Positions 1 through 64,000 of a DNA stretch of 64,000 bases are shown one piece after another. This stretch comes from Candidatus Woesearchaeota archaeon (GTDB taxonomy: Archaea > Nanobdellota > Nanobdellia > SCGC-AAA011-G17 > PNOQ01): positions 159,773-223,772 of the forward strand of contig CAYFOF010000001.1 of NCBI GenBank assembly GCA_964344655.1, given 5' to 3'. The notes beneath the pieces are model-generated. The model ran no database searches, had not been told where the DNA came from, and saw nothing but the letters and a program-made list of their open reading frames with translations. Every line of letters begins with the position of its first letter. Within the stretch, counting starts at the first letter, position 1. Both the position numbers and the translations under genes were made by a program.

Positions 1-315
1 AGTAATCAAGTGGTTTTAGATATATATTTGGTTAGAGATTCTAGAGGGGAAGTTGTTTCTGAAACTTATGAAGGTCAAAATTTAATAGATGTAAAAGTTA
101 GTGTTGGAAAATCTGGAGATTTCTTTGAATGTGCTCCGAGTACACAAGAGGGATTAATTGAGTTTAAAGAGGGATCTAAGAAAATTACATGTATTAATCA
201 AATGACTTTAGATGAGAATGCTTATCAAGATTCTATAAATATAGATTTAGTGTATGGCTATAAAGTCGTACAACCAATAAGAAATATTCAATTAAAGGAG
301 GGAATAATAAGATGA
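1..315 (+). CDS. hypothetical protein, 3' fragment (ORF runs off the window start)
   Basis: Frame 1 is open from base 1. The stop at 313-315 overlaps the ATG of the next gene (ATGA), which suggests an operon with the downstream lipoprotein. No family recognised. Confidence 0.4.
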   Translation, partial: SNQVVLDIYLVRDSRGEVVSETYEGQNLIDVKVSVGKSGDFFECAPSTQEGLIEFKEGSKKITCINQMTLDENAYQDSINIDLVYGYKVVQPIRNIQLKEGIIR

Positions 316-1220
316 AAGGGTTGTTTTTTGTTTTTACAGCGATGTTATTAATTAGTGGATGTAGTAATAATGAAGTTATTGAGGATGGTCCATTTGTGGG
401 AGGATCTTCTGGAGTTTCATTATCTTTTGTTACAGGAGCACCTGTTTCTGAATTTTCAGTTTCAGAAGGAGTTCCAGTACAAGTTATGTTAAAGAATAAT
501 GGTGAATATGATTTGCCTTTAAATTCTGCTGAATTATCTTTGTATGGATTGAAGATGTCTGATTATGGATTAACTTCAGATTACAAAGTTGTTGAAGGTG
601 GCTTATTAGGTATAAAGAAAGATTTCATTGAAGAAGGTGCAGAAAGAATAGTTGATATGGGAACAATGAAATATACTGGAAGTGTTACAACAAGTTTAGA
701 AGCGAATTTGAAAGCAAAAGTATGTTATCCATATAGGACTGAAGCAAGAATTAGTGCATGTGCATTATCTAGGAATATAATTGCTGCAGGCGGAGAGAGT
801 GTTTGTGATATTGCTGGAGAGAAATATTCTTCTACGAGAGTAAGTAGTTCTCCTGTTCAAATAACAAGTTTTACTGAGGCCTTGAGTGGAAGTAGTGAAG
901 TTATGTTTAGAATAGAAATTGAGAACAAAGGAATGGGTAATGTTTATGCAAACAATGCTGAATGTTCTAGTTTAGATGGAACTACATTAGATAAAGATAA
1001 GGTTTACTATACAATTGATCAAGAGGATGTTGTTTGTACATCTTTTGATGGTGTAGAATCTAATGAAGGATATTTGAAATTAAGCAATGGTAAGAAGACT
1101 TTAATATGTTCAATGCCAGTTGAAGAAGGTGGATCTGGATATACTACTGAACTTCCAATATACTTAGATTTCAAGTATGTAGAAAGTACATCTAAAGATT
1201 TAACAATTTTAGAAGCATAA
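312..1220 (+). CDS. putative secreted lipoprotein, function unknown
   Basis: N-terminal signal peptide ends in a lipobox-like LISGC. The mature part is beta-rich and contains Cys. ATGA coupling to the upstream ORF. Confidence 0.6.
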   Translation: MKGLFFVFTAMLLISGCSNNEVIEDGPFVGGSSGVSLSFVTGAPVSEFSVSEGVPVQVMLKNNGEYDLPLNSAELSLYGLKMSDYGLTSDYKVVEGGLLGIKKDFIEEGAERIVDMGTMKYTGSVTTSLEANLKAKVCYPYRTEARISACALSRNIIAAGGESVCDIAGEKYSSTRVSSSPVQITSFTEALSGSSEVMFRIEIENKGMGNVYANNAECSSLDGTTLDKDKVYYTIDQEDVVCTSFDGVESNEGYLKLSNGKKTLICSMPVEEGGSGYTTELPIYLDFKYVESTSKDLTILEA

Positions 1221-1232
1221 GCTTTTAAAATT
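1218..1232 (+). promoter_or_regulatory. BRE/TATA-like element (AAGCTTTTAAAA) about 30 nt upstream of the UDG start
   Basis: AAAG-N-TTTWWA motif recurs at a fixed distance from many ATGs in this window. Confidence 0.45.
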
Positions 1233-1252
1233 TAATTTCTTTCTTTTTTATT

Positions 1253-1804
1253 ATGATTGAGTTAAGAGAATTAGAGGATGCTGCAAAGAAGCATGAATTG
1301 TATAAAAATGTTATTTCTACTGGAGGTAATATAGTTTTTTATCGTGGGAATTTGGAAAATCCAGAATATTTATTTATTGGTGAAGCTCCGGGACAAACGG
1401 AAAATAGGGAAGGAAAACCTTTTGTTGGTAGGAGTGGGAAATTATTAGATGGTTGGATGGAAAGTATTGGAATAAATAACTTTGTTGTAATTAATACAGT
1501 TCCGATTATTCCTTTAACTCCAGAAGGAGGGATTAGAAAACCAACTAAATCTGAAATTGATTATTTTAGGCCTTATGTTGATAAATTGATTAAAGTGATT
1601 AATCCTGGAAAAATTATTTGTTTAGGGAAAAGTGCTTTAGAATATGTTGGATTGGATTTGAAAAATTTAACTTGGAAAGATAATATTGGGTTTATTTATC
1701 ATCCTGCTTTTTATTTAAGGAGAGGAATGAGTGGTATTGAAGATTTTAAGAAATTAGTTGAGAGTAAAGGTAGTCAGAAAGATTTATTTGACTTTTCTAG
1801 CTAA
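1253..1804 (+). CDS. udg: uracil-DNA glycosylase superfamily protein (family 4/5-like)
   Basis: Motif GEAPGQTENREGKPFVGRSGKLL matches the family 4 pattern GEAPG..E..G.PFVG.sG.LL. C-terminal HPAFYLRRG matches the HPS..LR motif. No obvious Fe-S cysteine set. Confidence 0.75.
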   Translation: MIELRELEDAAKKHELYKNVISTGGNIVFYRGNLENPEYLFIGEAPGQTENREGKPFVGRSGKLLDGWMESIGINNFVVINTVPIIPLTPEGGIRKPTKSEIDYFRPYVDKLIKVINPGKIICLGKSALEYVGLDLKNLTWKDNIGFIYHPAFYLRRGMSGIEDFKKLVESKGSQKDLFDFSS

Positions 1805-1942
1805 GTTTCTGTATTTGCTTAATTTATCAGTTTCAGAATATTTTGCGGGTTTTGGATTTTCTGCTTTTTCTCCGCATTTTGGACAGGTTTTTTCTAATGT
1901 GAATGTGTTACATTTTTCACATTTTAGAATTTGAAGTTTCAT
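1784..1942 (-). CDS. nop10: H/ACA RNP protein Nop10 (52 aa, not in ORF track)
   Basis: Hand translation gives MKLQILKCEKCNTFTLEKTCPKCGEKAENPKPAKYSETDKLSKYRNLARKVK. This has the Nop10 zinc-ribbon pattern C..C...TL...CP.CG plus P.+yS..D.y..yR. Its ATG overlaps the aIF2-alpha stop (ATGA). Confidence 0.8.
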   Translation of the reverse strand: MKLQILKCEKCNTFTLEKTCPKCGEKAENPKPAKYSETDKLSKYRNLARKVK

Positions 1943-2709
1943 TCTCTTTTAAATTCGCCGTGACCTTTAGCTTTTTCTATTTTTTCTATTATTTCTTCTT
2001 GAGCGTTTTTTAGAATTCCTTCAGCAGTCTTATAGTCTGAAGCTTTTACAGAAATGCTGTATTTTGGAGCACTTATGTAACTTATTTTTATATCTCCTTT
2101 TTGTGCATTAATTAATATTTTTTTGATTACTTCTATTCCATTTGGTTCTTCTGATATTAGTTTTAAAGTTCCTTTAATTTCTACTTCTGGAGCTTTTATT
2201 TTATCTTTTACAGTTTCTAAAATTAATTTTTCAGTTTCTTTTTCTAATTTTAATTCTTTTATTGCTTCATCATCTAGTACAAATCTTTGGAATGCATCAT
2301 AGATTCCACCGTATGTTTCGATTAATTTAAATCCGGCTTCTGCATACATTGTTTTTAGATCTTTTTTTAGTTGTTTTCCAATGTATTCTAGTAATTTTTC
2401 TGCTTTTTGTTCTTGTTTGTATTCATTTATTTTGTTAACACGTTGCATTGTGTTAACTCTTCTTATAGAAATATCAATTTGGTTTTTATCTTTTTTTACG
2501 TTTAAAACTTTACAGACTATTTTTTTCCCTTCTTTTACATAATCTCTTATGTTTCTAATTCTACCTGGAGAAATTTCAGAAATATGAATCATTCCGTCTA
2601 GGTTTTTATATTCGTCTAATTTTGCAAAAACAGAATGATAAAGGATTTTAGTAACTGTACAAATTACTATTTCTCCTTGTTCGGGTACTCCCGATTTTTT
2701 ATAGAACAT
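1939..2709 (-). CDS. eif2a: translation initiation factor aIF2 alpha subunit
   Basis: N-terminal S1 domain (GEIVICTVTKILYHSVFAKLDEY..DGMIHISEIS). Length and domain order are typical of aIF2-alpha. It sits in the conserved L44e-S27e-aIF2a-Nop10 context. Confidence 0.9.
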   Translation of the reverse strand: MFYKKSGVPEQGEIVICTVTKILYHSVFAKLDEYKNLDGMIHISEISPGRIRNIRDYVKEGKKIVCKVLNVKKDKNQIDISIRRVNTMQRVNKINEYKQEQKAEKLLEYIGKQLKKDLKTMYAEAGFKLIETYGGIYDAFQRFVLDDEAIKELKLEKETEKLILETVKDKIKAPEVEIKGTLKLISEEPNGIEVIKKILINAQKGDIKISYISAPKYSISVKASDYKTAEGILKNAQEEIIEKIEKAKGHGEFKRE

Positions 2710-2715
2710 TTTGAA

Positions 2716-2883
2716 TTATAAAGTTTCAAGAACATTTGCTGTTATTTTGGCTTTTCCGCCAGTGGATTTTGCTAGTACTTCTCCGCACACTAAGCATTTA
2801 ACTTCAGATGAAGCTTTTTCGAAAATTATTTGTTCGTTTTTACATTTACAACGTACTTTTATGAATTTACTTTTTGGGCTCAT
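2716..2883 (-). CDS. rps27e: 30S ribosomal protein S27e (55 aa, not in ORF track)
   Basis: Hand translation gives MSPKSKFIKVRCKCKNEQIIFEKASSEVKCLVCGEVLAKSTGGKAKITANVLETL. It carries the S27e zinc-ribbon signature. Its ATG overlaps the L44e stop. Confidence 0.85.
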   Translation of the reverse strand: MSPKSKFIKVRCKCKNEQIIFEKASSEVKCLVCGEVLAKSTGGKAKITANVLETL

Positions 2884-3197
2884 TTTTGTTCTAACTCCAC
2901 TTTCTTCATTCTTCCCATTGGAAGTATACTTGATTTATTGCAATCTTTACAAGTTAATTTTAATGATATTTTTTTAGATGATTTTGATCCAGTTCTTTTA
3001 AATTTACTAATAGCTGGTTTTGAACCCCATTTTCCAAGATTTCCAAATCCTCTACCTAGGCCTCTTCCTTTAGATCTAGCAATAGATCCTTTCTTTAGAG
3101 TTCCTCTGTTTCCAGTAGTTTTATTTTCTGCTACTTTATGTTCTTTGTGTGTTTTACACTTTTTACAGAACGCTTTTTTTGATTTTGGGAATTTCAT
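2880..3197 (-). CDS. rpl44e: 50S ribosomal protein L44e
   Basis: Sequence CKKCKTHKEHKV...KISLKLTCKDCNKS shows the zinc-ribbon and basic composition typical of L44e/eL42. Confidence 0.9.
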   Translation of the reverse strand: MKFPKSKKAFCKKCKTHKEHKVAENKTTGNRGTLKKGSIARSKGRGLGRGFGNLGKWGSKPAISKFKRTGSKSSKKISLKLTCKDCNKSSILPMGRMKKVELEQK

Positions 3198-3823
3198 ATT
3201 TCTTCAGCCTTTTCTTGTTTTATCAAAAAATCCGCAGTTTCATTCGGGATTTCTATTATTTGTTCATTATTGAATGGCCCGTAACTCTCCATGTCTACTC
3301 CTAAAAATTTAGGAATATCACATAACATTTTGAGCTTTTTGGCTGTTTTGATAGGTTTTTCATTCGTTTTTAAGTCTTTTGGTTTAGATTTTGGAATATC
3401 TATGTTTGGGAGCTGTCCAGAGCTTAATTTGTATAAAACATTTTCTCTGTAGTGATCTAGGTTTTTTGTTAAAATTTTGTAAAATTCTTGTTCTTCTGGA
3501 AGCATTGATGCGGTTTCTTCAGTGTTTATGCTTGTTCTTGAGGATATTAAGCTAGATTGAATTATTTTTGATTCTCTTCTTTCATATAGTTCTTTTATTA
3601 TTCTTTGGATTGATTCTATTTGTTTTCTTGTTTTGTGAACTTCTGTGCTTGTAAATATTGATTTTTTCTTTTCTTGAGATTCTAGAATTTCTTGTTTTTT
3701 GTTTAGATAGTTTATTAGATCATTTAGGAAATTATCTGGAAGTTTTTGTAATTCTGCTCTGTTTTTTTCTCTTCTTAGAAGGTCGTAGAGAGTTTCATAT
3801 GTAATTATTATGTTGTCTTCCAT
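3194..3823 (-). CDS. GINS-like DNA replication protein (Gins51-like), tentative
   Basis: N-terminal LYDLLRREKNRAELQKLPDNFLNDLINYL and ELYERRESKII resemble the GINS A-domain. C-terminal DIPKFLGVDMESYGPF..IEIPNETADFLIKQEKAEEI resembles the B-domain. ATGA-coupled to L44e. Confidence 0.45.
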   Translation of the reverse strand: MEDNIIITYETLYDLLRREKNRAELQKLPDNFLNDLINYLNKKQEILESQEKKKSIFTSTEVHKTRKQIESIQRIIKELYERRESKIIQSSLISSRTSINTEETASMLPEEQEFYKILTKNLDHYRENVLYKLSSGQLPNIDIPKSKPKDLKTNEKPIKTAKKLKMLCDIPKFLGVDMESYGPFNNEQIIEIPNETADFLIKQEKAEEI

Positions 3824-3911
3824 TTGTGTTGTTTTAGAAGGTTGGTCTGTTTTAAAAGATTTCTGTGTTGTTTTCGATATGTTTATAAAAAGTTGTTGTT
3901 GAAGTTTATTT

Positions 3912-4737
3912 ATGAAGATTTTAGTTGTAGGAGACTTCCATGGAAAGTTTCCTGTAAAGTTAAGTAAAATTGCTAAAACATGTGATTTTGTTTTGTCTAC
4001 TGGCGATTTTGGAGGGAGTGATAATTTATTAAAAATTGTTTTTAAATATTTTTATGGAAAATGGTGGGAGATTGTTGGTCCTAAAAAGGCTAAGAAATAT
4101 ATAATGGAAGATTATAATTCTGGTAAAAATATTATTAATAAATTAAATAATCTTAGGGTTCCTGTTTATACAATCCATGGTAATTGGGATTTTGAAGATT
4201 CTGAAGTTAATAAGAGAACAGCAGGAATAAAATTAAAAAAATATTCTGAGATAATTAAAAATAAAAAAAATGTGAATTTTTTAAAAAGGAAAATTATTGA
4301 TGTAGGAGGATTGAAACTTTATGCATTTGGGGGTTCAGTAACTGCATCTATTTATCTTAATCACAAAAAATTTGATAAAAAAAAAGAGACTTAAATATAG
4401 AAAGAAACATGAAAAACAAGAAAAATCTTTATTTAGTAAAAAATCAAATAATCTTGATATTCTTTTAGCCCATTATCCTCCTTATGGATATTTTGATAAG
4501 GTCGATTACCCTGGAGAAAATCCTATGAATGGGAAACATGTTGGTTTTAAGCCATATACAAAATATATTAAAAAATTCAAACCTAAGTTATTTATCTGCG
4601 GACATATGCATGAATATCAAGGTGTAAAAAAATTAGATGATACTCTTATTTTAACCACTGGTGCTGCAAAAGAAGGAAAAGCTGCAGTTCTTGAATATGA
4701 CGATAATAAAAAAATAAAAATAAAACTTATTAACTAG
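3912..4737 (+). pseudogene. calcineurin-like metallophosphoesterase interrupted by a frameshift at an A9 run
   Basis: ORF 3912-4394 carries VVGDFHG, GDFGG and HGNWD. ORF 4372-4737 carries LAHYPP and CGHMHEYQG. Together they make one metallophosphoesterase, and the frames switch at poly-A 4377-4385. Confidence 0.7.
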
Positions 4738-5468
4738 ATTTTTAGTGGTTTGATTGAATTTTTGTTTATTTTTTCTATTAAGTTTAATATTTCGTAATAA
4801 TATGTTAGTGCTTCTTCTCTGTTTTTTGCTGTATATTCTTTTGTTAATCCCGCATGTTTTAGTACGTATTTAAATAGATGGTTCATAACCTTTACTAAAA
4901 ATTTTTCTGGATAATTTGAAACAAATCTATCATTGTCGCATAGGTATGCTAATAAATTATCATATTTTCCATTTTTAGTAAATTTTGAATCAAATAGATC
5001 GTCAAAATTTCCTTTTAGCATTTCATATTCTTTTTTTAATATTTTTGTAATGTCTAATCCTTCTGCTAAACTTGAAGACCAATTTTTTAATAAATGAGGT
5101 AATGAAAAATACACCATCACTTGAAATGCTATATCTTTATTTTTATATTTCCCAATTAATAATACTTCTTCTTGATGTGAAAATCTTGCAAAACATATTA
5201 ATTTTCTATTATAATTTTTCATAAGGTACTTATTTAGATTATTGTGTAATTTATGCAATTCTTTGTAAAATTCTTTTGGATTTGATTTTGGATTTTTTGT
5301 TATGATTAAATCTATGTCATGATTTATATTACAAGATCCTATTGTTCCGTATGTTTGGATGTGTTTTGTTTTGTTTAATTTTTTTATAAGGTATTGTTTT
5401 ACTTCTTGCCAAATATAGTATTCTTTTTCTTTTTCTCCAATTGTTTTGTTTTTTAATTCTTGTTTCAT
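4734..5468 (-). CDS. putative nucleotidyltransferase-domain protein
   Basis: YGTIGSCNINHDIDLII fits the Pol-beta-type NTase motif G[SG]-x(9-13)-D-x-D. The remainder is helical. Confidence 0.45.
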   Translation of the reverse strand: MKQELKNKTIGEKEKEYYIWQEVKQYLIKKLNKTKHIQTYGTIGSCNINHDIDLIITKNPKSNPKEFYKELHKLHNNLNKYLMKNYNRKLICFARFSHQEEVLLIGKYKNKDIAFQVMVYFSLPHLLKNWSSSLAEGLDITKILKKEYEMLKGNFDDLFDSKFTKNGKYDNLLAYLCDNDRFVSNYPEKFLVKVMNHLFKYVLKHAGLTKEYTAKNREEALTYYYEILNLIEKINKNSIKPLKI

Positions 5469-5543
5469 TTTGTTTTATTATTTTATAGTAGTAACTTAAT
5501 TAAGATACATTTAAATATAACTTACCACCCTAGTGGTTATATT

Positions 5544-6269
5544 ATGAAAGAATTAACTTTATTGGGATTAAGTAAAAATGAAGCTAAATTGTATGAGGCT
5601 TTATTGGTTTTAAAGAAATCTGGGGCTGGAGATTTAGCAAAAAAAGCAGATGTTCCCCATAGTAGAGTTTATGATTATCTCGATTCATTAATCCAAAAAG
5701 GGTTTGTTAATATTTTCCCTGGCAAAACTAAACAATTTGTTCCTGCTTCTCCAGATGAGTTGATGGAGATAATTGATAAAAAGAGAGAGGAGTTAGATAA
5801 AACGAAAGAAATTGTTGATGAATTGTCTCAGATATACAAAAATAATCCAGAACAACCTATTGAGTATGCAGTCGGAGAGTCAAATTTTTGGAAATTTATT
5901 TCTAAATTGCCCAAGTCTGAAAAATCTACACGTACGATAAAATGGAATGCTGAGTATCGTCCAGACATAGTGAGGAGATTTAAAGAAAAAAGAAGAAAAA
6001 AAATTAATGTTAAGGTCATGACTAGATTTGACGAATCAACTGAAGAAAATATAAAAAAATGGGCTAAAATAGATAAAAAACTTAAGCCAATTGATAATGA
6101 GGGGGTTGTTATGGAAATTGTTGATGACAAATCAATTTTTATAACTTTAATTGAATCTAATGGAACTTTAGTAATTAGAGATAAGCCATTCATTAAAATG
6201 ATGAAAGATTTATACGATACTAAATATAATTCTATTAAGGAAACTTGCTATGATTTGTTGAAAAAGTAG
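5544..6269 (+). CDS. TrmB-family transcriptional regulator
   Basis: From M29 of the ORF, MKELTLLGLSKNEAKLYEALLVLKKSGAGDLAKKADVPHSRVYDYLDSLIQKGFV is a typical TrmB wHTH. The upstream 28 codons are probably not translated. Confidence 0.7.
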   Translation: MKELTLLGLSKNEAKLYEALLVLKKSGAGDLAKKADVPHSRVYDYLDSLIQKGFVNIFPGKTKQFVPASPDELMEIIDKKREELDKTKEIVDELSQIYKNNPEQPIEYAVGESNFWKFISKLPKSEKSTRTIKWNAEYRPDIVRRFKEKRRKKINVKVMTRFDESTEENIKKWAKIDKKLKPIDNEGVVMEIVDDKSIFITLIESNGTLVIRDKPFIKMMKDLYDTKYNSIKETCYDLLKK

Positions 6270-6305
6270 AAACCTTTTTAATATTATAAACTAAATTTTA
6301 ATTTA

Positions 6306-6881
6306 ATGAAAAGATCTATTTATTTATTCAGGCATGGAACTACTGAAGATAATGCTGCTGGAAAATTTTCTGGTTGGAGACAAACACCTTTAAACAAAAG
6401 AGGAAAAGATGATGCTAGAATAATAGCATTAAGATTGAAAGATAAAAAAATTGAGGTTGCTTTTCAGTCAAGATTAATTAGATCTAAAGATACGTTAAAA
6501 GAAGTTTTAAAACACCATAAAGAATGTAAGACTATTATTACAGATGATAGAATGATTGAAAGATCTTATGGGGACTTACAAGGTAAAACTCATTTGCAAT
6601 ATATTAAGAAAAATTCCCCAGAGAAATATGATAAGTTTCATAGGGGTTACAAAACGAAACCTCCTGGTGGGGAATCTATAAAAGATGTTGAAAAAAGGGT
6701 AAAATCTTTCATAAAAGATTTGATGAAATTAATGAAGAAAAATAAGGTTAATGTTGCAATATCTGCACATGGAAATTCTATGAGACCATTTAGAAGATAT
6801 TTTGAAAAAATGACTGTGAAAGAAATGTTGGCAATAGAAAATCCCTATGATAATTATTTTGAATACAAAATTGATTGTTAA
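6306..6881 (+). CDS. histidine phosphatase family protein (phosphoglycerate mutase-like)
   Basis: RHG motif (LFRHGTTEDN..FSGW) and a second catalytic His (SAHGNSMR) match dPGM/histidine phosphatases. Confidence 0.75.
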   Translation: MKRSIYLFRHGTTEDNAAGKFSGWRQTPLNKRGKDDARIIALRLKDKKIEVAFQSRLIRSKDTLKEVLKHHKECKTIITDDRMIERSYGDLQGKTHLQYIKKNSPEKYDKFHRGYKTKPPGGESIKDVEKRVKSFIKDLMKLMKKNKVNVAISAHGNSMRPFRRYFEKMTVKEMLAIENPYDNYFEYKIDC

Positions 6882-7744
6882 AGATGGTATTTTTTGAGAA
6901 TGTACTTCAATCGGGGAAACTATTGAGTAGGAATTGGAAATTAATTGTTCCTTCTTTTTTAGGGATGTTAATGGCATTGGGGTTTGCTTTGGTTTTTGTC
7001 GTGATGAATGATTTAATTTCTTTAATTAGTACAGATCCTTCAAGTTTATTTATTGCAGGAGGAATTTCTGCTATGGCGAAGAAAGTTTCTTCTGTTTTAA
7101 TTAATCAATCTCAAATTGTTAAAATTGTGTTGAGTTTGTTTGTTTTTATTATAGCTAATTTTATGGCCGGATCTTCTTTAATTGGAATGAAGTATAGTAT
7201 GATTAAAGATACAGTGAATAGAAAAAAGACACCATTAGTTAAATCATTTTTTAAGGGGACAAAATATTATTGGAGAATTGTAGAAATGAGAGCAATGGTT
7301 TTAGTTTTAATTGTTATTCTTTCTATATTATTGAGTTTTCCGTTTTTTATATTGTCTAGGTACTTTGGAGAAAATTCTATATTTGTTTTGTTATCAGTTA
7401 TTTTAGTTTTATTAGTTATTAAGTTAACATTATTCTTTAGATATCCAATATTAGTTAAGAATGAATTGAGAGCAATACCTGCTTTAAATAAAGCAATTAA
7501 TATTTTCAAGAAATATACAAAATACGTATTTTCTACGTGGTTGATTGCAATGTTTATTGTATTCTTCGCTAATTTGTTATTTGATTTTATTAGAATTAGC
7601 GTTACTGATTATTTGTATTATGTTGCTAATTTAGTAGTAATTATGGTTGGATTTTATGTGTTGAAAGAATTATTTATGGTTGTTGTGAATACATTTGTAG
7701 ATATATTTGGGTATGTATCTTATGTTAGACTTCGTAAGAAATAA
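6875..7744 (+). CDS. multi-pass membrane protein, unknown function
   Basis: Several long hydrophobic segments throughout. No recognisable motif. Confidence 0.55.
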   Translation: MLKMVFFENVLQSGKLLSRNWKLIVPSFLGMLMALGFALVFVVMNDLISLISTDPSSLFIAGGISAMAKKVSSVLINQSQIVKIVLSLFVFIIANFMAGSSLIGMKYSMIKDTVNRKKTPLVKSFFKGTKYYWRIVEMRAMVLVLIVILSILLSFPFFILSRYFGENSIFVLLSVILVLLVIKLTLFFRYPILVKNELRAIPALNKAINIFKKYTKYVFSTWLIAMFIVFFANLLFDFIRISVTDYLYYVANLVVIMVGFYVLKELFMVVVNTFVDIFGYVSYVRLRKK

Positions 7745-8621
7745 AATCTTTTGCACAAACTACATTAGGAAATATTTTTTTAGCTTCTTTTTGTATTTCT
7801 GTTGTTGATGTATATCTTTGACTGAAATGAGTTAATACTAGTTTTTTAGATTTAGATTTTTTTGCTAAATTTGCTGCATCTTCTGAAGTCATATGTTTTG
7901 ATTTTTTAGCTTCTTTTTTTAATTCTTTAGAAAATGTTGATTCGGAAATTAGTAAATCTGAATTGTTACTAAATTTAATTAAATCTTTAGTTAATTCAGA
8001 ATCTAAAATTATTGTTAGTTTTTTTCCCGGAATTAAAGTTGTTCCTTTTTCTGGGGTTATTTTTTTACCTTTGAATGTTATTGTTTTTCCTTGTTGTAAT
8101 TTTCCAAGAATTTTATCTTTTGTTAATCCGAATTTTTTAGTATATGTTAGATTTATTCTTCTTTTTTCTTTTTCTTGTATTGAATATGCTAATCCGAAAG
8201 TAGAATGGTTTGTTTTTTGCGAATGTAAAGAAAAATCTTTATTTTCGAAGAATTTTTTATTTGAATTTATTTCTGTAACTTTTATTTTTATTTTTGTATC
8301 TTGGTATTGGAAACTATTTAGCAAGTTATTTAGATACTTTTTAGTGTTTTTTGGACCATATATCTCTAGTGTTTTTGTGTAGTTTGAATGAGATAATGTT
8401 TGCATTAATCCTGGAAGTCCAAGAATATGATCTCCGTGCCAGTGGGTTATCAGTATCTTAGTAATTTTTGCTGGACTGATTTTTTGGATTTTTAATTGGC
8501 GTTGAGTTCCTTCTCCGCAATCAACTAAAATGTTTTCAGATTTATGATTGATTAACATTGATGTGGTGTTTCTGTTTTTTGTTGGAACCATTGATGAAGT
8601 TCCCAAAAATGTTATTTTCAT
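7725..8621 (-). CDS. rnz: ribonuclease Z (tRNA 3' endonuclease)
   Basis: MKITFLGTSS..P, VDCGEGTQRQL and the HWHGDHILGLPGL metallo-beta-lactamase motif. The length is typical of short-form RNase Z. Confidence 0.9.
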   Translation of the reverse strand: MKITFLGTSSMVPTKNRNTTSMLINHKSENILVDCGEGTQRQLKIQKISPAKITKILITHWHGDHILGLPGLMQTLSHSNYTKTLEIYGPKNTKKYLNNLLNSFQYQDTKIKIKVTEINSNKKFFENKDFSLHSQKTNHSTFGLAYSIQEKEKRRINLTYTKKFGLTKDKILGKLQQGKTITFKGKKITPEKGTTLIPGKKLTIILDSELTKDLIKFSNNSDLLISESTFSKELKKEAKKSKHMTSEDAANLAKKSKSKKLVLTHFSQRYTSTTEIQKEAKKIFPNVVCAKDFISYEV

Positions 8622-8642
8622 AGTATTACCATTTAAGAAAGG

Positions 8643-8652
8643 TTTTTAAATA
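8643..8652. promoter_or_regulatory. single near-symmetric TATA box (TTTTTAAATA) shared by divergent rnz and endA
   Basis: The centre is about 26 nt from both the rnz ATG (8621, minus) and the endA ATG (8673, plus). Purine-rich BRE-like sequence flanks both sides (GAAAGG, and CAAAAAC on the complement). Confidence 0.5.
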
Positions 8653-8672
8653 GTTTTTGATTAAGGTTGTTT

Positions 8673-9203
8673 ATGAAAAAAGAAACCATAACTTCTGTTT
8701 TTTCTAATGATGTGATTATGGCTCCTGAAGGAGATATTGCTAGAAGGATTTATGAAAAATCAAGATTTGGAGAACCAAAAGGAAAGAAATTTTACTATTC
8801 TTCTGTTGAAGCTTTGTATTTGTTAGAAAATGGAAAGATGGAAGTTGTAGATGGAAGGGGAAAAAAATTAGATTTTGATAGTTTTGTTAAAAAAGCTAAA
8901 AAGTTAGATTCTAGATTATTAATTAGATATTTAGTGTATAAAGAGATGAGGAAGAGAGGGTATATTGTAAAGACCGCTTTGAAGTTTGGAGCAGACTTTA
9001 GGGTTTATGATAGGGGAGTTAAACCAGGAGAGGATCATGCAAAGTGGGTATTGTTTTGTGTGAACGAGAAGGAATCCTCTACTTGGTATGAATTTTCTGC
9101 AAAAAATAGGGTTGCACATTCTACAAAGAAGAATTTATTGATTGGAGTTGTAGATGATGAGGGGGATGTAACTTTTTATAATATTGCTTGGGTTCGGCCA
9201 TAA
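8673..9203 (+). CDS. endA: tRNA-splicing endonuclease
   Basis: YLVYKEMRKRGYIVKTALKFGADFRVYDRG...HAKWVLFCV is the catalytic-domain pattern of archaeal EndA. Start chosen at the ATG at 8673 rather than the TTG at 8667. Confidence 0.85.
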   Translation: MKKETITSVFSNDVIMAPEGDIARRIYEKSRFGEPKGKKFYYSSVEALYLLENGKMEVVDGRGKKLDFDSFVKKAKKLDSRLLIRYLVYKEMRKRGYIVKTALKFGADFRVYDRGVKPGEDHAKWVLFCVNEKESSTWYEFSAKNRVAHSTKKNLLIGVVDDEGDVTFYNIAWVRP

Positions 9204-9235
9204 GGCTTTTATAATTTGGTTTAAACCCTATTTCT

Positions 9236-10093
9236 ATGGATAATAGATCTGAAGCTTTAAGTGTTGTTATGGAGAAAGGTCCACTACAACCATCTCAAAT
9301 TGCAACTACAGTTAATACTAATATATTATTTGCTAGTGCAATTCTTTCTGAATTAGTCGATAATAAGAAAATTAAAATTACACATGTTAAAAGAGGAGGA
9401 TCTCCTTTTTATTATGTTCAAGGTCAAGAAGAAAAATTAATGGATTTGGCGAAGTATTTATCTGGAAAAACAAAAGAGGCATATGATCTATTGAGTGAAA
9501 AATTAGTTATTAGAGATTCAAGTGCGGAACCTTGGCAAAGGGTTGCTTTGAGAGAGTTAAAAGATTTTGCTGTTCCGGTACATGTGAATTATAAAGGAGT
9601 GCAAGAAACTTTTTGGAAATGGTATTTAACTAGTAATGATGAAGCTAAAGGATTAATTAAAGATTTATTTAGTGATAAAAAAATTGAACCTAAGAAAGAG
9701 GCTCCTATAGAAAAACCAGTTATTGAAGAACCTAAAAAAGAAGAGGTTATCCAAGAAACTCTAGTTAAAAAAGAACCAATTGAGAATGGAGAGGATTTAA
9801 TTGGGAATTATTTTTCTTCAAATGAAATGTATGTTATTTCTCAAAACGTTGTTAGAAAAGGAAGAGAATTTAATTTTGTGATTGATGTTCCATCTAGAAT
9901 GGGTAAATTAAGGTATTTTGTTAAATATAAAAATAAGAAAAATATTACAGACAAGGATTTATTAGATGCTTTAGATGAGGGATCGGAAAAAGGATTGCCA
10001 GTTTTGTTTTTGAGTCAAGGAGAATTGAATAAAAAAGCTCAAAAATATATGGATGAAAATATTTCAGGAAGACTTCTTTTTAAATCTCTTTAA
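9236..10093 (+). CDS. hypothetical protein with a probable N-terminal winged-helix domain
   Basis: N-terminal about 70 aa looks wHTH-like (PSQIATTVNTNILFASAILSELVDNKKI). A Lys/Glu/Pro-rich linker follows, then a C-terminal alpha/beta domain. No confident family. Confidence 0.4.
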   Translation: MDNRSEALSVVMEKGPLQPSQIATTVNTNILFASAILSELVDNKKIKITHVKRGGSPFYYVQGQEEKLMDLAKYLSGKTKEAYDLLSEKLVIRDSSAEPWQRVALRELKDFAVPVHVNYKGVQETFWKWYLTSNDEAKGLIKDLFSDKKIEPKKEAPIEKPVIEEPKKEEVIQETLVKKEPIENGEDLIGNYFSSNEMYVISQNVVRKGREFNFVIDVPSRMGKLRYFVKYKNKKNITDKDLLDALDEGSEKGLPVLFLSQGELNKKAQKYMDENISGRLLFKSL

Positions 10094-10774
10094 TCTTATG
10101 TTTGCTATAAAGAAAAATAATAAGAAATAAAGATAATTTTTAGTTTTTTCTCCTAAATTTACACTTTCTTTTTGAACTTTCGTGGTTCTTGTTTCACAAT
10201 TTGTGTTGAATATTTCTAAAAATAGTGGAGAAATTAATTCCATTGCTTGTTTTATTTCATTTTGTGGAATTTTTGGATCTTTAGTTTCTAGCCATGCTTC
10301 CCAATCTTTTTCATTTTCTGAAGCTTTTTCTAGATTTTCTTTTAAATTGTATTCTTTTTCGATACATGAAAGTTTTGTTGATGCTTGTTTTTCAAATTTT
10401 GAGTGTAATTTTGGATCTTCTTTTGATATGTAGTGTGGTGCAACAAATGAATCAGAAATGTAATGTGAAGCTACTCCAAATGCATAACTTGCTTCTGAAT
10501 ATTCTTGTTTTTCTAAGTGTTTTTTTGTTTGGTTTAGCCAATGTAGTGTTAAGTTAAGAGATTTTGGATAGTGATGTAGTCTATTATCGTGAAAATCTTT
10601 ATCTGGGGCAATTGAACCTATTTCTAGTTGTTTTAGGTCTAGATTTCTTTGAATTTCGTAAGGAGATGAGTAATATAGTGTTTGAACTATTGATTTGTGA
10701 TTATTCCAGTCTAAAGCTACCGTATTTTGTATTAAAATTAAGAAAATAAGTAATGTTATTATTTTTTTCATCAA
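10064..10774 (-). CDS. membrane-anchored zinc-dependent phospholipase C / S1-P1 nuclease-like protein
   Basis: Signal peptide followed by DWNNHKSIV (W..H), GSIAPDKDFHDNRLHHY, FGVASHYISDSFVAPH and LHSKFE. These match the PLC-like zinc-ligand motif order. C-terminal TM plus basic tail. Confidence 0.55.
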   Translation of the reverse strand: MMKKIITLLIFLILIQNTVALDWNNHKSIVQTLYYSSPYEIQRNLDLKQLEIGSIAPDKDFHDNRLHHYPKSLNLTLHWLNQTKKHLEKQEYSEASYAFGVASHYISDSFVAPHYISKEDPKLHSKFEKQASTKLSCIEKEYNLKENLEKASENEKDWEAWLETKDPKIPQNEIKQAMELISPLFLEIFNTNCETRTTKVQKESVNLGEKTKNYLYFLLFFFIANIRLKRFKKKSS

Positions 10775-10806
10775 ATGGGGAATTTGCTTTTTTATATAAT
10801 ATTATT

Positions 10807-10827
10807 GGAAAAGTTTAAATATTGTTT
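10807..10827 (+). promoter_or_regulatory. promoter repeat copy 1 (GGAAAAGTTTAAATATTGTTT)
   Basis: The 21-nt element is identical to 11396-11416. Its TATA (TTTAAATA) starts 30 nt upstream of the ATG at 10844. Confidence 0.6.
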
Positions 10828-10843
10828 CCCATTTTATTTTGAT

Positions 10844-11395
10844 ATGCAGTTTTCTAATAATGTTTTGGTAACCTTACTTGCTTTTTCTATTATTATTTCA
10901 ACATTTGGAACTTGGACTGTTTTATCCTATATTGATTCAGATTTATTGACTGGAAAAGCTACAGATACCGCAACTACTACATTAACTGTTACTGGAGTTG
11001 CTAGTTGTACAGCAACTGATAATGCAATTGCATTTGGAACTATGGAGAGGGGAACTAGTAATGATAGTACTGTTACTGGAGATTATATAACTGTAGAAAA
11101 TGATGGGAACTCACAAATTAATATTTCTGTTTATGCTACTGCTGAATTATGGGATGGTGCAACATATCAAGCACCAAGTTCTTATTGGCAAATAAAATGT
11201 AATAATTCTGAAAGTGGAACTTGTAATAGTACTTATGGAAATATTCCTGCTGTTGATGGTAATTTGCTTGTTATTGATTTAGATTCGGCAGATTCTACTG
11301 ATTTGTTGACTGTTGGTGTTAATGTTACTATTCCTTCTGATGAAGCTTCTGGTGCAAAATCTGGAACATTAACGTTTAGTTGTATTGCTGCCTAG
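10844..11395 (+). CDS. secreted fibre-subunit candidate 1 (TasA / chaperone-usher-pilin-like beta-sandwich)
   Basis: Hydrophobic N-terminus ends in FGTWTVLSYID (compare the SipW-type signal GTWAAFND). It is followed by TTTLTVTGVASC with alternating hydrophobic residues, and ends VTIPSDEASGAKSGTLTFSC. It is a close paralog (most aligned positions identical by eye) of 11620-12177. Start taken at M24 of the ORF. Confidence 0.55.
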   Translation: MQFSNNVLVTLLAFSIIISTFGTWTVLSYIDSDLLTGKATDTATTTLTVTGVASCTATDNAIAFGTMERGTSNDSTVTGDYITVENDGNSQINISVYATAELWDGATYQAPSSYWQIKCNNSESGTCNSTYGNIPAVDGNLLVIDLDSADSTDLLTVGVNVTIPSDEASGAKSGTLTFSCIAA

Positions 11396-11416
11396 GGAAA
11401 AGTTTAAATATTGTTT
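11396..11416 (+). promoter_or_regulatory. promoter repeat copy 2 (GGAAAAGTTTAAATATTGTTT)
   Basis: Exact 21-nt copy of 10807-10827. Its TATA starts 30 nt upstream of the ATG at 11433. Confidence 0.6.
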
Positions 11417-11432
11417 ATGGTTAATTTATTAT

Positions 11433-11636
11433 ATGAAAAGAGAGGTATCTAGTCGGTTCGTTATTATTTTATTAGTTTTAGCAATTATTTTTTCTATTGG
11501 GGGAACAATGATTGTTTATGATACTGTGAAAGAGCCTAGTGGCAAAAATGTTAATTATGGATCTGGGTTTGTGACTCTGGAAGTTGCTGGAGATGTTGAT
11601 GAAATTGAGGAAGGTAAGAATGAAGTTTTCGAATAA
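11433..11636 (+). CDS. 67-aa secreted mini-protein with a SipW/TasA-type signal
   Basis: MKREVSSRFVIILLVLAIIFSIGGTMIVYDTVKE aligns without gaps to the TasA signal end GGGTWAAFNDIKS. The mature part is about 40 aa with one beta-strand-like stretch (GSGFVTLEVAG). It has its own promoter copy. Confidence 0.5.
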   Translation: MKREVSSRFVIILLVLAIIFSIGGTMIVYDTVKEPSGKNVNYGSGFVTLEVAGDVDEIEEGKNEVFE

Positions 11637-12177
11637 TACTTTGGTGGTTTTGTTATCATTAGCAATAATGGTTTCGGTTTTTGGAACTTGGGTCAGTTTG
11701 TCTTACATTGATTCTTTAGATTTGTTAACTGGTAGAGCTACGGATACTGGAACTACCTCTTTGACTGTTTCTGGTGTAACTAGTTGTACTGCTTCAGACA
11801 ATACTATTGCATTTGGGACTATGGAAAGAGGGACGAGTAATGATAGTGTTACGGTGAATGATTATATTACTATAGAAAATAATGGAAATACTCAGATAAA
11901 TGTTACTGCATATGCTACTGCAGAACTTTGGGATGATGCTACCTATCAAACAACTAGTGATTATTGGCAAGTCAGATGTAATACCTCTGAAAGTGGAACT
12001 TGTAATACTACCTATGGGAATGTTCCGGGAGCAGATGGAAATTTAATTGCTTATTTGGTTAACCCTGATGATTCAACTGATGCAATAACTGTGGGTGTTA
12101 ATGTAACTGTACCTTCTGATGAACTGTCTGGGGCGAAATCTGGAACTTTAACCTTTAATTGTGTTGTTGGTTCTTAA
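11620..12177 (+). CDS. secreted fibre-subunit candidate 2 (paralog of 10844-11395)
   Basis: MKFSNNTLVV..FGTWVSLSYID..TTSLTVSGVTSC..VTVPSDELSGAKSGTLTFNC. The start at M13 of the ORF overlaps the upstream mini-gene by 17 nt. A GAGGAAGG sequence lies upstream. Confidence 0.55.
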   Translation: MKFSNNTLVVLLSLAIMVSVFGTWVSLSYIDSLDLLTGRATDTGTTSLTVSGVTSCTASDNTIAFGTMERGTSNDSVTVNDYITIENNGNTQINVTAYATAELWDDATYQTTSDYWQVRCNTSESGTCNTTYGNVPGADGNLIAYLVNPDDSTDAITVGVNVTVPSDELSGAKSGTLTFNCVVGS

Positions 12178-12214
12178 TGATAATCTTTAAAAAGAAATCT
12201 TTCTATTTTTTATT

Positions 12215-13357
12215 ATGTTTAAAAAGGGTGTTTTATTTGGATTGATTTTTTTAATTTTTGTTAGTTCTGTATCTGCAGTTGGAATTAGCCCACCAAAATC
12301 TATTGTTTACTTTGAACCTAATGGTGTAAGGAGTATTGATTTTTATGTGGTAAATATGGGAGATATAGATAGCAGGGTTAAAATATTTTTTGATGGAGAA
12401 TTAAAAGATTTAATTGTTTGGGATGAGCAAACGGTAGATTTAAACCCTGGACAAAAGAAAGACTTCAATTTTTTGTTAAATATGCCCGGTAGTTTTGATA
12501 CTCCTGGAGACCATAGGGTTGATTTAATTGCTCAAGAAATTCCTATTGCTGAAGAAGATGATGGAACATTTATTGGGGCAGTGACTTCTGTTACTAGTCC
12601 TGTTTTTATTAGGGTTCCTTTTGATGGACCTTATTTGGGGGCAAGATTAAATGTAGATTCTTCTTCTGTTGGTCAAATTGTTAAATTGAAAATATTTTTA
12701 GAAAATTTAGGAAGCATTCCTTTGAATGATTTTCAGGGAAAAATTGATATTGTTAATGTTAAGGGAGAAACAATTAAAGAAATAACATTTGTTGAATCTT
12801 TGGGTTTGAATGAATTTAAGGAAGTTGAGTTATTATGGGATTCTTCTGGAATTGAATCTGGAGTTTATGTTGGTAAATTATTAATTGAATACAATGGAAA
12901 AACAGTAGAGAGTGAATCTGAATTTAGAATGGGAGATGTTTTTGTTAAAATTTTGGATTACCAAAAGAATTTGATTACTGGAAAAATAAATAATTACATT
13001 GTGAAAGTTGGTTCTGAATGGAATGATGTTATTGAAGATGTTTATGTGAATTTAATGATTAATGTTGGAGAGGAAGGATATAATTTTAAAAGTACGAGTT
13101 TTGATTTGGGTGCTTGGGAAGAGAGAGAAATTAAAATGTTTGTGGCTTTAGATGATGGAATTTCTAAATTGCCTGCTGGAGAGTATGATGCAACTATTGG
13201 GGTTTTCTATGAAGAATTGTCAAATAGTGAAGATTTTGTTTTACAAATAAAAGGAAATAATAGTTATTTAGTTATGTTGGGAGTTGGAGTTGTTGTGATT
13301 CTTGGTATTCTGTTTGGGCTACATATCTTTAAAAATAATAAAAGAGGTAAAAAATAG
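12215..13357 (+). CDS. membrane-anchored three-domain Ig-like protein with a PapD/FimC-like N-terminal domain pattern (B1)
   Basis: Signal peptide, then AVGISPPKSIVYFEPNG..FYVVNMGD, then PGDHRVDLIAQEIP and SPVFIRVPFDGPY. C-terminal TM plus KNNKRGKK. Paralog of 20021-21226. Confidence 0.45.
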   Translation: MFKKGVLFGLIFLIFVSSVSAVGISPPKSIVYFEPNGVRSIDFYVVNMGDIDSRVKIFFDGELKDLIVWDEQTVDLNPGQKKDFNFLLNMPGSFDTPGDHRVDLIAQEIPIAEEDDGTFIGAVTSVTSPVFIRVPFDGPYLGARLNVDSSSVGQIVKLKIFLENLGSIPLNDFQGKIDIVNVKGETIKEITFVESLGLNEFKEVELLWDSSGIESGVYVGKLLIEYNGKTVESESEFRMGDVFVKILDYQKNLITGKINNYIVKVGSEWNDVIEDVYVNLMINVGEEGYNFKSTSFDLGAWEEREIKMFVALDDGISKLPAGEYDATIGVFYEELSNSEDFVLQIKGNNSYLVMLGVGVVVILGILFGLHIFKNNKRGKK

Positions 13358-14311
13358 ATGAATAGGAATGATTTTTTAGGAGGATTATCGATTCTTGTGA
13401 TATTTGTTTCTATTATTACTCCTGCTGTTTTATATTTGCAAGTTTCTCAATATTCTGTTGGGGAGAGTGTAACTTTGGCTGCAGTTGGAACAGTGAGTTT
13501 GACTGTTGCACCTGAATGTGGAGATGCAGTTTGTGAAACTGGTGAAGATTGTTCTTCTTGTTCTGCTGATTGTGGTGTTTGTGCTCCAACTACTCCCGGC
13601 GATACTGGTGGTTCTGGGGGCGGAGGAGGAGGCGGAGGAGGCTCATCTAGCACTCCTATAAATTATCTTTATAATTTTATGGAAGAAGATCAATATTCTA
13701 ATGCATTAGACTCTGGAGATACAGTTATATTGAATTTTGATTCGGATGCACAATATACTTTTGAAATTACTAGTGTCTTGGTTGATAATCAATTGGTTTT
13801 TGAGTATGAAGGAACGGAATTTACTGTTTATTGGGATGAGGTTGCTTACTTAGATGTAGATGTAGATGGAAATGATGATTTGAAAATTAGTTTTATTAAT
13901 GAACATGTTGTTTGGACATATTTAACTAGTGAGGTTTTGCCAGAGGGTGGAGCCAAATCTCCAGTTATGAAAAAAGAGAAAGTCGCGTTTCCTTCTTTAA
14001 GGGGAGTTTCTTCTCCAGAAAGCGTATTAAGTTTGATCATTATATTTGTTGTTATGCTAATTGGGGCAGGAGTTATATTTTATTATCAGCACCATAGGTT
14101 GAAGAGAGTTGAAAAAATACAATCTAAAAAAATACCTAAATTATCAAGAGGATATAAATCTAAAGATAGTAGTAAGGAAGAAAAATCTAAGTATAAAGAA
14201 AAATTATTGAAACAAAAATCTTTGCTAAAAGAGTCTTATGAACAAGGACATGTAAGTAAAGCTTCTTATTTAAAAGGAAAAAAGAGAATTGAAAATATTT
14301 TAAAAAGATAA
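13358..14311 (+). CDS. bitopic surface protein: Cys-rich module, poly-Gly linker, beta domain, TM helix and Lys-rich cytoplasmic tail with a SHOCT-like end
   Basis: N-terminal hydrophobic segment, GTVSLTVAPECGDAVCETGEDCSSCSADCGVC, G9 run, DVDVDGNDDL domain, TM (LIIIFVVMLIGAGVIFYY), and tail ending GHVSKASYLKGKKRIENIL. Confidence 0.5.
   Translation: MNRNDFLGGLSILVIFVSIITPAVLYLQVSQYSVGESVTLAAVGTVSLTVAPECGDAVCETGEDCSSCSADCGVCAPTTPGDTGGSGGGGGGGGGSSSTPINYLYNFMEEDQYSNALDSGDTVILNFDSDAQYTFEITSVLVDNQLVFEYEGTEFTVYWDEVAYLDVDVDGNDDLKISFINEHVVWTYLTSEVLPEGGAKSPVMKKEKVAFPSLRGVSSPESVLSLIIIFVVMLIGAGVIFYYQHHRLKRVEKIQSKKIPKLSRGYKSKDSSKEEKSKYKEKLLKQKSLLKESYEQGHVSKASYLKGKKRIENILKR
13607..13642 (+). repeat. (GGN)n tract encoding GGSGGGGGGGGG
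   Basis: A GC-rich island in AT-rich DNA. It produces a spurious poly-Pro ORF on the opposite strand. Confidence 0.8.
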
Positions 14312-14351
14312 GATTTATAAATAATTAAATTAAAATATAGGTAAAGTGGTG

Positions 14352-14648
14352 ATGAAAAAGAAAAAAGCTAAACAAAATGTTTTGAGAGAAGCATTAGGTG
14401 ATTTGTCAAAAGAATTGTCTCGATTAAAAAGAGAGAAACAGTCTTTTATTAAAAAAATTGATTCTTTAGAGAAGAGTATTCAAGCTACACAATATAGGGA
14501 GAGTGCTTTGAGAGATAAAATTACTAAATTAATTGCTGCTGAATCTGAATTATCTAAGAAAAAATCTAATTCTATGAATAAGATTAACTTGATTAAAGAA
14601 AAGATAAACAAACTCAAGAAAGTTAAAGAAGAATTAAGAGATGTTTAA
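14352..14648 (+). CDS. small Lys-rich coiled-coil protein
   Basis: About 98 aa with a heptad-like charged pattern (LSKELSRLKREKQSFIKKIDSLEKSI...) and no hydrophobic segment. ATG at 14352 preferred to GTG at 14346. Confidence 0.5.
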   Translation: MKKKKAKQNVLREALGDLSKELSRLKREKQSFIKKIDSLEKSIQATQYRESALRDKITKLIAAESELSKKKSNSMNKINLIKEKINKLKKVKEELRDV

Positions 14649-14732
14649 GTGTAGGTAAACTGTTTTTTAGAAAGGTTTTTATATAAATTTCCTTATGTTT
14701 TTTGTAGGTAAACACAAAAAAGAGGGGATTGT

Positions 14733-17700
14733 TTGGTTTATAAGAAATATATTTATAGAAAGGGGAAGAAATTTGGTCCGTACTACTTCAAAAGTGTTAG
14801 AGAAAAGGATGGATCTGTTAAATCTGTTTATTTAGGAAAAAAACACCCCAACTATAATTTATTTGTTTTAATTGGAGTTATTGGAATTGCTTTATTATTA
14901 TCTTTAGTGGGTTTTGTTTCTTATAATGCATTTGTTGTTACAGATGAAATTATTTCTGAAGAAGGAATTTCTGATGTTGTTGAACAGGAAGAAGAAATTG
15001 TTGAAGAAGAAGTTTTAGAAGAATTGCCTGAAGAAGAGGTTGTTGAGGAAGAAATTGTTGAAGAACCCCCTGAAGAAGAAATTATTGAAGAATTAATTGA
15101 TGAAGGCATAATTGATATTGAAGAAGAGTCAATAAGTATTGAAAAAGAAGTTGTTGTTGAAGTAGTAAATGAAACTGAAATAAATATTTCTGAAGATGAA
15201 GTTGTTGAAGAAAATGTTACGGAAGAAAATATTAATGAATCTATTATTGAAGAAGATAGAGAAATTCAAATAAATGAAACTGAGATTAATGTAACTGAAG
15301 ACAATAAAACTTTAGTTAATATTACAGAGATTAACGAGAGTAGATCTATAAATGATTCTATTATAATAAAACCATTAAATCTTACTCAAGAAAATTATAC
15401 TTTAGAAATTGTTGAAATTGTTTCTCCAGTTAGAATTAATGAACCTGTGAAAGTTGAGAAAATAATTACAGCAGATAAGGTTGTTAGTGGAATTAATATT
15501 GATTTACCTTCTGGAGCTTCTGATATTTCTATTTTAGATACTTCTGATGAAGTTAAAATTGGTTTGGATGGAAGAAAAGTAAGAGAAGGCTCTGGAAATT
15601 TGGTTACAGGAAATGTTGCTCTTGATTTTGAAGGAAGCTCTTTCTTAGATTTTTTGAAAGATATTTTTAGATTTACTGGTTTTGTCGTTTATGAAGAAAA
15701 TAATAATGTTATTATAAAAGACCCTGTGAAAGAAGTTAAAGTTGAATATTATTTGCCTGGTCCAGTTTCTATTGAAAATGATTTGGGGAATGGATTTAAG
15801 GAGATTTTTATTTCAAGTGATATAAATTATACTAATGTTAGTGTTTATTCTAATATTGGAAATGTAGATGGCCATGTCAATGTTAGAGATTCTTTAGGAA
15901 AAGAGATTGCATACATTGGAGAAGATTTAGATGGAGATGGAAATGTTGATTATATCGAATGGATTTCTGCTACCTCTGAGAATAATTATACAGTTAGTAT
16001 TACTATTTTGAATTTCCAGAGTTTTCCAGTTGTTGGTTTAAATTGGACTGTAATGTTTAATACAACTGGCGTTGCCGATTTGAGAATTACTCCTGTGAAC
16101 GATACTACTTGGGGGATTGTGGGAGATGCTAATGATTTGATGTTTTTGGATGTTCGTTGTGGGGATACTATTATGGATTCTTATTGGGAAAATGGTTCTA
16201 TTGTTGTGAGTAATTATTCTTGTAATGAGACTGGAGTTGAATCTAGTAGAGTAAGAACTTCTGGAGGACATTATTTGGAATTTGATTTTGGTGGACAAGT
16301 TGCTCATGCTCAAAATTCTGCGGTTTGTGGACAATATCTCAATTCGGACACAACTTTGACTGGAGATTTAATTAATTGTGGAAATCCAGGATTAGGAGTT
16401 CAATTTAGTCAAGGAGATTTTACAGTTGATTGTGCGGGATTTACTATAGATGGAACTAAGACAGGATATGGGTTTTTCTTACAAAATGGACATAACGTTA
16501 CTCTGAAGAATTGTACTATAACTGAATTTGCATATGGGATTTATAGTAATGGAAATGCATATGGAAATTTAATAATTAATAATACTATCCATAATAATTC
16601 AGATCGGGGTATTATTTTAACAGATGGAGACTGGATTAATATGGAAAATAATTCTATTATTGATAATGTTATTTATGATACTGATACTGGGAATTCTGGA
16701 ATAGAAATACAACGGGGAAGAGGATATAACATTTCTGGAAATCATATTTATGATGTAGATTTGCATGGAATCTATAATTATTATGTCTATAATTCTACTG
16801 TTGCATATAATTTGATAGAGGATACTGTTAGTTCACAAGGAAGTGGAATTAGAGCATATAGGAATGAAAATGTTACATACTATGGAAATAATATTACAAA
16901 TCCTGCAGACTATGGATTGAGAATTGAGGGTACAAATAATAGTGTTTTTGATTCAAATATTATTACGGGATCCGGAGATATTGGGGTTTATTTTTATTCC
17001 GCCGCCTCTGAAAATGTATTAAAAAATAATGATATTTCTAACATGGATTCAAGTTATGGAATTTATCTTATTCATACTAATACTCAAAATAATGTTATTG
17101 CAAATAATAGTATTTATGGGAGCCCTTTAAGTGGTGTTGCTGTTGGGTTGTGGAACTCTGCTGCTGGGTCTGGAAATGTTATTGCAAATAATAGTATTTA
17201 CGAAAATACTCAAAGGGGAATTTTTACTGTTACACCCGACACTTTGATTTATAATAATGATATCTATAATAATACTATAGTTGGGATTTATGTCTATAAA
17301 GGAACCGGACCAGATTCTACTGGAACAAATATTAGTCACAATAGGATTTATGAAAACACTCAACAAGGAATTTTTACTGCTGCTGTTAGTGGGATTATAA
17401 TTGAGTATAATAATCATACAGATAATTGGGAATCTGCTGCCTATGGAGGCAACATTCAAATTGCAAATACAGATGATTCTATACTTAGGGGGAATTTAAT
17501 TAGTGGTGGAGGCCACATGGGGGTAAGAGTTTATGGAACTCATACAAATAATACATGGGATAGCAATATTATTGCAAATAATAGTCAACAGACTAGTTAT
17601 CCGGAAGTTTATTTTTGTGAATCAACTCCTAGTACTGGATGTGCAAATAACACCTGGATAGGCAATACTCTTGATTCGACTGGAGGAATAGGAAATAATG

Positions 17701-25138: not shown

Positions 25139-26547
25139 TTTTCTGTTATTATGTGTATTGTTAAAAGTACAAGTATTAACGCAAAAAAGTAAATTCCACT
25201 TTTGGAAGTTTTTTTGCCTTTTGACTCATAAATTATTTCATTTGGTTGAGATTCTGAATTTATAACTGTTTCGAAATTTATTTCTTCCATGTAATTAACT
25301 AAATTTTCTTCAGTGCACGTTTGTTTTTCACATAGATTTTGAGTTATTCCTTTTATTTCGAATGATTCAGTATCTTTTTCATCTAAACCTTCTACTACTA
25401 GTTCGTATTTTCCTTCTTTTTCTTTCAGATTGCAGTTTGGGAAAATTTGTATTGGAATTGTTATTGTGTTATCTGAGAATTTTTGATTTATGTTGAATGA
25501 AGTTGTTTTGCTAATCTTTTTATTATTTCTATGGATGTATGCTTTTATACTTTCTTTAGTTTCATCTCCTTTGTAGATATTTACTTTTATTCTTAGATTA
25601 TCTCCAAATTTTGCTTTATTATCTGTTCCTAAATAAATATTTTTTATTTCTATCTTTGATTCTTTGCCTTCATCTTCGTCAGTTGGATTTGCCTCTCCTG
25701 GAGAAGGTTTTGTTTGGTGCCATACATTATTTATTTTTGACCATGAGTTCCCTTCTCTTGAATCTGTATATGTTATCTTTTCAATTTCAACTTCTTCTGG
25801 AGTTAGTAGTTTTATTTCTTCTAGTCCATCATTGTTTAGAAATCCAGATTTATTGTTTGCATATATTATTAGGTAACTATTTGGCTGGATTATTTGTTCG
25901 TATGTTGTTGTGTCGGAGACTATTAGTTTATGATTTGCTTTGTCTTTTAGCATTATTCCAGTTAAATCTAGTTCTAAATTCCCATAGTTGAATAATTCTA
26001 TCCATTCTCCATCTGGCATTGGAGATGCATCATTTCCTTCTGGATCTGGAAGAAACTCTGTTATTTGGATTGTGTATTCATTTAATTGAATATTCTCATT
26101 TGAATATCCGGGGGTTTTTGTACACTCTTGCCATATTTGATTTATTTTGCATAATGATTTTCCATTATTGCTTGCGCCCCACTGTTCGTAATAATGTACT
26201 GCATCTAAAAGTTCTGTGTTGTTATATATGGAAATTAAATCTTCATCATTGTTTAAATTGTTTCCAATTGTTGCTCCAACAGTGTATATTGTTGCGTTTA
26301 TATTTGTGTGGTTGAAATTTTCTTCTACAATTAAAGAGTAATTTGAATTAGTTTGTTTTATTAGTGTTAGAGTATCTTCCGAATATGAATCTTTTATTGT
26401 GTAGTTTTCTAGGTTTAGATCTGTATAAATTTCTAGGTATTCTTTGTTGTTATCAGAACCTTCTGGATTATACATTATTTCAGTGATTTCTAGAAATGCA
26501 CTTGTTGATGGAATTATTAAAAGGAACAATAATAAAATTATTTTCAT
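25126..26547 (-). CDS. lamin-tail-domain (LTD) surface protein with two LTD copies and a C-terminal TM anchor
   Basis: LEITEIMYNPEGSDNNKEYLEIYTD and IQITEFLPDPEGNDASPMPDGEWIELFNYGN..LDLTGIMLKD match the LTD signature. Signal peptide and a terminal TM are present. Confidence 0.7.
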   Translation of the reverse strand: MKIILLLFLLIIPSTSAFLEITEIMYNPEGSDNNKEYLEIYTDLNLENYTIKDSYSEDTLTLIKQTNSNYSLIVEENFNHTNINATIYTVGATIGNNLNNDEDLISIYNNTELLDAVHYYEQWGASNNGKSLCKINQIWQECTKTPGYSNENIQLNEYTIQITEFLPDPEGNDASPMPDGEWIELFNYGNLELDLTGIMLKDKANHKLIVSDTTTYEQIIQPNSYLIIYANNKSGFLNNDGLEEIKLLTPEEVEIEKITYTDSREGNSWSKINNVWHQTKPSPGEANPTDEDEGKESKIEIKNIYLGTDNKAKFGDNLRIKVNIYKGDETKESIKAYIHRNNKKISKTTSFNINQKFSDNTITIPIQIFPNCNLKEKEGKYELVVEGLDEKDTESFEIKGITQNLCEKQTCTEENLVNYMEEINFETVINSESQPNEIIYESKGKKTSKSGIYFFALILVLLTIHIITEKWKK

Positions 26548-26577
26548 TAAATGGGGAATTAGGGTGTTTTTATAAGA

Positions 26578-29226
26578 TTATGCCTTCTTTTTTCTTCTTT
26601 TCCTTTTTTTCTTTCTTATAATGGAGAAAATTAGTAAAAATAAGAGTATAGAAACTACGAATGGCCCGAAATGTTTTATTAGTTTGATGTAATATTCATT
26701 AAATTCTTCAGTCGTTTTATCTACAAGGTCTTTAAATTCTTTAATTGGGGTTTCTTCTTCTATTGGAATCTCTTTCTCCTCTGTCGCTTTTTGTATAACT
26801 TCATTTATTGATTTAATGTATATATCTGCCTTGGTTCCAATTATTTTTTCAACTTTTACTAATAAATCATATGTTTTTCCATCTAAATCGATATCGACTT
26901 TCCATTCTTCTCCTTCAGTCATATTTTTTGATTGTTTTTCTGAAGAAACAGAAACTTCCACTATCTTTCTTTCTCTGTATATGTTTTCTATTTTTAATTC
27001 ATGTTTTTCATTGTTAATATCAAATTCCAATCTTTGGTTTTCAGACATTGTTCTTTCAAAACCTTCTTCGACTGAATTATCTCTTACTGAATAACTGTTG
27101 GATCCTGAAGATGATGTATCTTCTGTGGCAGTGGGTGTTGCTGTAAGAGAGAAATTTATGTTTTTGTTTTCGGTTAAATTTATTAGAGTAGTATTTGTTT
27201 GATATCCAGATGCTTGTGCAGTTATTGTATAATTTGAATAGTTTGTTTTTGTCCCACCAGTGTTTATATAGTCTAACAATGTTTGGCGAGGGATACTATC
27301 GTTTGTAAGGTCTGAATAAATCACTCCGTCAGTAGAGTTTTTTATTGTTATGTTTGTGTTCAATACGCCCGTTGCAATGTCTAAATACCATTTTCTGGAG
27401 TAGGAAGAAATATTCTCGGAATCAACAAATTCTGTTCCATCAAATGTAACATTTATTAGGGTATTTCCTGTTGAATTTCCAGATAGATGTAAATTCCCGC
27501 CGACTGTTGTATCTTGAATTGTGTTGTTAAATGCTCCAGTTCCTTCGGGTCCGAGAACTAAATCCCATCTAAATATTAAATCTCCCGTAACATTATTGCT
27601 ATAAAAATTTTCTCCCATTACATTATCGTGCAATATTAAATCTCCGATTATGGTATTATTATATGCAGTGTTATTATATGTATCGTGAAGTGAATAAAAT
27701 ATTCCTCCTTTCATTGTATTATTATACATTGTGTTGTTGAATGCACCCCATTCAAATAAAAATCCAAAGTCCATATCTTCCATTGTATTGCCATGAACGG
27801 TTACATTTGTAGAATTTCCAGTAAGCATTATCCCATGTGCTGCAGCTACTGTACTATTTCCTGTGTTGTCATAAATGAATCCATCTGAAGTGTTTTTAGA
27901 TACGGAGATACAATAATATGTTGCATTGCAAGTGTTGTTAAATACATTAAAATCTTCTGTAAAGTAAACATCCATTGCATTGTTAAGAAGATCTTCTTCT
28001 AGATAATTATTAAAAATATTGACATTATATGTTTTTTCTGTAACGTTGTGTCCTGTTTTTAGATAAGATGTGTAAAGATTATTATTTGAAAAGTTAGTAT
28101 TGTTTGCACCTTTTAATGTAATTGATACGTTGTAAAGATTATTTCCATCGTAAGTAGAGTTGTAGTGTTCTGAATCCATTAATAAATTAAAAAATACATT
28201 GTTGTTTATGTTTGCATTGTAGTTGTCCCAGATTTCAATGTCAAAATCATTGTATACAGTTGAATTAAATTCATTATTTGATATGTTGAAGTTGTAAGAA
28301 TCTCCGTCTCCTGAAACATGGTAAGCGTAAAATTTGTCTATGTCTCGGAATTTAGAATTTACAACTGTTAAATTTTTTGGAGAATCGAATCCTAGTGAGA
28401 AAACAGACCCAGTTACATTAATCATTGTTAGGTTGTCTATATTTATATCATGTGCGTCTGGTAAATAATATATTCTTCCAGTAGAATTTACATATTCTGT
28501 ATTTACTAGGTTTGTGTTGTTTCCCCAGAATTCTAATCCTTGACTTTGGCCTGTAAAATATGAATTATTGATTGTCATGTTGTTTGGTTTTAAAGTCAAT
28601 TTTCCTGTAGAGTCTGTGAAATTTAATCCACTAAGATAAACATCTTCTCCCTGGAAAGTGATTGCTGTTGATCCAGTATAGGTCCAATTTTCCACTCGAA
28701 TATCTCCTACTGTAGATTCTAAACTTAATCTTCCTTCTATGTTATTTAATGTAAGTCCGCTAGCAGACCCATATACTTGAAGATATGAGGTTCCTTCAAA
28801 TGTAACGTTGTTAAATACTGTTCCGTCAACTCCTGTGAATAATGCAATCTTTTGGCTGTTTGACCTTACTGTTATATTGTGCATTGCAAGATTGGCTCCT
28901 GAACCAAAAAGTGCCCAATTATTTGATGCACTCCAATCTTCAAAAATACAATTTTGAATAGTTATGTCTGATACTGTTGCAGCATATCCCCATTTATTTG
29001 GGGCGGTGTTTGATGTATTCCCAAAAATTGTGTATCCATTACAATCAAGTACAGAATTTGATCCTCCTGAAAAGCAATTGGAATCTAATGCTGCATAAAC
29101 GTCTGATGTTAAATCATAGTTAGTGCTAGAAGATAATGCTTGGCAGGTTGAAATATCTACTGCATCAGATTCAGTCGACAATAATGAAATCAAAATCAAT
29201 ACAACTATTAGCAAACCTCTTTTCAT
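26578..29226 (-). CDS. right-handed parallel beta-helix surface protein (882 aa) with a C-terminal TM anchor
   Basis: Signal peptide. Long arrays of about 22-aa N-rich coils (NNxF.N..., NTxYNNT). A WYLDI carboxypeptidase-regulatory-like domain, as in the 1763-aa adhesin. A DIDLDGKTYDL domain. TM plus RKKKRKRRKKKA. Confidence 0.7.
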   Translation of the reverse strand: MKRGLLIVVLILISLLSTESDAVDISTCQALSSSTNYDLTSDVYAALDSNCFSGGSNSVLDCNGYTIFGNTSNTAPNKWGYAATVSDITIQNCIFEDWSASNNWALFGSGANLAMHNITVRSNSQKIALFTGVDGTVFNNVTFEGTSYLQVYGSASGLTLNNIEGRLSLESTVGDIRVENWTYTGSTAITFQGEDVYLSGLNFTDSTGKLTLKPNNMTINNSYFTGQSQGLEFWGNNTNLVNTEYVNSTGRIYYLPDAHDINIDNLTMINVTGSVFSLGFDSPKNLTVVNSKFRDIDKFYAYHVSGDGDSYNFNISNNEFNSTVYNDFDIEIWDNYNANINNNVFFNLLMDSEHYNSTYDGNNLYNVSITLKGANNTNFSNNNLYTSYLKTGHNVTEKTYNVNIFNNYLEEDLLNNAMDVYFTEDFNVFNNTCNATYYCISVSKNTSDGFIYDNTGNSTVAAAHGIMLTGNSTNVTVHGNTMEDMDFGFLFEWGAFNNTMYNNTMKGGIFYSLHDTYNNTAYNNTIIGDLILHDNVMGENFYSNNVTGDLIFRWDLVLGPEGTGAFNNTIQDTTVGGNLHLSGNSTGNTLINVTFDGTEFVDSENISSYSRKWYLDIATGVLNTNITIKNSTDGVIYSDLTNDSIPRQTLLDYINTGGTKTNYSNYTITAQASGYQTNTTLINLTENKNINFSLTATPTATEDTSSSGSNSYSVRDNSVEEGFERTMSENQRLEFDINNEKHELKIENIYRERKIVEVSVSSEKQSKNMTEGEEWKVDIDLDGKTYDLLVKVEKIIGTKADIYIKSINEVIQKATEEKEIPIEEETPIKEFKDLVDKTTEEFNEYYIKLIKHFGPFVVSILLFLLIFSIIRKKKRKRRKKKA

Positions 29227-29267
29227 AATGTATTTTTTGAATTTTTCATTTTTAAGGTTTTTTGTTT

Positions 29268-29675
29268 TTATAGTTTTAATTGTTTATACTTCCCAATTAA
29301 TTCTTTGAAATTTATTCCTTTTTCTTGACATAGTTTTAGAGAAATCGTGTAATTACCATTTTTGTTTGTTTTGAGATTATTTACATTTAGAAAGAACCAT
29401 CCGTAATTATCAAATCTCATTCCGACAAATGGTTTTGCGTTTATTTTATTTGAAAAATTTATTAGTTGTTCTATTTCTTCTTTTTGTAAGTTTCTTGAAT
29501 TGTTTTTTGAAGATTTGCATTCAATTGCTAAAAGTTTATTTTTATTCCCTGCTAGAATATCTGGTGCAGGCATTGTTGTTGAGCCGGAACCTGCACTTCT
29601 TACTGCGGCAAAATTATTTTTCCAAAATAAATGAAATAATTCTCTTTCTGCTCTTGTTCCTTTTATTTTGCTCAT
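29268..29675 (-). CDS. hjc: Holliday junction resolvase Hjc
   Basis: KGTRAERELFHLFWKNNFAAVRSAGSG..PDILAG..LLAIECKSSK is the archaeal Hjc nuclease motif set. Confidence 0.9.
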   Translation of the reverse strand: MSKIKGTRAERELFHLFWKNNFAAVRSAGSGSTTMPAPDILAGNKNKLLAIECKSSKNNSRNLQKEEIEQLINFSNKINAKPFVGMRFDNYGWFFLNVNNLKTNKNGNYTISLKLCQEKGINFKELIGKYKQLKL

Positions 29676-29708
29676 AATGTTTTATTATTGATTGTTATTT
29701 ATAAATTA

Positions 29709-29752
29709 CTTGCCGGTGTTTGGCAAGCGTTAAAAGAAATAAAAAAGAGATT
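29709..29752 (-). terminator. oligo-T tract plus GC-rich hairpin (CTTGCC-N7-GGCAAG) downstream of the DUF1931 gene
   Basis: On the minus strand the stop is followed by TCTCTTTTTTATTTCTTTT, then a 6-bp GC-rich stem at 29709-29727. Confidence 0.4.
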
Positions 29753-29914
29753 TTATAAATCTCTTGCTTGAACAGTTTTTCTACCGTTTGCTTTACATCT
29801 CTCTTCTGCTTTTGCGATTAATGCTTCAACTTCTTTATTAAGTGCATCTGCGAAATCGCCTGAAACATTACAGTCTTTTACGTATTCTTTTATTTTTGAT
29901 TTTACAACTAACAT
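29753..29914 (-). CDS. histone-fold-like DUF1931 family protein (53 aa, not in ORF track)
   Basis: Hand translation gives MLVVKSKIKEYVKDCNVSGDFADALNKEVEALIAKAEERCKANGRKTVQARDL. A GGAGGT sequence lies 7 nt upstream of the ATG. Confidence 0.6.
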   Translation of the reverse strand: MLVVKSKIKEYVKDCNVSGDFADALNKEVEALIAKAEERCKANGRKTVQARDL

Positions 29915-30002
29915 TTTTGTTAATACCTCCAAATATGATTTTGTTGTTTAATTTATACTTATAAGTTTTTTTATTAATAAAAAAATAAAAAAAATAAATT
30001 TT

Positions 30003-30359
30003 TTATTTTAACATAGCGTAACCTTTTCTTAATGCAACTAGAACTGTTGCTGGTGTTAAGAAAGCTACAAGATATGCTATTGCATTGTCAACGAATGGTC
30101 CTATATATGGTATTACTGTGTAACTAGATCCACCGAATAATGCTAAAGTAAGCGTTACTAGGATTAGTAGAGATACGTCTTTTAATTTGTACATGAAACC
30201 TACTACTAACCCAAGGATTACAAGAACTAGTGTCCAGAAAGGCATGGTAACCCATCCTCCACCTAGTGCTCCTCCAAGAGCTAAAACTACTGCAAGGATC
30301 CATGCAAGATTGAAAGCCCACTTATCCCAAGCACTTTGACTTTTCTTTTTTCTTGCCAT
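30003..30359 (-). CDS. small membrane protein (about 4 TM), unknown function
   Basis: Gly/Leu/Val-rich hydrophobic segments. Visibly higher GC than its neighbours. GGAGGT lies upstream of the ATG. Confidence 0.6.
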   Translation of the reverse strand: MARKKKSQSAWDKWAFNLAWILAVVLALGGALGGGWVTMPFWTLVLVILGLVVGFMYKLKDVSLLILVTLTLALFGGSSYTVIPYIGPFVDNAIAYLVAFLTPATVLVALRKGYAMLK

Positions 30360-30441
30360 TTGTAGTTTACCTCCTTTTATTGATAATAATAGTATAAAAT
30401 TCGATTTTTCCTTATTTAAGTATTATGTAACCACAAGTAAG

Positions 30442-31428
30442 TTATGATTTGGAATATTTTTGATATGTATCTTTTTTCATGAATATTTTTTTAGTGATTA
30501 CTGCAATTCCTTTCTCAGAATTCTTTATTTTTTCAGAATTTAATTTTGTAGTTCCCGTTGCAATTAATTCATTCTTTAAAGTTAGGATTGCAACTGTGTC
30601 ATTTTCATTTATGTTTGATTCTAGTTTTATAACTCCGGGAATTGCAAGGTCTGTTCCGTGACATAATGGGTCTACTGTACTGTCTGATACCCAAATTTTT
30701 GGTAGATGTTCAATTGCGGTTTCAACTGGTAGAATTATTTTTTTTAATTCACTTTCTTTTCCTTCTTTGTATAATTCAAATGCATCTTTTAATTCATATA
30801 ATGAATGCATTGTCTTTTGATTGAAAGGTCCAACTCGTGTTCTTATTAATTGTTGCATATGTGCTTTTGTTTTTAGTTTTAATCCTATGTCGTGGCATAA
30901 TTTTCTTATGTATGTTCCTGCTTCGCATCCTACTGTGAATAAAACATCTTGATTATTTTTTATTTCGTGGATTTTTATGTAATAAATTTCTCTTTGTCTT
31001 TTTCTTCTTTTTACTGCAGATCTTACTGGGGGGAGTTGTTCGATTTTTGTTATGAAAGAATTTATTGCTTGTTTTATTTCATTTTCATCTTGTTTTGTGT
31101 GTAAATGCATTAAACATACATATTCTTTTCCCGCTTTTAGTAAATTATGAATAACTCTTGTAGATCTTCCTAGTGCTATGATTAATGACCCAGTTACGTT
31201 TGGATCTAATGTTCCAGAATGTCCTGCTTTGTTTATTTGAAGTATTTTTTTAACATAATCTGTTGTTTGATGGGATGAAGGTCCTTGAGGTTTATTTATG
31301 TTTATGATTCCATAATCTAGAGATTCTTCTACTGTTCTAGTTTTTGGATCTTTTCCATAATTTTTATCTGTTGTTCCTTTTTGTTTTTCGATTATGGTTT
31401 TTTCTTCTCTTTCAAATGGAAATTTCAT
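30442..31428 (-). CDS. cbf5: H/ACA RNP pseudouridine synthase Cbf5 (TruB family with PUA domain)
   Basis: GHSGTLDPNVTGSLIIALGRSTR catalytic motif. The C-terminal PUA-like region and the length are typical of archaeal Cbf5. Confidence 0.9.
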   Translation of the reverse strand: MKFPFEREEKTIIEKQKGTTDKNYGKDPKTRTVEESLDYGIININKPQGPSSHQTTDYVKKILQINKAGHSGTLDPNVTGSLIIALGRSTRVIHNLLKAGKEYVCLMHLHTKQDENEIKQAINSFITKIEQLPPVRSAVKRRKRQREIYYIKIHEIKNNQDVLFTVGCEAGTYIRKLCHDIGLKLKTKAHMQQLIRTRVGPFNQKTMHSLYELKDAFELYKEGKESELKKIILPVETAIEHLPKIWVSDSTVDPLCHGTDLAIPGVIKLESNINENDTVAILTLKNELIATGTTKLNSEKIKNSEKGIAVITKKIFMKKDTYQKYSKS

Positions 31429-31468
31429 AAGTTTTTGTTTAAAGAATTAGTTTATAATTGTTTTGATC

Positions 31469-31930
31469 TTATTTCTTTTTCTTTGCTAGTTCAGCTGCAG
31501 TTGGAACTTTTTCTTTTTTTGGGGCTTGTTTAGCTAGTTCTTCACCTGATTCTTCCTTTACTTCTTCAGCTACTTTCTCAGCAACTTCTTCTTTCATACC
31601 TTCTTCTTGAAGTTCTTCTTTTACTTCCTCTTTAATTTCTTCTTTGATTGCTTTTTTAGGTTCTTCTTTAACTTCTTCAACTGGTGCATCAACTAATTCT
31701 ACTTTTGTAGTGTTTTCTTCTTTTGTAGCTTTAACATTTACTTTGTGAGGTGGATTTTTAGGTCCGTTTTTCCAAATTAATTCGTTTAAGTATTTTCCAA
31801 TTTTAATATCCTTAGTTTTCATGTGTTTGGTTAAGAACTCTTTTATTGCTCTGATTGCTTTGCTAGATTTTTTATGTCTAGGTGCTTTTTGAAATTCTTT
31901 TCTTAAAGGGATATTATAAATTCTTTCCAT
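31469..31930 (-). CDS. rpl31e: 50S ribosomal protein L31e with an approximately 70-aa Glu/Lys-rich C-terminal extension
   Basis: ERIYNIPLRKEFQKAPRHKKSSKAIRAIKEFL..NELIWKNGPKNPPHKVNV is the L31e core. A tail of EEVKEE-type repeats follows. Confidence 0.85.
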   Translation of the reverse strand: MERIYNIPLRKEFQKAPRHKKSSKAIRAIKEFLTKHMKTKDIKIGKYLNELIWKNGPKNPPHKVNVKATKEENTTKVELVDAPVEEVKEEPKKAIKEEIKEEVKEELQEEGMKEEVAEKVAEEVKEESGEELAKQAPKKEKVPTAAELAKKKK

Positions 31931-31932
31931 TT

Positions 31933-32106
31933 TTACGCTTTAGTTTTTGTTCTTCTCCAGCTTCTTTTTCCTGCACTGAATCTTGAAGGGTGGATTTTCT
32001 TTCCAACTCCAGCTATTTTTGGAATTATCCAAAATGGTGCCCATTTAGATCTTTTTCCTAATTTTCCTAATCTTCTTTTTTTTGCTGGTGCTATGTATCT
32101 TGTCAT
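31933..32106 (-). CDS. rpl39e: 50S ribosomal protein L39e (57 aa, not in ORF track)
   Basis: Hand translation gives MTRYIAPAKKRRLGKLGKRSKWAPFWIIPKIAGVGKKIHPSRFSAGKRSWRRTKTKA. Its ATG overlaps the S19e stop. Confidence 0.8.
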   Translation of the reverse strand: MTRYIAPAKKRRLGKLGKRSKWAPFWIIPKIAGVGKKIHPSRFSAGKRSWRRTKTKA

Positions 32107-32507
32107 TTTTTATCTAATAAGGATTTTCCTTTTGCAGTAAGGATTCTTCCTTTGTGGGCTCCTTTTTCTGTTTGTTCAATTAATTTTGCAGATTCAAGTT
32201 GTTGCAAAATTGTTCTGATTATTTTTCCTGAACCCTTGAAGAATTTTTCTGGTTTATGACCTCTATTCTTTTTTCCGCCATATTTTACTTTTAATTTATT
32301 TACTCCAATTGGTCCTAGTAAGTATATTTTTCTTAAGATTGAAGCAGCTCTTAGGTACCACCAATTTGCATCTGCAGGAGGTCTTTCTCTAGCTCTGCTT
32401 GTTTTAACGAAATTTGCCCATTCTGGCTTAGTGATTTCCTTAATTTCTTTAAGTTTTTTAGCAGTATTATCAATTAATACATTTGTTTGTGTGTCTTGTA
32501 TTTTCAT
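32103..32507 (-). CDS. rps19e: 30S ribosomal protein S19e
   Basis: WWYLRAASILRKIYLLGPIGVNKLKVKYGGKKNRG..SGKIIRTILQQLE matches the S19e pattern. Confidence 0.9.
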   Translation of the reverse strand: MKIQDTQTNVLIDNTAKKLKEIKEITKPEWANFVKTSRARERPPADANWWYLRAASILRKIYLLGPIGVNKLKVKYGGKKNRGHKPEKFFKGSGKIIRTILQQLESAKLIEQTEKGAHKGRILTAKGKSLLDKK

Positions 32508-32610
32508 TTTTTAAACCTGTAGATTTTGTGACAATATTCTTTTTAAAAAGGTTTCTATTTTAATTTTTAGTTTTGGTTAAGTTTTTATATTATATTTTTT
32601 TGTTATTATT

Positions 32611-33774
32611 ATGAAAAGTATGGTGATATTTGTAGTTTTACTTATTTTGTTTAGTAATGTTTATGCTGTTGAGGATGTTGATATTCCTGAAACTTTTGAA
32701 ACCACTCAAAAAACTATTGGAGAAAGCGAAACTACATATTTCTATGCTGGTTCAAAGTTATTGGCTAGTAAAGATTCTTCTGGTTTGAATTATCATTATC
32801 AAGATAGATTGGAGAGTGATATTGAAAGTAAGTCTCTTCCTTTTGGTCAGTCTTTGAAAGTTGGAGAGAGATTTTCATTTACAGGGAAAGAATTGGATGA
32901 AGATTTATATTATTTTAATGCTAGATATTATGATTCTTCTTTGGGAAGATTTACTTCAGTTGATCCTGTTCCTTCTCAACCTGCCTATCAATATGTTGCA
33001 AATAATCCTATTAAGTATGTTGATCCTACTGGAACAGTTATGGATGAACCTCCCCACCAAACTGCAAGAGATAGGCAAATATTAAGGGAATCAGATAAGG
33101 TTGATGATGTAGTTTATAGGGAGCCTGTAGATATTGTGGCTTTTGATGAATATGGTATGCCGCTCTCTGGATATTATCTTAAATATGAAAGTGGGAGAAC
33201 TGAATATCAAATAGATCCTAATGTTAAACTTGGTGTTGAACCACAATGGTTTACTGTTGAATTGGCTCTTGGTGCTTCTGTCGGATTTAAAGGGGCAGGA
33301 TGGAGTCTTAGTGGATTATCTAGGAGAGCTCTTGGCGCGATAGGTCTTCCTGATCCAGTTGATACTGCTAAAACTATTCGTTTATTAGCATCGGATATTA
33401 ATCCTAATTGGTGGAGAATTGTTGATCCTTCTGCTGAACCGGGAAAAAGAGTATTTGATGTAGACACTGAGACTCTTGTTAAATATTTAGATGATACTGG
33501 TCAATTACCTGCGGGAGATGGAGCTATCAATGTTTATATTGAATTTACTGATTTGAATCACAATGTGGCAAGGCGGCAAACAGAACTTTTAAGATCAGAT
33601 GAATTAGCTAGAGAATTAAACCCTCTTTTAGATCCCTCTCTTAGGCCTTCATTTAAAACAGATTTTATTAGATTGATTAATCCAGAAGATAGACTAGAAT
33701 CTTTGACTAAATCATTGGGACGTCCCGTTAAAGATGAAGTTTCTGGTCTTGCGAGATTCCCTTCTCAAAATTAA
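32611..33774 (+). CDS. secreted RHS-repeat-associated-core protein with an unknown C-terminal (toxin-like) domain
   Basis: Signal peptide. YFYAGSKLLASKD..YHYQDRLES..PFGQ..FSFTGKELDEDLYYFNARYYDSSLGRFTSVDPV..YQYVANNPIKYVDPTG is the RHS core terminus. About 240 unrelated residues follow. Confidence 0.7.
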   Translation: MKSMVIFVVLLILFSNVYAVEDVDIPETFETTQKTIGESETTYFYAGSKLLASKDSSGLNYHYQDRLESDIESKSLPFGQSLKVGERFSFTGKELDEDLYYFNARYYDSSLGRFTSVDPVPSQPAYQYVANNPIKYVDPTGTVMDEPPHQTARDRQILRESDKVDDVVYREPVDIVAFDEYGMPLSGYYLKYESGRTEYQIDPNVKLGVEPQWFTVELALGASVGFKGAGWSLSGLSRRALGAIGLPDPVDTAKTIRLLASDINPNWWRIVDPSAEPGKRVFDVDTETLVKYLDDTGQLPAGDGAINVYIEFTDLNHNVARRQTELLRSDELARELNPLLDPSLRPSFKTDFIRLINPEDRLESLTKSLGRPVKDEVSGLARFPSQN

Positions 33775-35135
33775 ATTTTAGTTATTTTTTGACCTTCTTT
33801 TGTATCTTTTATTTCATAACCCAGAGAATTAATTTTTTTTCTTAGTTTATCAGATAAATCCCAATTTTTATTTTTTCTTGCCTTCTCTCTTTCTTTTGTT
33901 AGTTCTTTTATCTCTTTGGGAATTGGCTTTTTTTTTGTTTTAGTTAAATCTAATGCTAAAACCTTATCAAATTCTTTTATTAATGATAACTTTTCTTTCC
34001 CCCCCAAATTGGATTTAAGAACATCTTGCAATATCGCTAAAGCTTTGGGCATGTTCAGATCTTGATTTATTGCATTTAAAAATTCTTTTTGATATTTTTT
34101 TGTATTGCCTTTTGAAGTGTTGTCTAATTCTTTTATTTTATTCTTTATTTTTTGTAGTGAATTTTTTGCTGAGTTTAATGCATCTAATGTGAAGTTTAAT
34201 GGCATTCTATATTTTGTTGTTAAACATAGATATCTATAATCCATTGGAGAGTATCCTAGTTCTTCTAATTCTGAAATAGTGTATAATCCTCCTTTAGATT
34301 TAGAAACTTTTTTTCCTTTTGATAGTAAGAATGCTCCGTGTATCCAATAGTTTACGAATTTTTTTCCGGTACTTGCTTCTGATTGTGCTATTTCGTTTGT
34401 GTGATGGATTGGGATGTGATCTTCCCCTCCTGTGTGGATGTCAAAATTTTCCCCCAAATATTTCATAGACATTGCAGAACATTCAATATGCCATCCTGGA
34501 AATCCAGTGCCCCATGGAGAATCCCATTCTTGTTGTCTTTTTTCTTCTTTTTGAGAAAATTTCCATAAAGCAAAATCTGTTTTATTTTTTTTCTCTTTTA
34601 GTTCTATTCTTTTTCCCGCTTCTAATTCTTTAATATTTAATCGTGCAAAATTTGCATAATTTGGAAACTTAGAAGTGTCAAAATAAATTCCGTCTGAAGT
34701 TTTATATGTAAATCCTTTTTTTTCTAGTTTTTTTATTAAGTTTATTTGTTCTTTTAGGTGTTCTGTTGCTTTAGTCCATTTTGTTGGAGATTGAATATTT
34801 AGTTTTTTAAAATCTTCTTTGAAAATTGAAAGATAATGATTTGCAATGTCTGATGCTTTTTTACCTTCTTTCTTTGCAGCCTTTTCCATTTTATCTTCGC
34901 CTTCGTCTGCGTCTGAAGTTAAATGGCCTACATCAGTAACATTCATAATTTGCTTTACTTTTAATCCATTGTATTCTAAAACTCTTCTTAAAATATCTGA
35001 AAAAATGTATGTTCTTAAATTCCCTATATGCTGATACCAGTAAACTGTGGGTCCACAAGAGTATATTCCTGCTTCTCCTTTTTTAATTGGTTTAAATTCT
35101 TCAAGTTTCTTGGATAAGGTATTATAAATTTTCAT
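33771..35135 (-). CDS. cysS: cysteine--tRNA ligase
   Basis: [17 protein letters not shown] (HIGH region), a KVSKSKG (KMSKS-type) motif, and CysRS length and order. Confidence 0.9.
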
Positions 35136-35176
35136 TAGAAATTAAAAAAAGAAAGAAGTTATTTAAAGTTTTGTTT

Positions 35177-35710
35177 TTATGGTTCAACTTCAACAGATAA
35201 TGTTTTCTTTAATTGATATCCTGTATCTGCTACTGTTAAACTTGTAATTTCAACTTTACATCCGCCATGTCCGAGAGTTGTTTCTTTTGTTGTGTCTACC
35301 CTTAGTTTCATTTTTGCGTTTGCACCAGATCTTAAAGTGAATGTGTCAGATGTCGTTGATTCTGTATCTACAAATTTACAATCTAAGTCTATTCCATTTT
35401 CAACTCTTGCTGTTCTTGCTTGAAAATCGAGGGTTTCTCCCTCTAGATTATAAAATATTATTCCTACTTCTGCAGAGCCATCAGTATCCAATGTTGCAGT
35501 ACTTGGAACTATTTTCAATAAGTCTGTTGAATCGGAAAATAGATTTTCTATTTCTTGATCAGACATTTTAAATGCTCTATCTGTTAAATCCATAACATCT
35601 CCCAAGCTAGATCTTACCCATGTTAGTCCTAAAGTAAGTAAAGTTATTCCAATAACAATAACGATGATAGTAGTCATAGAAAGTTCAATTGCACCTTTTT
35701 TTGATTTCAT
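35177..35710 (-). CDS. class III signal peptide (archaeal type IV pilin-like) protein
   Basis: MKSKKG|AIELSMTTIIVIVIGITLLTLGL has a basic N-terminus, Gly at -1, Glu at +3 and a roughly 20-aa hydrophobic helix. A beta-rich domain follows. Confidence 0.65.
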   Translation of the reverse strand: MKSKKGAIELSMTTIIVIVIGITLLTLGLTWVRSSLGDVMDLTDRAFKMSDQEIENLFSDSTDLLKIVPSTATLDTDGSAEVGIIFYNLEGETLDFQARTARVENGIDLDCKFVDTESTTSDTFTLRSGANAKMKLRVDTTKETTLGHGGCKVEITSLTVADTGYQLKKTLSVEVEP

Positions 35711-35756
35711 TTAATTATCACCTCTGTTTTATTTCTGAGATTGTTTATTTATATAA

Positions 35757-37403
35757 TTATTGATTATTTGGAGTGTAATCTATAACTAATTTTGGATCAT
35801 ATTGTTCTCCAGGATATTCTTTCGAGTGTAAATTTAATCCAGAAACAGTAGAGGTTATTGCAATTCCGTGAGGGATGTTTTGTATGTAGGGGGTTAAATT
35901 TATTTTAAATAATTTATTTGGGTTTTGAAAATCGTAATCTAGTATATCTAGAGGAATGTAAAATAATTGTTCTCCTATTTTTCCATGAGCGTTTCTCCAG
36001 GTTGCACTTTCTTCTGTCCAATCTGAATTTAGTTTGTGAATGTAAATTCTAAAGTCACTTAAAGATCCAGTCATGAAATCTCCGTAAAGTTGTAATTCTG
36101 CATTTGTTATGTTTGAATTTAATATTGATTGAGGGATGTTGAATTTTAGTAATGGATGTCTTTCTGTCCATGAAGAAACTCCTGCTCCAACATAATGGTG
36201 GTGTACAAATAAATCTTCTCTTTCTCCATTTACTTCATCTAAAAACTCTTCAGCTCCATCAGACCTTGTATGCCTATGGATGAATGTATCGTCTGTTGGA
36301 GTTAGCGTTATTGTTCCTGGGTCACTAGTTGCTGTGAAGTTTTTTTGATCTTGTGTTGTGTTTATTCTAGTATCATCTGTAACAATTAATTCTAATTTAT
36401 AATTTCCTTCTCCGTGATTAAAAGGAATTGTCCATGGTGGAGAATTTGGAATGTTTTGTACTATGCTTATTAATTCTTCTTGTCCATTCGGATGTACTTT
36501 TATTATCTTTCTTGTGTATGTTGGATCAAAACTTTGTGTTGGTCCTAAAATTCTATTTGTTGGATCTGGAATAAATCCAAAATAACTTTCTGAATCTTGA
36601 GAAGTTGCATTTATTATTAGTTGGGGGCCGTTTAGTATTGGGGTGTTTAGATTTAATCGTGGCCTGTTGCTTGAAATATTAATTCCTAATTGTGTGTTTA
36701 ACCATAATGGTTTGTAATTATCCCAAGTATTTTCTGGACCGATTAAATCCTCTAATAATTCTTGAGTTGGTGTGAATCCAGATGCGGTTGAAAGTATTTT
36801 TAGGATTGGAGAGGAAGTTCCTTGAGATAGTGCGAATAGTCCTACATTAAGTCCTATTGTGTAGGTATTTGTTAACTCTCTTGTTGTTTTTGTTCCATTG
36901 TAAAGTATTCCTGCTCCTGTGTTAACAGATGCTTGAGGAACATAATTTTCCATGAAATTTAGTAATGCTTGTTTATCTGATGTTCCAAAAATAGTATTTA
37001 ATGTAAAATTAGAAACTTCGGTTGAAATCAAATTTATTATATGAGATAATGATTTTGAATTATGATCGAATGATTTTATTGTTGGAAGATGATTTGGTGC
37101 AGAAACTATGAATATGTCATATGAATTGTTTTCACCGTTTACATAGTTTATTGTTGCGTTTGGAATTGGATTATTGTTTTGATCTTTTACTGTAATTTCA
37201 ACTCTTGATCCATCGTCGTTAAATGTTGAAAATCCACTTTGATTTGTTATCTCTTGTTGATGTTCAAGATGTACGTTTGGAAGATTTTCTGTGGGGGTTG
37301 TAGGGTTTCCATCTTTTCCACAACTTGTTAAAGTCATTAATGCACTTAATGTAAGAATTCCGAGTTTTTTTCTTCCTGATTTTACTATTTTTTCTAAACT
37401 CAT
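35757..37403 (-). CDS. lipoprotein with a C-terminal DNRLRE-like domain
   Basis: Lipobox-like LTSCG. The C-terminal region DDTFIHRH..RHPLLKFNIPQSILNSNITNAELQLYGD resembles the DNRLRE domain pattern (D.yv....r.lLkFdl..ip....I..A.L.Ly). Confidence 0.45.
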   Translation of the reverse strand: MSLEKIVKSGRKKLGILTLSALMTLTSCGKDGNPTTPTENLPNVHLEHQQEITNQSGFSTFNDDGSRVEITVKDQNNNPIPNATINYVNGENNSYDIFIVSAPNHLPTIKSFDHNSKSLSHIINLISTEVSNFTLNTIFGTSDKQALLNFMENYVPQASVNTGAGILYNGTKTTRELTNTYTIGLNVGLFALSQGTSSPILKILSTASGFTPTQELLEDLIGPENTWDNYKPLWLNTQLGINISSNRPRLNLNTPILNGPQLIINATSQDSESYFGFIPDPTNRILGPTQSFDPTYTRKIIKVHPNGQEELISIVQNIPNSPPWTIPFNHGEGNYKLELIVTDDTRINTTQDQKNFTATSDPGTITLTPTDDTFIHRHTRSDGAEEFLDEVNGEREDLFVHHHYVGAGVSSWTERHPLLKFNIPQSILNSNITNAELQLYGDFMTGSLSDFRIYIHKLNSDWTEESATWRNAHGKIGEQLFYIPLDILDYDFQNPNKLFKINLTPYIQNIPHGIAITSTVSGLNLHSKEYPGEQYDPKLVIDYTPNNQ

Positions 37404-37448
37404 ACAATTTTTGGAATCATTATTGGTTATTTAAATGTTTAGAAAGTA

Positions 37449-37521
37449 TGGGGCGAGGGGGATTTGAACCCCCGACCTCTAGATCTTCAGTCTAGCGCTC
37501 TCCCAGCTGAGCTACCGCCCC
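37449..37521 (-). tRNA. tRNA-Phe (GAA)
   Basis: A 73-nt cloverleaf: GGGGCGG/TCGCCCC acceptor, GCTC/GAGC D-stem, CTAGA-CTGAAGA-TCTAG anticodon arm, GGGGG-TTCAAAT-CCCCC T-arm and discriminator A. No encoded CCA. Confidence 0.9.
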
Positions 37522-37548
37522 GGGATACTTGTTGGTATTATGTTTCCT

Positions 37549-37559
37549 TTTTAAATATT
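37549..37559 (-). promoter_or_regulatory. TATA-like box (ATATTTAAAAA on the minus strand) about 30 nt upstream of tRNA-Phe
   Basis: Position and sequence are consistent with an archaeal tRNA promoter. Confidence 0.4.
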
Positions 37560-37724
37560 TTCTTTTGATTATGTTTAAAACACAAAGTATTAATAAACTG
37601 GTCAAGTTCTATTTTATTGGGGTGAGTATCAATTAATAGCAATGAAATAGTTTTTTTAGGTACAGCAGGTGGTCAACTTGCAGTAAATAAACAACTTAGG
37701 TCATCTGGAGGTATTGTTATTAGA

Positions 37725-38450
37725 TTGAAAAATGTTCAGTTTCATTTAGATCCTGGTCCGGGTGCCTTGGTTAAAGCCAGAGAATATGGCGTGAGTTTAA
37801 GAGCAAATAATATTATTTTGGCTAGTCATAATCACTTAGATCATTGTAATGATTTAAATGCGGTTATTAGTGCAATGACTCATGATGGTTTGGATAAAAA
37901 TGGAATTTTGATTGGAAGTAAATCTGTTATGGCTGGAGCTGAAGGAGAAAGACCATTTATTACCAGAACTCATAGAAAGTATTTGGATAAATTTTTATCT
38001 TTGGAGCCAGGAAATACGGTTAAGTTTGGCAATGAGATTGAATTAAGAACCTTAAAAACAAAACATAGGGATGTTAATTCTCTTGGATTTAAAATAAAAT
38101 CTGATAAAATTTCTATTGGCTATACAGGAGACACTACTTTTTTCCCAGAATTAATTGATGAATTGAAGGGCACGGATATTTTAATTTTAAATAATTTAGA
38201 ACCTTTTGGATATCGTAGCGATGATCATTTATCTTCTGATGACTCTGTTAGATTAATTTCTGCTATTCGTCCTAGATTGGCTATACTTACTCATTTTGGA
38301 CAGAAAATTTTAGAAGAAAATCCTATTTATCAAGCTAGAGATATTCAAAGAAGAACAAATGTTCAGACTATTGCTGCTAGAGATGGACTAGTTATTGATC
38401 CAATTAGTTTGGCAGCTAGTTTAAGGAAAAGAAAGATAAATGTTGAATAG
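37725..38450 (+). CDS. MBL-fold metallo-hydrolase (true N-terminus probably upstream, see findings)
   Basis: HLDPGPG, SHNHLDHCND (HxHxDH) and a GDT motif. The reading frame is open back to 37626 and encodes the conserved first strand IVFLGTAGG with no canonical start codon. Confidence 0.7.
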   Translation: MKNVQFHLDPGPGALVKAREYGVSLRANNIILASHNHLDHCNDLNAVISAMTHDGLDKNGILIGSKSVMAGAEGERPFITRTHRKYLDKFLSLEPGNTVKFGNEIELRTLKTKHRDVNSLGFKIKSDKISIGYTGDTTFFPELIDELKGTDILILNNLEPFGYRSDDHLSSDDSVRLISAIRPRLAILTHFGQKILEENPIYQARDIQRRTNVQTIAARDGLVIDPISLAASLRKRKINVE

Positions 38451-38488
38451 GAGAAAGTTTTATATACATATTTTTAGGTTTGATTCTA

Positions 38489-40876
38489 ATGGCTTTAGCT
38501 AAAAAATATGATTTTAAGGAAGTTGAAAAAAAATGGATGAAAAAGTGGGAAAAGAGTGGAATCTATAAGTTTCAAATAAATTCGAAGAAGAAAATATATT
38601 CTTTAGATATTCCCCCTCCAACAATTTCTGGAAAATTGCATATGGGTCATGCTTTTGGTGATTCTCAACAAGATTTTTTTGTTAGATTTAAACGTATGAA
38701 TGGTTTTAATGTTTTGAATCCATTTGGAACTGATAATAATGGGTTGCCTACATTAAGATTAATTGAAAAAGAAAAAAAAGTAAATTCAAAATCTATGGGA
38801 AGGGAAAAATTTATTGAATTGTGTAACAAAACGATAAAAGAAGAATTTATTCCGATGTTTTTGGAAGATGCAAAACGATTGGGAATTTCTGCAGACTGGG
38901 ATTTATTTTATTCTACCATTGATGAAAGATCAAGAAGAATTTCTCAAGAATCATTTATTGATTTGTATAAAAAAGGAAGAGAGTATAGGGTTGAATCTCC
39001 TTCTTTGTGGTGTACGGAATGTCAGACTACGATTGCTCAAGTTGAATTAGAAGATAAAGATTTTTCAAGTTTTTTTAATGATATTAAGTTTAGTGTTGAT
39101 GGAAAAGATTTGGTTATTGCTACGACGAGACCAGAACTTTTGCCAGCATGCGTTGCGGTTTTCTATAATCCTTCTGATAAGAGATATAAAAAATTAAAGG
39201 GAAAAATGGCGAAGGTTCCATTGTTTGATTTTGAAGTTCCAATTATGGAAGATGATAAAGTTGATCCTGAGAAGGGAACAGGAATTGTTATGTGTTGTAC
39301 TTTTGGAGATCAAACAGATATGGAATGGCAAAAAAAATATAAGTTACCTATAAAAGAAGCTATTAGTAAAGATGGAAAGCTAACTAAGATTTCCGGAAAA
39401 TATGAAGGATTGAAAGTAGAAGAAGCAAGAAAAAAAATAATTGAAGACTTAAAACAAAATAAATTATTATTGAAACAGGATAAGATTAATCATGCGGTTA
39501 ATACTCATGAAAGGTGTGGACATCCGGTTGAGATTATGACTTCTAAACAATGGTTTATCAAATATTTAGATTTGAAAAAAGATATGATTAAATGGGGTAA
39601 AGAAATTAAGTGGTACCCTGATTACATGAAAAATAGATACGATAATTGGATTAAAGGATTGCAATGGGATTGGAGTATTTCAAGACAAATTCCGTTTGGT
39701 ATCCCATTTCCAGTTTGGTATTGCGGAGAATGTGATGAAGTTATTTTAGCAGATGAAAAACAATTGCCTGTTGATCCTTTAGTTGATAAACCTAAAGTTA
39801 AACAATGTCCTAAATGTAATGGAAAAGAATTTGTTCCTGAAAAAGATATTATGAATACTTGGGCAACTTCGGCATTGACTCCAACTATTGTTAAAGATTT
39901 ATTAAAAGGAACTCCAGCTTATGATAAAATTAAGAATAAGCCTTTTTCTGTTAGAAGAAGTGGGCACGATATTATAACTTTTTGGAATTTTAATACTGTT
40001 GTAAAAAGTAATTTGCATTACAAGAAAAAACCATGGGAAGAATTGTTAATTAATGGTTGGATTTTAGGTAAAGATGGAAAGAAGATGTCTAAATCTAGAG
40101 GCAATGTAATTTCTCCTCAAGAGACTTTAGATTCTTTTGGTGCTGATCCATTAAGATATTTGTCTGCTTCTGCAAAGTTGGGAGATGATGTTTCATTTTC
40201 TGAACAAGAATTGCACAATGGAAAAAAATTAGTTACTAAATTATGGAACGCTAGTAAATTTTCATTAATGCATTTAGAAGATTTTAAAGATGGAAAAATT
40301 AAACTTGAAGCAATTGATCGAGGAATATTATCTAAATTTAATTCTTTGATTAAAGAAATTTCTGAATCATTTGAAAATTATGAGGCATCTAAGTCCCGTA
40401 TGATTTTGGAGATGTTTTTCTGGGGACAATTTTGTGATAATTATTTGGAAATTGCTAAAGATAGATTGTATAATCCAGATGTTAGGGGAATTGAGGAAAG
40501 AAAAAGTGCACAATATGCTTTGAATTATATTTTAGTTAATACTTTGAAATTATTTGCTCCAATAATCCCCTTTATAACTGAAGAAATTTATGTGAATGGG
40601 TTAAATAATAATGAGAGTATTCATGTTTCCTCTTGGCCAGAATATTCTAAAAAATTGGAAGATTCTGGGAACGAGAAAGTTTGGGAAAGATTTATAGAAA
40701 TTTTATCTTTTGTAAGGCAAGAGAAAGCTAAACAAAATAAATCTTTAAAAGAAGAAGTTGTTTTAATATTACCAAAGAAAGATAGAGAGTTGTTATTAGA
40801 ATGTCTTGATGATTTGAAAGCAGTAACTAAATCGAAAGATATTTTAGATGGAAGGAAATTGGAAGTTAAGGTATAA
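38489..40876 (+). CDS. valS: valine--tRNA ligase
   Basis: PPPTISGKLHMGHAFG (ValRS-type HIGH region), FGTDNNGLP, a CP1 editing-domain-sized insertion, and KMSKSRGN. Confidence 0.8.
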   Translation: MALAKKYDFKEVEKKWMKKWEKSGIYKFQINSKKKIYSLDIPPPTISGKLHMGHAFGDSQQDFFVRFKRMNGFNVLNPFGTDNNGLPTLRLIEKEKKVNSKSMGREKFIELCNKTIKEEFIPMFLEDAKRLGISADWDLFYSTIDERSRRISQESFIDLYKKGREYRVESPSLWCTECQTTIAQVELEDKDFSSFFNDIKFSVDGKDLVIATTRPELLPACVAVFYNPSDKRYKKLKGKMAKVPLFDFEVPIMEDDKVDPEKGTGIVMCCTFGDQTDMEWQKKYKLPIKEAISKDGKLTKISGKYEGLKVEEARKKIIEDLKQNKLLLKQDKINHAVNTHERCGHPVEIMTSKQWFIKYLDLKKDMIKWGKEIKWYPDYMKNRYDNWIKGLQWDWSISRQIPFGIPFPVWYCGECDEVILADEKQLPVDPLVDKPKVKQCPKCNGKEFVPEKDIMNTWATSALTPTIVKDLLKGTPAYDKIKNKPFSVRRSGHDIITFWNFNTVVKSNLHYKKKPWEELLINGWILGKDGKKMSKSRGNVISPQETLDSFGADPLRYLSASAKLGDDVSFSEQELHNGKKLVTKLWNASKFSLMHLEDFKDGKIKLEAIDRGILSKFNSLIKEISESFENYEASKSRMILEMFFWGQFCDNYLEIAKDRLYNPDVRGIEERKSAQYALNYILVNTLKLFAPIIPFITEEIYVNGLNNNESIHVSSWPEYSKKLEDSGNEKVWERFIEILSFVRQEKAKQNKSLKEEVVLILPKKDRELLLECLDDLKAVTKSKDILDGRKLEVKV

Positions 40877-41967
40877 TGGACGTAAAAAAGAAAAGGGAAT
40901 TGAGAAATTTAATTAATACTTTAAAAGGTATTAGGGGCAGACATACAGAATTAGTTAGTGTTTATATTCCTGCAGATTATAATATTACTAAAATTATTAA
41001 CCATTTGTCTGAAGAGCAACATACTGCTTCCAATATTAAAGATAAAAGAACAAGACAAAATGTTCAAGATTCTTTAGAGAGGATAATTAGAAAATTAAAA
41101 CTGTATAAAAAAACTCCTGAGAATGGTTTGGCAATTTTTGCAGGGAATGTCAGTGAAAAAGAAAGTCAAATCAACATTGAAGTTTTTAGTGTTGAACCTC
41201 CCGAGCCATTGAATATAAGAATTTATAGATGTGATCAAAGTTTTGTTGTAGATATTTTAGAAGATATGATGGATGATGTTCAAATTTATGCTTTATTGGT
41301 TGTTGATCTTCGGGAAGCAACTATGGGAATTTTGAAAGGGAAGTTGATAAACAAATTAGCAAGTTTTACTTCAGATGTTCCTGGGAAAACAACAAAAGGA
41401 GGACAGTCTCAGCAAAGATATGCTAGGATTAGAGAGGAAGCTGCCCATAATTTCTTTAAGAGAATTGGAAATGCTATGAATGATGAATTTGGGGAGTATA
41501 AAGATTTGAAAGGGATTTTAATTGGTGGTCCGGGTCCGACAAAAGAAACATTTTTCGATGGAGATTATTTACATACTCGTGTTAAAGATAAAGTTTTGGG
41601 ATTAAAAGATTTAAGTTATACTGGTGAATTTGGATTGAAAGAACTTGTCGAGAAAAGTAGTGATTTGTTGGCTGCTGAAGAAGTCATTGAAGAAAAAAAA
41701 TTGATGGAAAAGTTTTTTAATGCTCTTTCTGCAAAAGGAGGGGGAAAGGCAGTGTATAAAGAAAAAGATGTATTGACTGCATTGGAACGTGGTGCCGCAG
41801 ATATTGTTTTATTGTCTGAAGAATTAGATGATGAAAAAATTGATATGTATGAAGAAAAAGCTGAAGCGATAGGTGCAACAGTAAAAGTAATTTCAGTAGA
41901 AACAACAGAAGGTCAACAATTGAAAGAATTTGGTGGGGTTGCTGCAATATTGAGGTTTAAGATATGA
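40876..41967 (+). CDS. prf1: peptide chain release factor aRF1
   Basis: ASNIKDK (NIKS-type) and GGQSQQRYARIREE (GGQ) motifs. Its ATG overlaps the valS stop. Confidence 0.9.
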   Translation: MDVKKKRELRNLINTLKGIRGRHTELVSVYIPADYNITKIINHLSEEQHTASNIKDKRTRQNVQDSLERIIRKLKLYKKTPENGLAIFAGNVSEKESQINIEVFSVEPPEPLNIRIYRCDQSFVVDILEDMMDDVQIYALLVVDLREATMGILKGKLINKLASFTSDVPGKTTKGGQSQQRYARIREEAAHNFFKRIGNAMNDEFGEYKDLKGILIGGPGPTKETFFDGDYLHTRVKDKVLGLKDLSYTGEFGLKELVEKSSDLLAAEEVIEEKKLMEKFFNALSAKGGGKAVYKEKDVLTALERGAADIVLLSEELDDEKIDMYEEKAEAIGATVKVISVETTEGQQLKEFGGVAAILRFKI

Positions 41968-42482
41968 CTGAAGAAAAAAATAAAATTGAGGCGGTATTAT
42001 TTACAACTGGAAGATTTCTTAGTGTTGAAGAAATAAGTAAGATGGCCAGTATTGGAAGTATTGGTTTTATTAAACAAGCTCTTGATGAATTGAAAGAAGA
42101 ATATGCTTCTAAAAATGGTGCTTTAGAAATTGTTAGTGATAAAGAAAGGTGGAAATTAAATATTAGGAAAAATTATTTACATTTAACTGAAAAGTTATTA
42201 AGTGATGCAGAGTTAGATTTGCCTGCTCAAGAAACTTTAGCGGTTATTGCATATAAACAGCCAGCCATACAATCTGATGTTATTAAGACCAGGGGAAATA
42301 AATCTTACGATCATATTAAGAAACTAAAAGAAGAAGGATTTTTGATTTCTGAAAAATTTGGAAGAACTAAGATTTTGAAGTTGACTCAAAAGTTCTATGA
42401 TTACTTTGATGTTATTGAGGACGAGTTGAAAGATAAGTTAACTATTGAGGAAAAGGAAAAGCAAGAAGAGCTTCCACAATAA
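41964..42482 (+). CDS. scpB: segregation and condensation protein B (ScpB)
   Basis: IEAVLFTTGRFLSVEEI and a second wHTH (AQETLAVIAYKQPAIQSDVIKTRG) are typical of ScpB. ATGA coupling to prf1. Confidence 0.75.
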   Translation: MTEEKNKIEAVLFTTGRFLSVEEISKMASIGSIGFIKQALDELKEEYASKNGALEIVSDKERWKLNIRKNYLHLTEKLLSDAELDLPAQETLAVIAYKQPAIQSDVIKTRGNKSYDHIKKLKEEGFLISEKFGRTKILKLTQKFYDYFDVIEDELKDKLTIEEKEKQEELPQ

Positions 42483-42513
42483 GATTTATAACTGTTTTTA
42501 GATTTCCTTTCCC

Positions 42514-43731
42514 ATGGAATTTTTGACTGGAGTGTATTTGTTTTATATACTCACCACAATTTATGTATCTTTATTAGGGTTGATTGTGTATTTTGGTATA
42601 AGAAAAGAGTTTTTTGCAGATCCTGGTGAAGAATTTAATGAAGGATTGACAGTTATAATCCCTGCCTATAATGAAGAGAAAACAATTGGAGCTACAATTC
42701 AAGCAGTGTTAGATAATGGGTACCCAGAAGATAAATTAGAAATTATTGTAGTAAATGATGGGAGCACCGACAAGACTGCAGAAGTTGTTAAGGGATACAA
42801 AAATGTTGTTTTATTTGATAAGCCTAATTCTGGAAAAGCAGATTCTGTGAATCAGGCGATTCAAAAATCTAAGAATGAATTTGTTGCAATTATTGATGCT
42901 GATTCTTATCCTATGAAAAATTCTTTGCGAGAAATTATGAAATATTTTGCCGATGAAAAAGTTGGAGCGGTAACTGGGGCTTGTATGGTTAAGAATACGA
43001 ATAATCTTTTAGAGAAATGCCAAGCGATGGAATATGTTTTAATTGCATGGACTAGAAAAACATTAGACGCATTGCATAGTGTTTTTGTTACTCCAGGTTC
43101 TTTAAGTGCATATAGAAAAAAAGCGTTGAAAGACATTGGAGGAGGATTTGATAAAAACATTATGACTGAAGATATTGAAATTGCTTGGAATCTTTTGAGA
43201 CATAAATGGAAAACTAGGATGGCTACTCGTGCTAAAGTATTTACTTCCGCACCTTCAAAATTTAAACCATGGTATAACCAAAGAATTAGGTGGAATGTCG
43301 GGGGGTTCCAAACTTTAGTTAAACATTGGAATGCATTAGGAAAAAAGAACTATAATATGTTTGGTATTTTTGTTATTCCGTTTTTTATGAGTCATTTGTT
43401 TATTTCATTTACTGGATTTTTTGTTTTTTCTTGGGTGATTTTGGATAAGCTTTATGATTGGTTTTTATTTAGTAGATATTCTGTACAACAAAATTCTGCC
43501 ATTTTAGATTTGTCTGAAATATATTTGTTGCCGAGCGTGTTTACTTATTTTGCAATATTGGTTGTATTATTATTTGGAATGTCAATTTATTTTTCTTTGA
43601 GAACTTTGAAAGAAGCTAAGATTAAGATAGATTTTGCCTTTGTGTTTTACTCTTTATTTTATTTGGCTGCCTTTCCGATACTTTTAATAATTTCACTCTA
43701 TCTCTGGAAGCGAGGATACTCAAAATGGTAA
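42514..43731 (+). CDS. processive family 2 glycosyltransferase (PgaC/IcaA, chitin or cellulose-synthase-like)
   Basis: N-terminal TM, LTVIIPAYNEE, VVNDGSTD, IDADS, TEDIE, and QRIRWNVG (the Q-x-x-RW motif of processive synthases), followed by several C-terminal TM helices. Confidence 0.75.
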   Translation: MEFLTGVYLFYILTTIYVSLLGLIVYFGIRKEFFADPGEEFNEGLTVIIPAYNEEKTIGATIQAVLDNGYPEDKLEIIVVNDGSTDKTAEVVKGYKNVVLFDKPNSGKADSVNQAIQKSKNEFVAIIDADSYPMKNSLREIMKYFADEKVGAVTGACMVKNTNNLLEKCQAMEYVLIAWTRKTLDALHSVFVTPGSLSAYRKKALKDIGGGFDKNIMTEDIEIAWNLLRHKWKTRMATRAKVFTSAPSKFKPWYNQRIRWNVGGFQTLVKHWNALGKKNYNMFGIFVIPFFMSHLFISFTGFFVFSWVILDKLYDWFLFSRYSVQQNSAILDLSEIYLLPSVFTYFAILVVLLFGMSIYFSLRTLKEAKIKIDFAFVFYSLFYLAAFPILLIISLYLWKRGYSKW

Positions 43732-44387
43732 AAGAACATAATGAAAAAAGTGCGTTTGGAAAAGCTTTAGTTTTGACTGTTGTGTTGTTTTTGGTTGGAG
43801 TATCTTTGGGAATTTTTATAGAATCTTATAGGAGCAGTTCTATTCGAGATCAGTATGAAGATTTGGAATTTGAATTATTAGATTCCAAGTTGAGAACTAA
43901 TTTTTATCAATTGATGGGAGAGGATTTTTGTGATATTGCTATTCAAGATAATTTAGAATTCTCAGATATGATTTATGAGGAAGGAAAGAAAATTGAAGTG
44001 TATGCAAGGTTTAATAGGTTGGGAGATAAATTAATTGAAGAGAAGAAAAAATATACTTTATTGAAAACTGAATTTTGGTTGAATAGTATTTTATTAAGAG
44101 ATAAATGTAATGAAGATTATGAAACTGTTGTGTATTTTTATTTAGATGACCCTGAAGATGATGATGTAAAACAATCTCAAAATGTGCAATCTAGAATTCT
44201 GGGAGAGTTAAAAGAAAAATATGGGGCAGATATTATGTTGATTCCTTTGCCTGCAGATTTAGAGGTTTCGGTTGTTGATGCTTTTGTTGAATTGAATGAT
44301 ATCACTATGTTCCCTACTGTTTTGATTAATGAAGAAATTAAGCTTGAAGGATTACATAGTTTGGAAGATATCGAAAAGTTAATATAA
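43725..44387 (+). CDS. membrane-anchored hypothetical protein overlapping the GT2 synthase gene
   Basis: One N-terminal TM (ALVLTVVLFLVGVSLGIFI) and an acidic extracytoplasmic domain. A 7-nt overlap with the synthase suggests co-translation. Confidence 0.45.
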   Translation: MVKEHNEKSAFGKALVLTVVLFLVGVSLGIFIESYRSSSIRDQYEDLEFELLDSKLRTNFYQLMGEDFCDIAIQDNLEFSDMIYEEGKKIEVYARFNRLGDKLIEEKKKYTLLKTEFWLNSILLRDKCNEDYETVVYFYLDDPEDDDVKQSQNVQSRILGELKEKYGADIMLIPLPADLEVSVVDAFVELNDITMFPTVLINEEIKLEGLHSLEDIEKLI

Positions 44388-44407
44388 TTCTTTTGATTTC
44401 CCTTTTT

Positions 44408-44863
44408 ATGGCAGGTTGTGATATGTGTGGAAAAGAGAGGGAATTAGTAGACGCTATTGTTGAGGGTGCTGTTGTTCAAGTTTGTTTGGAGTGTTCTAAG
44501 CATGGTAGTGTTGTTGCTATAAATCAGCCAGTGGTTGATAAAAAAATTGAATTTCAAAAAGAATTGGAATCTAAACCGGAATATGTTGATGTTATTGTTG
44601 GGGATTTTGATAAAAGAATTAAAGGTGCTAGAGAGAGAAAGGGATTAAATCAAGAGGATTTGGCTCAAGCTTTGGCAGAAAAAGAATCTGTTATCCATCA
44701 ATTAGAAACTGGTAAATTGAAGCCTAGTTTTAAATTAGCTAAGAAATTGTCTGTGTTTTTGAATATAGATTTAGTGGAAAGTGTTGAATCTAGTAAAAAT
44801 GTTCAAAAAGATGTTAGTTTTAAGGACGAGTCTGTTACTATCGGAGATTTGTTGAAGAAATAG
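44408..44863 (+). CDS. mbf1: archaeal multiprotein bridging factor 1 (MBF1)
   Basis: Zinc ribbon CDMCGK..CLECSKHG plus a Cro/C1 HTH (ARERKGLNQEDLAQALAEKESVIHQLETGK). Confidence 0.8.
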   Translation: MAGCDMCGKERELVDAIVEGAVVQVCLECSKHGSVVAINQPVVDKKIEFQKELESKPEYVDVIVGDFDKRIKGARERKGLNQEDLAQALAEKESVIHQLETGKLKPSFKLAKKLSVFLNIDLVESVESSKNVQKDVSFKDESVTIGDLLKK

Positions 44864-44876
44864 AAAGCTTTAAAAG
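44863..44876 (+). promoter_or_regulatory. BRE/TATA-like element (GAAAGCTTTAAAAG) upstream of rpoL
   Basis: Matches the AAAG-N-TTTWWA consensus seen elsewhere in the window. It lies about 37 nt upstream of the ATG at 44905. Confidence 0.4.
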
Positions 44877-44904
44877 TGCTTATTTTTCCTTTTTTTCGAT
44901 TAAA

Positions 44905-45162
44905 ATGGAACTAAAAATTTTATCATCAGAAAAGGATTCTTTGAAAATTGAGCTGATTGGTGAGGACCATACTTTGGCGAATGCATTGAGAAATCAATTA
45001 TGGAAGGATTCTGGCCTTAAAATGGCAGGTTATAATATTGAACATCCATTGGTGAGTAATCCTGTATTGATAGTTGAAGGGAATGATCCAAAAAAGATGT
45101 TGTCTAATGCTGTTGCTGAGTTGAAGAAGAACAATTCAGAACTTATCAAAGTCTTAAAGTGA
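44905..45162 (+). CDS. rpoL: DNA-directed RNA polymerase subunit L (Rpo11)
   Basis: LKIELIGEDHTLANALRNQL...GYNIEHPL is the RpoL/Rpb11 signature. 85 aa. Confidence 0.85.
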   Translation: MELKILSSEKDSLKIELIGEDHTLANALRNQLWKDSGLKMAGYNIEHPLVSNPVLIVEGNDPKKMLSNAVAELKKNNSELIKVLK

Positions 45163-45737
45163 AGCTTAAAAAATTTTTAAAAGATGCGTGGAATTTTATT
45201 TGGCATAGTGATTCTTTACTTAGTTGGATTGTAGCATTTATTTTAGCATTTATAATTGTAAAATATGTTATTTATGTTGGTCTTGGATTAATTTTTGGGA
45301 CTGGATTTCCTATTGTTGCAGTAGTTTCTGGAAGCATGGAACATGAAGGGATGGATTTTGATTCTTGGTGGGATGAAAATTATAGATGGTATGAATCTAA
45401 TGATATTTCTAAAGAAGATTTTAATGAATTTTCGTTTAAGAATGGTTTCAATAAAGGAGATATTATGATTTTATTTGGAACTGAAGCGAAAGATATAAAT
45501 AAAGGAGATATACTTGTTTTTGAAGCAAATTCGAAGTACCCTGTGATACATAGGACTGTTAAAATTTGGTCCCAAGGAGATGAAATGCATTTCCAAACAA
45601 AAGGAGATAATAATCCTCGGGTATTTTCGGAACTTGGAGAGAATGATATTGCTGAAGATAAGATCGTTGGGAAAGCAGTATTTAGAATACCTCTTTTGGG
45701 GTGGGTAAAAATAATCTTTACGGAGTTGATAGGATGA
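45159..45737 (+). CDS. signal peptidase I, archaeal/eukaryotic Sec11 (SipW-like) type
   Basis: N-terminal TM, VVSGSMEHEG (catalytic Ser), GDILVF, VIHRTV (catalytic His) and TKGDNN. Confidence 0.8.
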   Translation: MKLKKFLKDAWNFIWHSDSLLSWIVAFILAFIIVKYVIYVGLGLIFGTGFPIVAVVSGSMEHEGMDFDSWWDENYRWYESNDISKEDFNEFSFKNGFNKGDIMILFGTEAKDINKGDILVFEANSKYPVIHRTVKIWSQGDEMHFQTKGDNNPRVFSELGENDIAEDKIVGKAVFRIPLLGWVKIIFTELIG

Positions 45738-46054
45738 TAGCGAATTTATTTTGTGGAAAGTGTGGGACAATGATGTTGCCTTCTGGCAAAAAATTAAAGT
45801 GTAGTAGTTGTGGATATTCTCCTAGGGGAAAACCAGATAATGTTATTCTTAAGGAAAAGATTGAATTATCTAAAGATCAAGCAATAGAAGTTCAAGATAA
45901 AAAAGTAGAAACTTTACCAAAGATTAAGGAAGAATGCCCTAAATGTAAAGGAAAATTTGCTTATTATTGGACTTTGCAAACGAGATCAAGTGATGAATCT
46001 GAGACTAGATTTTTTGAGTGTGTTAAATGTTCTCATAGATGGAGAGCTTATTAA
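45734..46054 (+). CDS. tfs: transcription factor S (TFS / RpoM-like)
   Basis: N-terminal ribbon FCGKCGTMM..LKCSSCGY and C-terminal CPKCKG..YYWTLQTRSSDESETRFFECVKCSHRWR. Its ATG overlaps the peptidase stop. Confidence 0.85.
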   Translation: MIANLFCGKCGTMMLPSGKKLKCSSCGYSPRGKPDNVILKEKIELSKDQAIEVQDKKVETLPKIKEECPKCKGKFAYYWTLQTRSSDESETRFFECVKCSHRWRAY

Positions 46055-46108
46055 TATATTCTTTAGAATAGGAATAGTTAAAAATCTATTCTGTTTTTCT
46101 TTTTTGAA

Positions 46109-46855
46109 ATGAAATTTGTTTTATCTGAGCCAAAATTGTTGAAGGATAGTATTGGAGTAATATCTGATTTAGTTAGTGATGTTAAAATAAAATTTGATTC
46201 CGATAAATTAGAAATTGTTGCGATGGACCCAGCGAATGTTGCAATGGTTGTTTTTAGATTGTTGAGTAGTTCTTTTATTGAATATGATGTTAAAGAAGGA
46301 GATAGTATTGTTTTAAGTTTGGATAGTTTGAAACAAGTTTTGGGTAGATCTAAGGCTAGTGATAGTGTTGTTTTTGAATTAAACGAAGAGACTAATAAAT
46401 TAAATATTCGTTTTGAAGGAGAAACGAAAAGAAATTTTAATTTGTCTTTATTGGAAAGTGCGGCAGGAGATCAAAAAGTTCCTGAATTGGATTTTCCGGG
46501 TTCTGTTGAATTGAATACTTTTGTTTTTAATGATGCGATAGATGATATGGATATTATTTCGGATTCTATTATTTTGAATTTGAGTAAAGAGGGATTGATG
46601 ATGGAATCTGTTGGGAACACTAGTGATGCTAAAGCAAATCTTTCTGTAAAAGAAGGGGGAGATTTAACATGCACAGACGATCCTATAAAATCAAAATATT
46701 CTATTGAATACCTTAAAAAAATTGCAAAAGGTGGCAAACTTGCTAGTAATGTTGTTTTAAAATTTGGACAAGACTATCCATTACAAATTGAGTATAAAGT
46801 GCAAGATAAATTGAGTTTGACAACTATTTTAGCCCCTCGTGTGAGCAACGATTGA
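46109..46855 (+). CDS. pcn: DNA polymerase sliding clamp PCNA
   Basis: 248 aa with a two-domain PCNA pattern (KLLKDSIGVISDLVSDVKIKFDSDKLEIVAMDPANVAMVVFRL; C-terminal LAPRV). Confidence 0.85.
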   Translation: MKFVLSEPKLLKDSIGVISDLVSDVKIKFDSDKLEIVAMDPANVAMVVFRLLSSSFIEYDVKEGDSIVLSLDSLKQVLGRSKASDSVVFELNEETNKLNIRFEGETKRNFNLSLLESAAGDQKVPELDFPGSVELNTFVFNDAIDDMDIISDSIILNLSKEGLMMESVGNTSDAKANLSVKEGGDLTCTDDPIKSKYSIEYLKKIAKGGKLASNVVLKFGQDYPLQIEYKVQDKLSLTTILAPRVSND

Positions 46856-46857
46856 TA

Positions 46858-46873
46858 GAAAGGTATTTAAATG
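46858..46873 (+). promoter_or_regulatory. BRE/TATA-like element (GAAAGGTATTTAAATG) about 29 nt upstream of the ATG at 46894
   Basis: Same motif and spacing as other promoters in the window. Supports M15 of ORF 46852 as the true start. Confidence 0.5.
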
Positions 46874-46893
46874 TTAATTCAGATTTTATTTTT

Positions 46894-47736
46894 ATGAAAA
46901 AGAGAGGGCAGGTAACTATTTTTATTGTATTGGGAATTATCGTTTTAGTTGTGTTTGGTTTGTTATTTGCTCTGCGTGTTGATTTTGTTGAAGATCTTTT
47001 TGGAGGGGAGTCTGGAAGGCAGTTTGATTCAGTAGATATTGAGGCTGTTAAAGATTCTATATCTTTTTGTGTTGAAGGTTCTTTATTAGACGCAGTTAAT
47101 CATGTTTCTAATCGTGGTGGATATTTTTCACCAATTAATTCTAGTTTTTATGCGAGAGATGTTTATGGGGTTTTAGTTACTTATGCATGGACTTCTGATT
47201 ATGGTACAAGGTTGCCTAGTTTGACGGGATTGGGAGAACAAATTAAAATTTATATGGATGATTCTGATAATCGTGCTTTGATTGAAGAGTGTATTGATAA
47301 ACAATTAGAAATTTATGAAGATAGTTGGGATTTTGAAAATGTAAATGAATTTGAGTTTAAGGTTCCAAGAGTTTCTGAAAATAGTATTAAACAAGAAATA
47401 ATTTATCCTGCTAGCAAAGTTTTATCTGTTAAAGGACGTAATGGCGTAGCAACAACAACCGAAGTTTTGGCAGAACTAGATATCGCTTTGGGTCAAGCAC
47501 AAAATGTTGCGAATGAAATTGTAGATTGTTTTAACGGAAATGGATTTAGTAATGAATATTGTAATCAAGAAGGAGTTCCGTTTAGAATGAGTGTTTATAA
47601 TCTTTTAAATTATAGAAATGTGATTGGAATGTTAGAAGGAGATTGCGGAGGAGAATGTTTAGAATGTTATATCTTGAAGATTCCTGTTGAGGATGGAGAT
47701 GATATTTCATTTAATGTTAATATGAAAACATGTTAG
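46894..47736 (+). CDS. class III signal peptide (pilin-like) protein, 280 aa
   Basis: MKKRGQ|VTIFIVLGIIVLVVFGLLFAL is a prepilin-type N-terminus. The C-terminus is Cys-rich (CGGECLECY). Confidence 0.6.
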   Translation: MKKRGQVTIFIVLGIIVLVVFGLLFALRVDFVEDLFGGESGRQFDSVDIEAVKDSISFCVEGSLLDAVNHVSNRGGYFSPINSSFYARDVYGVLVTYAWTSDYGTRLPSLTGLGEQIKIYMDDSDNRALIEECIDKQLEIYEDSWDFENVNEFEFKVPRVSENSIKQEIIYPASKVLSVKGRNGVATTTEVLAELDIALGQAQNVANEIVDCFNGNGFSNEYCNQEGVPFRMSVYNLLNYRNVIGMLEGDCGGECLECYILKIPVEDGDDISFNVNMKTC

Positions 47737-50700
47737 GAATATATAAAAAAGGGATTTCAGTATTTATGTCTTTTTTAATAGTGTTTTCTACATTAGGTTT
47801 TGTTTCTGCTGATAGTCCTATTCCAGTTAGTTGTTGTTTAGATGATGGACAAGGAAATTTTTGTAGTACTTTAGAAGATGGCCAAGGTCCTGAAGTTTGT
47901 TCTTCTGAAAATTTAAGAAGTGGTTCTTGTGATTTAATTTCTCAGTGTAATGTTGGAACTTGTGTTCCTCCTGATGGCGGGGCGTGTTTATCTGATTATA
48001 CCAATGAACAATGTGATTCTATTGGTGGAGAATTTTATAATGCAATTGAAAGAGATGTTCCTGCTTGTCAATTGGGTTGTTGTGCAGATAGTTTAGAGTG
48101 TGGAATAATGCAACAACAAGAATGTAATGGAAATTTTGTTAGTTCTATAACTGATCCTGGGGCTTGTTTATTAGAATGTAGGCCTGAAACTACTGGATGT
48201 TGTGTTGAATCTAATTCTTGTAGTTATCAAACTGCTGAAGATAGTTGTAGTGGAGAATTTTTGCCTGATCAATTTTGTTATGAAAGAGATTTTTGTAATG
48301 AAAGATATGAAAGTCATGCGTATACTTATTTAGGTGATGCTAGAATTGTTCCAGAATCTGATATTGATGTTTATTGGTATGACTCTAATGGAAATATGGA
48401 AGAAAGAGTTGGAGATGTTGATAGACGTACTGGAGAAGTAGTTCCAATTCCTGGAGTGCCAGAAGGATTGCAATTGAAGGGAGATTGTGATTATCCTGAT
48501 GAAATTGCTTTTGATGCCGATGGTGCAAAAGGAGGGAAAGAAAATGCTTATTGTAAATCAACTGCGTGTGTTGTTGAATGTGAGAATTGTGAACCTTCCT
48601 CTTTCAAAAATGGAGAAACTATTTGTTTGAATATTTTTGGAGGACAATATAGTAACGAAAAGAGAAGTACTGCTTTGAGAGAATATATTTTATCTTGTGT
48701 TAATGGAGAGATACAAGCAGATGAATTAATTGAAGAAAGATCAGAAAGAATTTGTATTGATGATTCTAAAGATTTTAATGGTGTTGAGAGAATGTATGCT
48801 CGTGCTGATATTGAGAACAGATGGGAAGAATGTTTAACTTGTGGAGAGGGTGGAACATTTGATTGGTCTGGATATATTCCTGGATCTGGTGGATTAATTT
48901 TATCAGGGTTAGGAGATTGGTGTGCATCTGAAGATGGTGGTTTATTTGGTTCAGTACCTGGAAATGTTGGAGGTTCTGAAAAGTGTGAAGACTTTGGTGA
49001 TGATCAAGGTGTTGAAATGTGTTATTATGATTCTGATTTATGGTCTCCGCTAGGAAGTTGTAACCCTATTTATCCTCCTGCGAAAAGTTCTGAAGAACAA
49101 TGTGGAAAATGTGGTGGCGGAGGAGATAGTACCACAAATTTATGTACTGAACAAGAATGTAATGCTTTAGGAGATTGTCAATTTGAAGAGAGTGGCGCAT
49201 TTAGTAGTGGATTGTTAGCTTCTGGTGCATTAGCTTTAGGAAGTGCAGTTGGAGTTACCACATTAGGATATGCTTTTTGCCAATCTGTTGCATTTATTGG
49301 TTTTGAAACTTGTACTGTTGCTGTTGGACAGACTGTAACTCAATGGTTATTTGGAAGTAGTTTGTATTGGGGAGTAGCTGGAATGGTTTTAGGTACTGCT
49401 GCTGCAGATCAAAGCGATTATCAAGAATTAGATGAGTATGGTTATTCTTTCGAAAAAGAAAATGGAAAATATGATTTGGCTGCAATGATATCTTTTGCTC
49501 GTGCTTTAGAGTATGCTTTAGGAGATGAAGAGTCAGTAGAGTTAGGAGAAGATTTAGGAGAGATTGATGGTGGAAATCCTTGGGTTGCTGGAACTGCTGG
49601 AGGGTTATTAAATCTTGCTGCATATACTTTAACTAAAATTAATACTTTTGATGAAATATTATTTAATGTGGGTAGTTCATCTATACAAGATCTTGCTTTT
49701 GCGTTTGGAATTCCAAGAACTATTGGTGCTAAATTTTTCCAAGCTATGCAAAGTGTTGCGGGTATTTCTACGATATACTCTGTTTCTGAATCTATGAATA
49801 CTGGAAGTTGTGTTCCTGAAACTGCGTATACTAATAGTGATCATTGTGGAGAATGTGGTGGTGCTGAAGGACAATTTTTCTGTACTAGAGATAGGTGTGA
49901 TATTTTGGGTGGTGATGCAGGATATTGTCATTTTGAACCTAAGTTAGATGGAACTGACGATGGGATTTGTTTGCCTTCTGATCCTACAGATACAACTCCT
50001 CCAGAAATTACATATATGAATTTGAAGATGCATGATTTAGATAATTCTTTAACTGGAGAATTTGAGGTTGATGGAAATCAAATGACTACAGATTCCTTTG
50101 CATGGTTTGATGCTGTTCAGGTTAAAATAAATCTTACAACCGATGAGCCTTCAAAATGTGCAGCTGCGTTTGAAAGTGAATTAACATATGAAAGCATGGC
50201 TAGTGGAGAATTGAAGTTTGATGGATTCTTTGAAAATAGTCATGAGATAATGTTTAATTTAACATCTCAACAAAAAATGGATGGAGAAAATACTCTTTAT
50301 ATTAAATGTACTGATGTAAGTGGTGCAGCTACTGGTGAGAATGATGATAGCAATTGGATTAAAATGATATTTGGGGAAGAACCAAATGATGTTCCTCCGG
50401 AAATAATAGATATAGATCCTGCTGATGTTTTGAATTTGCCTGCTGGTACTTCAGAAGTTGAATTAAAACTAATTGTTGAAGATAGGAGAGATGAAGTTAC
50501 TGAATGTAAATATGCTGTTGCAGATGTTACAAATTATAACGATGATGGTGGAGAGGTTACATATGTTGCTAACTATGAAGATTTAAATCAATTGTTTACA
50601 AGAACTGGTACAAGAAGTTGTCCTGGATCTTCATTGCCTGATGATTGTACAGAATTTAGAGCAAATATTGTATTTGATGAATCAGAATCTCAAGAAATAG

Positions 50701-51383
50701 ATTTAACAGATTTAGGTTATGAAGAAAATGGAGTTGTTTACCCTTACACATTTGGATGTAAAGATAGTTATGATAATCCTACTTTAGTTGAGTATTCATT
50801 TTCAGTTTATCCTGGATATGAAATGGATATTGTTTATCCGGAAGAAGGAATGCAAATTTATGACAGTACACCAGAAATAAATATTACTTCAGATGTTCCG
50901 GTTTATTGTAGGTATAAACTTGATAGTGCAGAAAATTGGACTGATTTGAATGCTGGTGTTGGATTAGAATTTTATAATAATGAAGTGGAAGATTCTTTGA
51001 GTGCTAGTGTTGCGGGAGTTTCACATAATTTGGTTGTTAATTGTAGAGATTTAGGAAATGATGTTGTTGAGAAGAGTGTAAATTTCTTTGTATTGTCTGA
51101 TGCCGCGGCTCCAGCAATTACAAGAGTTTATACAACTAGTCTATTTGGAAGTGGAAAATTACATATAGAACTAAATGAAGATGCAGAATGTAAATATGAT
51201 ACTTCTGAAAGTGATTTTAATTTTGAAGATGAAGGCACTTTAATGAATGCAGTTCCTCCTGTTTATAGTGTTGATGATAGAATTTTATCAGATCATCAAA
51301 CTGCAATATGGGATTCTTTCAAATATTATATTAAATGTAGAGATGAATGGGATAATGAAGGAAGTTATACTATCTATCCATAA
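47730..51383 (+). CDS. 1217-aa cysteine-rich surface protein with an internal hydrophobic Gly/Ala-rich region and four C-terminal Ig-like modules
   Basis: N-terminus YKKG|ISVFMSFLIVFSTLGFVSA (Sec or class III signal). About 60 Cys fall in the first 460 aa. Three C-x2-CG-x-GG motifs. A hydrophobic block spans residues 487-690. Repeated ..(E/Y)C(K/R)Y.. Ig-like modules follow. Confidence 0.6.
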   Translation: MLGIYKKGISVFMSFLIVFSTLGFVSADSPIPVSCCLDDGQGNFCSTLEDGQGPEVCSSENLRSGSCDLISQCNVGTCVPPDGGACLSDYTNEQCDSIGGEFYNAIERDVPACQLGCCADSLECGIMQQQECNGNFVSSITDPGACLLECRPETTGCCVESNSCSYQTAEDSCSGEFLPDQFCYERDFCNERYESHAYTYLGDARIVPESDIDVYWYDSNGNMEERVGDVDRRTGEVVPIPGVPEGLQLKGDCDYPDEIAFDADGAKGGKENAYCKSTACVVECENCEPSSFKNGETICLNIFGGQYSNEKRSTALREYILSCVNGEIQADELIEERSERICIDDSKDFNGVERMYARADIENRWEECLTCGEGGTFDWSGYIPGSGGLILSGLGDWCASEDGGLFGSVPGNVGGSEKCEDFGDDQGVEMCYYDSDLWSPLGSCNPIYPPAKSSEEQCGKCGGGGDSTTNLCTEQECNALGDCQFEESGAFSSGLLASGALALGSAVGVTTLGYAFCQSVAFIGFETCTVAVGQTVTQWLFGSSLYWGVAGMVLGTAAADQSDYQELDEYGYSFEKENGKYDLAAMISFARALEYALGDEESVELGEDLGEIDGGNPWVAGTAGGLLNLAAYTLTKINTFDEILFNVGSSSIQDLAFAFGIPRTIGAKFFQAMQSVAGISTIYSVSESMNTGSCVPETAYTNSDHCGECGGAEGQFFCTRDRCDILGGDAGYCHFEPKLDGTDDGICLPSDPTDTTPPEITYMNLKMHDLDNSLTGEFEVDGNQMTTDSFAWFDAVQVKINLTTDEPSKCAAAFESELTYESMASGELKFDGFFENSHEIMFNLTSQQKMDGENTLYIKCTDVSGAATGENDDSNWIKMIFGEEPNDVPPEIIDIDPADVLNLPAGTSEVELKLIVEDRRDEVTECKYAVADVTNYNDDGGEVTYVANYEDLNQLFTRTGTRSCPGSSLPDDCTEFRANIVFDESESQEIDLTDLGYEENGVVYPYTFGCKDSYDNPTLVEYSFSVYPGYEMDIVYPEEGMQIYDSTPEINITSDVPVYCRYKLDSAENWTDLNAGVGLEFYNNEVEDSLSASVAGVSHNLVVNCRDLGNDVVEKSVNFFVLSDAAAPAITRVYTTSLFGSGKLHIELNEDAECKYDTSESDFNFEDEGTLMNAVPPVYSVDDRILSDHQTAIWDSFKYYIKCRDEWDNEGSYTIYP

Positions 51384-51400
51384 ACCTTTTGAAAAGGTTT
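51382..51400. promoter_or_regulatory. perfect palindrome AAACCTTTT-G-AAAAGGTTT immediately after the stop codon
   Basis: 9-nt arms, starting 1 nt after the TAA at 51381-51383. Either a terminator-like hairpin or a dimeric protein-binding site. Confidence 0.45.
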
Positions 51401-51441
51401 ATCATCCCAAAATAATCCTTAAGAAGGATTATCATTCCAAA
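51394..51441 (+). repeat. 18-nt direct repeat (AAGGTTTATCATCCCAAA / AAGGATTATCATTCCAAA), copies 30 nt apart
   Basis: 16 of 18 positions are identical. The first copy overlaps the right arm of the palindrome, and the second ends 9 nt before the ATG at 51450. Confidence 0.6.
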
Positions 51442-51449
51442 CTAGAAAA

Positions 51450-51920
51450 ATGAAAAAAGGACAAATTATGGGGCAACCGATTATATACATTTTCTATGCG
51501 GTAGTTGCTGCCATGATATTATTTTTTGGGATTAGAGTTATTATTGGTTTGCAAGATACTGGGGATGATGTTGAATATGCTAGTTTTATTTCTGATTTGA
51601 AAGCTTCAATTGAGACTGTTTATAATGATGCTAGTGGAAGTACTTATGGTTTGGAAAGAATTACTGTCCCTAGAGATATAATTGAAGTTTGTTTTGTTGG
51701 AGATTATGAAGAAGATGTTGTTGGCGATCCTGAATTAGACCAGAGGATACAATTAATAGATGATTATTCTGAAGATAATTTGTTCTTCGGCGGGGTTGAA
51801 ATTGATAAGCACAAATATAAAATAGATGTTGTTGTGAATGGAATTATTTGTGATAGTACAAGGGATAGGAAATTAAATTTAATTCTAGAAAATATGGGAA
51901 CTTATGTTGAAGTTAAATAA
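51450..51920 (+). CDS. class III signal peptide (pilin-like) protein, 156 aa
   Basis: MKKGQ|IMGQPIIYIFYAVVAAMILFFGIRVI. Confidence 0.55.
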   Translation: MKKGQIMGQPIIYIFYAVVAAMILFFGIRVIIGLQDTGDDVEYASFISDLKASIETVYNDASGSTYGLERITVPRDIIEVCFVGDYEEDVVGDPELDQRIQLIDDYSEDNLFFGGVEIDKHKYKIDVVVNGIICDSTRDRKLNLILENMGTYVEVK

Positions 51921-51955
51921 AAATATATTTAAATGGTTATTTTCATTTTTAGCTT

Positions 51956-52786
51956 ATGAATAAAAGAGGTCAATTAGATGTTCAGTTTAATTTAGTTTTT
52001 GTTATTATAGTTGGGATAATTGTCTTTGCTTTTTTTATGTTTTTTTTATTTAAGTATATGGAGTTAGAAGAACATAAAGAGGCAGTTGAAATTAGTAGAA
52101 GTATTGATGGAATAATAACTGGATTGAAAACTCAAACACAGTATAAGGAATTGGATGTCAATTATAATTTTAATTTAGATGTTAATTGTAATGAAATAGT
52201 TATTAATAATCAAATTCCAGGACAAGAAATTAATTCTATTTTCTTTGGTAGTTCTGGAAGTGATAATAATTTGTTAATTTGGTCTCAAGAACTTAGTAAT
52301 GGATTTAGTATTGATAATTTACTTTATTTAGTTGATTTAAATAAGAAATATTATTCTAATAATATTGGGTTTTTTAATCCTGAAATGGTTGATGTTGGAA
52401 GTAATGTTGATTATGATGTTGGGGTTTATTTTGGAGAATGTCCTTCTGTTTCTGGGAAAAAAATAATTTGTGTTGATCAAGATTTAGTAGACGGAGAGAG
52501 TTATTCTTTATTTGATGATTCTTTGATTTATGGGGCCGCATTTTCTGATTTAGAACAATTTGAATGTAGTTATTCTAGGATTGTTTCTAAGTGGATTAAC
52601 TTGTTTGATATTTATATTAGTAAAAATTCTGTGATGAATGATTGTTCTGGAGTTAGATATTCTATTGATGTTGAGTTGAGAGCTTTACGTTCTTCTTTAG
52701 TTTTAGGAAATTATGATATTGATGTTTCTAATTTAGTTGATTTAAATTATAGGTTGAGTGATTCTGGTTGTGGGGTGTTATTTTAA
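51956..52786 (+). CDS. class III signal peptide (pilin-like) protein, 276 aa
   Basis: MNKRGQ|LDVQFNLVFVIIVGIIVFAFFMFFLF. Confidence 0.6.
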   Translation: MNKRGQLDVQFNLVFVIIVGIIVFAFFMFFLFKYMELEEHKEAVEISRSIDGIITGLKTQTQYKELDVNYNFNLDVNCNEIVINNQIPGQEINSIFFGSSGSDNNLLIWSQELSNGFSIDNLLYLVDLNKKYYSNNIGFFNPEMVDVGSNVDYDVGVYFGECPSVSGKKIICVDQDLVDGESYSLFDDSLIYGAAFSDLEQFECSYSRIVSKWINLFDIYISKNSVMNDCSGVRYSIDVELRALRSSLVLGNYDIDVSNLVDLNYRLSDSGCGVLF

Positions 52787-53229
52787 TGAATCGTCGAGGA
52801 CAAGTAGGGATTAATGAAACAATATTAGTTATGTTTGTGTTTTTTGTTATATTGATGTTAGGGATGGTTTTATTTTTCCAATTTAATATGAATAATTCTC
52901 GTAAAGAAATTGAAGAATATCAAGAGTTTAAATTTAAGCAATTAATTAGTGTTGTTCCGTCGATGAATGAATTAAAATATTCTAAATTGGGTGTTGAAGA
53001 TGAATGGTGTATTGATTTATTGAAAGCCCGTGCATTTTCTTCAATTAGTGATTCTTATGATTTTGGAAGAAAGAGAATAAGTCTGTTTTCTTCAGAAAAT
53101 ATTGTTTTGTATGATAAGATTTCTTCTCGTGCAACGTCTATTCGTGTAGTCAATAGTCCTGTTTGCGTTTTTGATCCTCGAAGTGGATTGTTTAGTTTGG
53201 CAGAGTTGGAGGTAAAATGGGAAAACTAG
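52786..53229 (+). CDS. class III signal peptide (pilin-like) protein, 147 aa
   Basis: MNRRGQ|VGINETILVMFVFFVILMLGMVLFF. The start at M7 of the ORF overlaps the upstream stop (TAATG). Confidence 0.6.
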   Translation: MNRRGQVGINETILVMFVFFVILMLGMVLFFQFNMNNSRKEIEEYQEFKFKQLISVVPSMNELKYSKLGVEDEWCIDLLKARAFSSISDSYDFGRKRISLFSSENIVLYDKISSRATSIRVVNSPVCVFDPRSGLFSLAELEVKWEN

Positions 53230-53618
53230 GACAGGTTGAAACTATGGGGTTGGTGATAATTGTTGTTTTAATAGTATTGTTGGGGGTGTTTTTTTTAGCT
53301 TTTAATCTTCGAGGAGAGGTTTCTCCAGAAGATAGGGTGTTTTTGGGTGTGAAAGCAGGAAATTTAGCAAATTCTTTGAAATCTGTTGGAGTTGGTAGTC
53401 TTTTTGTGGATTGGTGTAATGGAGATAGTTCTAAAGAGGATGAGATTGAAGAGATGATTTTGCCTGGATTTGAGATGATTGATGAGGATGTTTCATTAGT
53501 TTTTGAGTGTTTTGATGGGCGTTCTTTGGTTTTTGGCGATTGTCCGACGGGAATTGTGTCTGAAGATATTTCTTTATCGTCGGGACATAGTTTTTTTGCT
53601 AGGATTTGTGCTAAATAG
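53217..53618 (+). CDS. class III signal peptide (pilin-like) protein, 133 aa
   Basis: MGKLGQ|VETMGLVIIVVLIVLLGVFFLAF. 13-nt overlap with the upstream gene. Confidence 0.55.
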   Translation: MGKLGQVETMGLVIIVVLIVLLGVFFLAFNLRGEVSPEDRVFLGVKAGNLANSLKSVGVGSLFVDWCNGDSSKEDEIEEMILPGFEMIDEDVSLVFECFDGRSLVFGDCPTGIVSEDISLSSGHSFFARICAK

Positions 53619-53798
53619 GCTCGTATTGCTTGAATTTGGGGGTTTTGAGGGAATTTTATATACTCTGGGCTATAAATGTTTATAAATGAAAAATTTTGAT
53701 TTTATTCTAATAAAACTTAGTTGACGACGTAGTAATAGTTTAAAGCAGTGATTTCGGTGAACGTTTTGAAAAAAGAGGAAAAAATAATAATCTGATAC

Positions 53799-53805
53799 GG
53801 AGGTG
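53799..53805 (+). promoter_or_regulatory. Shine-Dalgarno site GGAGGTG 10 nt upstream of the S-layer gene ATG
   Basis: One of only a few strong SD sites in the window. TATA-like boxes at about 53653-53688 imply a leader of roughly 100 nt or more. Confidence 0.55.
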
Positions 53806-53815
53806 TAGATTTCAG

Positions 53816-55969
53816 ATGAAAAAATTTATTAGAAAAGTAGCAGCTGTTGGTGCTGGTGTTGCAATGTTAGGTTCAACATTTGGTGGTGCATTAGCTGCAG
53901 ATTTGGCAGACTTGCCTAGTCCATTTATTGGAAGTAATGGTCAATATGCAAGCACTGCAATGGTTATTGGTAGCTCAGAAGACGCTGCCGCAAGGACGAC
54001 TTTAGTAAACTATTTTGACGGCATGGTTGAAACTGCTGCAGGATTGGGTACTCAAATAGTTACAGAAGAAATTAAGTTGCAAGAAAATGTTGCAACAAGT
54101 AGTGGATTAGACACTGTTTATGATGATAGTGATTCAACTATTTTCGATGATGGTGAAGTGAGTGTTGGTGGGTCAAGTTATGATTACCATACTGAATTAC
54201 AAATAACAAACACTGCTAATAATTTCGACATGGAAACTAGTTTGACTAGTAGCGATGATAAATATGAATTAGATCCTAAATTGGAAATCAAGAAGGATGC
54301 AATAAGATATTGTTATGTATTTGATGAAGCTATTAACATTAGTGCACAAGTAAGTACTTCAAATCCATTTGATATGCAATTCTTAGGAAAAAGTGTTAGA
54401 ATAGACACAGTTTCTGACAACGATACGTTCATTGCACAAGTTGGAGATTCTTGGTCTGGACACCCTGGTGAAATGTACACTGGAAATGGAATTACGATGG
54501 AAGTTATTTCTGTAGATGGTACTAGTGCTATTATTGATTTCGGTGGAGATCAAAGAACTATTGCTGAAGCAGGAACAGTTTCTAAAGGGGAAATAGATGT
54601 TTACTTAGACACTGCAATTGCTGGTGTTGGTTCAGCTAGTGAGGCTGTAGCTACATTTATCATTGGTGAAGATGCTAGATTAACGGTTAACTCTGGTGAC
54701 AAATATACTGACTACTGTTCTCCAGCAGACGGACATGGAGATCCAGATTGTGACAAGAATAATCCTGACTGGGTATGGAACTTTGGTGGATTAACTGATA
54801 ATGCTGTTTCTGGTGCAGTAAACGATATTTGTGTAGAAAACGACTTTGAAGCATATAATTTCAATAAAGATCCTGCCGGAATTGGTGAATACTATGGATT
54901 GCCAGGCGGATATGCTTATGTTGGTGTAGATAGCCTTAACGTAGCTAGTGATGACTATATGACTGTTGAAATGTTCACAGAAACTGGAAATACTGAAGAT
55001 CTATCTAATGCAGGAGCTTTCCCTACTTCAGCTATTGTTTTAACAATAACTGCAAGTGAGAGTGAAGGATTGGTTCTTGATGAAAGTGGATTTACATCTG
55101 AAATTTTAACTGGTGACACAAAGACAGATGAAATTTATGTATGGACAAACACAACATTTGCAGGTACAGCTAATAACGCTACATTGTTCTTCTATAAAGA
55201 TTCAAACAATGCGGTGCAACATGCAGGAAACATAAGTTATCATGCAGCAGCTACAGTTAATTGGGGTTACTTGAACTACAAGAACACTAAATCTACTGAT
55301 GTACTTCTGTCATCTTACGGAAAACCTGGAACTGATGATGGATACTATGTTGGATTTGTGCCTGACAACTCTAGTGATGCAAACGACAACCTATGGTTCA
55401 GAATACAATCTGCGAATGCTACAGATGGTAACTACTTAGGATTTGGTGACACTGATGATGCAGAATCTGATGAAGTAATTTGGGGAGCAACATTAACTCC
55501 AACAACAACATCTGCTACAACTGGTACTACAAACATCTTTGCTGGTGCTAAGAAATATGACTTGTTGACAGGATATGGACTTCAAATTTCAGACACTGAC
55601 TCATCTGGAGATGATGATAGTTTCACTATCAAAGTTCCTGGTGACCAAGTGAAAGCTAATGTAGCCATTTATGAAGGTGGAGCTGCAACAACAACTTCAG
55701 CTGACTTATTAGATGCTACAGAGAGTACAACTGGCTATACTAACTTAATCTTAGTTGGTGGACCATGTGTAAATAGCTTGACTGCGGAGTTCATGGGATT
55801 AACATTCCCTGCTTGTGAAGCTGCATCCGGAATTGCACAAGATAAAGCAATTATTGAGTTCGTAGATATGGGATCTCAAACTGCTTTGGTTGTTGCTGGA
55901 TGGGAAAAAGCTGACACACAAAGAGCAGCAACAAAGATAGCTGCTGGAGAAGCAGCAGCGATTGTGTAA
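53816..55969 (+). CDS. S-layer protein (Methanococcales S_layer_N / S_layer_C type)
   Basis: Signal peptide ..GGALAADLADLP. The body is rich in Thr, Ser, Asp, Gly and Ala. The C-terminus NLILVGGPCVNSLTAEF...ALVVAGWEKADTQRAATKIAAG parallels the Methanococcus voltae S-layer end (NLVLVGGPVANKLTKEL...VIVVAGGDREKTREAALELI, recalled from memory). GC is elevated and an SD site is present. Confidence 0.7.
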   Translation: MKKFIRKVAAVGAGVAMLGSTFGGALAADLADLPSPFIGSNGQYASTAMVIGSSEDAAARTTLVNYFDGMVETAAGLGTQIVTEEIKLQENVATSSGLDTVYDDSDSTIFDDGEVSVGGSSYDYHTELQITNTANNFDMETSLTSSDDKYELDPKLEIKKDAIRYCYVFDEAINISAQVSTSNPFDMQFLGKSVRIDTVSDNDTFIAQVGDSWSGHPGEMYTGNGITMEVISVDGTSAIIDFGGDQRTIAEAGTVSKGEIDVYLDTAIAGVGSASEAVATFIIGEDARLTVNSGDKYTDYCSPADGHGDPDCDKNNPDWVWNFGGLTDNAVSGAVNDICVENDFEAYNFNKDPAGIGEYYGLPGGYAYVGVDSLNVASDDYMTVEMFTETGNTEDLSNAGAFPTSAIVLTITASESEGLVLDESGFTSEILTGDTKTDEIYVWTNTTFAGTANNATLFFYKDSNNAVQHAGNISYHAAATVNWGYLNYKNTKSTDVLLSSYGKPGTDDGYYVGFVPDNSSDANDNLWFRIQSANATDGNYLGFGDTDDAESDEVIWGATLTPTTTSATTGTTNIFAGAKKYDLLTGYGLQISDTDSSGDDDSFTIKVPGDQVKANVAIYEGGAATTTSADLLDATESTTGYTNLILVGGPCVNSLTAEFMGLTFPACEAASGIAQDKAIIEFVDMGSQTALVVAGWEKADTQRAATKIAAGEAAAIV

Positions 55970-55982
55970 ACACACAATCAAC

Positions 55983-56002
55983 TTTTTTCTTTTTTTCTTT
56001 TT
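55983..56002 (+). terminator. oligo-T terminator (TTTTTTCTTTTTTTCTTTTT) after the S-layer gene
   Basis: A T-tract 14 nt downstream of the stop. Archaeal termination typically uses oligo-T. Confidence 0.5.
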
Positions 56003-56023
56003 GATTTCTGGATGATTAATCCA

Positions 56024-56035
56024 AAAGCTTTTTAA
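56024..56035 (+). promoter_or_regulatory. BRE/TATA-like element (AAAGCTTTTTAA) about 29 nt upstream of the ATG at 56058
   Basis: Same motif and spacing as other promoters here. Confidence 0.45.
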
Positions 56036-56057
56036 TTGAAAGTGTTTTTTTATTTTT

Positions 56058-56540
56058 ATGGCTAAGAAGAAAAATAATAGTAAAGTTTATTTTGGTATTT
56101 TTATTGCTTTTTTGATGGTGAGTAGCACCATAGGTTTTATGTATGGTGGTGGTGCGGAAACTAAAAAGATTAATGGTTATAAATTTACTAGGGTTGATGG
56201 GGGTTGGCAAACCTATATTGAAGAAATAGAATCTTATTGGTTGTTTACTTATTTACCTAATGAGATAAATTTTGATGTAGGTTTTTATGATTTTAATGTA
56301 TATTCAGAAGATGAAACATCTAAACAATATGAAGATAAGCTTAAATTTATAATGCTTTATTCTGGTGTTGTTGTGGATTCTTTGGAAGAAAAAGAATGTA
56401 ATGGAGATAGGATGATGTTGGTTTTAAAACATTCGTATGACGATGTTTCGATTACTTCTGAAGAAAATTGCGTTTATATTAATGGAAACCTTAATAAATT
56501 TGTTGATGGTATTACATACAAAATATTTGGAGTGATTTAA
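56058..56540 (+). CDS. membrane-anchored hypothetical protein
   Basis: Basic N-terminus plus one TM (VYFGIFIAFLMVSSTIGFMYGG). No family recognised. Confidence 0.45.
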   Translation: MAKKKNNSKVYFGIFIAFLMVSSTIGFMYGGGAETKKINGYKFTRVDGGWQTYIEEIESYWLFTYLPNEINFDVGFYDFNVYSEDETSKQYEDKLKFIMLYSGVVVDSLEEKECNGDRMMLVLKHSYDDVSITSEENCVYINGNLNKFVDGITYKIFGVI

Positions 56541-56542
56541 GA

Positions 56543-57214
56543 ATGAATAGAAATATAATATTGGTTGTTGGACTTGTTTTTTTGGTAGCTATGTTTGTTC
56601 CTGTTATAAATGGCAGTCCTGTTGGCATGGTTATTTATGATAAGGTTCAAGGAATAGGGGAGTATGAGTATACTGGTGTTAGTGGAGAATCTTATACTTT
56701 TGATAAAACTAGAATTGGACAAAATCTTAGACATATACTTTCTTTTGAGATGAAGAAAATTTCTGATAATGGCCGTAGTGTAATAAAAACAGCAAAAATT
56801 CCATTTAGATATGGCCCAGAAGAATTGGAAAAAATATCAATGGAGTATGTTAGAAGAGATATATTATTCTCAGAAGTAATATATGTTACAAGGGATAAAA
56901 ATTTAGAGGGAACTGAAATAAGTCCTGTAGCTATACCTACTATTGGAAGAATCTTGGATTCTGAGTGGGATACTTCTTTGAGTTTGTTTGAGATTCCTAC
57001 TGGTTTAGCATCTACAGTTGCGATGCCTTATGAAGATTTGCCAGTGATATCTTGTGGTCAATCTACTCCGGAAAGAACAGTTATTGAATTTAGACATGGT
57101 GATGAAAATAAAATCTATGCTGAGGGAGAGTGTGTCATTGTGGAGTCGAAAGGGTATGATGATTCTATAAAAGTTGCTACAAAATTGGCTTACCATGTTT
57201 TGGGGATAATGTAA
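56543..57214 (+). CDS. secreted or membrane-anchored hypothetical protein
   Basis: N-terminal hydrophobic segment (IILVVGLVFLVAMFVPVING). Only 2 nt downstream of the previous gene. Confidence 0.45.
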   Translation: MNRNIILVVGLVFLVAMFVPVINGSPVGMVIYDKVQGIGEYEYTGVSGESYTFDKTRIGQNLRHILSFEMKKISDNGRSVIKTAKIPFRYGPEELEKISMEYVRRDILFSEVIYVTRDKNLEGTEISPVAIPTIGRILDSEWDTSLSLFEIPTGLASTVAMPYEDLPVISCGQSTPERTVIEFRHGDENKIYAEGECVIVESKGYDDSIKVATKLAYHVLGIM

Positions 57215-57249
57215 AGCTTTAAGAATAAACTTTTTCTTTTATTTTTTAT

Positions 57250-57332
57250 GCCGAGATCGCATAACCTGGTATTGCACCGGCCTTGAAAGCCGGGCCCGAA
57301 AGGGCGTCTGGGTTCAAATCCCAGTCTCGGCG
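57250..57332 (+). tRNA. tRNA-Ser (UGA)
   Basis: 83 nt: GCCGAGA/TCTCGGC acceptor, CCGGC-CTTGAAA-GCCGG anticodon arm (anticodon TGA), long variable arm GCCCGAAAGGGCGT, CTGGG-TTCAAAT-CCCAG T-arm and discriminator G. Confidence 0.9.
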
Positions 57333-57395
57333 TATATTCTTTAAACTATATTTTGAAAACGATAGTTTTATAAATGATTTATTTTTTTAAAATTT

Positions 57396-57749
57396 ATGAC
57401 AGAACATATTGATTTAGTTAAGAGATTAGTAAAGGAGTCTTTTGGATCAAGATATATTCCTAATTTGAGTACTGGCATAGTTCCAGGATCTGGATTTGTT
57501 TGGGAAGAAAGTGATTTTTTGGTTCTTAATGAAAAATCTTCTGGAAAAATAGGGATAGGTAAGAAGCCTTTACCAGGAATTTTATCTTTTTTTCAACATC
57601 ATTACCAAATTGGATCTTTTTTGCAAGAAGACGGATCTGAGTTGATCGTAGAACCTGAATTTGAAACTAAAGCCAAAAGATATGCAATATTATATCATCA
57701 AGCTACAGGAAGAAAAGTAAAGGTTAGTACTTATAGTGGATGCATATAA
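57396..57749 (+). CDS. hypothetical protein
   Basis: A TATA-like TTTTATAAAT lies 29 nt upstream of the ATG. No motif recognised. Confidence 0.4.
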   Translation: MTEHIDLVKRLVKESFGSRYIPNLSTGIVPGSGFVWEESDFLVLNEKSSGKIGIGKKPLPGILSFFQHHYQIGSFLQEDGSELIVEPEFETKAKRYAILYHQATGRKVKVSTYSGCI

Positions 57750-57768
57750 TTGGACTTTTATATTTTTA

Positions 57769-58041
57769 TTATAATCCAAATGTTTTTTCAAAATTCTTCA
57801 TTTCCATTATTTTTTGAGTGAAATTAAATCCTTTTTCTGTCATTAAAATATAAGTAGATCTTTTTTCTGTTGCTTTTGTTATAAATTCTTTTTCTAGTAA
57901 TTCTTCTAAATATGAGTTCATTTGATTATATGATAAATTAGCTTTGTACATTAGATGAGTTGGTTTCATTCTTCCGCTTTTATTTTGAATTGATAGCATA
58001 ATATCATGTATTATGTCGATTCTAGATCTTTTTCTTTCCAT
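57769..58041 (-). CDS. winged-helix DNA-binding protein (HTH_45 / COG3432-like)
   Basis: IIHDIMLSIQNKSGRMKPTHLMYKANLSYNQMNSYLEELLEKEFI is the typical small archaeal wHTH pattern. Confidence 0.65.
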   Translation of the reverse strand: MERKRSRIDIIHDIMLSIQNKSGRMKPTHLMYKANLSYNQMNSYLEELLEKEFITKATEKRSTYILMTEKGFNFTQKIMEMKNFEKTFGL

Positions 58042-58720
58042 TTTTTTGAATATGTGTGATTATTAGTAAAAGTAAAGCATATCCTCCTAATTGAATTATT
58101 TCTCCAGTTAGATAGAATAATTTACCAAATGTAGTGAATATAAAGAATATTTGACTTACAGTTATGGTTGAAAAGCTGTACGCAAGTAATTTTGTATTTA
58201 TGAATTTATTTTTTGAATATTCTTTCCAGTAATATGAAGATATTGCCATTAAAAATATTAAGGATGTTAAGTGGAATATGTAATAGTTTGAATTACTGAA
58301 ATATGTTGAGATTAATATAAAATAACTCATTAATAATACATTAGAATAGTTTTGTTTTCCTTGATATAGTTTATAGAGCAAATAAAGTCCTATTAAATTT
58401 AAAAATGCAAACACAGTGAATGTTAAGTTTGAAAATACGTTGTATGTTCTAATTGTTTGTAATGTTTGTACAACTATTTGGGTGTTTGTTGGATTAATAA
58501 ATTTATCATAGAATAATGCTGCATTTGTTAGTAATTTAAATAAAAAAGACAATGCAATAAATCCAAATGAAATAGATAAATATAGTGATTTTCTATTTTT
58601 GTTTAATTTATAATACTTTAGACTTACTACTCCAATCATAAATAACACTATAAAACTGAATAGATCTATTATTAATGATGGAAATTGAAACCAATCTAAA
58701 GTATGCTTTAGATATATCAT
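58022..58720 (-). CDS. multi-pass membrane protein, unknown function
   Basis: About 7 hydrophobic segments. Its 3' end overlaps the wHTH gene start by 20 nt, so they are a likely pair. Confidence 0.5.
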   Translation of the reverse strand: MIYLKHTLDWFQFPSLIIDLFSFIVLFMIGVVSLKYYKLNKNRKSLYLSISFGFIALSFLFKLLTNAALFYDKFINPTNTQIVVQTLQTIRTYNVFSNLTFTVFAFLNLIGLYLLYKLYQGKQNYSNVLLMSYFILISTYFSNSNYYIFHLTSLIFLMAISSYYWKEYSKNKFINTKLLAYSFSTITVSQIFFIFTTFGKLFYLTGEIIQLGGYALLLLIITHIQKNGKKKI

Positions 58721-58760
58721 AGAATTGGAATTAGAAATTGCTTTAAAAACCTTTTGAAAG

Positions 58761-60218
58761 TTACTTTATATTGAATATTTGAGAGATTTCCTTTCTTGCG
58801 TAAGTTAGTTTTTCTTTATTTTCCGCATATATTGTTAATATTTTTTCTCCTTTTTTTATTTTGTCATTTAATTTTTTATGTAAATAAACTCCGGCTCCCT
58901 TATTGTTGGGTGCTCCAGCAATTCTGGCTAAATTTGAGATTTTTTTATTATCTATTTCTTTTATTTTCCCAGATTTTGGGGATTTATAATCACAAGAATA
59001 TTTTCCTATGCTGATTTTTTCTGGTTTTATAGAAGGATTTCCCTTTTGAGCTTTTATTATTTCTTTGAATTTTTTATATGCTTTTCCAGATTCTAATATT
59101 TTCTTGGCAGATGCTTTTGTTTTTGTTAATTTGAATATTTTATCTGCCATCATTATAGCTTTTTTTTCTAAATCTTTTGGAGCATCTTCCTCTTGTCTTA
59201 GTATTTTTAGAATATCTCTTGCTTCTAATGCGGGGCCAATTCCGTTTCCTATTGGTTGATTTCCATTTGTGATTATTACTTTTGTTTTTATATTTAGAAC
59301 TTTTGATATTTTTTCAAATCTTCTTTTTAATATTTTAGCTTCTTTTTTTGTTTTAACTTTTGCATTTTTTCCAATTGGGATGTCTAATAATAAATGTGTT
59401 GCTCCAACTGCATGTTTTTTTGCTAATATGGATGCAATCATTAATCCTGGAGGATCTAATCTCAATGGGTGTCTTATTTTAATTAATTTTGAATCTGCTC
59501 CTGTAATTTCCATCCCCTCATTCCAAACCATGCAAGCATTTGTTTTTTTTACTATTTGCTTCATTTGGGTTGTGTTGAAACTTACTTTTGATAGAACTTC
59601 CATTGTGTCTGCTGTTCCTGCGGGACTTGTAATTGCTCTGGAAGAAGTTTTTGGAATTGTTAATCCTGCTGCTGCAATTATTGGAGTAATTAGAATTGAT
59701 GTTCTGTTGTTTGGAACCCCCCCTATACAGTGCTTATCTGCTATTAATCTTTTATTTAATTTTAGTTTTGTTCCTTCTTTTAAGGTAGCTTTTGTTAAGT
59801 ATATAACTTCTTTATCTGTTAAATTGTTATCATAACATCCTGCTACGAAATATGCAATCTCAACTTCTGAAAGATTGTTTGATGTTAAATCATTTATTAT
59901 AGAATCTATTTCTTTTTTTGTTAATTCTTTTCCGTCCAGTTTATTTTTTATTGCTTTTACAGATTTTGGAGTTTCAGCAGGAAACACATTTAGTTTGTTT
60001 TTTGTATTTAGTTTTTTTTGTGTTTCATTGAATAATCCTATCTTTCCTTTAGGAATGTCTGGAGATATATCTATTAATGCATGGATTATTTTTTTTCTAT
60101 TTATTATTTTTATTCTATCAAATGCATGTGTTTTTAATTCTTCCGCGTCTTTTTCATTTAAGACTACAATCAATGGTCCCCCGGAGGAGATATTTAATTT
60201 TTTAGGAGTTAGTTGCAT
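58761..60218 (-). CDS. deoA: AMP phosphorylase (thymidine phosphorylase family, DeoA-like)
   Basis: DKHCIGGVPNNRTS and TSSRAITSPAGTADTME motifs. It has the extra N-terminal domain typical of archaeal AMP phosphorylase and sits with rbcL and e2b2. Confidence 0.8.
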   Translation of the reverse strand: MQLTPKKLNISSGGPLIVVLNEKDAEELKTHAFDRIKIINRKKIIHALIDISPDIPKGKIGLFNETQKKLNTKNKLNVFPAETPKSVKAIKNKLDGKELTKKEIDSIINDLTSNNLSEVEIAYFVAGCYDNNLTDKEVIYLTKATLKEGTKLKLNKRLIADKHCIGGVPNNRTSILITPIIAAAGLTIPKTSSRAITSPAGTADTMEVLSKVSFNTTQMKQIVKKTNACMVWNEGMEITGADSKLIKIRHPLRLDPPGLMIASILAKKHAVGATHLLLDIPIGKNAKVKTKKEAKILKRRFEKISKVLNIKTKVIITNGNQPIGNGIGPALEARDILKILRQEEDAPKDLEKKAIMMADKIFKLTKTKASAKKILESGKAYKKFKEIIKAQKGNPSIKPEKISIGKYSCDYKSPKSGKIKEIDNKKISNLARIAGAPNNKGAGVYLHKKLNDKIKKGEKILTIYAENKEKLTYARKEISQIFNIK

Positions 60219-61218
60219 TTTCTTCTTCGTAAATTCTATAGATTACAAATAGTATAGATAGTATTAATGGTCCTACAATTATTCCTGGAATTCCCATGAA
60301 ACTTATTCCACCTAATACTCCTAGAAGTATTATCATCGGGTTAATATTAGATCCCCTACCCATCATTTTGGGTTTTACAATATTATCTAAGTATGAGATT
60401 AATCCAAATGAATAAATTAATAGGAATATGGCATTGGTTATATCTCCAATTATTGCCAGGTAAATTGCTGCAGGAACATATACCGTTGCAGGCCCTATTA
60501 TTGGGAAATATGCTGCTAAGAGTATTACGAATGACCAAATTAATGGATTTGGAATATTAAATAAGTAAAATCCTATGAATGCGACTATTCCTTCAAGTAT
60601 TGCAACTATTAAGATTCCAGAAAGTAATCCTCTAATAACGTTGTTTATTTCTTTGAATAGTTTCTTTTCTAGATCATCTCTTATTGGAAGGAATTTTCTT
60701 AATTTATTTACAAATCTTCGTCCATCTTTTAGGAAAAAGAATAATGTGAAGAAGAATATGAAGAAATTTAAGAATCCTCTGACTAATGTTTCTAGTAAAC
60801 TTGCACTAGATAATATAAATATATTTGAAATTTCTTGTATGGATTCTTTTATGTGTCTTTCAAAGTTTATATCTAATCCGGTTATTTCTTTTAAATTATT
60901 TGAGAAACCTTCAAGTTCTAGGGCGCTAGCAGTATTGTAAAGACTTATTGTTTCATCTAGTAATCGGTTTGTGAAAAAAATTAAGGGAATTATAATAAAT
61001 ATAAATATTAATAGAATAACTAAAAGGCTTGAAATTGTTTTTTTATTCGTTTTTTTATGGATCTTTTTGTATAATGGATAAACTGCTATTGCTACCACTG
61101 CTGCCCCCAATAATGGAACAATAAAAGGAGCAATTATTCTGTATGATAGGTATAATAATACTAAAATTAATGTAATTACTATGAATTTTGAATATTTTGA
61201 AAATGTAAATTGTTCCAT
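60202..61218 (-). CDS. AI-2E family transporter (PerM-like permease)
   Basis: About 8 TM helices. The C-terminal LLGVLGGISFMGIPGIIVGPLILSIL is typical of AI-2E/PerM proteins. Confidence 0.7.
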   Translation of the reverse strand: MEQFTFSKYSKFIVITLILVLLYLSYRIIAPFIVPLLGAAVVAIAVYPLYKKIHKKTNKKTISSLLVILLIFIFIIIPLIFFTNRLLDETISLYNTASALELEGFSNNLKEITGLDINFERHIKESIQEISNIFILSSASLLETLVRGFLNFFIFFFTLFFFLKDGRRFVNKLRKFLPIRDDLEKKLFKEINNVIRGLLSGILIVAILEGIVAFIGFYLFNIPNPLIWSFVILLAAYFPIIGPATVYVPAAIYLAIIGDITNAIFLLIYSFGLISYLDNIVKPKMMGRGSNINPMIILLGVLGGISFMGIPGIIVGPLILSILFVIYRIYEEENATNS

Positions 61219-61260
61219 AATGTTTTTTAGGATTAATTCTTTATAAATATATTTATTACT

Positions 61261-62535
61261 TTAAATTGGTTTTTCGTTTCCCCATCGATTTAAGGCTATT
61301 TTTAGTTCTTTATGGGAGTTTGCATATTTAGTTAATGATATGTTTTTTTCTTCTGATTCTAGAGATTGTCTTAGTGCTGTAGCTCCTTCTTTTGATCCAT
61401 TTGGATGGCCGTGAATTCCTCCTCCTGCTTGTACTGCAATATCTCTGCCAAGCATTTTTATTATTTGAGGCATTATTCCAGGATGTAATCCGCCAGAAGA
61501 AACAGGAATGGTATCTTTTATGTTGTGCCAATTTTGTTTTAATGGAGATTTTGTTTTTTGGAGTGTTATTTGATCTTTTATTTCTATTATTTCGTTTCTT
61601 CCGCCGACCAATTTTCCTATTGCCGTACCTATGTGGATATTATCTACTCCAATTAATCTAGATATTTTTGCAAGAGAAAGCATTGTCATCCCGTGTTTTG
61701 GATTTCTATCTATTGCTGCATGGAATGCTCTATGGGCATGTATGGCTAGTTTTAGTTTTTCTGCTTCGTTTCTTAGTGTTTGCAATCCAGACCAACCAAT
61801 TGTCATAATATCTGCCATTATGTATTTGAATCCATGATCTTTAACGATTTTTGCTCGTTTTATCATTTCTTTTGTTTCGGCAGTTACGTTAATGAAATAG
61901 TCTTTTACTTCTCCTGTTTCTTTTTCTGCTTTATCTCTTGCTTTTGCTGCGGCTTTTACTCTTGCTGAAAATCTATTAAATTTTTGAGAAGTTAAATTTT
62001 CATCATCTTTTGCGAAATCTATTCCGCCAACCCAAGAATTATAAATTACTTTTGTGTGTTCTTTTGTTGTTAAACCAACTTTTGGTTTTGGAACTGTAGC
62101 AGTTAGGGGTCTATTTTTTATTTTCATATATTTCCTTATTTTTTTTATTCCAAATTGTGGACCTCTGAATGATTTGATATAATCTTTTGGGAATTGTATG
62201 TCTATTATTCTTAGATTATTTACTGCTTTCATTCCAAAGATATTTCCTGCAATAGAACTCATTAATTGAGGTATGCTTCCTAGTTCGAATAATTCTAACG
62301 GATAAGCAACTTTTACGTATGGGCCGTTCATTTCATATGCTCTTGCTCTTATTTTGTTTATATGGGGTTTTAAGGTCGATAATGTAGTCCAAGTTCCGTT
62401 TGAGGATTCTGCAGCTATTCTTCCTATTGCTTCTTTTTTTGAAATTCCTTTGGCAGGTTCTACCCTAAATAAAACTATTAAATCAGATTTTTTTGGTTTG
62501 TATTTCAAATCTACAAAATTTAAGTATTGGCTCAT
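61261..62535 (-). CDS. rbcL: ribulose-1,5-bisphosphate carboxylase large subunit, form III
   Basis: GGIDFAKDDENL (carbamylated-Lys region), HAHRAFHAAIDR and GGGIHGHPNG. At 424 aa it lacks the form II/III insertion. No small subunit or PRK nearby. Confidence 0.9.
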   Translation of the reverse strand: MSQYLNFVDLKYKPKKSDLIVLFRVEPAKGISKKEAIGRIAAESSNGTWTTLSTLKPHINKIRARAYEMNGPYVKVAYPLELFELGSIPQLMSSIAGNIFGMKAVNNLRIIDIQFPKDYIKSFRGPQFGIKKIRKYMKIKNRPLTATVPKPKVGLTTKEHTKVIYNSWVGGIDFAKDDENLTSQKFNRFSARVKAAAKARDKAEKETGEVKDYFINVTAETKEMIKRAKIVKDHGFKYIMADIMTIGWSGLQTLRNEAEKLKLAIHAHRAFHAAIDRNPKHGMTMLSLAKISRLIGVDNIHIGTAIGKLVGGRNEIIEIKDQITLQKTKSPLKQNWHNIKDTIPVSSGGLHPGIMPQIIKMLGRDIAVQAGGGIHGHPNGSKEGATALRQSLESEEKNISLTKYANSHKELKIALNRWGNEKPI

Positions 62536-63179
62536 TTATTTCCCTCTTTTTTTATTATTGAATGGATATCTTTTATATCTTCAATTATGAAATCTGCTTT
62601 ATTTAAGGTTTTCCAGATTTGCTTTGGACCTGTTTTTATTATTATGGATTTTACTTTTGCTGCTTTAGCAGTTTTTATGTCTTGAACTGTATCTCCTACC
62701 ATGAACTTAACTTTCTTTTTTAATTTCTTTTCTGTTTTGTATATTTCATCTGGGAAAGGCTTTGGATGTTTTACTTCATCTGCCCCAACAATTGCTGCAA
62801 ATAGTTTTTTATCTATCTTTGTAGCGTTTAATGCTTTTATTATTGATTTATGACTGTTATTGCTTAGAAGGCAAAGAGAATATTTTTTTGATAGGGATTT
62901 TAATGTTCTTTTTGTATTTGGATATGGTTTCAATTTTGAAGAATTGGAAAATCTAATTTTATTAAATTCTTTATTTATGTTTTTTATTTCTTCTTGTGTT
63001 GCTTTTGGTTTTAGTTTTTTTATTTGATCTGAAAGTGTTAATCCCCAAAAATTATATATTTGTTTTTTTGTTTGAGTTATTCCATATTTTTTTAATGCTT
63101 TTATCTGTGCATCTACTATCCATTCTTCTGTATTTATCAAAGTCCCATCTAAGTCAAAGCAAATTATCATTTTATCCAA
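62532..63179 (-). CDS. HAD-IA family phosphatase (phosphoglycolate or sugar-phosphate phosphatase-like)
   Basis: ICFDLDGTLINTEE (DxDGT motif), LLSNN, and GDTVQDIKTAKAA. ATGA overlap with rbcL and a 13-nt overlap with e2b2. Confidence 0.7.
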   Translation of the reverse strand: MDKMIICFDLDGTLINTEEWIVDAQIKALKKYGITQTKKQIYNFWGLTLSDQIKKLKPKATQEEIKNINKEFNKIRFSNSSKLKPYPNTKRTLKSLSKKYSLCLLSNNSHKSIIKALNATKIDKKLFAAIVGADEVKHPKPFPDEIYKTEKKLKKKVKFMVGDTVQDIKTAKAAKVKSIIIKTGPKQIWKTLNKADFIIEDIKDIHSIIKKEGNK

Positions 63180-63964
63180 GAATATTCTTTTTTAACTTTT
63201 TTCACGAATTTTTTTGGAGATAAAACTCCAAGTTCTGAAATTATTTTTTTAATATTATTGTTTGGCACCATATCAAATGCTGGATTATTTATCGTTATGT
63301 TTTTTATTGATGTGTCCCAAACTTCTTTTGAATCTCTTTCTTCTATTTTTAATTTTTTTGAAAAATATTTCCAAGAGTTTGTTACTATGAATAATGGTGT
63401 TTTATGTTTTTTAGATAATTCTGAAATTGTATAGCTACCTATTTTATTGTATACATTTCCTTTTTCATCGATGTAATCTGCCCCCAATAATATGATATCT
63501 GATTCTTTTATTGCATTTTCTGCAGCGGAATCTACGTAATGATTCACTTTTATTCCTATGTTTGCAAGTTCTTTTGCAGTTTTTCTTCCTTGATATAATG
63601 GTCTGGTTTCAGTGTTGTTTACTGAAAATTTATTTTTTGTTAATTTTAATGCTCCAATTACAGTTGAAGAATGACAATGAGTAAATACTTTTGAATTGTT
63701 TTTTATTATTTTTGAGGCAATTAGTTCAACTCTTTTATCCATGTTTCTTAAGAAATTATAAGATATTTTTGGATTTCCTACTTCCTTTGCATATTTTATT
63801 GCATTTTGTAGGCAAGGCTCTGTTGGTCTGGTTTTTAATATTGTTTTTATAGAATTATAGTCTTGTTTTAATCGCATTGCTTTTAATCCAGATAATGCTA
63901 TATTTGTTGCTCCTTGTATTTTTAATGACTTTATATCTGAAATTATTTTTTTGAACTCGTCCAT
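63167..63964 (-). CDS. e2b2: ribose-1,5-bisphosphate isomerase (eIF-2B alpha/beta/delta-like family)
   Basis: IQGATNIA, VFTHCHSSTV and LLGADYIDEKGNVYNKIGSY motifs of the e2b2/MtnA family. It is in an operon with rbcL and AMP phosphorylase. Confidence 0.75.
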   Translation of the reverse strand: MDEFKKIISDIKSLKIQGATNIALSGLKAMRLKQDYNSIKTILKTRPTEPCLQNAIKYAKEVGNPKISYNFLRNMDKRVELIASKIIKNNSKVFTHCHSSTVIGALKLTKNKFSVNNTETRPLYQGRKTAKELANIGIKVNHYVDSAAENAIKESDIILLGADYIDEKGNVYNKIGSYTISELSKKHKTPLFIVTNSWKYFSKKLKIEERDSKEVWDTSIKNITINNPAFDMVPNNNIKKIISELGVLSPKKFVKKVKKEYSWIK

Positions 63965-64000
63965 GTTTTGATTTTTATTTTTTAGTTATATAAACTTTAC

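Follow-up and report, generated by a model that had tools for sequence, protein, structure and literature searches.

Membrane-tethered WxLIP homologues encoded beside C-terminal A-domain proteins in DPANN archaea

B1 and B2, two paralogous proteins encoded in a 64,000-nt stretch of Candidatus Woesearchaeota archaeon DNA (hereafter the window), are by sequence DPANN-archaeal homologues of the Firmicute WxL-interacting protein, WxLIP (DUF916-DUF3324-TM), and modelling of the first B domain supports a PapD-like fold. B genes regularly follow genes whose products end in a novel domain, called here the A domain, and two B lineages have co-diverged with two classes of such partner. The reading that we somewhat favour makes each B protein, as a WxLIP homologue with a PapD-like N-domain, the dedicated partner of the A-domain proteins encoded upstream, which it would bind and tether by beta-strand complementation. 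Physical binding of B to A, insertion of a strand and an anchoring role for B are what we infer.

B1 and B2 as homologues of WxL-interacting proteins

BLASTP aligns B1 with B2 at 30% identity over 342 aa (E 1e-44), which makes them paralogues. Each runs from a signal peptide through three beta-sandwich domains to a TM helix and a basic tail (Table 1). In the AlphaFold2 model (mean pLDDT 81.9) the sandwiches lie at about residues 22-140, 141-242 and 243-347, and a helix at 350-378 precedes KNNKRGKK; the membrane tether and two extra Ig-like domains described in the first-pass annotation are confirmed by this model. Domains 2 and 3 are a duplication (hhalign 99.4% against each other).

Table 1. 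Features of the B-A locus, in window coordinates
Feature	Position	Strand	Description and basis
Small A protein 1	10775..11395	+	Probable start 10844, MQFSNN...; A HMM i-E 1e-70, alignments
Small A protein 2 (A2)	11584..12177	+	Probable start 11620, MKFSNN...; directly upstream of B1
B1	12215..13357	+	380-aa type-I membrane protein; ORF, AF2 model, B HMM E 6e-145, clade assignment
B1 domain 1	12278..12634	+	Residues 22-140; predicted PapD-like fold, DUF916-like, split A strand; membrane-distal; Foldseek, hhalign, Pfam
B1 F-G segment	12542..12616	+	Residues 110-134; pLDDT and conservation table
B1 domains 2 and 3	12635..13255	+	Residues 141-347; duplicated DUF3324/CARDB-like Ig domains, putative stalk; hhalign, Pfam
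B1 C-terminal TM helix and basic cytoplasmic tail	13262..13357	+	AF2 helix, KNNKRGKK; kept across the B family
Big	14733..20024	+	1763-aa surface protein; Pfam Beta_helix 2.3e-53
Big C-terminal A domain	19566..20021	+	aa 1612-1762, i-E 3e-44; 27% identical to small A2
B2	20021..21226	+	401-aa B1 paralogue; lineage pairing with large A-domain proteins (ORF, BLASTP, B HMM, clade assignment)

The B family numbers 3236 representatives at 50% identity and bears the N-terminal motif [LIV]G[IV][ST]PxR...F[ED]P; its best-conserved parts are the A strand (2.38 bits per position) and the PYPGKY hinge between domains 1 and 2 (3.59 bits). It has no dedicated Pfam model. The F-G segment of B1 consists of a variable acidic loop (111-117) and then a long strand with alternating conserved hydrophobics (V/I120, A122, V126, L130, V/I132 and V134), and in the monomer model pLDDT drops below 50 at residues 114-122, within its first half. 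Such low pLDDT may reflect a mere variable loop; on the model, we regard the segment as a candidate complementing strand, with a presumed donor role.

Pfam and NCBIfam searches with B1, B2 and their neighbours returned no PapD, only weak generic Ig matches; among members of the family, generic matches such as CARDB, FixG_C and DUF11 occur. Against PDB sequences (phmmer and profiles), B matched de novo Ig designs, 2qsv and Bap and no chaperone. These searches also did not recover the solved EfmWxLIP1 (9i1y, 9i25), and a literature search found no publication for either PDB entry.

The relationship to WxLIP, a family not considered in the first-pass annotation, comes from profile comparison. The B family aligns with 24 genuine WxLIPs at an hhalign probability of 97.7% (E 2.5e-12) over 208 collinear columns and two domains. 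Domain 1 matches the DUF916 part of these WxLIPs at 92.6% (P 4.4e-7), and domains 2 and 3 match DUF3324 at 95.6% and 61%; the cross pairs are low (0.9% for domain 2 and 0.2% for domain 3 against DUF916), so that the match is domain-specific. Some of this signal is common to Ig domains in general, since domain 1 scores 82.9% against the family's own domain 2. Pfam WxLIP_PGBD (PF06030, DUF916) matched 17 of 53 N-domains, mostly under the gathering score (best 7.7e-6), and WxLIP_HBD (PF11797, DUF3324) matched 52 of 114 members (best 2e-9), one of which (P0137, residues 146-241) reaches 37.9 bits against a gathering cut-off of 28.9 bits. B proteins have in order a DUF916-like domain, a DUF3324-like domain and a C-terminal TM helix, and the genuine WxLIPs retrieved carry the same helix and basic tail. 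The NQIDKxxxYFDLK motif of WxLIP is absent from B, the hhalign alignment beginning only at ...FDLK / ...DFEP.

Partner genes and the A domain

Over 51 fetched DPANN loci, L006 and the window, 63 of the 74 B genes lie immediately downstream of a gene encoding a protein that ends in an A domain; of the 11 exceptions, six have less than 1.2 kb of upstream sequence. Many of these gene pairs overlap or sit within 60 nt. Within the window, 38 nt separate the end of A2 from B1, and the gene for Big overlaps that for B2 by 4 nt, its stop codon overlapping the B2 start; the placement of each B gene directly after a putative substrate gene, pointed out earlier for these two alone, holds across DPANN loci.

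The A domain is a novel domain of ~150 aa at the C-terminus of B partner proteins, ending at most 8 aa from the terminus in 73 of 76 proteins. The partner is either a small protein of ~200 aa, encoded by one to three genes per locus, or an adhesin-like protein of 400-2600 aa. Small A protein 1 has an N-terminal hydrophobic segment, an LTGKATD...TTLTV extension and an A domain reaching the C-terminus; in Big an N-terminal TM segment is followed by right-handed beta-helix repeats, with an A domain at the C-terminus. Several Big proteins carry signal peptides of an ordinary, cleavable-looking kind, for which reason they would need a tether. The Big of the window could have its anchor in its own N-terminal TM segment.

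B-A systems were found in Woese-, Pace-, Aenigmat- and Nanoarchaeota. By clade assignment, two old B lineages track the two partner types and co-diverge with them: the 17 B proteins that have small partners all lie within one clade of 20, and in 57 of 61 cases a B protein shares its partner class with its nearest neighbour from a different locus. B1 belongs to the lineage paired with small A proteins.

Profiles of the A family (built from 16 and 72 sequences) found nothing relevant in PDB or Pfam. Two candidate identities were rejected: (i) That of a divergent WxL domain, which is not demonstrable, as Pfam matched WxL in 0 of 72 A domains and hhalign against 50 WxL domains gave 1.8%, with just the last 28 columns aligned (VP...G.K...F vs VPG...Y..TLTW.L). 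(ii) That of the TasA/SipW type, prompted by a GTW...S motif after the hydrophobic segment of the A proteins; no TasA, camelysin, Fimbrial, SCPU or WxL matches were found. Two of 72 A domains matched DUF4402 at E about 0.09, which was treated as noise.

Predicted fold of domain 1 and candidate modes of action

Foldseek with the full-length model was swamped by multi-Ig proteins (ciliary ASH proteins, C3/A2M) and uninformative for domain 1, so a model of domain 1 alone was made (pLDDT 86, pTM 0.75). Its top 25 PDB matches are all chaperone-usher chaperones (Caf1M, CsuC, FaeE, DraB, FimC, SfaE and PapD; E 1e-5 to 1e-4, query-normalised TM 0.61-0.71), followed within the top 50 by MSP domains and ASH-type ciliary proteins. 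We take MSP domains, ASH domains and chaperone-usher chaperones to form a single PapD-like superfamily, after the SCOP and Pfam classifications. At the level of the model, a PapD-like fold for B domain 1 is supported.

The favoured reading can be laid out as follows. B would be exported, with its signal peptide removed between VSA and VGISP..., and its C-terminal helix would keep it anchored to the cytoplasmic membrane, the two DUF3324-like Ig domains forming a stalk that places the N-domain of PapD-like fold at the membrane-distal end. B1-type proteins would serve the ~200-aa small A proteins and B2-type proteins the giant adhesin-like ones with beta-helices. The N-domain would bind the A domain of its partner by beta-strand complementation, the predicted binding elements being the conserved A strand at the mature N-terminus and the long F-G strand, which the isolated model shows as disordered. 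The A-domain protein would thereby be stabilised and held at the cell surface through a non-covalent tether.

A fairly unlikely alternative is true chaperone-like assembly without an usher, in which B would hold A subunits transiently at the membrane by donor-strand complementation until the extension at the N-terminus of a small A protein (LTG-x-AT...TGT-x-x-LTV) displaced the B strand by donor-strand exchange; the product would be a small-A fibre with a giant adhesin at its tip and a basal subunit still bound to membrane-anchored B1. Domain 1 is indeed most like Caf1M and CsuC, which are chaperones with long F1-G1 loops, and the small A proteins carry a conserved T-rich extension of ~20 residues upstream of the A domain (the matching stretch in Big proteins seems to be the final strand of the domain that precedes the A domain). 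Big joins an adhesin-like N-terminal part to a C-terminal A domain, the layout of FimH, PapG and CsuE in chaperone-usher pili. The number of small A genes per locus would also suit a fibre, as would the consistently C-terminal A domain, a position that binding of a free C-terminal strand would lead one to expect. Donor-strand filaments are also known from archaea, without a known chaperone (PMC9715654, PMC12337348). However, two B lineages with one partner class each are easier to reconcile with stable 1:1 complexes than with a general chaperone, the binding domain would stand about two Ig domains off the membrane, the A proteins are unlike known donor-strand pilins or TasA-like subunits, and polymerisation is not known from the homologous WxL system.

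The cleft residues also speak against assembly by a chaperone. Arg8 and Lys112 are invariant in chaperone-usher chaperones and anchor the C-terminal carboxylate of the subunit. In the B alignment the position of R8 is T/I/V rather than basic (K28, two residues upstream, is R/K in 80%), and that of K112 (R133 of B1) is Arg in 32% of 159 sequences; the basic cleft residues that the first-pass annotation proposed to look for are not conserved at the aligned positions. We think it fairly unlikely that B1 and B2 are the first chaperones for an archaeal donor-strand surface fibre, capping the groove of the A subunit and handing it over by exchange without an usher. The corollary, were it so, would be descent of chaperone-usher chaperones, Firmicute WxLIPs and DPANN B proteins from one ancient strand-donating module.

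It is improbable that the PapD/FimC periplasmic chaperone family itself includes B1 and B2 as divergent members, the relationship suggested by the motif order noticed earlier. That order is confirmed: the peptides quoted from B2 (GVSPARKIIEYSPGLEQEVEFNIINSENKDMKVVIYVEG, LPQKYDEPGEHEVKIVAREIP and VAVVHMVRINVPYPG) and from B1 (GISPPKSIVYFEPNG, PGDHRVDLIAQEIP and VFIRVPFDGPY) were all found where they had been placed, the FimC sequence quoted for comparison agrees with MG1655 fimC, and the three blocks come out collinear when the whole B family is aligned by hhalign with five E. coli chaperones. The first block aligns with B2 without gaps, as claimed, with 11 of 39 identities instead of about 12. 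In 1.2% of 500 FimC shuffles some 39-residue window, whatever its offset, reaches 11 identities, and none of 5000 shuffles reaches it with both sequences anchored at their mature N-termini, so this likeness is modestly above chance. BLASTP gave E 0.061 for B2 and FimC, which is not significant, and no match for B1 and FimC. Against PapD N-domains, domain 1 obtains an hhalign score of 25.4 (P 6e-4), above the column-shuffle null (11.0 +/- 2.1, maximum 18.7) and the other B domains (about 10), and family membership would also agree with the chaperones ranking first in Foldseek.

Against these points stand hhalign probabilities of just 8-28% for domain 1 and the five E. coli chaperones once signal peptides are removed, and of 1% for PapD N-domains and DUF916, itself a clear homologue of domain 1. 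PapD_N (PF00345) has no match in 19, 53 or 114 B family members (E<=10 for 53 N-domains, E<=0.01 for 114 full-length members), and PapD_C matches none of the 114. Domain 2 resembles DUF3324 and not the PapD C-domain (PF02753; hhalign 0.9%), so that the second domain of the boomerang-shaped cleft is wanting, and the two invariant cleft residues are not conserved. Chaperones of this family are soluble, periplasmic and work with an outer-membrane usher, whereas B is anchored by a C-terminal TM helix in an archaeon, and among 53 clustered loci (the window, L006 and L008-L058; L007 was left out as a duplicate of L006) neither an usher nor other conserved machinery, such as a peptidase or sortase-like gene, was found. 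A literature search found nothing relevant on a PapD-like protein in archaea or on a link between WxL and donor strands. The earlier PapD/FimC interpretation is partly supported, holding for the predicted fold and failing for the family.

That B proteins are instead independent Ig-domain surface or adhesion proteins, e.g. S-layer-associated spacers, co-expressed with A proteins and not binding them, would suit the generic CARDB, FixG_C and DUF11 matches and the commonness of Ig-like domains with a TM anchor in archaeal surface proteins, but is hard to credit in view of the strict same-strand gene order with frequent stop/start codon overlap, the way in which two B lineages have diverged along with their two partner classes in several DPANN phyla, and the homology to WxLIP, whose binding to WxL proteins is cited as measured (PMC9772566, citing Galloway-Pena 2015).

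Significance and comparison with known systems

WxL/WxLIP clusters have been described almost solely in Lactobacillales and Bacillales and explained by peptidoglycan binding. DPANN archaea, to our knowledge, have no peptidoglycan; that homologues with the same gene logic occur there suggests a different core function for WxLIP-type proteins, namely protein-protein strand complementation with membrane tethering, and not wall binding. The PapD-like fold of the DUF916-type domain links the B family structurally to pilus chaperones, which makes this mechanism directly testable. DPANN archaea live attached to hosts, and a dedicated display system for adhesin-resembling proteins of up to 2600 aa would make a good candidate for the apparatus behind this attachment.

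Sulfolobus threads, Pyrobaculum bundling pili, Pyrodictium cannulae, haloarchaeal tafi and TasA fibres are surface structures of archaea or monoderms whose beta-sandwich subunits are joined by strand donation, and the assembly factors of the archaeal donor-strand filaments are an open question (PMC9715654, PMC12337348, PMC11821415). These filaments are described as chaperone-independent and lack a PapD-fold partner gene. No sequence match links the A proteins to any of their subunits. The B-A system opens a test of whether any archaeal strand-donation system uses a chaperone.

PapD, FimC, Caf1M and CsuC (PF00345 + PF02753) differ from B in having no significant sequence similarity to it, a different second domain and conserved Arg8 and Lys112, and in being soluble where B is tethered through two stalk domains; the B system also has no usher and no outer membrane. 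They share with B the predicted domain-1 fold, for which they are the best PDB matches, and weak collinear motifs: the mature N-terminus has a G-[IV]-x-x-x-x-[RK] strand, strand B closes with xVxN, LP...P occurs ahead of strand F and within it, and the last strand, with alternating hydrophobics, ends in Pro. As with B, the chaperone gene is dedicated and adjoins those of its clients, and the clients, like the A proteins, carry the bound domain at the extreme C-terminus.

WxLIP (CscA/Duf proteins; PF06030 + PF11797 + TM) is found in the WxL/Csc clusters of Lactobacillales and Bacillales and B in DPANN archaea. B differs in its third domain, the duplicated DUF3324-like one, in lacking the NQIDK... 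motif and in matching the Pfam PGBD model below threshold alone. Its loci have two specialised paralogues, one per partner class, where WxL clusters have one WxLIP each; they have no LPxTG protein, and their partner domain is not detectably WxL. Of the Firmicute proteins, DUF916 alone is poorly soluble (PMC10599100), and DufA is cited as binding SwpA and LwpA by Biacore (as cited in PMC9772566). The WxLIP N-domain is described as having an N-terminal strand that is split and a disordered loop whose predicted role is to complete the sandwich of the partner. WxLIP and B are homologous over two consecutive domains and keep the same order of parts, from signal peptide through DUF916-like and DUF3324-like domains to C-terminal TM helix and basic tail, and their loci follow the same gene logic, combining at least one small stand-alone partner, a large protein with a C-terminal partner domain and the interacting protein (PMC10599100, PMC9772566).

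Domain 1 of the B proteins and the PapD-like chaperones

The first-pass annotation described B1 and B2, two membrane-anchored proteins, as paralogs whose first domain carries motifs in the PapD/FimC order, and this observation is confirmed. Every peptide quoted is present in the window, the two proteins are 30% identical over 342 residues (E 1e-44), and the FimC sequence quoted for comparison, including Arg8 and Lys112, agrees with fimC of E. coli MG1655. The first B2-FimC block has 11 identities in 39 positions rather than about 12; this number was reached at any offset by 1.2% of FimC shuffles, and never when both sequences were anchored at their mature N-termini. The later blocks are collinear, since hhalign of the B family with E. 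coli chaperones recovers all three in order. Pairwise BLASTP of B against FimC gave no significant match. An AlphaFold2 model (19-sequence alignment, mean pLDDT 81.9) reproduces the rest of the described build: three beta-sandwich domains, a C-terminal helix corresponding to the TM segment, and a basic tail.

Because Foldseek with the full-length B1 model found mainly multi-Ig proteins, residues 21-140 were modelled alone (pLDDT 86, pTM 0.75). The top 25 PDB matches of this domain were all chaperone-usher periplasmic chaperones (Caf1M, CsuC, FaeE, DraB, FimC, SfaE, PapD; E 1e-5 to 1e-4, TM-scores 0.61-0.71 on the query), not an unrelated Ig family, and MSP and ASH domains came next in the ranking. 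MSP, ASH and the chaperone-usher chaperones form one PapD-like superfamily in the SCOP and Pfam classifications. Judged from the model, domain 1 is PapD-like, and its likeness to PapD/FimC is real at the level of the fold.

The fold-level part of the PapD/FimC reading thus stands, while membership of B1 and B2 in that family is not supported by sequence. Pfam PapD_N matched none of 19, 53 or 114 B family members. With a set of five E. coli chaperones (FimC, YadV, SfmC, YehC, YfcS), hhalign gave 8-15% for small B alignments and 28% (P 6e-4, score 25.4) for 159 sequences with signal peptides removed. Column shuffling produced a null far below this score (11.0 ± 2.1, maximum 18.7, n=200), and B domains 2 and 3 scored about 10 against PapD, but the signal is no stronger than that between domain 1 and the same protein's other Ig domains. 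The basic cleft residues are not conserved: Arg occupies the position aligned with Lys112 in just 32% of B family sequences, and the one aligned with Arg8 is not basic; an R/K two positions upstream of the latter is 80% conserved.

Relationship to WxL-interacting proteins

The B family numbers 3236 representatives at 50% identity (E<=1e-3); among the best 150 matches listed, nearly all are 340-525 aa long, mostly about 400. Pfam profiles of the Firmicute WxL-interacting proteins (WxLIPs) do find B proteins: WxLIP_HBD (DUF3324) matched 52 of 114 members (best 2e-9, one above the gathering score) and WxLIP_PGBD (DUF916) matched 17 of 53 isolated N-domains (best 7.7e-6). For direct comparison, 24 distinct genuine WxLIPs were fetched from metagenomes by the motif NQIDKxxxYFDLK, one of them confirmed with Pfam (2.6e-40 for PGBD, 2.3e-46 for HBD). 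The B family aligned with these at 97.7% in hhalign (E 2.5e-12); the alignment is collinear and its 208 columns cover B1 residues 31-242. Separately, domain 1 matched DUF916 (92.6%), domain 2 matched DUF3324 (95.6%), and domain 3 matched domain 2 as its duplicate (99.4%); domains 2 and 3 scored below 1% against DUF916, so the match is domain-specific. By the Pfam matches and these domain-specific alignments, B1 and B2 are archaeal relatives of the WxLIPs, with one extra stalk domain. DUF916 against PapD N-domains gave nothing (hhalign 1%). Structures of EfmWxLIP1 (9i1y and 9i25 in the PDB sequence file) were absent from the best 50 Foldseek matches of either B1 model.

Gene pairing and locus layout

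The C-terminal ~150 residues of Big, the beta-helix surface protein, form a domain, the A domain, that also occurs in the small A proteins (27% identity to A2); its conserved positions are F..G, N.GN...N and VP..E..G.K.....F, and it has no match in Pfam or the PDB. It ends no more than 8 residues from the C-terminus in 73 of 76 proteins. The partners come in two size classes: small A proteins of about 200 aa, with 1-3 copies in a locus, and proteins of about 400-2600 aa. Our sample of loci, searched with A and B HMMs, comprised 51 fetched from GTDB genomes, L006 and its duplicate L007, and the window. The arrangement noted for B1 and B2, each directly behind a putative substrate gene, holds across it: for 63 of 74 B genes, the gene directly 5' on the same strand encodes a product ending in the A domain. 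Of the 11 B genes that lack such a neighbor, six are preceded by <1.2 kb of sequence, mostly because the contig ends there. A-to-B gaps are often -16 to +60 nt (in the window, Big and B2 overlap), and a second group is about 470-630 nt; the sole confirmed intervening gene encodes a ~170-aa TM protein between Big and a B2-type gene (L006, 4364-4876), and the longer Big-B gaps in many loci are consistent with a similar small gene. Among the genes conserved across the B loci searched, none was usher-, peptidase- or sortase-like.

Neighbor-joining placed every one of the 17 B proteins whose partner is small in a single clade of 20, and for 57 of 61 B proteins the nearest neighbor from another locus has the same partner class. 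The B1 and B2 types are thus old paralog lineages, one for each class of partner.

Features of the window, with the A and B genes and other annotated genes
Feature	Coordinates	Strand	Length
Phospholipase C-like protein	10064-10774	-	
Small A1	10775-11395	+	about 200 aa
Small A2	11584-12177	+	about 200 aa
B1	12215-13357	+	380 aa
Cys/Gly-rich TM protein	13358-14311	+	317 aa
Coiled-coil protein	14346-14648	+	100 aa
Big (beta-helix protein)	14733-20024	+	1763 aa
B2	20021-21226	+	401 aa
Cys-rich repeat surface protein	21839-23533		564 aa
Beta-rich surface protein	23530-24717		395 aa
Large ORF	26578-29226		882 aa
tRNA-Phe(GAA)	37449-37521		
Large ORF	47730-51383		1217 aa
S-layer-like protein	53816-55969		
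tRNA-Ser(TGA)	57249-57333		

The window is archaeal, with ~30% G+C, strongly positive GC skew at 1-26 kb and 38-58 kb, two tRNA genes, and genes for a tRNA-intron endonuclease, an RNase Z-like protein and an S-layer-like protein (S_layer_C, 3.8e-8); the nearest B1 homologs are in Candidatus Woesearchaeota MAGs. The two large ORFs had no Pfam match. Adjoining A1 is a divergent gene for a secreted Zn-dependent phospholipase C-like protein (Pfam 4.2e-14), of interest as the organism is thought to attach to host membranes. In the Cys/Gly-rich protein, an N-terminal TM segment is followed by a Cys-rich module and a poly-Gly run, and a second TM segment precedes the Lys-rich tail; its family adjoins A/B modules in 10 loci (L006 copy, 7318-9348). 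The two surface proteins 3' of B2 both recur in 4 related loci: one has Cys-rich repeats (weak DPY/DUF7107 matches) and a TM segment, and the other a signal peptide, beta-rich region, TM segment and basic tail, a B-like build that the B HMM nevertheless does not match.

Labels of the 51 loci are mostly DPANN (Woese-, Pace-, Aenigmat-, Nanoarchaeota or Nanobdellati), a few being only 'archaeon'. L031, L032, L035, L037, L041 and L053 come from MAGs labelled 'uncultured Methanosarcinales', which may reflect mislabelling or a truly wider distribution; all other labelled B loci are DPANN. Some loci have extra B paralogs (L006, 6210-7286; L028, L031, L038): L006 carries two tandem B genes and L028 three to four B-like ORFs. 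Fourteen B loci encode a ~140-aa protein (e.g. L024, 5040-5462) with an N-terminal TM segment and a small beta-sandwich-like sequence, FG..PG....L.I.N......pG.Y.G; in L024, the one locus checked, it sits 3' of the B1-type gene, and the window has no recognizable copy.

A candidate surface complex and its known counterparts

Conservation in B domain 1 is highest at three places: the mature N-terminal strand [LIV]G[IV][ST]PxR (2.38 bits per position), the strand F motif PG.H...I.A.E, and the hinge PYPGKY (3.59 bits per position). In the F-G stretch, a variable acidic loop precedes 17 residues in which conserved hydrophobic positions alternate; the first half of this run is low-confidence in the B1 monomer model. 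We propose that this conserved surface, F-G stretch included, would bind the A domain by strand complementation, and that the two DUF3324-like domains and TM helix of B would hold the B-A complex on the cell. Several Big proteins would need such a tether, since with their ordinary signal peptides they would be expected to leave the cell.

Other Big proteins (window 14733-14950; L009 2842-, L010 514-, L029 1179-) begin with a conserved basic motif, MVYKKY[IV]xRxGKKFGPYYFKSVR...YLG, on the cytoplasmic side, and then a TM segment. Small A proteins (window 10844-10990, 11620-11770; L011-L055) have a conserved [IV]SN ahead of a hydrophobic segment and, ~10 residues past it, a nearly invariant TG[FAK]A-T...TGT-x-N-[LV]-[TS]-[IV] stretch that could be a processing site, donor strand, or both. 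The data are also compatible with a stronger reading, a true assembly pathway in which small A proteins would use their conserved T-rich N-terminal extension to replace the B strand and so form a fiber with Big at its tip, but the two partner-specific B lineages argue somewhat for stable complexes instead. For archaeal strand-donation filaments, the literature reports no chaperone (PMC9715654, PMC12337348, PMC11821415).

A stable, tethered B-A complex would have a counterpart in Firmicute WxL clusters, which minimally encode a small WxL protein (signal peptide plus domain), a large one whose WxL domain is C-terminal and shorter, and one DUF916-DUF3324-TM protein (PMC9772566, PMC10599100). Small A, Big and B follow the same logic. 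In WxLIP the first strand of the N-domain is split in two, the two domains stand at right angles, and DUF916 alone is poorly soluble (PMC10599100); binding as predicted there is in effect donor-strand complementation, and its authors mention neither PapD nor archaea. Biacore measurements cited in PMC9772566 showed that DufA binds SwpA and LwpA. The A domain was considered as a WxL domain, and the likeness was undetectable (hhalign 1.8%). The best place for the B proteins is within the WxLIP-type surface-complex system, as a new archaeal variant whose partner domain is also new.

Follow-up and report, generated by a model that had tools for sequence, protein, structure and literature searches.

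A shell-less RHS-type gene family in Woesearchaeota and related archaea: candidate self-cleaving, Sec-exported effectors with exchangeable C-terminal domains

The ORF analysed here encodes a protein of 387 aa in which a signal peptide and an acidic linker lead into a module of about 100 aa that corresponds to the very end of an RHS core, and this module is followed directly by a C-terminal domain (CT) of 246 aa (Table 1). Judged from its sequence and its relatives, the protein has, in our estimation, a somewhat better than even chance of being a Sec-exported, shell-less ("plug-only") polymorphic effector of the RHS type, probably self-cleaving and aimed at non-self targets. The same layout, a signal peptide, a module ending at about aa 140 and a CT of 240 ± 35 aa, recurs in at least 276 protein clusters, mostly from Woesearchaeota- and Nanoarchaeota-type archaea. 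The family is large, multi-copy and CT-swapping and is apparently undescribed in the DPANN archaea, which are tiny symbionts; archaeal polymorphic toxins have been considered rare (PMC3482391). All elements listed for the gene in a first-pass annotation are present in the sequence, and the four parts of its interpretation passed the tests run, with corrections on three points: the GC content of the CT, the crowding of the locus and the word "toxin". Below, "window" denotes the entire 64-kb stretch of DNA that was analysed.

Table 1. Position of the ORF, its predicted elements and its flanking genes in the window.
Feature	Position	Strand	Basis
Ribosomal protein S19e (rpS19e), upstream divergent flank	32103..32507	-	Pfam PF01090, E = 4.6e-49
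TATA-like box (TTTATATTA)	32584..32592	+	Read from sequence; 19-27 nt upstream of ATG
Conserved cassette (5' leader, signal peptide, RHS module)	32590..33040	+	DNA identity with paralogues
ORF	32611..33774	+	ATG start, 387 aa
Predicted Sec-type signal peptide, aa 1-19 (MKSMVIFVVLLILFSNVYA)	32611..32667	+	Hydropathy; conservation in family alignments A1 and A2
Acidic linker, aa 20-41, with near-invariant IPE(T/L)FE motif	32668..32733	+	I25 kept in at least 90% of A1 and A2 sequences
Shell-less RHS end module, aa 42-141	32734..33033	+	TIGR03696; solved-core matches; family conservation
RHS-associated core, aa 77-141	32839..33033	+	TIGR03696
Asp118, first DP motif (SVDPV)	32962..32964	+	Aligns with first DP of SGS1 and 8H8B; invariant in 120 sequences
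PxxxxDPxG motif, P133-IKYV-D138-P-T-G141	33007..33033	+	P133, D138 and G141 invariant in 120 sequences
Orphan variable CT, aa 142-387, 246 aa, putative released effector	33034..33771	+	Starts after DPTG
Gly/Ala/Ser-rich amphipathic patch ALGASVGFKGAGWSLSGLS, aa 219-237, then GLPDPVDTA	33265..33321	+	Composition, hydropathy
TTAA, convergent stop overlap	33771..33774	.	ORF TAA 33772-33774 and cysS stop (complement of 33771-33773)
Cysteine--tRNA ligase (cysS), downstream convergent flank	33771..35135	-	Pfam tRNA-synt_1e, E = 2e-92, plus CysS_C

Genomic slot, predicted export signal and the absence of a linked immunity gene

Pfam matches of the flanking genes bear out the archaeal housekeeping neighbourhood between ribosomal protein genes and cysS that had been noted at the outset. 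On one side the ORF is bordered by the genes for rpS19e, a basic 57-aa ORF without match, L31e and Cbf5, on the other side by cysS, and its orientation is inverted relative to both cysS and rpS19e. In a related genome (locus L096) these two genes are direct neighbours on one strand, separated by only about 40 nt (cysS ends at position 2560, the S19e gene starts at 2601). The position of the TATA-like box suggests that the gene has an archaeal promoter of its own and a leaderless or very-short-leader mRNA, and seven related loci have a comparable box (TTTATA/TTTAAA) equally far upstream. The proposed Sec signal stands on a mean Kyte-Doolittle hydropathy of 2.15 over 19 residues, a V-x-A site and conservation in the family. 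Cleavage is predicted after VYA, which would make VED the start of the mature protein; alternatively, the N-terminal segment may be an uncleaved signal anchor.

In bacteria, displaced tips often take the form of short "RHS repeat-associated core" ORFs, and several of the short bacterial ORFs compared here have no obvious start. The gene could accordingly be a decaying remnant, either an orphan rhs tip or a truncated pseudogene of a full-length RHS gene, that has no present function. We regard this as highly improbable, because the 387-codon frame is intact in AT-rich DNA (for 30% GC, we estimate the chance of an open frame of this length at about 1e-14) and comes with a start codon (ATG), a signal peptide and a TATA-like box of its own, because its third-position GC content (GC3, 0.168) is in line with that of the genes in the window, and because the complete architecture recurs throughout the family with dN/dS ratios well below 1 (see below). 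Moreover, no full-length rhs gene is located nearby in the 64-kb window.

Directly downstream there is no cognate immunity gene. As had been recognized from the sequence, the stop codon of the ORF overlaps that of the convergent cysS by 4 nt, and this absence of an adjacent immunity gene had been ascribed to a lack of room. At the other family loci examined, however, no conserved linked gene was found either, and four genes whose CTs belong to one cluster are followed by four unrelated genes, so the absence here is not an accident of a crowded locus. A search of the window for related sequences was likewise negative: it contains no second copy of the ORF, no small orphan ORF or paralogous tip related to it and no other RHS-related sequence. 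An immunity gene may still reside elsewhere in the genome, of which the window is the 64 kb in view. On this point hinges a rival explanation, a classical toxin-immunity system with a non-adjacent determinant, in which the protective factor is encoded at a distance, or in which the producer is protected because export is co-translational and the uncleaved pro-form inactive, and in which the targets are closely related archaea in a competition among kin. The conserved N-terminal part, the hypervariable tips and the multiple paralogues of the family would fit such a system, as would a PT-TG pre-toxin domain detected in two sister proteins. Nevertheless, unlinked immunity is unusual in polymorphic toxin systems. 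Together with the lack of a common neighbour gene at the four loci with homologous CTs, the lack of related tips and small ORFs in the window, and the lack of any match to Imm or to classic Tox/Ntox nuclease or deaminase Pfam families in 120 members, this leads us to consider the explanation improbable.

The RHS end module

The first-pass annotation had recognized only the terminal piece of an RHS/YD shell in the protein, and this reading was upheld by profile searches and by comparison with solved structures. The model TIGR03696 (Rhs_assc_core) matches aa 77-141 with 67.4 bits, at a cut-off of 32.5, and covers profile positions 3-75 of 76. This core is preceded by two YD-type hairpins (TYFYAGSKLL and NYHYQDRLES), and the module matches the last ~55-65 residues of the solved Rhs, TcC and SGS1 cores (PDB 7Q97, 8H8A/B, 8CP6, 4IGL, 4O9X, 6H6E). 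The full-length RHS_core model NF041261, by contrast, yields 14.4 bits, far below its cut-off of 2000, which indicates that a YD-repeat shell is missing; consistently, no RHS_repeat was detected by a Pfam search of the 387-aa protein. The ~35 aa of the two hairpins thus stand in the place of the large YD-repeat beta-cocoon, and further upstream the protein consists of nothing but the signal peptide and the 22-aa acidic linker, instead of an N-terminal plug or a PAAR, VgrG-binding or TcB-binding region.

Rhs proteins are cleaved at the motif PxxxxDPxGL (PMC8765631, PMC8636562), and RhsA uses D1324 and D1346 for catalysis and is cut four residues downstream of the latter (PMC8765631). In our protein the motif is present together with two catalytic-type aspartates about 20 residues apart. 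In the alignment with solved cores, D118 and D138 coincide with the DP motifs of the latter; Asp118 would accordingly be the counterpart of the first catalytic aspartate in the Rhs/TcC autoproteases, and the autoproteolysis site is predicted just after PxxxxDPxG, around T142/V143. R105 is invariant in the 120 family members, as are D118, P133, D138 and G141, and over the whole module these 120 proteins share 16 invariant and 31 near-invariant columns. The dN/dS ratios of the N-modules range from 0.07 to 0.40 (0.13 for the nearest paralogue, at a dS of 0.40); the N-modules are under purifying selection.

Several observations speak against the effector model at this point. The sequence of the first DP motif, DPVPS, is a degenerate version of DPxGL, and G141 is followed by Thr in this protein, and by M, T, R or K in the family as a whole, where canonical motifs have Leu or Trp. 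The confidence of AlphaFold2 for aa 65-141 stayed low although 51 sequences had been aligned. Above all, in every solved Rhs structure the plug is buried in the cocoon (PMC8636562), which comprises about 1000 aa, and the ability of the module to fold and cut on its own is putative. Both the invariable burial of the plug and the failure of aa 65-141 to fold confidently as a monomer could also mean that the module works in trans, with the plug-only protein docking into, or oligomerizing with, a separately encoded shell-like or surface protein for encapsulation or delivery. Very large secreted proteins are indeed encoded nearby, namely one of 1763 aa in the window and others of 1904 aa (L001) and 1121 aa with a LamG domain (L083) at related loci. 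As a shell partner, however, the large proteins of the window were rejected, since that of 1763 aa is a beta-helix protein and those of 1217, 881 and 717 aa have no YD-repeat or RHS signal. Furthermore, no partner gene is conserved beside family members, and the DPANN loci among the best matches all encode short proteins, apart from L007, which is cut by a contig end; the only long archaeal RHS found was from Methanosarcinales. A partner in trans therefore appears to us even slightly less probable than a distant immunity determinant.

The C-terminal domain and its exchange within the family

An unrelated C-terminal domain of about 240 aa had been proposed to begin after the DPTG motif, and its 246 residues have indeed no detected homologue. 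A word-indexed search of 5.8 billion proteins retrieved only the query itself, and no homologue was detectable by an exhaustive phmmer search of 1.84 billion representative proteins. The latter returned four long repeat proteins, which match only a strand motif of ~22 aa (LPxGDGxxxVYxxF) that they repeat 5-15 times; homology to them was rejected, because the score is inflated by the repeats. No match was found in Pfam, NCBIfam, PHROGs, PADLOC or PDB, nor did the CT show significant similarity to any of 105 sister CTs (phmmer --max). In this database of 106 sequences, the Gly-rich patch had marginal matches to patches in P0003 (E 0.07) and P0002 (E 0.28), the former of which also spans a GLPxP(V/D)D motif and is suggestive, not significant. 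The mean pLDDT of AlphaFold2 models was 48.9 for the full-length protein (with 51 aligned N-modules) and 38.9 for the CT alone, values too low for a comparison of folds. The CT has just two His and no Cys, and no catalytic motif is recognizable. With neither homologue nor catalytic motif nor Cys, the designation "effector" derives from context only, and the label "toxin", used initially, is unproven.

Two further features of the CT needed a different interpretation from the one first offered. The Gly-zipper-like hydrophobic patch is present, but a transmembrane helix was rejected, as the maximal hydropathy over 19 residues is 0.97 and the usual threshold is 1.6. Likewise, the CT is richer in GC (0.378) than the N-module (0.312) and than the genes of the window (mean 0.300, sd 0.034), as had been seen by eye, but this is not the sign of a recently swapped, foreign tip. 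The excess is confined to codon positions 1 and 2 (0.48) and results from an amino-acid composition rich in Arg, Gly, Ala and Pro, whereas GC3 (0.175, with a genome mean of 0.183) and the Arg codons (AGA/AGG) are native. Recent foreign DNA was rejected as its origin on these grounds.

The real evidence for swapping comes from the comparison of paralogues. We define here a DPANN "mini-RHS" family as proteins with a signal peptide, an IPExFE linker, an end module of ~100 aa with DPxG at about aa 135-150 and a CT of ~200-300 aa, a definition that includes the query, which served as reference for the alignments (A1-A3; E-values of the family matches listed reach down to ~1e-82). In its N-module the closest paralogue, P0002, shares 94% of the residues of the query, but after DPTGTV the two proteins are unrelated; at the DNA level, identity is ~90% up to exactly this point. 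Compared with the paralogue at locus L001 in blocks of 30 nt, identity is ~0.8-1.0 over 32583-33032 and 1.00 in the last of these blocks (33003-33032), drops to 0.57 from 33033 onwards and then reaches background. Clustering of 106 CTs yielded 64 clusters, 45 of them singletons, and several paralogues occur on contigs of equal recorded size (for example, three at 296 kb, five at 346 kb and four at 93 kb). A conserved N-terminal part, hypervariable CTs and several paralogues are thus combined as in polymorphic toxins in the sense of Zhang et al. (2012, PMC3482391), and the design first suspected from this single gene is substantiated by near-identical N-modules with unrelated tips and a sharp DNA breakpoint. 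The conserved 5' cassette is likely a handle for homologous recombination.

Most sister CTs are unannotated, and those with recognizable features point in two directions. An HExxH zincin motif is present in 25 of the 106 CTs (24%; 0.58 expected), and one CT belongs to the YkuD L,D-transpeptidases, enzymes that act on peptidoglycan; judging from these features and from the lack of Tox/Ntox matches in the 120 members, the targets of the family are likely extracellular. A few others are Ig-like, resembling FlgD-Ig or Por_Secre_tail (T9SS-tail) beta-sandwiches, which suggests binding rather than killing. The latter would fit a surface-displayed recognition or adhesion protein, whose CT binds a host surface, whose RHS remnant serves as a conserved stalk or an anchor that, like the teneurin plug, may stay uncleaved, and whose variability reflects the adaptation of an episymbiont to its host range. 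Such a role would agree with the N-terminal NxT-repeat stalks in several members (P0102, P0113, P0118 and L011), with the lack of a linked immunity gene at the loci examined and with the similarity between a short motif in our CT, LPAGDGAINVYIEF, and a strand motif that occurs in Ig-like surface repeats. Teneurins, too, contain the homologous region as a plug that is not cleaved (PMC8765631). An adhesive role is hard to reconcile, however, with the invariance of both catalytic-type aspartates and of PxxxxDPxG in 120 sequences, which is unexpected for a purely structural stalk. Moreover, the quarter of the CTs that are zinc-peptidase-like and the YkuD domain are enzymes, not adhesins, and besides the N-terminal hydrophobic segment no cell-anchoring signal is recognizable. 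We consider adhesion rather unlikely, yet the most credible of the rival explanations.

A literature search retrieved no paper on RHS or YD repeats in DPANN archaea or Woesearchaeota and no description of shell-less RHS proteins in any organism; the likeliest place for such a description, Makarova et al. (2019, mBio, PMC6509191), lay outside its scope.

Proposed mode of action and comparison with known systems

In the effector model that we favour, the gene, in a DPANN host of the Woesearchaeota/Pacearchaeota/Nanoarchaeota kind, would be transcribed from its own TATA-type promoter into a leaderless or short-leader mRNA, and the signal peptide would carry the protein across the single archaeal membrane. 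The module of ~100 aa, which is homologous to the aspartyl-autoprotease plug of Rhs and TcC proteins and shares its motifs, would then cut just after DPTG and set the 246-aa CT free outside the cell. From what is seen across the family, the freed CT might act on a target that the producer does not possess or expose, for instance the envelope or the surface proteins of another cell, be it host, prey or competitor, and since such a target would be foreign to the producer, no immunity gene would be needed. Recombination within the 5' cassette could have generated the several paralogues with different tips that are observed per genome.

Little is known about the ways in which DPANN archaea attach to their hosts, feed on them or harm them. 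The family appears to have kept the predicted self-cleaving end of RHS proteins while dispensing with cocoon and immunity gene, and to have diversified rapidly. If the module cleaves alone, the view of the cocoon as integral to RHS function needs revision, and the module would be a compact self-processing secretion tag. If the CTs act on other cells, they would be a reservoir of new extracellular enzymes or toxins, most of them without a known fold, and a concrete handle on antagonism between DPANN archaea and their hosts or bacteria. Even if neither holds, the family is a well-characterized example of shell-less RHS-core genes. Going further, one could speculate that DPANN archaea, and perhaps some bacteria, use the ~100-aa plug as a universal self-cleaving handle for export and recombination, attached to a hypervariable arsenal of effectors that act outside the cell, on host or prey surfaces, and come without immunity genes; zinc peptidases would make up about a quarter of them and orphan folds the majority. 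This arsenal would then be a principal, so far unrecognized toolkit for host interaction and would feature an RHS aspartyl autoprotease working without a cocoon; we regard this wider proposal as possible, with more speaking for doubt than for acceptance.

The closest known systems are the Rhs effectors of type VI secretion systems (P. protegens RhsA, P. laumondii Rhs1 and P. aeruginosa Tse5) and the TcC components of ABC toxins (TccC3 and YenC2), whose RHS-associated core is homologous to that of our protein. Common to all are PxxxxDPxG with two DP aspartates, a hypervariable CT right after this motif and paralogues with exchanged tips. The archaeal protein differs from them in having no YD-repeat cocoon (~35 aa before the core versus ~1000 aa in the solved proteins), in the plain Sec signal for its predicted export that replaces an N-terminal plug or a PAAR, VgrG or TcB delivery domain, in the missing downstream immunity gene, in its non-canonical first DP motif and residue after G141, and in its archaeal host. 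Additionally, its subfamily lacks one hairpin of canonical RHS proteins between "YHxD.LGS" and "PFG", as is evident from a comparison with L075 and L014. In terms of export, the WapA-type RHS/YD toxins of Gram-positive bacteria are more similar, since these Sec-dependent proteins combine a signal peptide, an RHS core and a variable C-terminal toxin domain without a dedicated injection machine, the same arrangement as in our protein. WapA, however, has a long YD-repeat region and the cognate immunity gene wapI, neither of which has a counterpart here.

Orphan rhs-CT cassettes are similar as short ORFs that consist of the end of an RHS core and a variable CT, with the shared core DNA as recombination handle. 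They are located behind a full-length rhs gene, usually have no start or export signal of their own and are followed by immunity genes, whereas the ORF described here is a stand-alone unit with a promoter-like box and a signal peptide among housekeeping genes. A similar layout is found in short ORFs of bacteria (Steroidobacter L021, Burkholderiales L033, Peribacteria L056, and Exilibacterium L070 and L079), in which a signal-peptide-like N-terminus is followed by one or two YD hairpins, by the core and by a CT of ~150-200 aa; these ORFs differ in keeping the extra hairpin and have 33-47% identity in the core. Lastly, the plug of the teneurin YD-shell represents a homologous conserved C-terminal region that stays uncleaved inside a full shell (PMC8765631), whereas the archaeal protein has no shell and keeps the catalytic-type residues.

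A single mini-RHS gene in a variable slot

The 387-codon mini-RHS ORF (the query; see table) is a genuine gene: by our own estimate, the chance of an open frame of this length in 30% GC DNA is about 1e-14, and its GC3 (0.168) matches the mean of the other window genes (0.183). The Sec signal claimed in the first-pass annotation is predicted from the protein sequence. A TTTATATTA box lies 19–27 nt upstream of the ATG, a similar box is found at equal distance in 7 related loci, and this position fits an archaeal promoter that would give a leaderless mRNA.

The window CysS is 60–69% identical to CysS of Woesearchaeota, Nanoarchaeota, and Pacearchaeota MAGs, which assigns the window to this DPANN lineage, where it has no close species representative. 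CysS relatives at 59–64% identity are labeled Patescibacteria, Parcubacteria, or Paceibacterota; these bacterial labels probably stem from misbinned DPANN contigs in public MAGs. The query lies, as initially annotated, between a ribosomal protein gene (rpS19e) and cysS, on the plus strand between two minus-strand genes. Comparison of the cysS–rpS19e interval (window 32103–35135) with relatives' loci L096, L111, L161, L164, L089, L092, and L099 showed that the content of this slot varies among related DPANN genomes. L096 has nothing there, and both genes are adjacent on the same strand and approximately 40 nt apart (cysS ORF end 2560, S19e ORF start 2601). In other relatives, the slot is occupied by a RuBisCO-like gene together with other small genes that by eye are NUDIX-, NFACT-, and YhbY-like. 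The query gene resembles a unit that has been inserted into a conserved gene array and is transcribed independently. In L099, a convergent mini-RHS gene is located about 1.3 kb downstream of cysS.

Immediately beyond cysS, the genes of a 177-aa and a 548-aa protein form a small surface-protein cluster adjoining the mini-RHS gene. Several very large proteins are also encoded in the window: the 1763-aa protein is of the parallel beta-helix type, neither Pfam nor NCBIfam matched the 1217-aa protein, and NCBIfam matched neither the 881- nor the 717-aa protein.

Features of the mini-RHS gene, its surroundings in the window, and the neighbors of related genes
Feature	Position	Strand	Description
Mini-RHS ORF	32611..33774	+	ATG start, 387 codons, TAA stop
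Signal peptide (predicted)	aa 1–19		MKSMVIFVVLLILFSNVYA; hydrophobic, Kyte–Doolittle 19-residue mean 2.15, V-x-A site
Acidic linker	aa 20–41		IPETFE motif, near-invariant among relatives
RHS module	aa 42–141		two YD-type hairpins, then RHS repeat-associated core
C-terminal domain (CT)	aa 142–387		246 aa
177-aa protein	35177–35710	-	N-terminal hydrophobic segment; no family match
548-aa protein	35757–37403	-	lipoprotein-like N-terminus (…LTSCGK); DNRLRE/CBM96 carbohydrate-binding domain
Very large protein	14733–20024	+	
Very large protein	47730–51383	+	
Very large protein	26578–29226	-	
Very large protein	53816–55969	+	
P0002 locus, neighbors			KsgA-like methyltransferase; convergent gene, again with 4-nt overlap
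P0006 locus, neighbors			methionine aminopeptidase, PolB
P0007 locus, neighbors			convergent rpS10, EF-1alpha
P0014 locus, neighbors			ParA-like gene, HisRS
P0078, downstream			LamG protein
P0075, downstream			convergent PIN/T2SSE ATPase
P0035, downstream			convergent ELP3-like radical SAM protein
P0111, downstream			Rpb7, Spt4, S24e, S27

The RHS module and its autoprotease-type motif

The TIGR03696 search proposed in the first-pass annotation was run and confirmed the RHS-associated core (residues 77–141, 67.4 bits, cut-off 32.5); Pfam gave no match to the query protein. The terminal piece of the RHS/YD shell is indeed all that is present, as NF041261, the model of the complete RHS core protein, gives only 14 bits where its cut-off is 2000, and because only about 35 residues lie ahead of the TIGR03696 match a cocoon of approximately 1000 aa is impossible. 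The RHS stretch aligns with the final 55–65 residues of solved cores, among them the mosquito SGS1 YD-shell protein, 8H8A/B, Pseudomonas protegens RhsA (7Q97), Tse5 (8CP6), YenC2, and TccC3.

In Rhs/TcC proteins, the C-terminal ~95 residues (1263–1357 in Rhs1) are a plug sealing the cocoon and an aspartyl autoprotease (PMC8636562), with PxxxxDPxGL as hallmark motif (PMC8765631, PMC8636562); the conserved query module (~100 aa) roughly equals this plug alone in size. RhsA possesses the catalytic aspartates D1324 and D1346 and is cut four residues past the second (PMC8765631). Their counterparts in the query are D118 (SVDPV) and D138 in P133-IKYV-D138-P-T-G141, which in the alignments to solved cores fall on DP motifs of SGS1 and 8H8B, and R105, D118, P133, D138, and G141 are invariant in 120 relatives. 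Non-canonical features are the degenerate first DP motif and the residue following G141, which is Thr in the query and M, T, R, or K among relatives. Direct reading against canonical sequences from Methanosarcinales (L075) and Chloroflexi (L014) further revealed that the hairpin between 'YHxD.LGS' and 'PFG' is missing in the query subfamily.

We lean slightly toward the query being a plug-only RHS effector. Exported by Sec, as its putative signal peptide suggests, the module would cut itself after DPTG and free an orphan CT that might act on non-self targets, and the conserved 5′ cassette would mediate tip exchange among paralogues.

A family with unrelated C-terminal domains

Searching 5.8 billion proteins with the query yielded at least 276 matches. 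The 120 listed are 223–496 aa long, cover only the N-terminal 22–59% of the query, and mostly have the source names Woesearchaeota, Nanoarchaeum, or 'archaeon'; P0005 and P0009 are labeled 'Cryomorphaceae bacterium,' again probably due to misbinned DPANN contigs in public MAGs. The family is present in Aenigmatarchaeota too (L005, L068). Setting aside L007, which is truncated where its contig ends, all DPANN loci retrieved encode short proteins, and the sole long archaeal RHS found is the Methanosarcinales protein (L075, 1544 aa). In 106 of the 120 matches listed the module ends in DPxG before residue 170, mostly near residue 140; the CTs of these members (240 ± 35 aa) form 64 clusters, of which 45 are singletons. 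Some members (P0102, P0113, P0118; L011 4647–5918) contain an insert of 100–150 aa between signal peptide and RHS module, whose I-N-x-T repeats (N-glycosylation sequons) suggest a glycosylated stalk.

The first-pass annotation had described an unrelated domain after DPTG, and comparison with P0002, the closest paralogue among the matches listed, bears this out: the N-modules (the parts up to DPTG) are 94% identical in protein, and beyond DPTGTV the proteins are unrelated. P0002 was recorded on a contig equal in length (296,304 bp) to that of the query. DNA identity is ~0.8–1.0 from ~32590 to 33032, reaches 1.00 in the final 30 nt, and then falls to background. For this pair, the N-module dN/dS is 0.13 (dS 0.40), and across six genes it is 0.07–0.40; such low values indicate that the module is maintained as a protein and not merely as a DNA handle. 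In view of this selection, we consider it highly improbable that the gene is a decaying relic.

The CT had also been proposed to be a GC-richer, swapped tip. Its GC is indeed higher (0.378, compared to 0.312 in the N-module and 0.300 ± 0.034 in window genes), a level that just 5% of window coding segments of equal length attain, but it is no mark of recently acquired DNA, since codon positions 1 and 2 account for the whole excess (0.48 vs. 0.36), GC3 (0.175) is at the genome mean, and Arg is encoded by the native codons AGA/AGG. The excess is an effect of amino-acid composition, compatible with an old import or functional constraint, and other family CTs have the same pattern. The highest GC among the other window ORFs tabulated (0.385) belongs to the gene of the 717-aa protein.

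Neither word-indexed search of the 5.8 billion proteins nor exhaustive phmmer against 1.84 billion representatives found a homolog of the query CT, nothing was found in Pfam, PHROGs, PADLOC, or PDB, and none of 105 sister CTs was significantly similar. Exhaustive phmmer matched only long repeat proteins, rejected as homologs because the match is limited to a common ~22-aa strand motif that they contain many times over. The segment QLPAGDGAINVYIEFTDLNHNV (residues 298–321, nt ~33502–33573) resembles the strand motif 'LPxGDGxKTVYVKFKDxAGN,' repeated 5–15 times in the long Ig-like repeat proteins P0121, P0123, and P0124. AlphaFold2 models are of low confidence (mean pLDDT 48.9 full length, 38.9 CT alone); the best confidence, still modest, is that of a small predicted beta-alpha unit at about residues 251–300, adjoining this segment. 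The Gly-zipper-like hydrophobic patch noted earlier exists as a Gly-rich stretch (residues 219–237), but its hydropathy of 0.97 is too weak for a membrane helix. With a net charge of −11, the CT is acidic; it contains no HExxH, no Cys, and two His only, and has an R/(R+K) of 0.66, compared to a maximum of 0.56 and a mean of 0.26 in 53 other genes of this Lys-rich genome's window.

Pfam recognizes the tips of about 12 of the 120 members listed, as FlgD-Ig/Por_Secre_tail beta-sandwiches, PT-TG, one YkuD L,D-transpeptidase, DUF4846, and a tannase-like domain; it detected no classic Tox/Ntox nuclease or deaminase family in the 120. HExxH (zincin-type) in its typical hydrophobic context occurs in 25 of 106 CTs, compared to 0.58 expected by chance, spread over many unrelated clusters and in no case recognized by Pfam (P0008, P0015–17, P0025, P0028, P0029, P0032, P0035, P0038, P0039, P0044, P0046, P0051, P0055, P0056, P0069, P0071, P0075, P0078, P0082, P0091, P0099, P0108, P0111). 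We think it rather unlikely, though possible, that the query stays uncleaved and serves as an adhesin or a host-recognition protein at the cell surface, a reading to be weighed between the beta-sandwich tips and the invariant aspartates of the module.

Immunity genes and relation to known RHS systems

The first-pass annotation saw no room for an adjacent immunity gene, and this holds: the query stop and the convergent cysS stop overlap by 4 nt in TTAA (33771–33774), and no small ORF is available beside the gene in the window. Mini-RHS genes of closer relatives are likewise single and lie amid housekeeping genes (table). Four genes of one CT cluster (P0078, P0075, P0035, P0111) have four different downstream genes, with none co-inherited with the tip, and no consistent partner was found at the more distant loci L006, L035, and L004. 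We regard a classical toxin with an unlinked immunity gene as improbable, and a module working in trans with a separately encoded partner as slightly more so. Secreted tips such as peptidases and a peptidoglycan enzyme have their targets outside the producing cell or in structures missing from archaea, which would explain why immunity genes are absent.

Three small, putatively secreted paralogous proteins (159, 150, and 132 aa) encoded 3′ of the mini-RHS gene on the same strand in L004 (6177–7510), each with an N-terminal hydrophobic segment and with a common 'GHD' motif, are the sole candidates for 'downstream partners' that were encountered; they are not conserved at other loci. Among the arrangements seen, only the tandem mini-RHS pairs in two more distant Woesearchaeota genomes (L006 2937–6137; L035 2878–6263, here with a 113-aa ORF on the opposite strand between them) resemble a toxin array. 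The 4-nt stop overlap with a convergent housekeeping gene occurs at four of the examined family loci, those of the window, L001 (7176–7179, carrying P0002), L165 (4673–4676), and P0035 (JGI 3300072015, 29-kb contig), and may reflect only compact AT-rich genomes or relate to how mini-RHS genes insert.

No description of a shell-less RHS class, or of RHS in DPANN, was found in the literature searched; an earlier mention is possible in Makarova et al. (2019). Membership of the query in the RHS-core superfamily is established. It also differs from an orphan rhs tip, being equipped with a promoter-like box, a start codon, and a signal peptide of its own and lacking a parent gene. Canonical Rhs/TcC toxins possess a cocoon, a delivery domain, and an immunity gene, whereas the query lacks all three and therefore falls outside that class. 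Short ORFs of some bacteria (L021, L033, L056, L070, L079) carry an RHS core joined to a C-terminal domain behind a signal-peptide-like N-terminus, as the query does, and the mini-RHS layout is thus not exclusive to archaea.

What the first reader, a model, noticed from the sequence alone, without database searches (positions are those of the whole stretch)
46894..53618. Minor-pilin/PilY1-like operon: five class III signal-peptide proteins around a 1217-aa Cys-rich protein, directly upstream of the S-layer gene
Five ORFs begin with a basic residue pair, G-Q, then about 20 hydrophobic residues: MKKRGQ|V.., MKKGQ|I.., MNKRGQ|L.., MNRRGQ|V.. and MGKLGQ|V... This is the archaeal prepilin (class III) signature. 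They are packed with overlaps (TAATG, 13 nt, 7 nt) around a giant secreted protein. The arrangement mirrors bacterial fimU-pilVWXY1E operons, in which several minor pilins and one adhesin of about 1200 aa prime and tip a type IV pilus. No assembly ATPase, platform protein or prepilin peptidase lies in the window. The block begins with its own promoter immediately after PCNA and ends 200 nt before the S-layer gene. I am not aware of a described archaeal equivalent of a PilY1-type tip complex.
Basis: partly seen in the sequence, partly recalled or inferred. Interest (0 to 1): 0.75.

Follow-up and report, generated by a model that had tools for sequence, protein, structure and literature searches.

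The report
DPANN pilin-like genes plus giant adhesin
Five pilin-like genes and one giant cysteine-rich surface-protein gene sit in a fixed order beside the S-layer gene in hundreds of Woesearchaeota/Pacearchaeota genomes; they most likely build a short pilus-like fibre that displays an adhesin, an arrangement already proposed for other archaea.

Summary
Five adjacent same-strand ORFs (46894-53618) start with M-x(1-3)-[KRL]-G-Q followed by about 20 hydrophobic residues. These are the only such ORFs in all six frames of the window (5 observed, 0.01 expected). They flank a 1217-aa protein with a Sec signal peptide and 60 cysteines.

The order PCNA, pA, giant, pB, pC, pD, pE, S-layer, d1, d2 is conserved across Woese/Pacearchaeota, down to about 22% giant identity. 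At least 209 species genomes encode a giant relative. The pA-giant pair is tandemly duplicated in some lineages.

The cleavage motif (K/R-G|Q-V/I/L) matches the EppA-processed Epd pilins of Methanococcus. The five families resemble each other only in the N-terminal 30-60 residues, as pilins do.

The giant is not a PilY1 homologue: it has no beta-propeller, vWA or DUF2341 domain. The model shows a Cys-rich N-terminal half, a hydrophobic helical centre and tandem Ig-like domains.

No ATPase, platform protein or peptidase lies in the window or in about 110 related loci. The literature reports flaI/J/K in Woesearchaeota, including AR20, which carries the cluster.

PilY-like adhesins with at least five minor pilins were already proposed for archaeal type IV pili (Makarova 2016). 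My verdict is a new variant of a known kind, of moderate interest.

The parts
46864..46871 (+). TATTTAAA, a TATA-box-like element centred about 27 nt upstream of the pA ATG, in the 38-nt spacer after PCNA. It is a putative promoter for a leaderless transcript.
   Evidence: Read directly from the sequence. This is inference only. No archaeal promoter tool was available, and A+T-rich DNA gives such motifs easily.
46894..47736 (+). pA, a 280-aa prepilin-like protein (MKKRG|QVTIFIVLG...) and the dedicated partner of the giant.
   Evidence: ORF. The motif is conserved in 81 of 88 homologues, and Q6 is invariant. At least 258 homologous clusters exist, all unnamed Pace/Woese/Nanoarchaeota proteins. 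The AF2 model has pLDDT 85 with helix 4-36 plus an alpha/beta domain, and no PDB fold match. A 200-340-aa class III ORF with Gln at +1 lies directly upstream of 52 of 82 assessable giant copies; the pair is tandemly repeated in about 21 of 72 loci.
47730..51383 (+). Giant, a 1217-aa Sec-secreted surface protein. It has a Cys-rich N-terminal region (about residues 30-485, 41 Cys), a hydrophobic helical centre rich in Gly/Ala/Ser/Thr (about 486-690), a small Cys knot, and four to five Ig-like beta-sandwich domains (about 760-1217).
   Evidence: Searches give the composition and hydropathy. About 50 Cys columns are invariant in 24-34 homologues. The AF2 model has pLDDT 77. Foldseek matches only tandem Ig/cadherin arrays, GhpA hook fragments and phage tail-fibre Ig arrays. 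There is no Pfam, NCBIfam or PDB-sequence hit. The family has 3955 representatives at E<=1e-3.
51450..51920 (+). pB, a 156-aa prepilin-like protein (MKKG|QIMGQPIIYIF...).
   Evidence: 37 of 38 homologues flagged; Q5, P10 and F15 nearly invariant; two invariant Cys. There is a weak, non-significant PDB match to the N-terminal helix of PilE1 (E=0.11).
51956..52786 (+). pC, a 276-aa prepilin-like protein (MNKRG|QLDVQFNLVFV...).
   Evidence: It resembles pB only over the first 70 or so residues (hhalign probability 95).
52786..53229 (+). pD, a 147-aa prepilin-like protein (MNRRG|QVGINETILV...) with an invariant Glu at +6.
   Evidence: E11 invariant. At least 123 homologous clusters exist, including AR20 protein QT11_C0001G0480. 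Three of 22 members give weak Flp1_like hits (best E=0.032).
53217..53618 (+). pE, a 133-aa prepilin-like protein (MGKLG|QVETMGLVIIV...) with an acidic residue at +3.
   Evidence: Q6 invariant, four invariant Cys.
53816..55969 (+). S-layer protein gene (717 aa; Sec signal; no C-terminal transmembrane anchor). It is the conserved downstream neighbour and has its own TATA-like elements and a GGAGGTG ribosome-binding site.
   Evidence: Pfam S_layer_C E=3.8e-8, above the cut-off. Upstream sequence. It follows pE in nearly all loci that extend far enough. Local GC is higher than the surroundings.
56058..57214 (+). d1 (56058-56540, 160 aa) and d2 (56543-57214, 223 aa), two small proteins with N-terminal hydrophobic segments, conserved directly downstream of the S-layer gene.
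   Evidence: No family hit. Whether they belong to the system is not established.

Best explanation
This block is the pilin-plus-adhesin module of an Epd-like (EppA-type, +1 Gln) type IV filament system specific to Woese/Pacearchaeota.

The proposed mechanism, step by step:
1. The five small proteins insert into the membrane by their class III signals.
2. An A24 prepilin peptidase encoded elsewhere cuts them after Gly.
3. A FlaI/PilB-type ATPase and a FlaJ/TadC platform, also encoded elsewhere, extract them.
4. Their N-terminal helices pack into a short fibre or tip complex, playing the role of a minor-pilin set.
5. The giant is exported by Sec. It is held on this fibre by pA, its co-duplicating partner. 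It presents disulfide-rich and Ig-like domains beyond the S-layer as an adhesin, plausibly for contact with host cells or surfaces.

What is shown: the signal motif and its deep conservation; five families that are alike only in the N-terminal helix; the fixed gene order next to the S-layer gene; the co-duplication of pA with the giant; and the domain make-up of the giant.

What is inferred: cleavage, ATPase-driven assembly, the pA-giant contact, the adhesin role and the host-contact role.
For: - The motif occurs 5 times against 0.01 expected, and only in this block.
- Gly at -1 and Gln at +1 are invariant or nearly so in five families across about 80 loci. An ordinary signal anchor would not need them.
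- The site equals the EppA substrates KGQV, KGQV, KGQL and KGQI, and EppA requires Gln at +1 (PMC4371748).
- The families share only their first 30-60 residues, which is the pilin pattern.
- pD keeps an invariant Glu and pE an acidic residue in the N-terminal segment.
- The pA model has a 33-residue N-terminal helix.
- Synteny is conserved down to about 22% giant identity and in at least 209 species.
- A pA-like class III ORF with Gln at +1 lies directly upstream of 52 of 82 assessable giant copies, and the pair is tandemly repeated in about 21 of 72 loci.
- The giant has a Sec signal and tandem Ig-like domains like those of adhesion molecules.
- There is precedent. Clade-1 archaeal T4P loci carry at least 5 minor pilins plus large putative tip adhesins. 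System 1 is reported in DPANN.
- flaI/J/K are reported in Woesearchaeota including AR20, an A24A peptidase is annotated in AR15, and AR20 carries this cluster.
Against: - No ATPase, platform protein or peptidase lies in the window or in the roughly 10-kb flanks of about 110 related loci. In Methanococcus, by contrast, the Epd pilins sit with their machinery.
- One paper states that T4P components are missing in DPANN genomes.
- No pilin Pfam or NCBIfam model matches.
- pA's globular domain is alpha/beta with no match to solved pilins.
- No obvious small major pilin is present.
- The Epd-type Glu at +5 is not conserved at that position.
- The strict tie to the main S-layer gene, and the hydrophobic centre of the giant, are not explained by a simple tip-adhesin model.
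Confidence: 0.55

Rival explanations
1. S-layer-associated envelope complex without a filament. In this reading the five pilin-like proteins, cleaved or not, stay anchored in the membrane by their N-terminal helices or form only a pseudopilus-like stub. Together with the giant, d1 and d2 they would anchor, space or locally open the S-layer, whose own protein has no membrane anchor.
For: - The pB-pE genes lie immediately upstream of the main S-layer gene in nearly every locus, followed by d1 and d2.
- The S-layer protein ends without a transmembrane segment.
- The cluster is single-copy, core and in a housekeeping neighbourhood (RpoL, signal peptidase, TFS, PCNA), not with pilus machinery.
- The giant has 2-4 conserved, moderately hydrophobic central helices that could embed in the membrane.
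- The literature proposes S-layer-like or S-layer-priming proteins in archaeal TFF loci.
Against: - Conserved Gly at -1 and Gln at +1 point to peptidase processing, which is typical of proteins destined for assembly.
- Tandem duplication and rapid divergence of the pA-giant pair fit a variable adhesin better than a structural anchor.
- In some lineages the pA-giant module sits apart from the pB-pE/S-layer module (for example L026, L039, L055).
- The hydrophobic centre is below the usual transmembrane threshold in the window protein (maximum KD 1.58).
Confidence: 0.25
2. Ordinary type II signal-anchor membrane proteins. In this reading the K/R-G-Q motif is a lineage-specific topogenic or start-context feature, the proteins are never cleaved, and they have nothing to do with type IV filaments.
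For: - No pilin HMM matches.
- No machinery lies nearby.
- He et al. state that T4P is missing in DPANN.
Against: - Five unrelated families keep the same Gly-Gln at the same distance from Met across very deep divergence.
- The motif occurs nowhere else in the window, whereas other membrane and secreted proteins there lack it.
- The site is identical to experimentally verified EppA sites.
- flaI/J/K and A24 annotations exist in Woesearchaeota.
Confidence: 0.08
3. A true homologue of the bacterial FimU-PilVWX-PilY1-PilE tip complex, inherited or transferred from bacteria.
For: The count is the same (five pilin-like proteins plus one Sec-secreted protein of about 1200 aa), and the operon logic is similar.
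Against: - There is no PilY1/PilC propeller, vWA or DUF2341 domain by Pfam.
- Foldseek's best PDB matches are Ig arrays only.
- The profile-against-PDB sequence search found nothing.
- The signal is of the archaeal EppA type (Gln at +1), not the bacterial type (Phe/Met at +1 with Glu at +5).
- All named homologues are Nanoarchaeia.
Confidence: 0.02

Closest known systems
Epd pili of Methanococcus maripaludis (clade 1 / system 1 archaeal type IV pili; EpdA-E pilins processed by EppA)
   Same: - Several different pilin-like proteins lie in one locus, five in each case.
- The class III site is K/R-G|Q-[VIL] with the Gln at +1 that EppA requires.
- Large putative adhesins are encoded among the minor pilins.
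- System 1 is reported in DPANN.
   Different: - Here there is no ATPase, no TadC pair, no EppA and no MinD-like ATPase in or near the locus.
- Pfam shows no family shared with known pilins (no Class_IIIsignal or other pilin model hit). The Epd pilin sequences themselves were not compared.
- The Glu at +5 is not conserved at that position.
- The giant lacks the DUF2341 domain.
- The locus is fixed next to the main S-layer gene.
Bacterial minor-pilin/PilY1 tip complex (P. aeruginosa fimU-pilVWXY1E; related to T2SS GspHIJK)
   Same: Five pilin-like genes plus one non-pilin, Sec-exported protein of about 1200 aa are tightly packed. The presumed logic is a priming or tip complex that presents an adhesin.
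   Different: - There is no sequence or fold homology: no beta-propeller and no vWA domain.
- The signal is of the archaeal Gln +1 type.
- The giant has a Cys-rich half, a hydrophobic helical centre and Ig-like repeats.
Large Ig-fold adhesin-like proteins of archaeal TFF loci (for example arCOG05616/arCOG07037) and the Aureispira grappling-hook protein GhpA
   Same: The C-terminal half of the giant is a string of beta-sandwich domains. GhpA fragments are among the Foldseek hits (ranks 11 and 37). Such proteins are described beside archaeal pilin genes.
   Different: The similarity is generic to Ig-like arrays (TM-scores 0.1-0.2). The N-terminal 41-Cys region and the hydrophobic centre have no counterpart in these proteins.
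Sulfolobus bindosome: class III signal proteins that function at the cell surface without forming a long pilus
   Same: It is a precedent for prepilin-type proteins forming a surface-associated assembly close to the S-layer rather than a long fibre.
   Different: Bindosome subunits are sugar-binding proteins and have a dedicated Bas ATPase/platform locus. Nothing of that kind is seen here.

Membership tests
Archaeal type IV pilin-like (class III signal peptide) proteins | Short basic leader ending in Gly/Ala at -1, followed by a hydrophobic stretch of about 20 residues | tested here: met
   All five ORFs meet it. It is conserved in 81/88 pA, 37/38 pB, 21/22 pC, 29/35 pD and 12/12 pE homologues. 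The pA model has helix 4-36.
Archaeal type IV pilin-like (class III signal peptide) proteins | EppA-type site: Gln at +1 (K/R-G-Q-hydrophobic) | tested here: met
   Gln at +1 is invariant or at least 90% conserved in alignments A2, A3, A5 and A6; the summary does not list it among the at-least-90% columns of A4 (pC), where it is the majority residue. The reference sites KGQV, KGQL and KGQI come from PMC4371748 Table 1.
Archaeal type IV pilin-like (class III signal peptide) proteins | Match to a curated pilin or class III signal model (Pfam Class_IIIsignal, Pilin_N, Flp1_like; NCBIfam) | tested here: not met
   No family reaches threshold. The only trace is Flp1_like in 3 of 22 pD members, with best E=0.032.
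Archaeal type IV pilin-like (class III signal peptide) proteins | Conserved acidic residue in the N-terminal helix (Glu at +5 in bacterial and Epd pilins) | tested here: inconclusive
   pD has an invariant Glu at +6 and pE has Glu/Asp at +3. pA, pB and pC have none.
Archaeal type IV pilin-like (class III signal peptide) proteins | Cognate A24 prepilin peptidase, FlaI/PilB ATPase and FlaJ/TadC platform in the same genome | tested here: inconclusive
   No Walker-A secretion ATPase in the window's ORFs of 100 aa or more or in the flanks of the related loci scanned for one (L001-L097). An A24-like motif was scanned only in L001-L081, and no test specific for a platform protein was run. The rest of this genome cannot be read with these tools. 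The literature reports flaI/J/K in Woesearchaeota including AR20 and an A24A peptidase in AR15, and AR20 carries the cluster. He et al. state the opposite for DPANN in general.
Archaeal type IV pilin-like (class III signal peptide) proteins | Actual cleavage after Gly and incorporation into a filament | not testable with these tools
   This needs proteomics or N-terminal sequencing, and imaging.
PilY1/PilC pilus-tip adhesins | C-terminal seven-bladed beta-propeller (Pfam Neisseria_PilC/PilY1 domain) | tested here: not met
   There is no Pfam hit at E<=1. The model's C-terminal half is made of beta-sandwich domains. The top 50 PDB matches are Ig/cadherin arrays and include no PilY1.
PilY1/PilC pilus-tip adhesins | N-terminal vWA domain | tested here: not met
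   No Pfam or NCBIfam hit. The N-terminal half is modelled as Cys-rich beta-hairpin modules.
PilY1/PilC pilus-tip adhesins | Non-pilin Sec signal, and the gene embedded among minor-pilin genes | tested here: met
   The N-terminus MLGIYKKGISVFMSFLIVFSTLGFVSA|DSP is a Sec-type signal. The gene is flanked by pA and pB-pE.
Archaeal clade-1 T4P adhesins (arCOG03508 and relatives, Makarova 2016) | DUF2341 domain | tested here: not met
   No Pfam hit on the giant at E<=1.
Archaeal clade-1 T4P adhesins (arCOG03508 and relatives, Makarova 2016) | Co-location with at least 5 class III signal proteins | tested here: met
   Five such proteins are in the window. In related loci the modal count is four between the last giant and the S-layer gene, plus pA upstream.
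Archaeal clade-1 T4P adhesins (arCOG03508 and relatives, Makarova 2016) | Co-location with a clade-1 ATPase, two TadC genes and EppA | tested here: not met
   No Walker-A ATPase in the window or in the flanks of loci L001-L097, and no A24-like motif in L001-L081. TadC genes were not searched for specifically.

The most novel reading that the evidence does not exclude
The block is not a pilus tip. It would instead be a DPANN-specific envelope machine wired to the S-layer. A stub of four processed pilin-like proteins, tied to the S-layer gene, would carry one to three pA-giant units. The conserved hydrophobic helical centre of the giant (rich in Gly/Ala/Ser/Thr), lying between two disulfide-locked ectodomains, would insert into the partner cell's membrane. 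That would make it a contact-site, pore or fusion device for the cytoplasmic bridges seen in DPANN-host pairs. The evidence does not exclude this. The centre is conserved in character across the family, AlphaFold models it as helices of low confidence, and no known fold explains the N-terminal half.
Probability: 0.12. Interest if true: 0.85.

Novelty: new variant of a known kind. Interest (0 to 1): 0.5.

Why it matters
Woesearchaeota and Pacearchaeota are among the most abundant uncultured archaea, and how they attach to partners is unknown. This block is a core, single-locus, clade-wide set of surface genes with no family annotation. The giant family alone has about 4000 representative clusters at 50% identity.

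If the block builds an adhesive fibre, it is the prime candidate for the host-contact apparatus. The duplicated and divergent pA-giant pairs would then be candidate determinants of host range.

It also supplies concrete targets for proteomics, antibodies and subtomogram averaging. Its fixed link to the S-layer gene gives a testable handle on how filaments and S-layers are coordinated in archaea.

Tried and rejected
- Pfam and NCBIfam scans of all six proteins, the S-layer protein, d1 and d2 gave only S_layer_C. Member-wise Pfam scans of the pD and pE families gave nothing significant.
- Profile searches of all six families against PDB sequences found nothing significant. The only traces were N-terminal-helix matches to PilE1 and PilA at E=0.11 and 1.1.
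- A fold search of pA found no match (best E=0.046, TM about 0.1). Fold searches of the giant against PDB and BFVD returned only generic Ig arrays, with no PilY1 and no viral fusion protein.
- I looked for pilus machinery in several ways. Walker-A and A24-motif scans of the loci flanks and the window found nothing. Pfam on the window's membrane proteins gave MASE3 and AI-2E only. Extending beyond the window ends failed because only short contigs were found. I followed the sixth class III protein (35177-35710) to 13 loci in the hope of finding an adjacent ATPase, and found none.
- I could not read whole related genomes, so I fell back on the literature, which is contradictory.
- An independent synteny survey anchored on pD first failed because no conserved stretch was available. 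The second attempt returned only 15 loci, and all were consistent with the earlier result.
- The giant has no sequence similarity to the S-layer protein or to the window's 1763-aa surface protein.
- I rejected homology to bacterial PilY1 operons and an ordinary signal-anchor reading, for the reasons given under the rival explanations.

Full report
**What is in the sequence.** The window is about 31% G+C DNA from a Woesearchaeota-like DPANN archaeon; the closest relatives of its proteins are all named Woesearchaeota, Pacearchaeota or Nanoarchaeia. Between PCNA (46109-46855) and a 717-aa S-layer gene (53816-55969; Pfam S_layer_C at 33.6 bits against a cut-off of 23.9) lie six tightly packed same-strand ORFs:
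- pA 46894-47736 (280 aa)
- giant 47730-51383 (1217 aa)
- pB 51450-51920 (156 aa)
- pC 51956-52786 (276 aa)
- pD 52786-53229 (147 aa)
- pE 53217-53618 (133 aa)

The five small proteins begin MKKRG|Q, MKKG|Q, MNKRG|Q, MNRRG|Q and MGKLG|Q, each followed by a long uncharged segment. A six-frame scan for this pattern finds exactly these five ORFs in 64 kb. Block-shuffled DNA gives 0.01 per window. The giant has a Sec-type signal peptide and 60 cysteines. The only correction is that the expected cut is after Gly, not after Gln.

**Conservation.** The giant has 41 homologous 90%-identity clusters in the word-indexed search, all unnamed. An exhaustive profile search finds 3955 representatives at 50% identity with E<=1e-3, of which 1264 have E<=1e-30. 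Members that carry a name are Nanoarchaeia or Pacearchaeota.

A scan of one genome per species found relatives in 209 genomes, and I fetched 80 loci. After labelling their ORFs by BLAST to the window proteins and by the class III rule, the order is ...RpoL, signal peptidase, TFS, PCNA, pA, giant, pB, pC, pD, pE, S-layer, d1, d2. This order recurs down to about 22-30% giant identity. It also holds in loci recovered independently through pD and in an AR20-like contig.

In more distant (Pacearchaeota-type) lineages the pA-giant pair is repeated two or three times in tandem. Of 82 assessable giant copies, 52 have a 200-340-aa class III ORF with Gln at +1 directly upstream. In a few lineages the pA-giant module lies apart from pB-pE and the S-layer gene.

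**Are the small proteins prepilin-like?** Gly at -1 and Gln at +1 are invariant or nearly invariant in four of the five family alignments; for pC the summary shows Gln only as the majority residue, and the motif is present in the great majority of homologues. Profile-profile comparison shows that the five families resemble each other only over the first 30-60 residues and are otherwise unrelated. That is the classic pilin pattern.

pD keeps an invariant Glu at +6, and pE keeps an acidic residue at +3. AlphaFold models pA (pLDDT 85) with a helix at residues 4-36 followed by an alpha/beta domain.

The site K/R-G-Q-[VIL] is identical to the verified processing sites of M. maripaludis EpdB-E (KGQV, KGQV, KGQL, KGQI). 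Their dedicated peptidase EppA requires Gln at +1 (PMC4371748).

Against membership, no curated pilin model matches. Sequence searches of PDB give only insignificant N-helix matches. pA's globular domain matches no solved fold.

**What is the giant?** Pfam, NCBIfam and the PDB sequence search give nothing. About 50 cysteine columns are invariant across the family. The AlphaFold model of the mature protein (pLDDT 77) has three regions. In the numbers below, model residue n corresponds to residue n+29 of the full protein.
- A Cys-rich N-terminal half made of small beta-hairpin modules (model residues about 1-460).
- A helical centre of low confidence (model residues 464-660).
- Four to five beta-sandwich domains (model residues about 660-1188).

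Foldseek matches only generic tandem Ig, cadherin or fibronectin arrays. These include fragments of the Aureispira grappling-hook protein and phage tail-fibre Ig arrays. No PilY1 propeller and no fusion protein appears.

The centre is rich in Gly/Ala/Ser/Thr (about 40%) and has 2-4 moderately hydrophobic helices. This character is conserved across the family but sits near or below the usual transmembrane threshold. 'PilY1-like' is therefore an analogy of position and size, not homology.

**The machinery question.** The window contains no secretion-type ATPase. Of its roughly 65 ORFs, 19 were scanned with Pfam and none matched a platform protein or an A24 peptidase; for the remaining ORFs the absence of these two rests on my reading of their N-termini. 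The 10-kb flanks of loci L001-L097 hold no Walker-A ATPase either; an A24-like motif was looked for only in L001-L081, and platform proteins were not searched for in the loci. I could not read whole genomes with these tools.

The literature is mixed:
- He et al. say T4P components are missing in DPANN.
- Liu et al. 2018 report flaI, flaJ and flaK in Woesearchaeota, including AR20. Their supplement lists an A24A prepilin peptidase in AR15 and a FlaJ in AR13.
- Other DPANN lineages are reported to carry T4P.
- Sivabalasarma and Albers place system 1 (Epd-like) loci in DPANN.

AR20, a complete genome, carries this cluster. The clade therefore very probably has the machinery, but for this particular genome the point remains untested.

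**Most likely mechanism (confidence about 0.55).** The five proteins are EppA-type prepilins. They would be cut after Gly and assembled through their N-terminal helices into a short fibre or tip complex that acts as a minor-pilin set. The Sec-exported giant, coupled through its co-duplicating partner pA, would be displayed beyond the S-layer as an adhesin. The motif, the conservation, the synteny, the co-duplication and the domain make-up are shown. Cleavage, assembly, the pA-giant contact and the adhesive or host-contact role are inferred.

**Rivals.**
- A non-filamentous envelope complex linked to the S-layer (about 0.25). It is favoured by the strict adjacency to the main S-layer gene, the anchor-less S-layer protein, the housekeeping neighbourhood and the hydrophobic centre of the giant.
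- Uncleaved signal anchors (about 0.08). This is disfavoured by the invariant Gly-Gln in five unrelated families.
- True PilY1-operon homology (about 0.02). This was tested and not met.

**Comparison with what is known.** The closest known system is the Epd (clade 1 / system 1) archaeal type IV pilus. Makarova et al. 2016 explicitly modelled PilY-like tip adhesins plus at least five minor pilins for it, and noted S-layer-like proteins in T4P loci. The 2026 preprint repeats this and extends it to DPANN.

What is new here:
- A Woese/Pacearchaeota-wide set of protein families with no annotation.
- The giant's unusual architecture.
- The fixed position beside the S-layer gene and away from any machinery.
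- The modular duplication of the pA-giant pair.

I rate it a new variant of a known kind, with interest 0.5.

Noticed in passing
window 35177-35710 (-): A sixth class III-like protein, 177 aa, MKSKKGA|IELSMTTIIVIVIG. It is of the Ala/Ile type, not the Gln type, so it may be a substrate of a different (FlaK/PibD-like) peptidase or a candidate major pilin. It is conserved in 13 related genomes, and no pilus machinery lies beside it.
   Followed up: partly
window 10775-24717 (+): A second block of secreted or surface proteins. It holds two paralogous proteins of about 200 aa (10775-11395 and 11584-12177) that share the motif LLTG[KR]ATDT..T.LTV.GV.SCTA.DN.IAFGTMERG. It also holds two proteins with weak FixG_C-like Ig hits (12215-13357 and 20021-21226) and a 1763-aa protein (14733-20024). 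This may be another surface fibre or adhesin system.
   Followed up: no
window 51384-51449: The 66-nt spacer between the giant and pB contains two short perfect palindromes, AACCTTTTGAAAAGGTT and AATCCTTAAGAAGGATT. They could be an attenuator, a terminator or a binding site that separates expression of the pA-giant pair from that of pB-pE.
   Followed up: no
L098 7971-8565 (AR20-like contig): A 77-aa ORF plus a PIN-domain ORF, which looks like a toxin-antitoxin pair, is inserted between the giant and pB in this relative. The cluster therefore tolerates insertions at that junction.
   Followed up: no
window 58761-63964 (-): AMP phosphorylase, an AI-2E family transporter, form III RuBisCO, a HAD hydrolase and an e2b2/IF-2B-like isomerase lie together. 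This is the archaeal AMP/nucleotide-salvage RuBisCO pathway typical of DPANN.
   Followed up: partly
window 53816-55969: The S-layer gene region has markedly higher G+C (0.378) than its surroundings (about 0.31). It also has a long 5' leader with TATA-like elements and a strong GGAGGTG ribosome-binding site, consistent with very high expression.
   Followed up: no
P0302, P0383: Two metagenomic proteins of about 6000 aa contain 14-16 copies of the giant's C-terminal Ig-like module. The module therefore also occurs in much larger repeat proteins.
   Followed up: no
window 45159-45737 (+): A 192-aa ORF that reads by eye like a type I signal peptidase gets no Pfam hit. It sits in the conserved RpoL / this ORF / TFS / PCNA string immediately upstream of the surface-gene block in nearly all related loci.
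   Followed up: no
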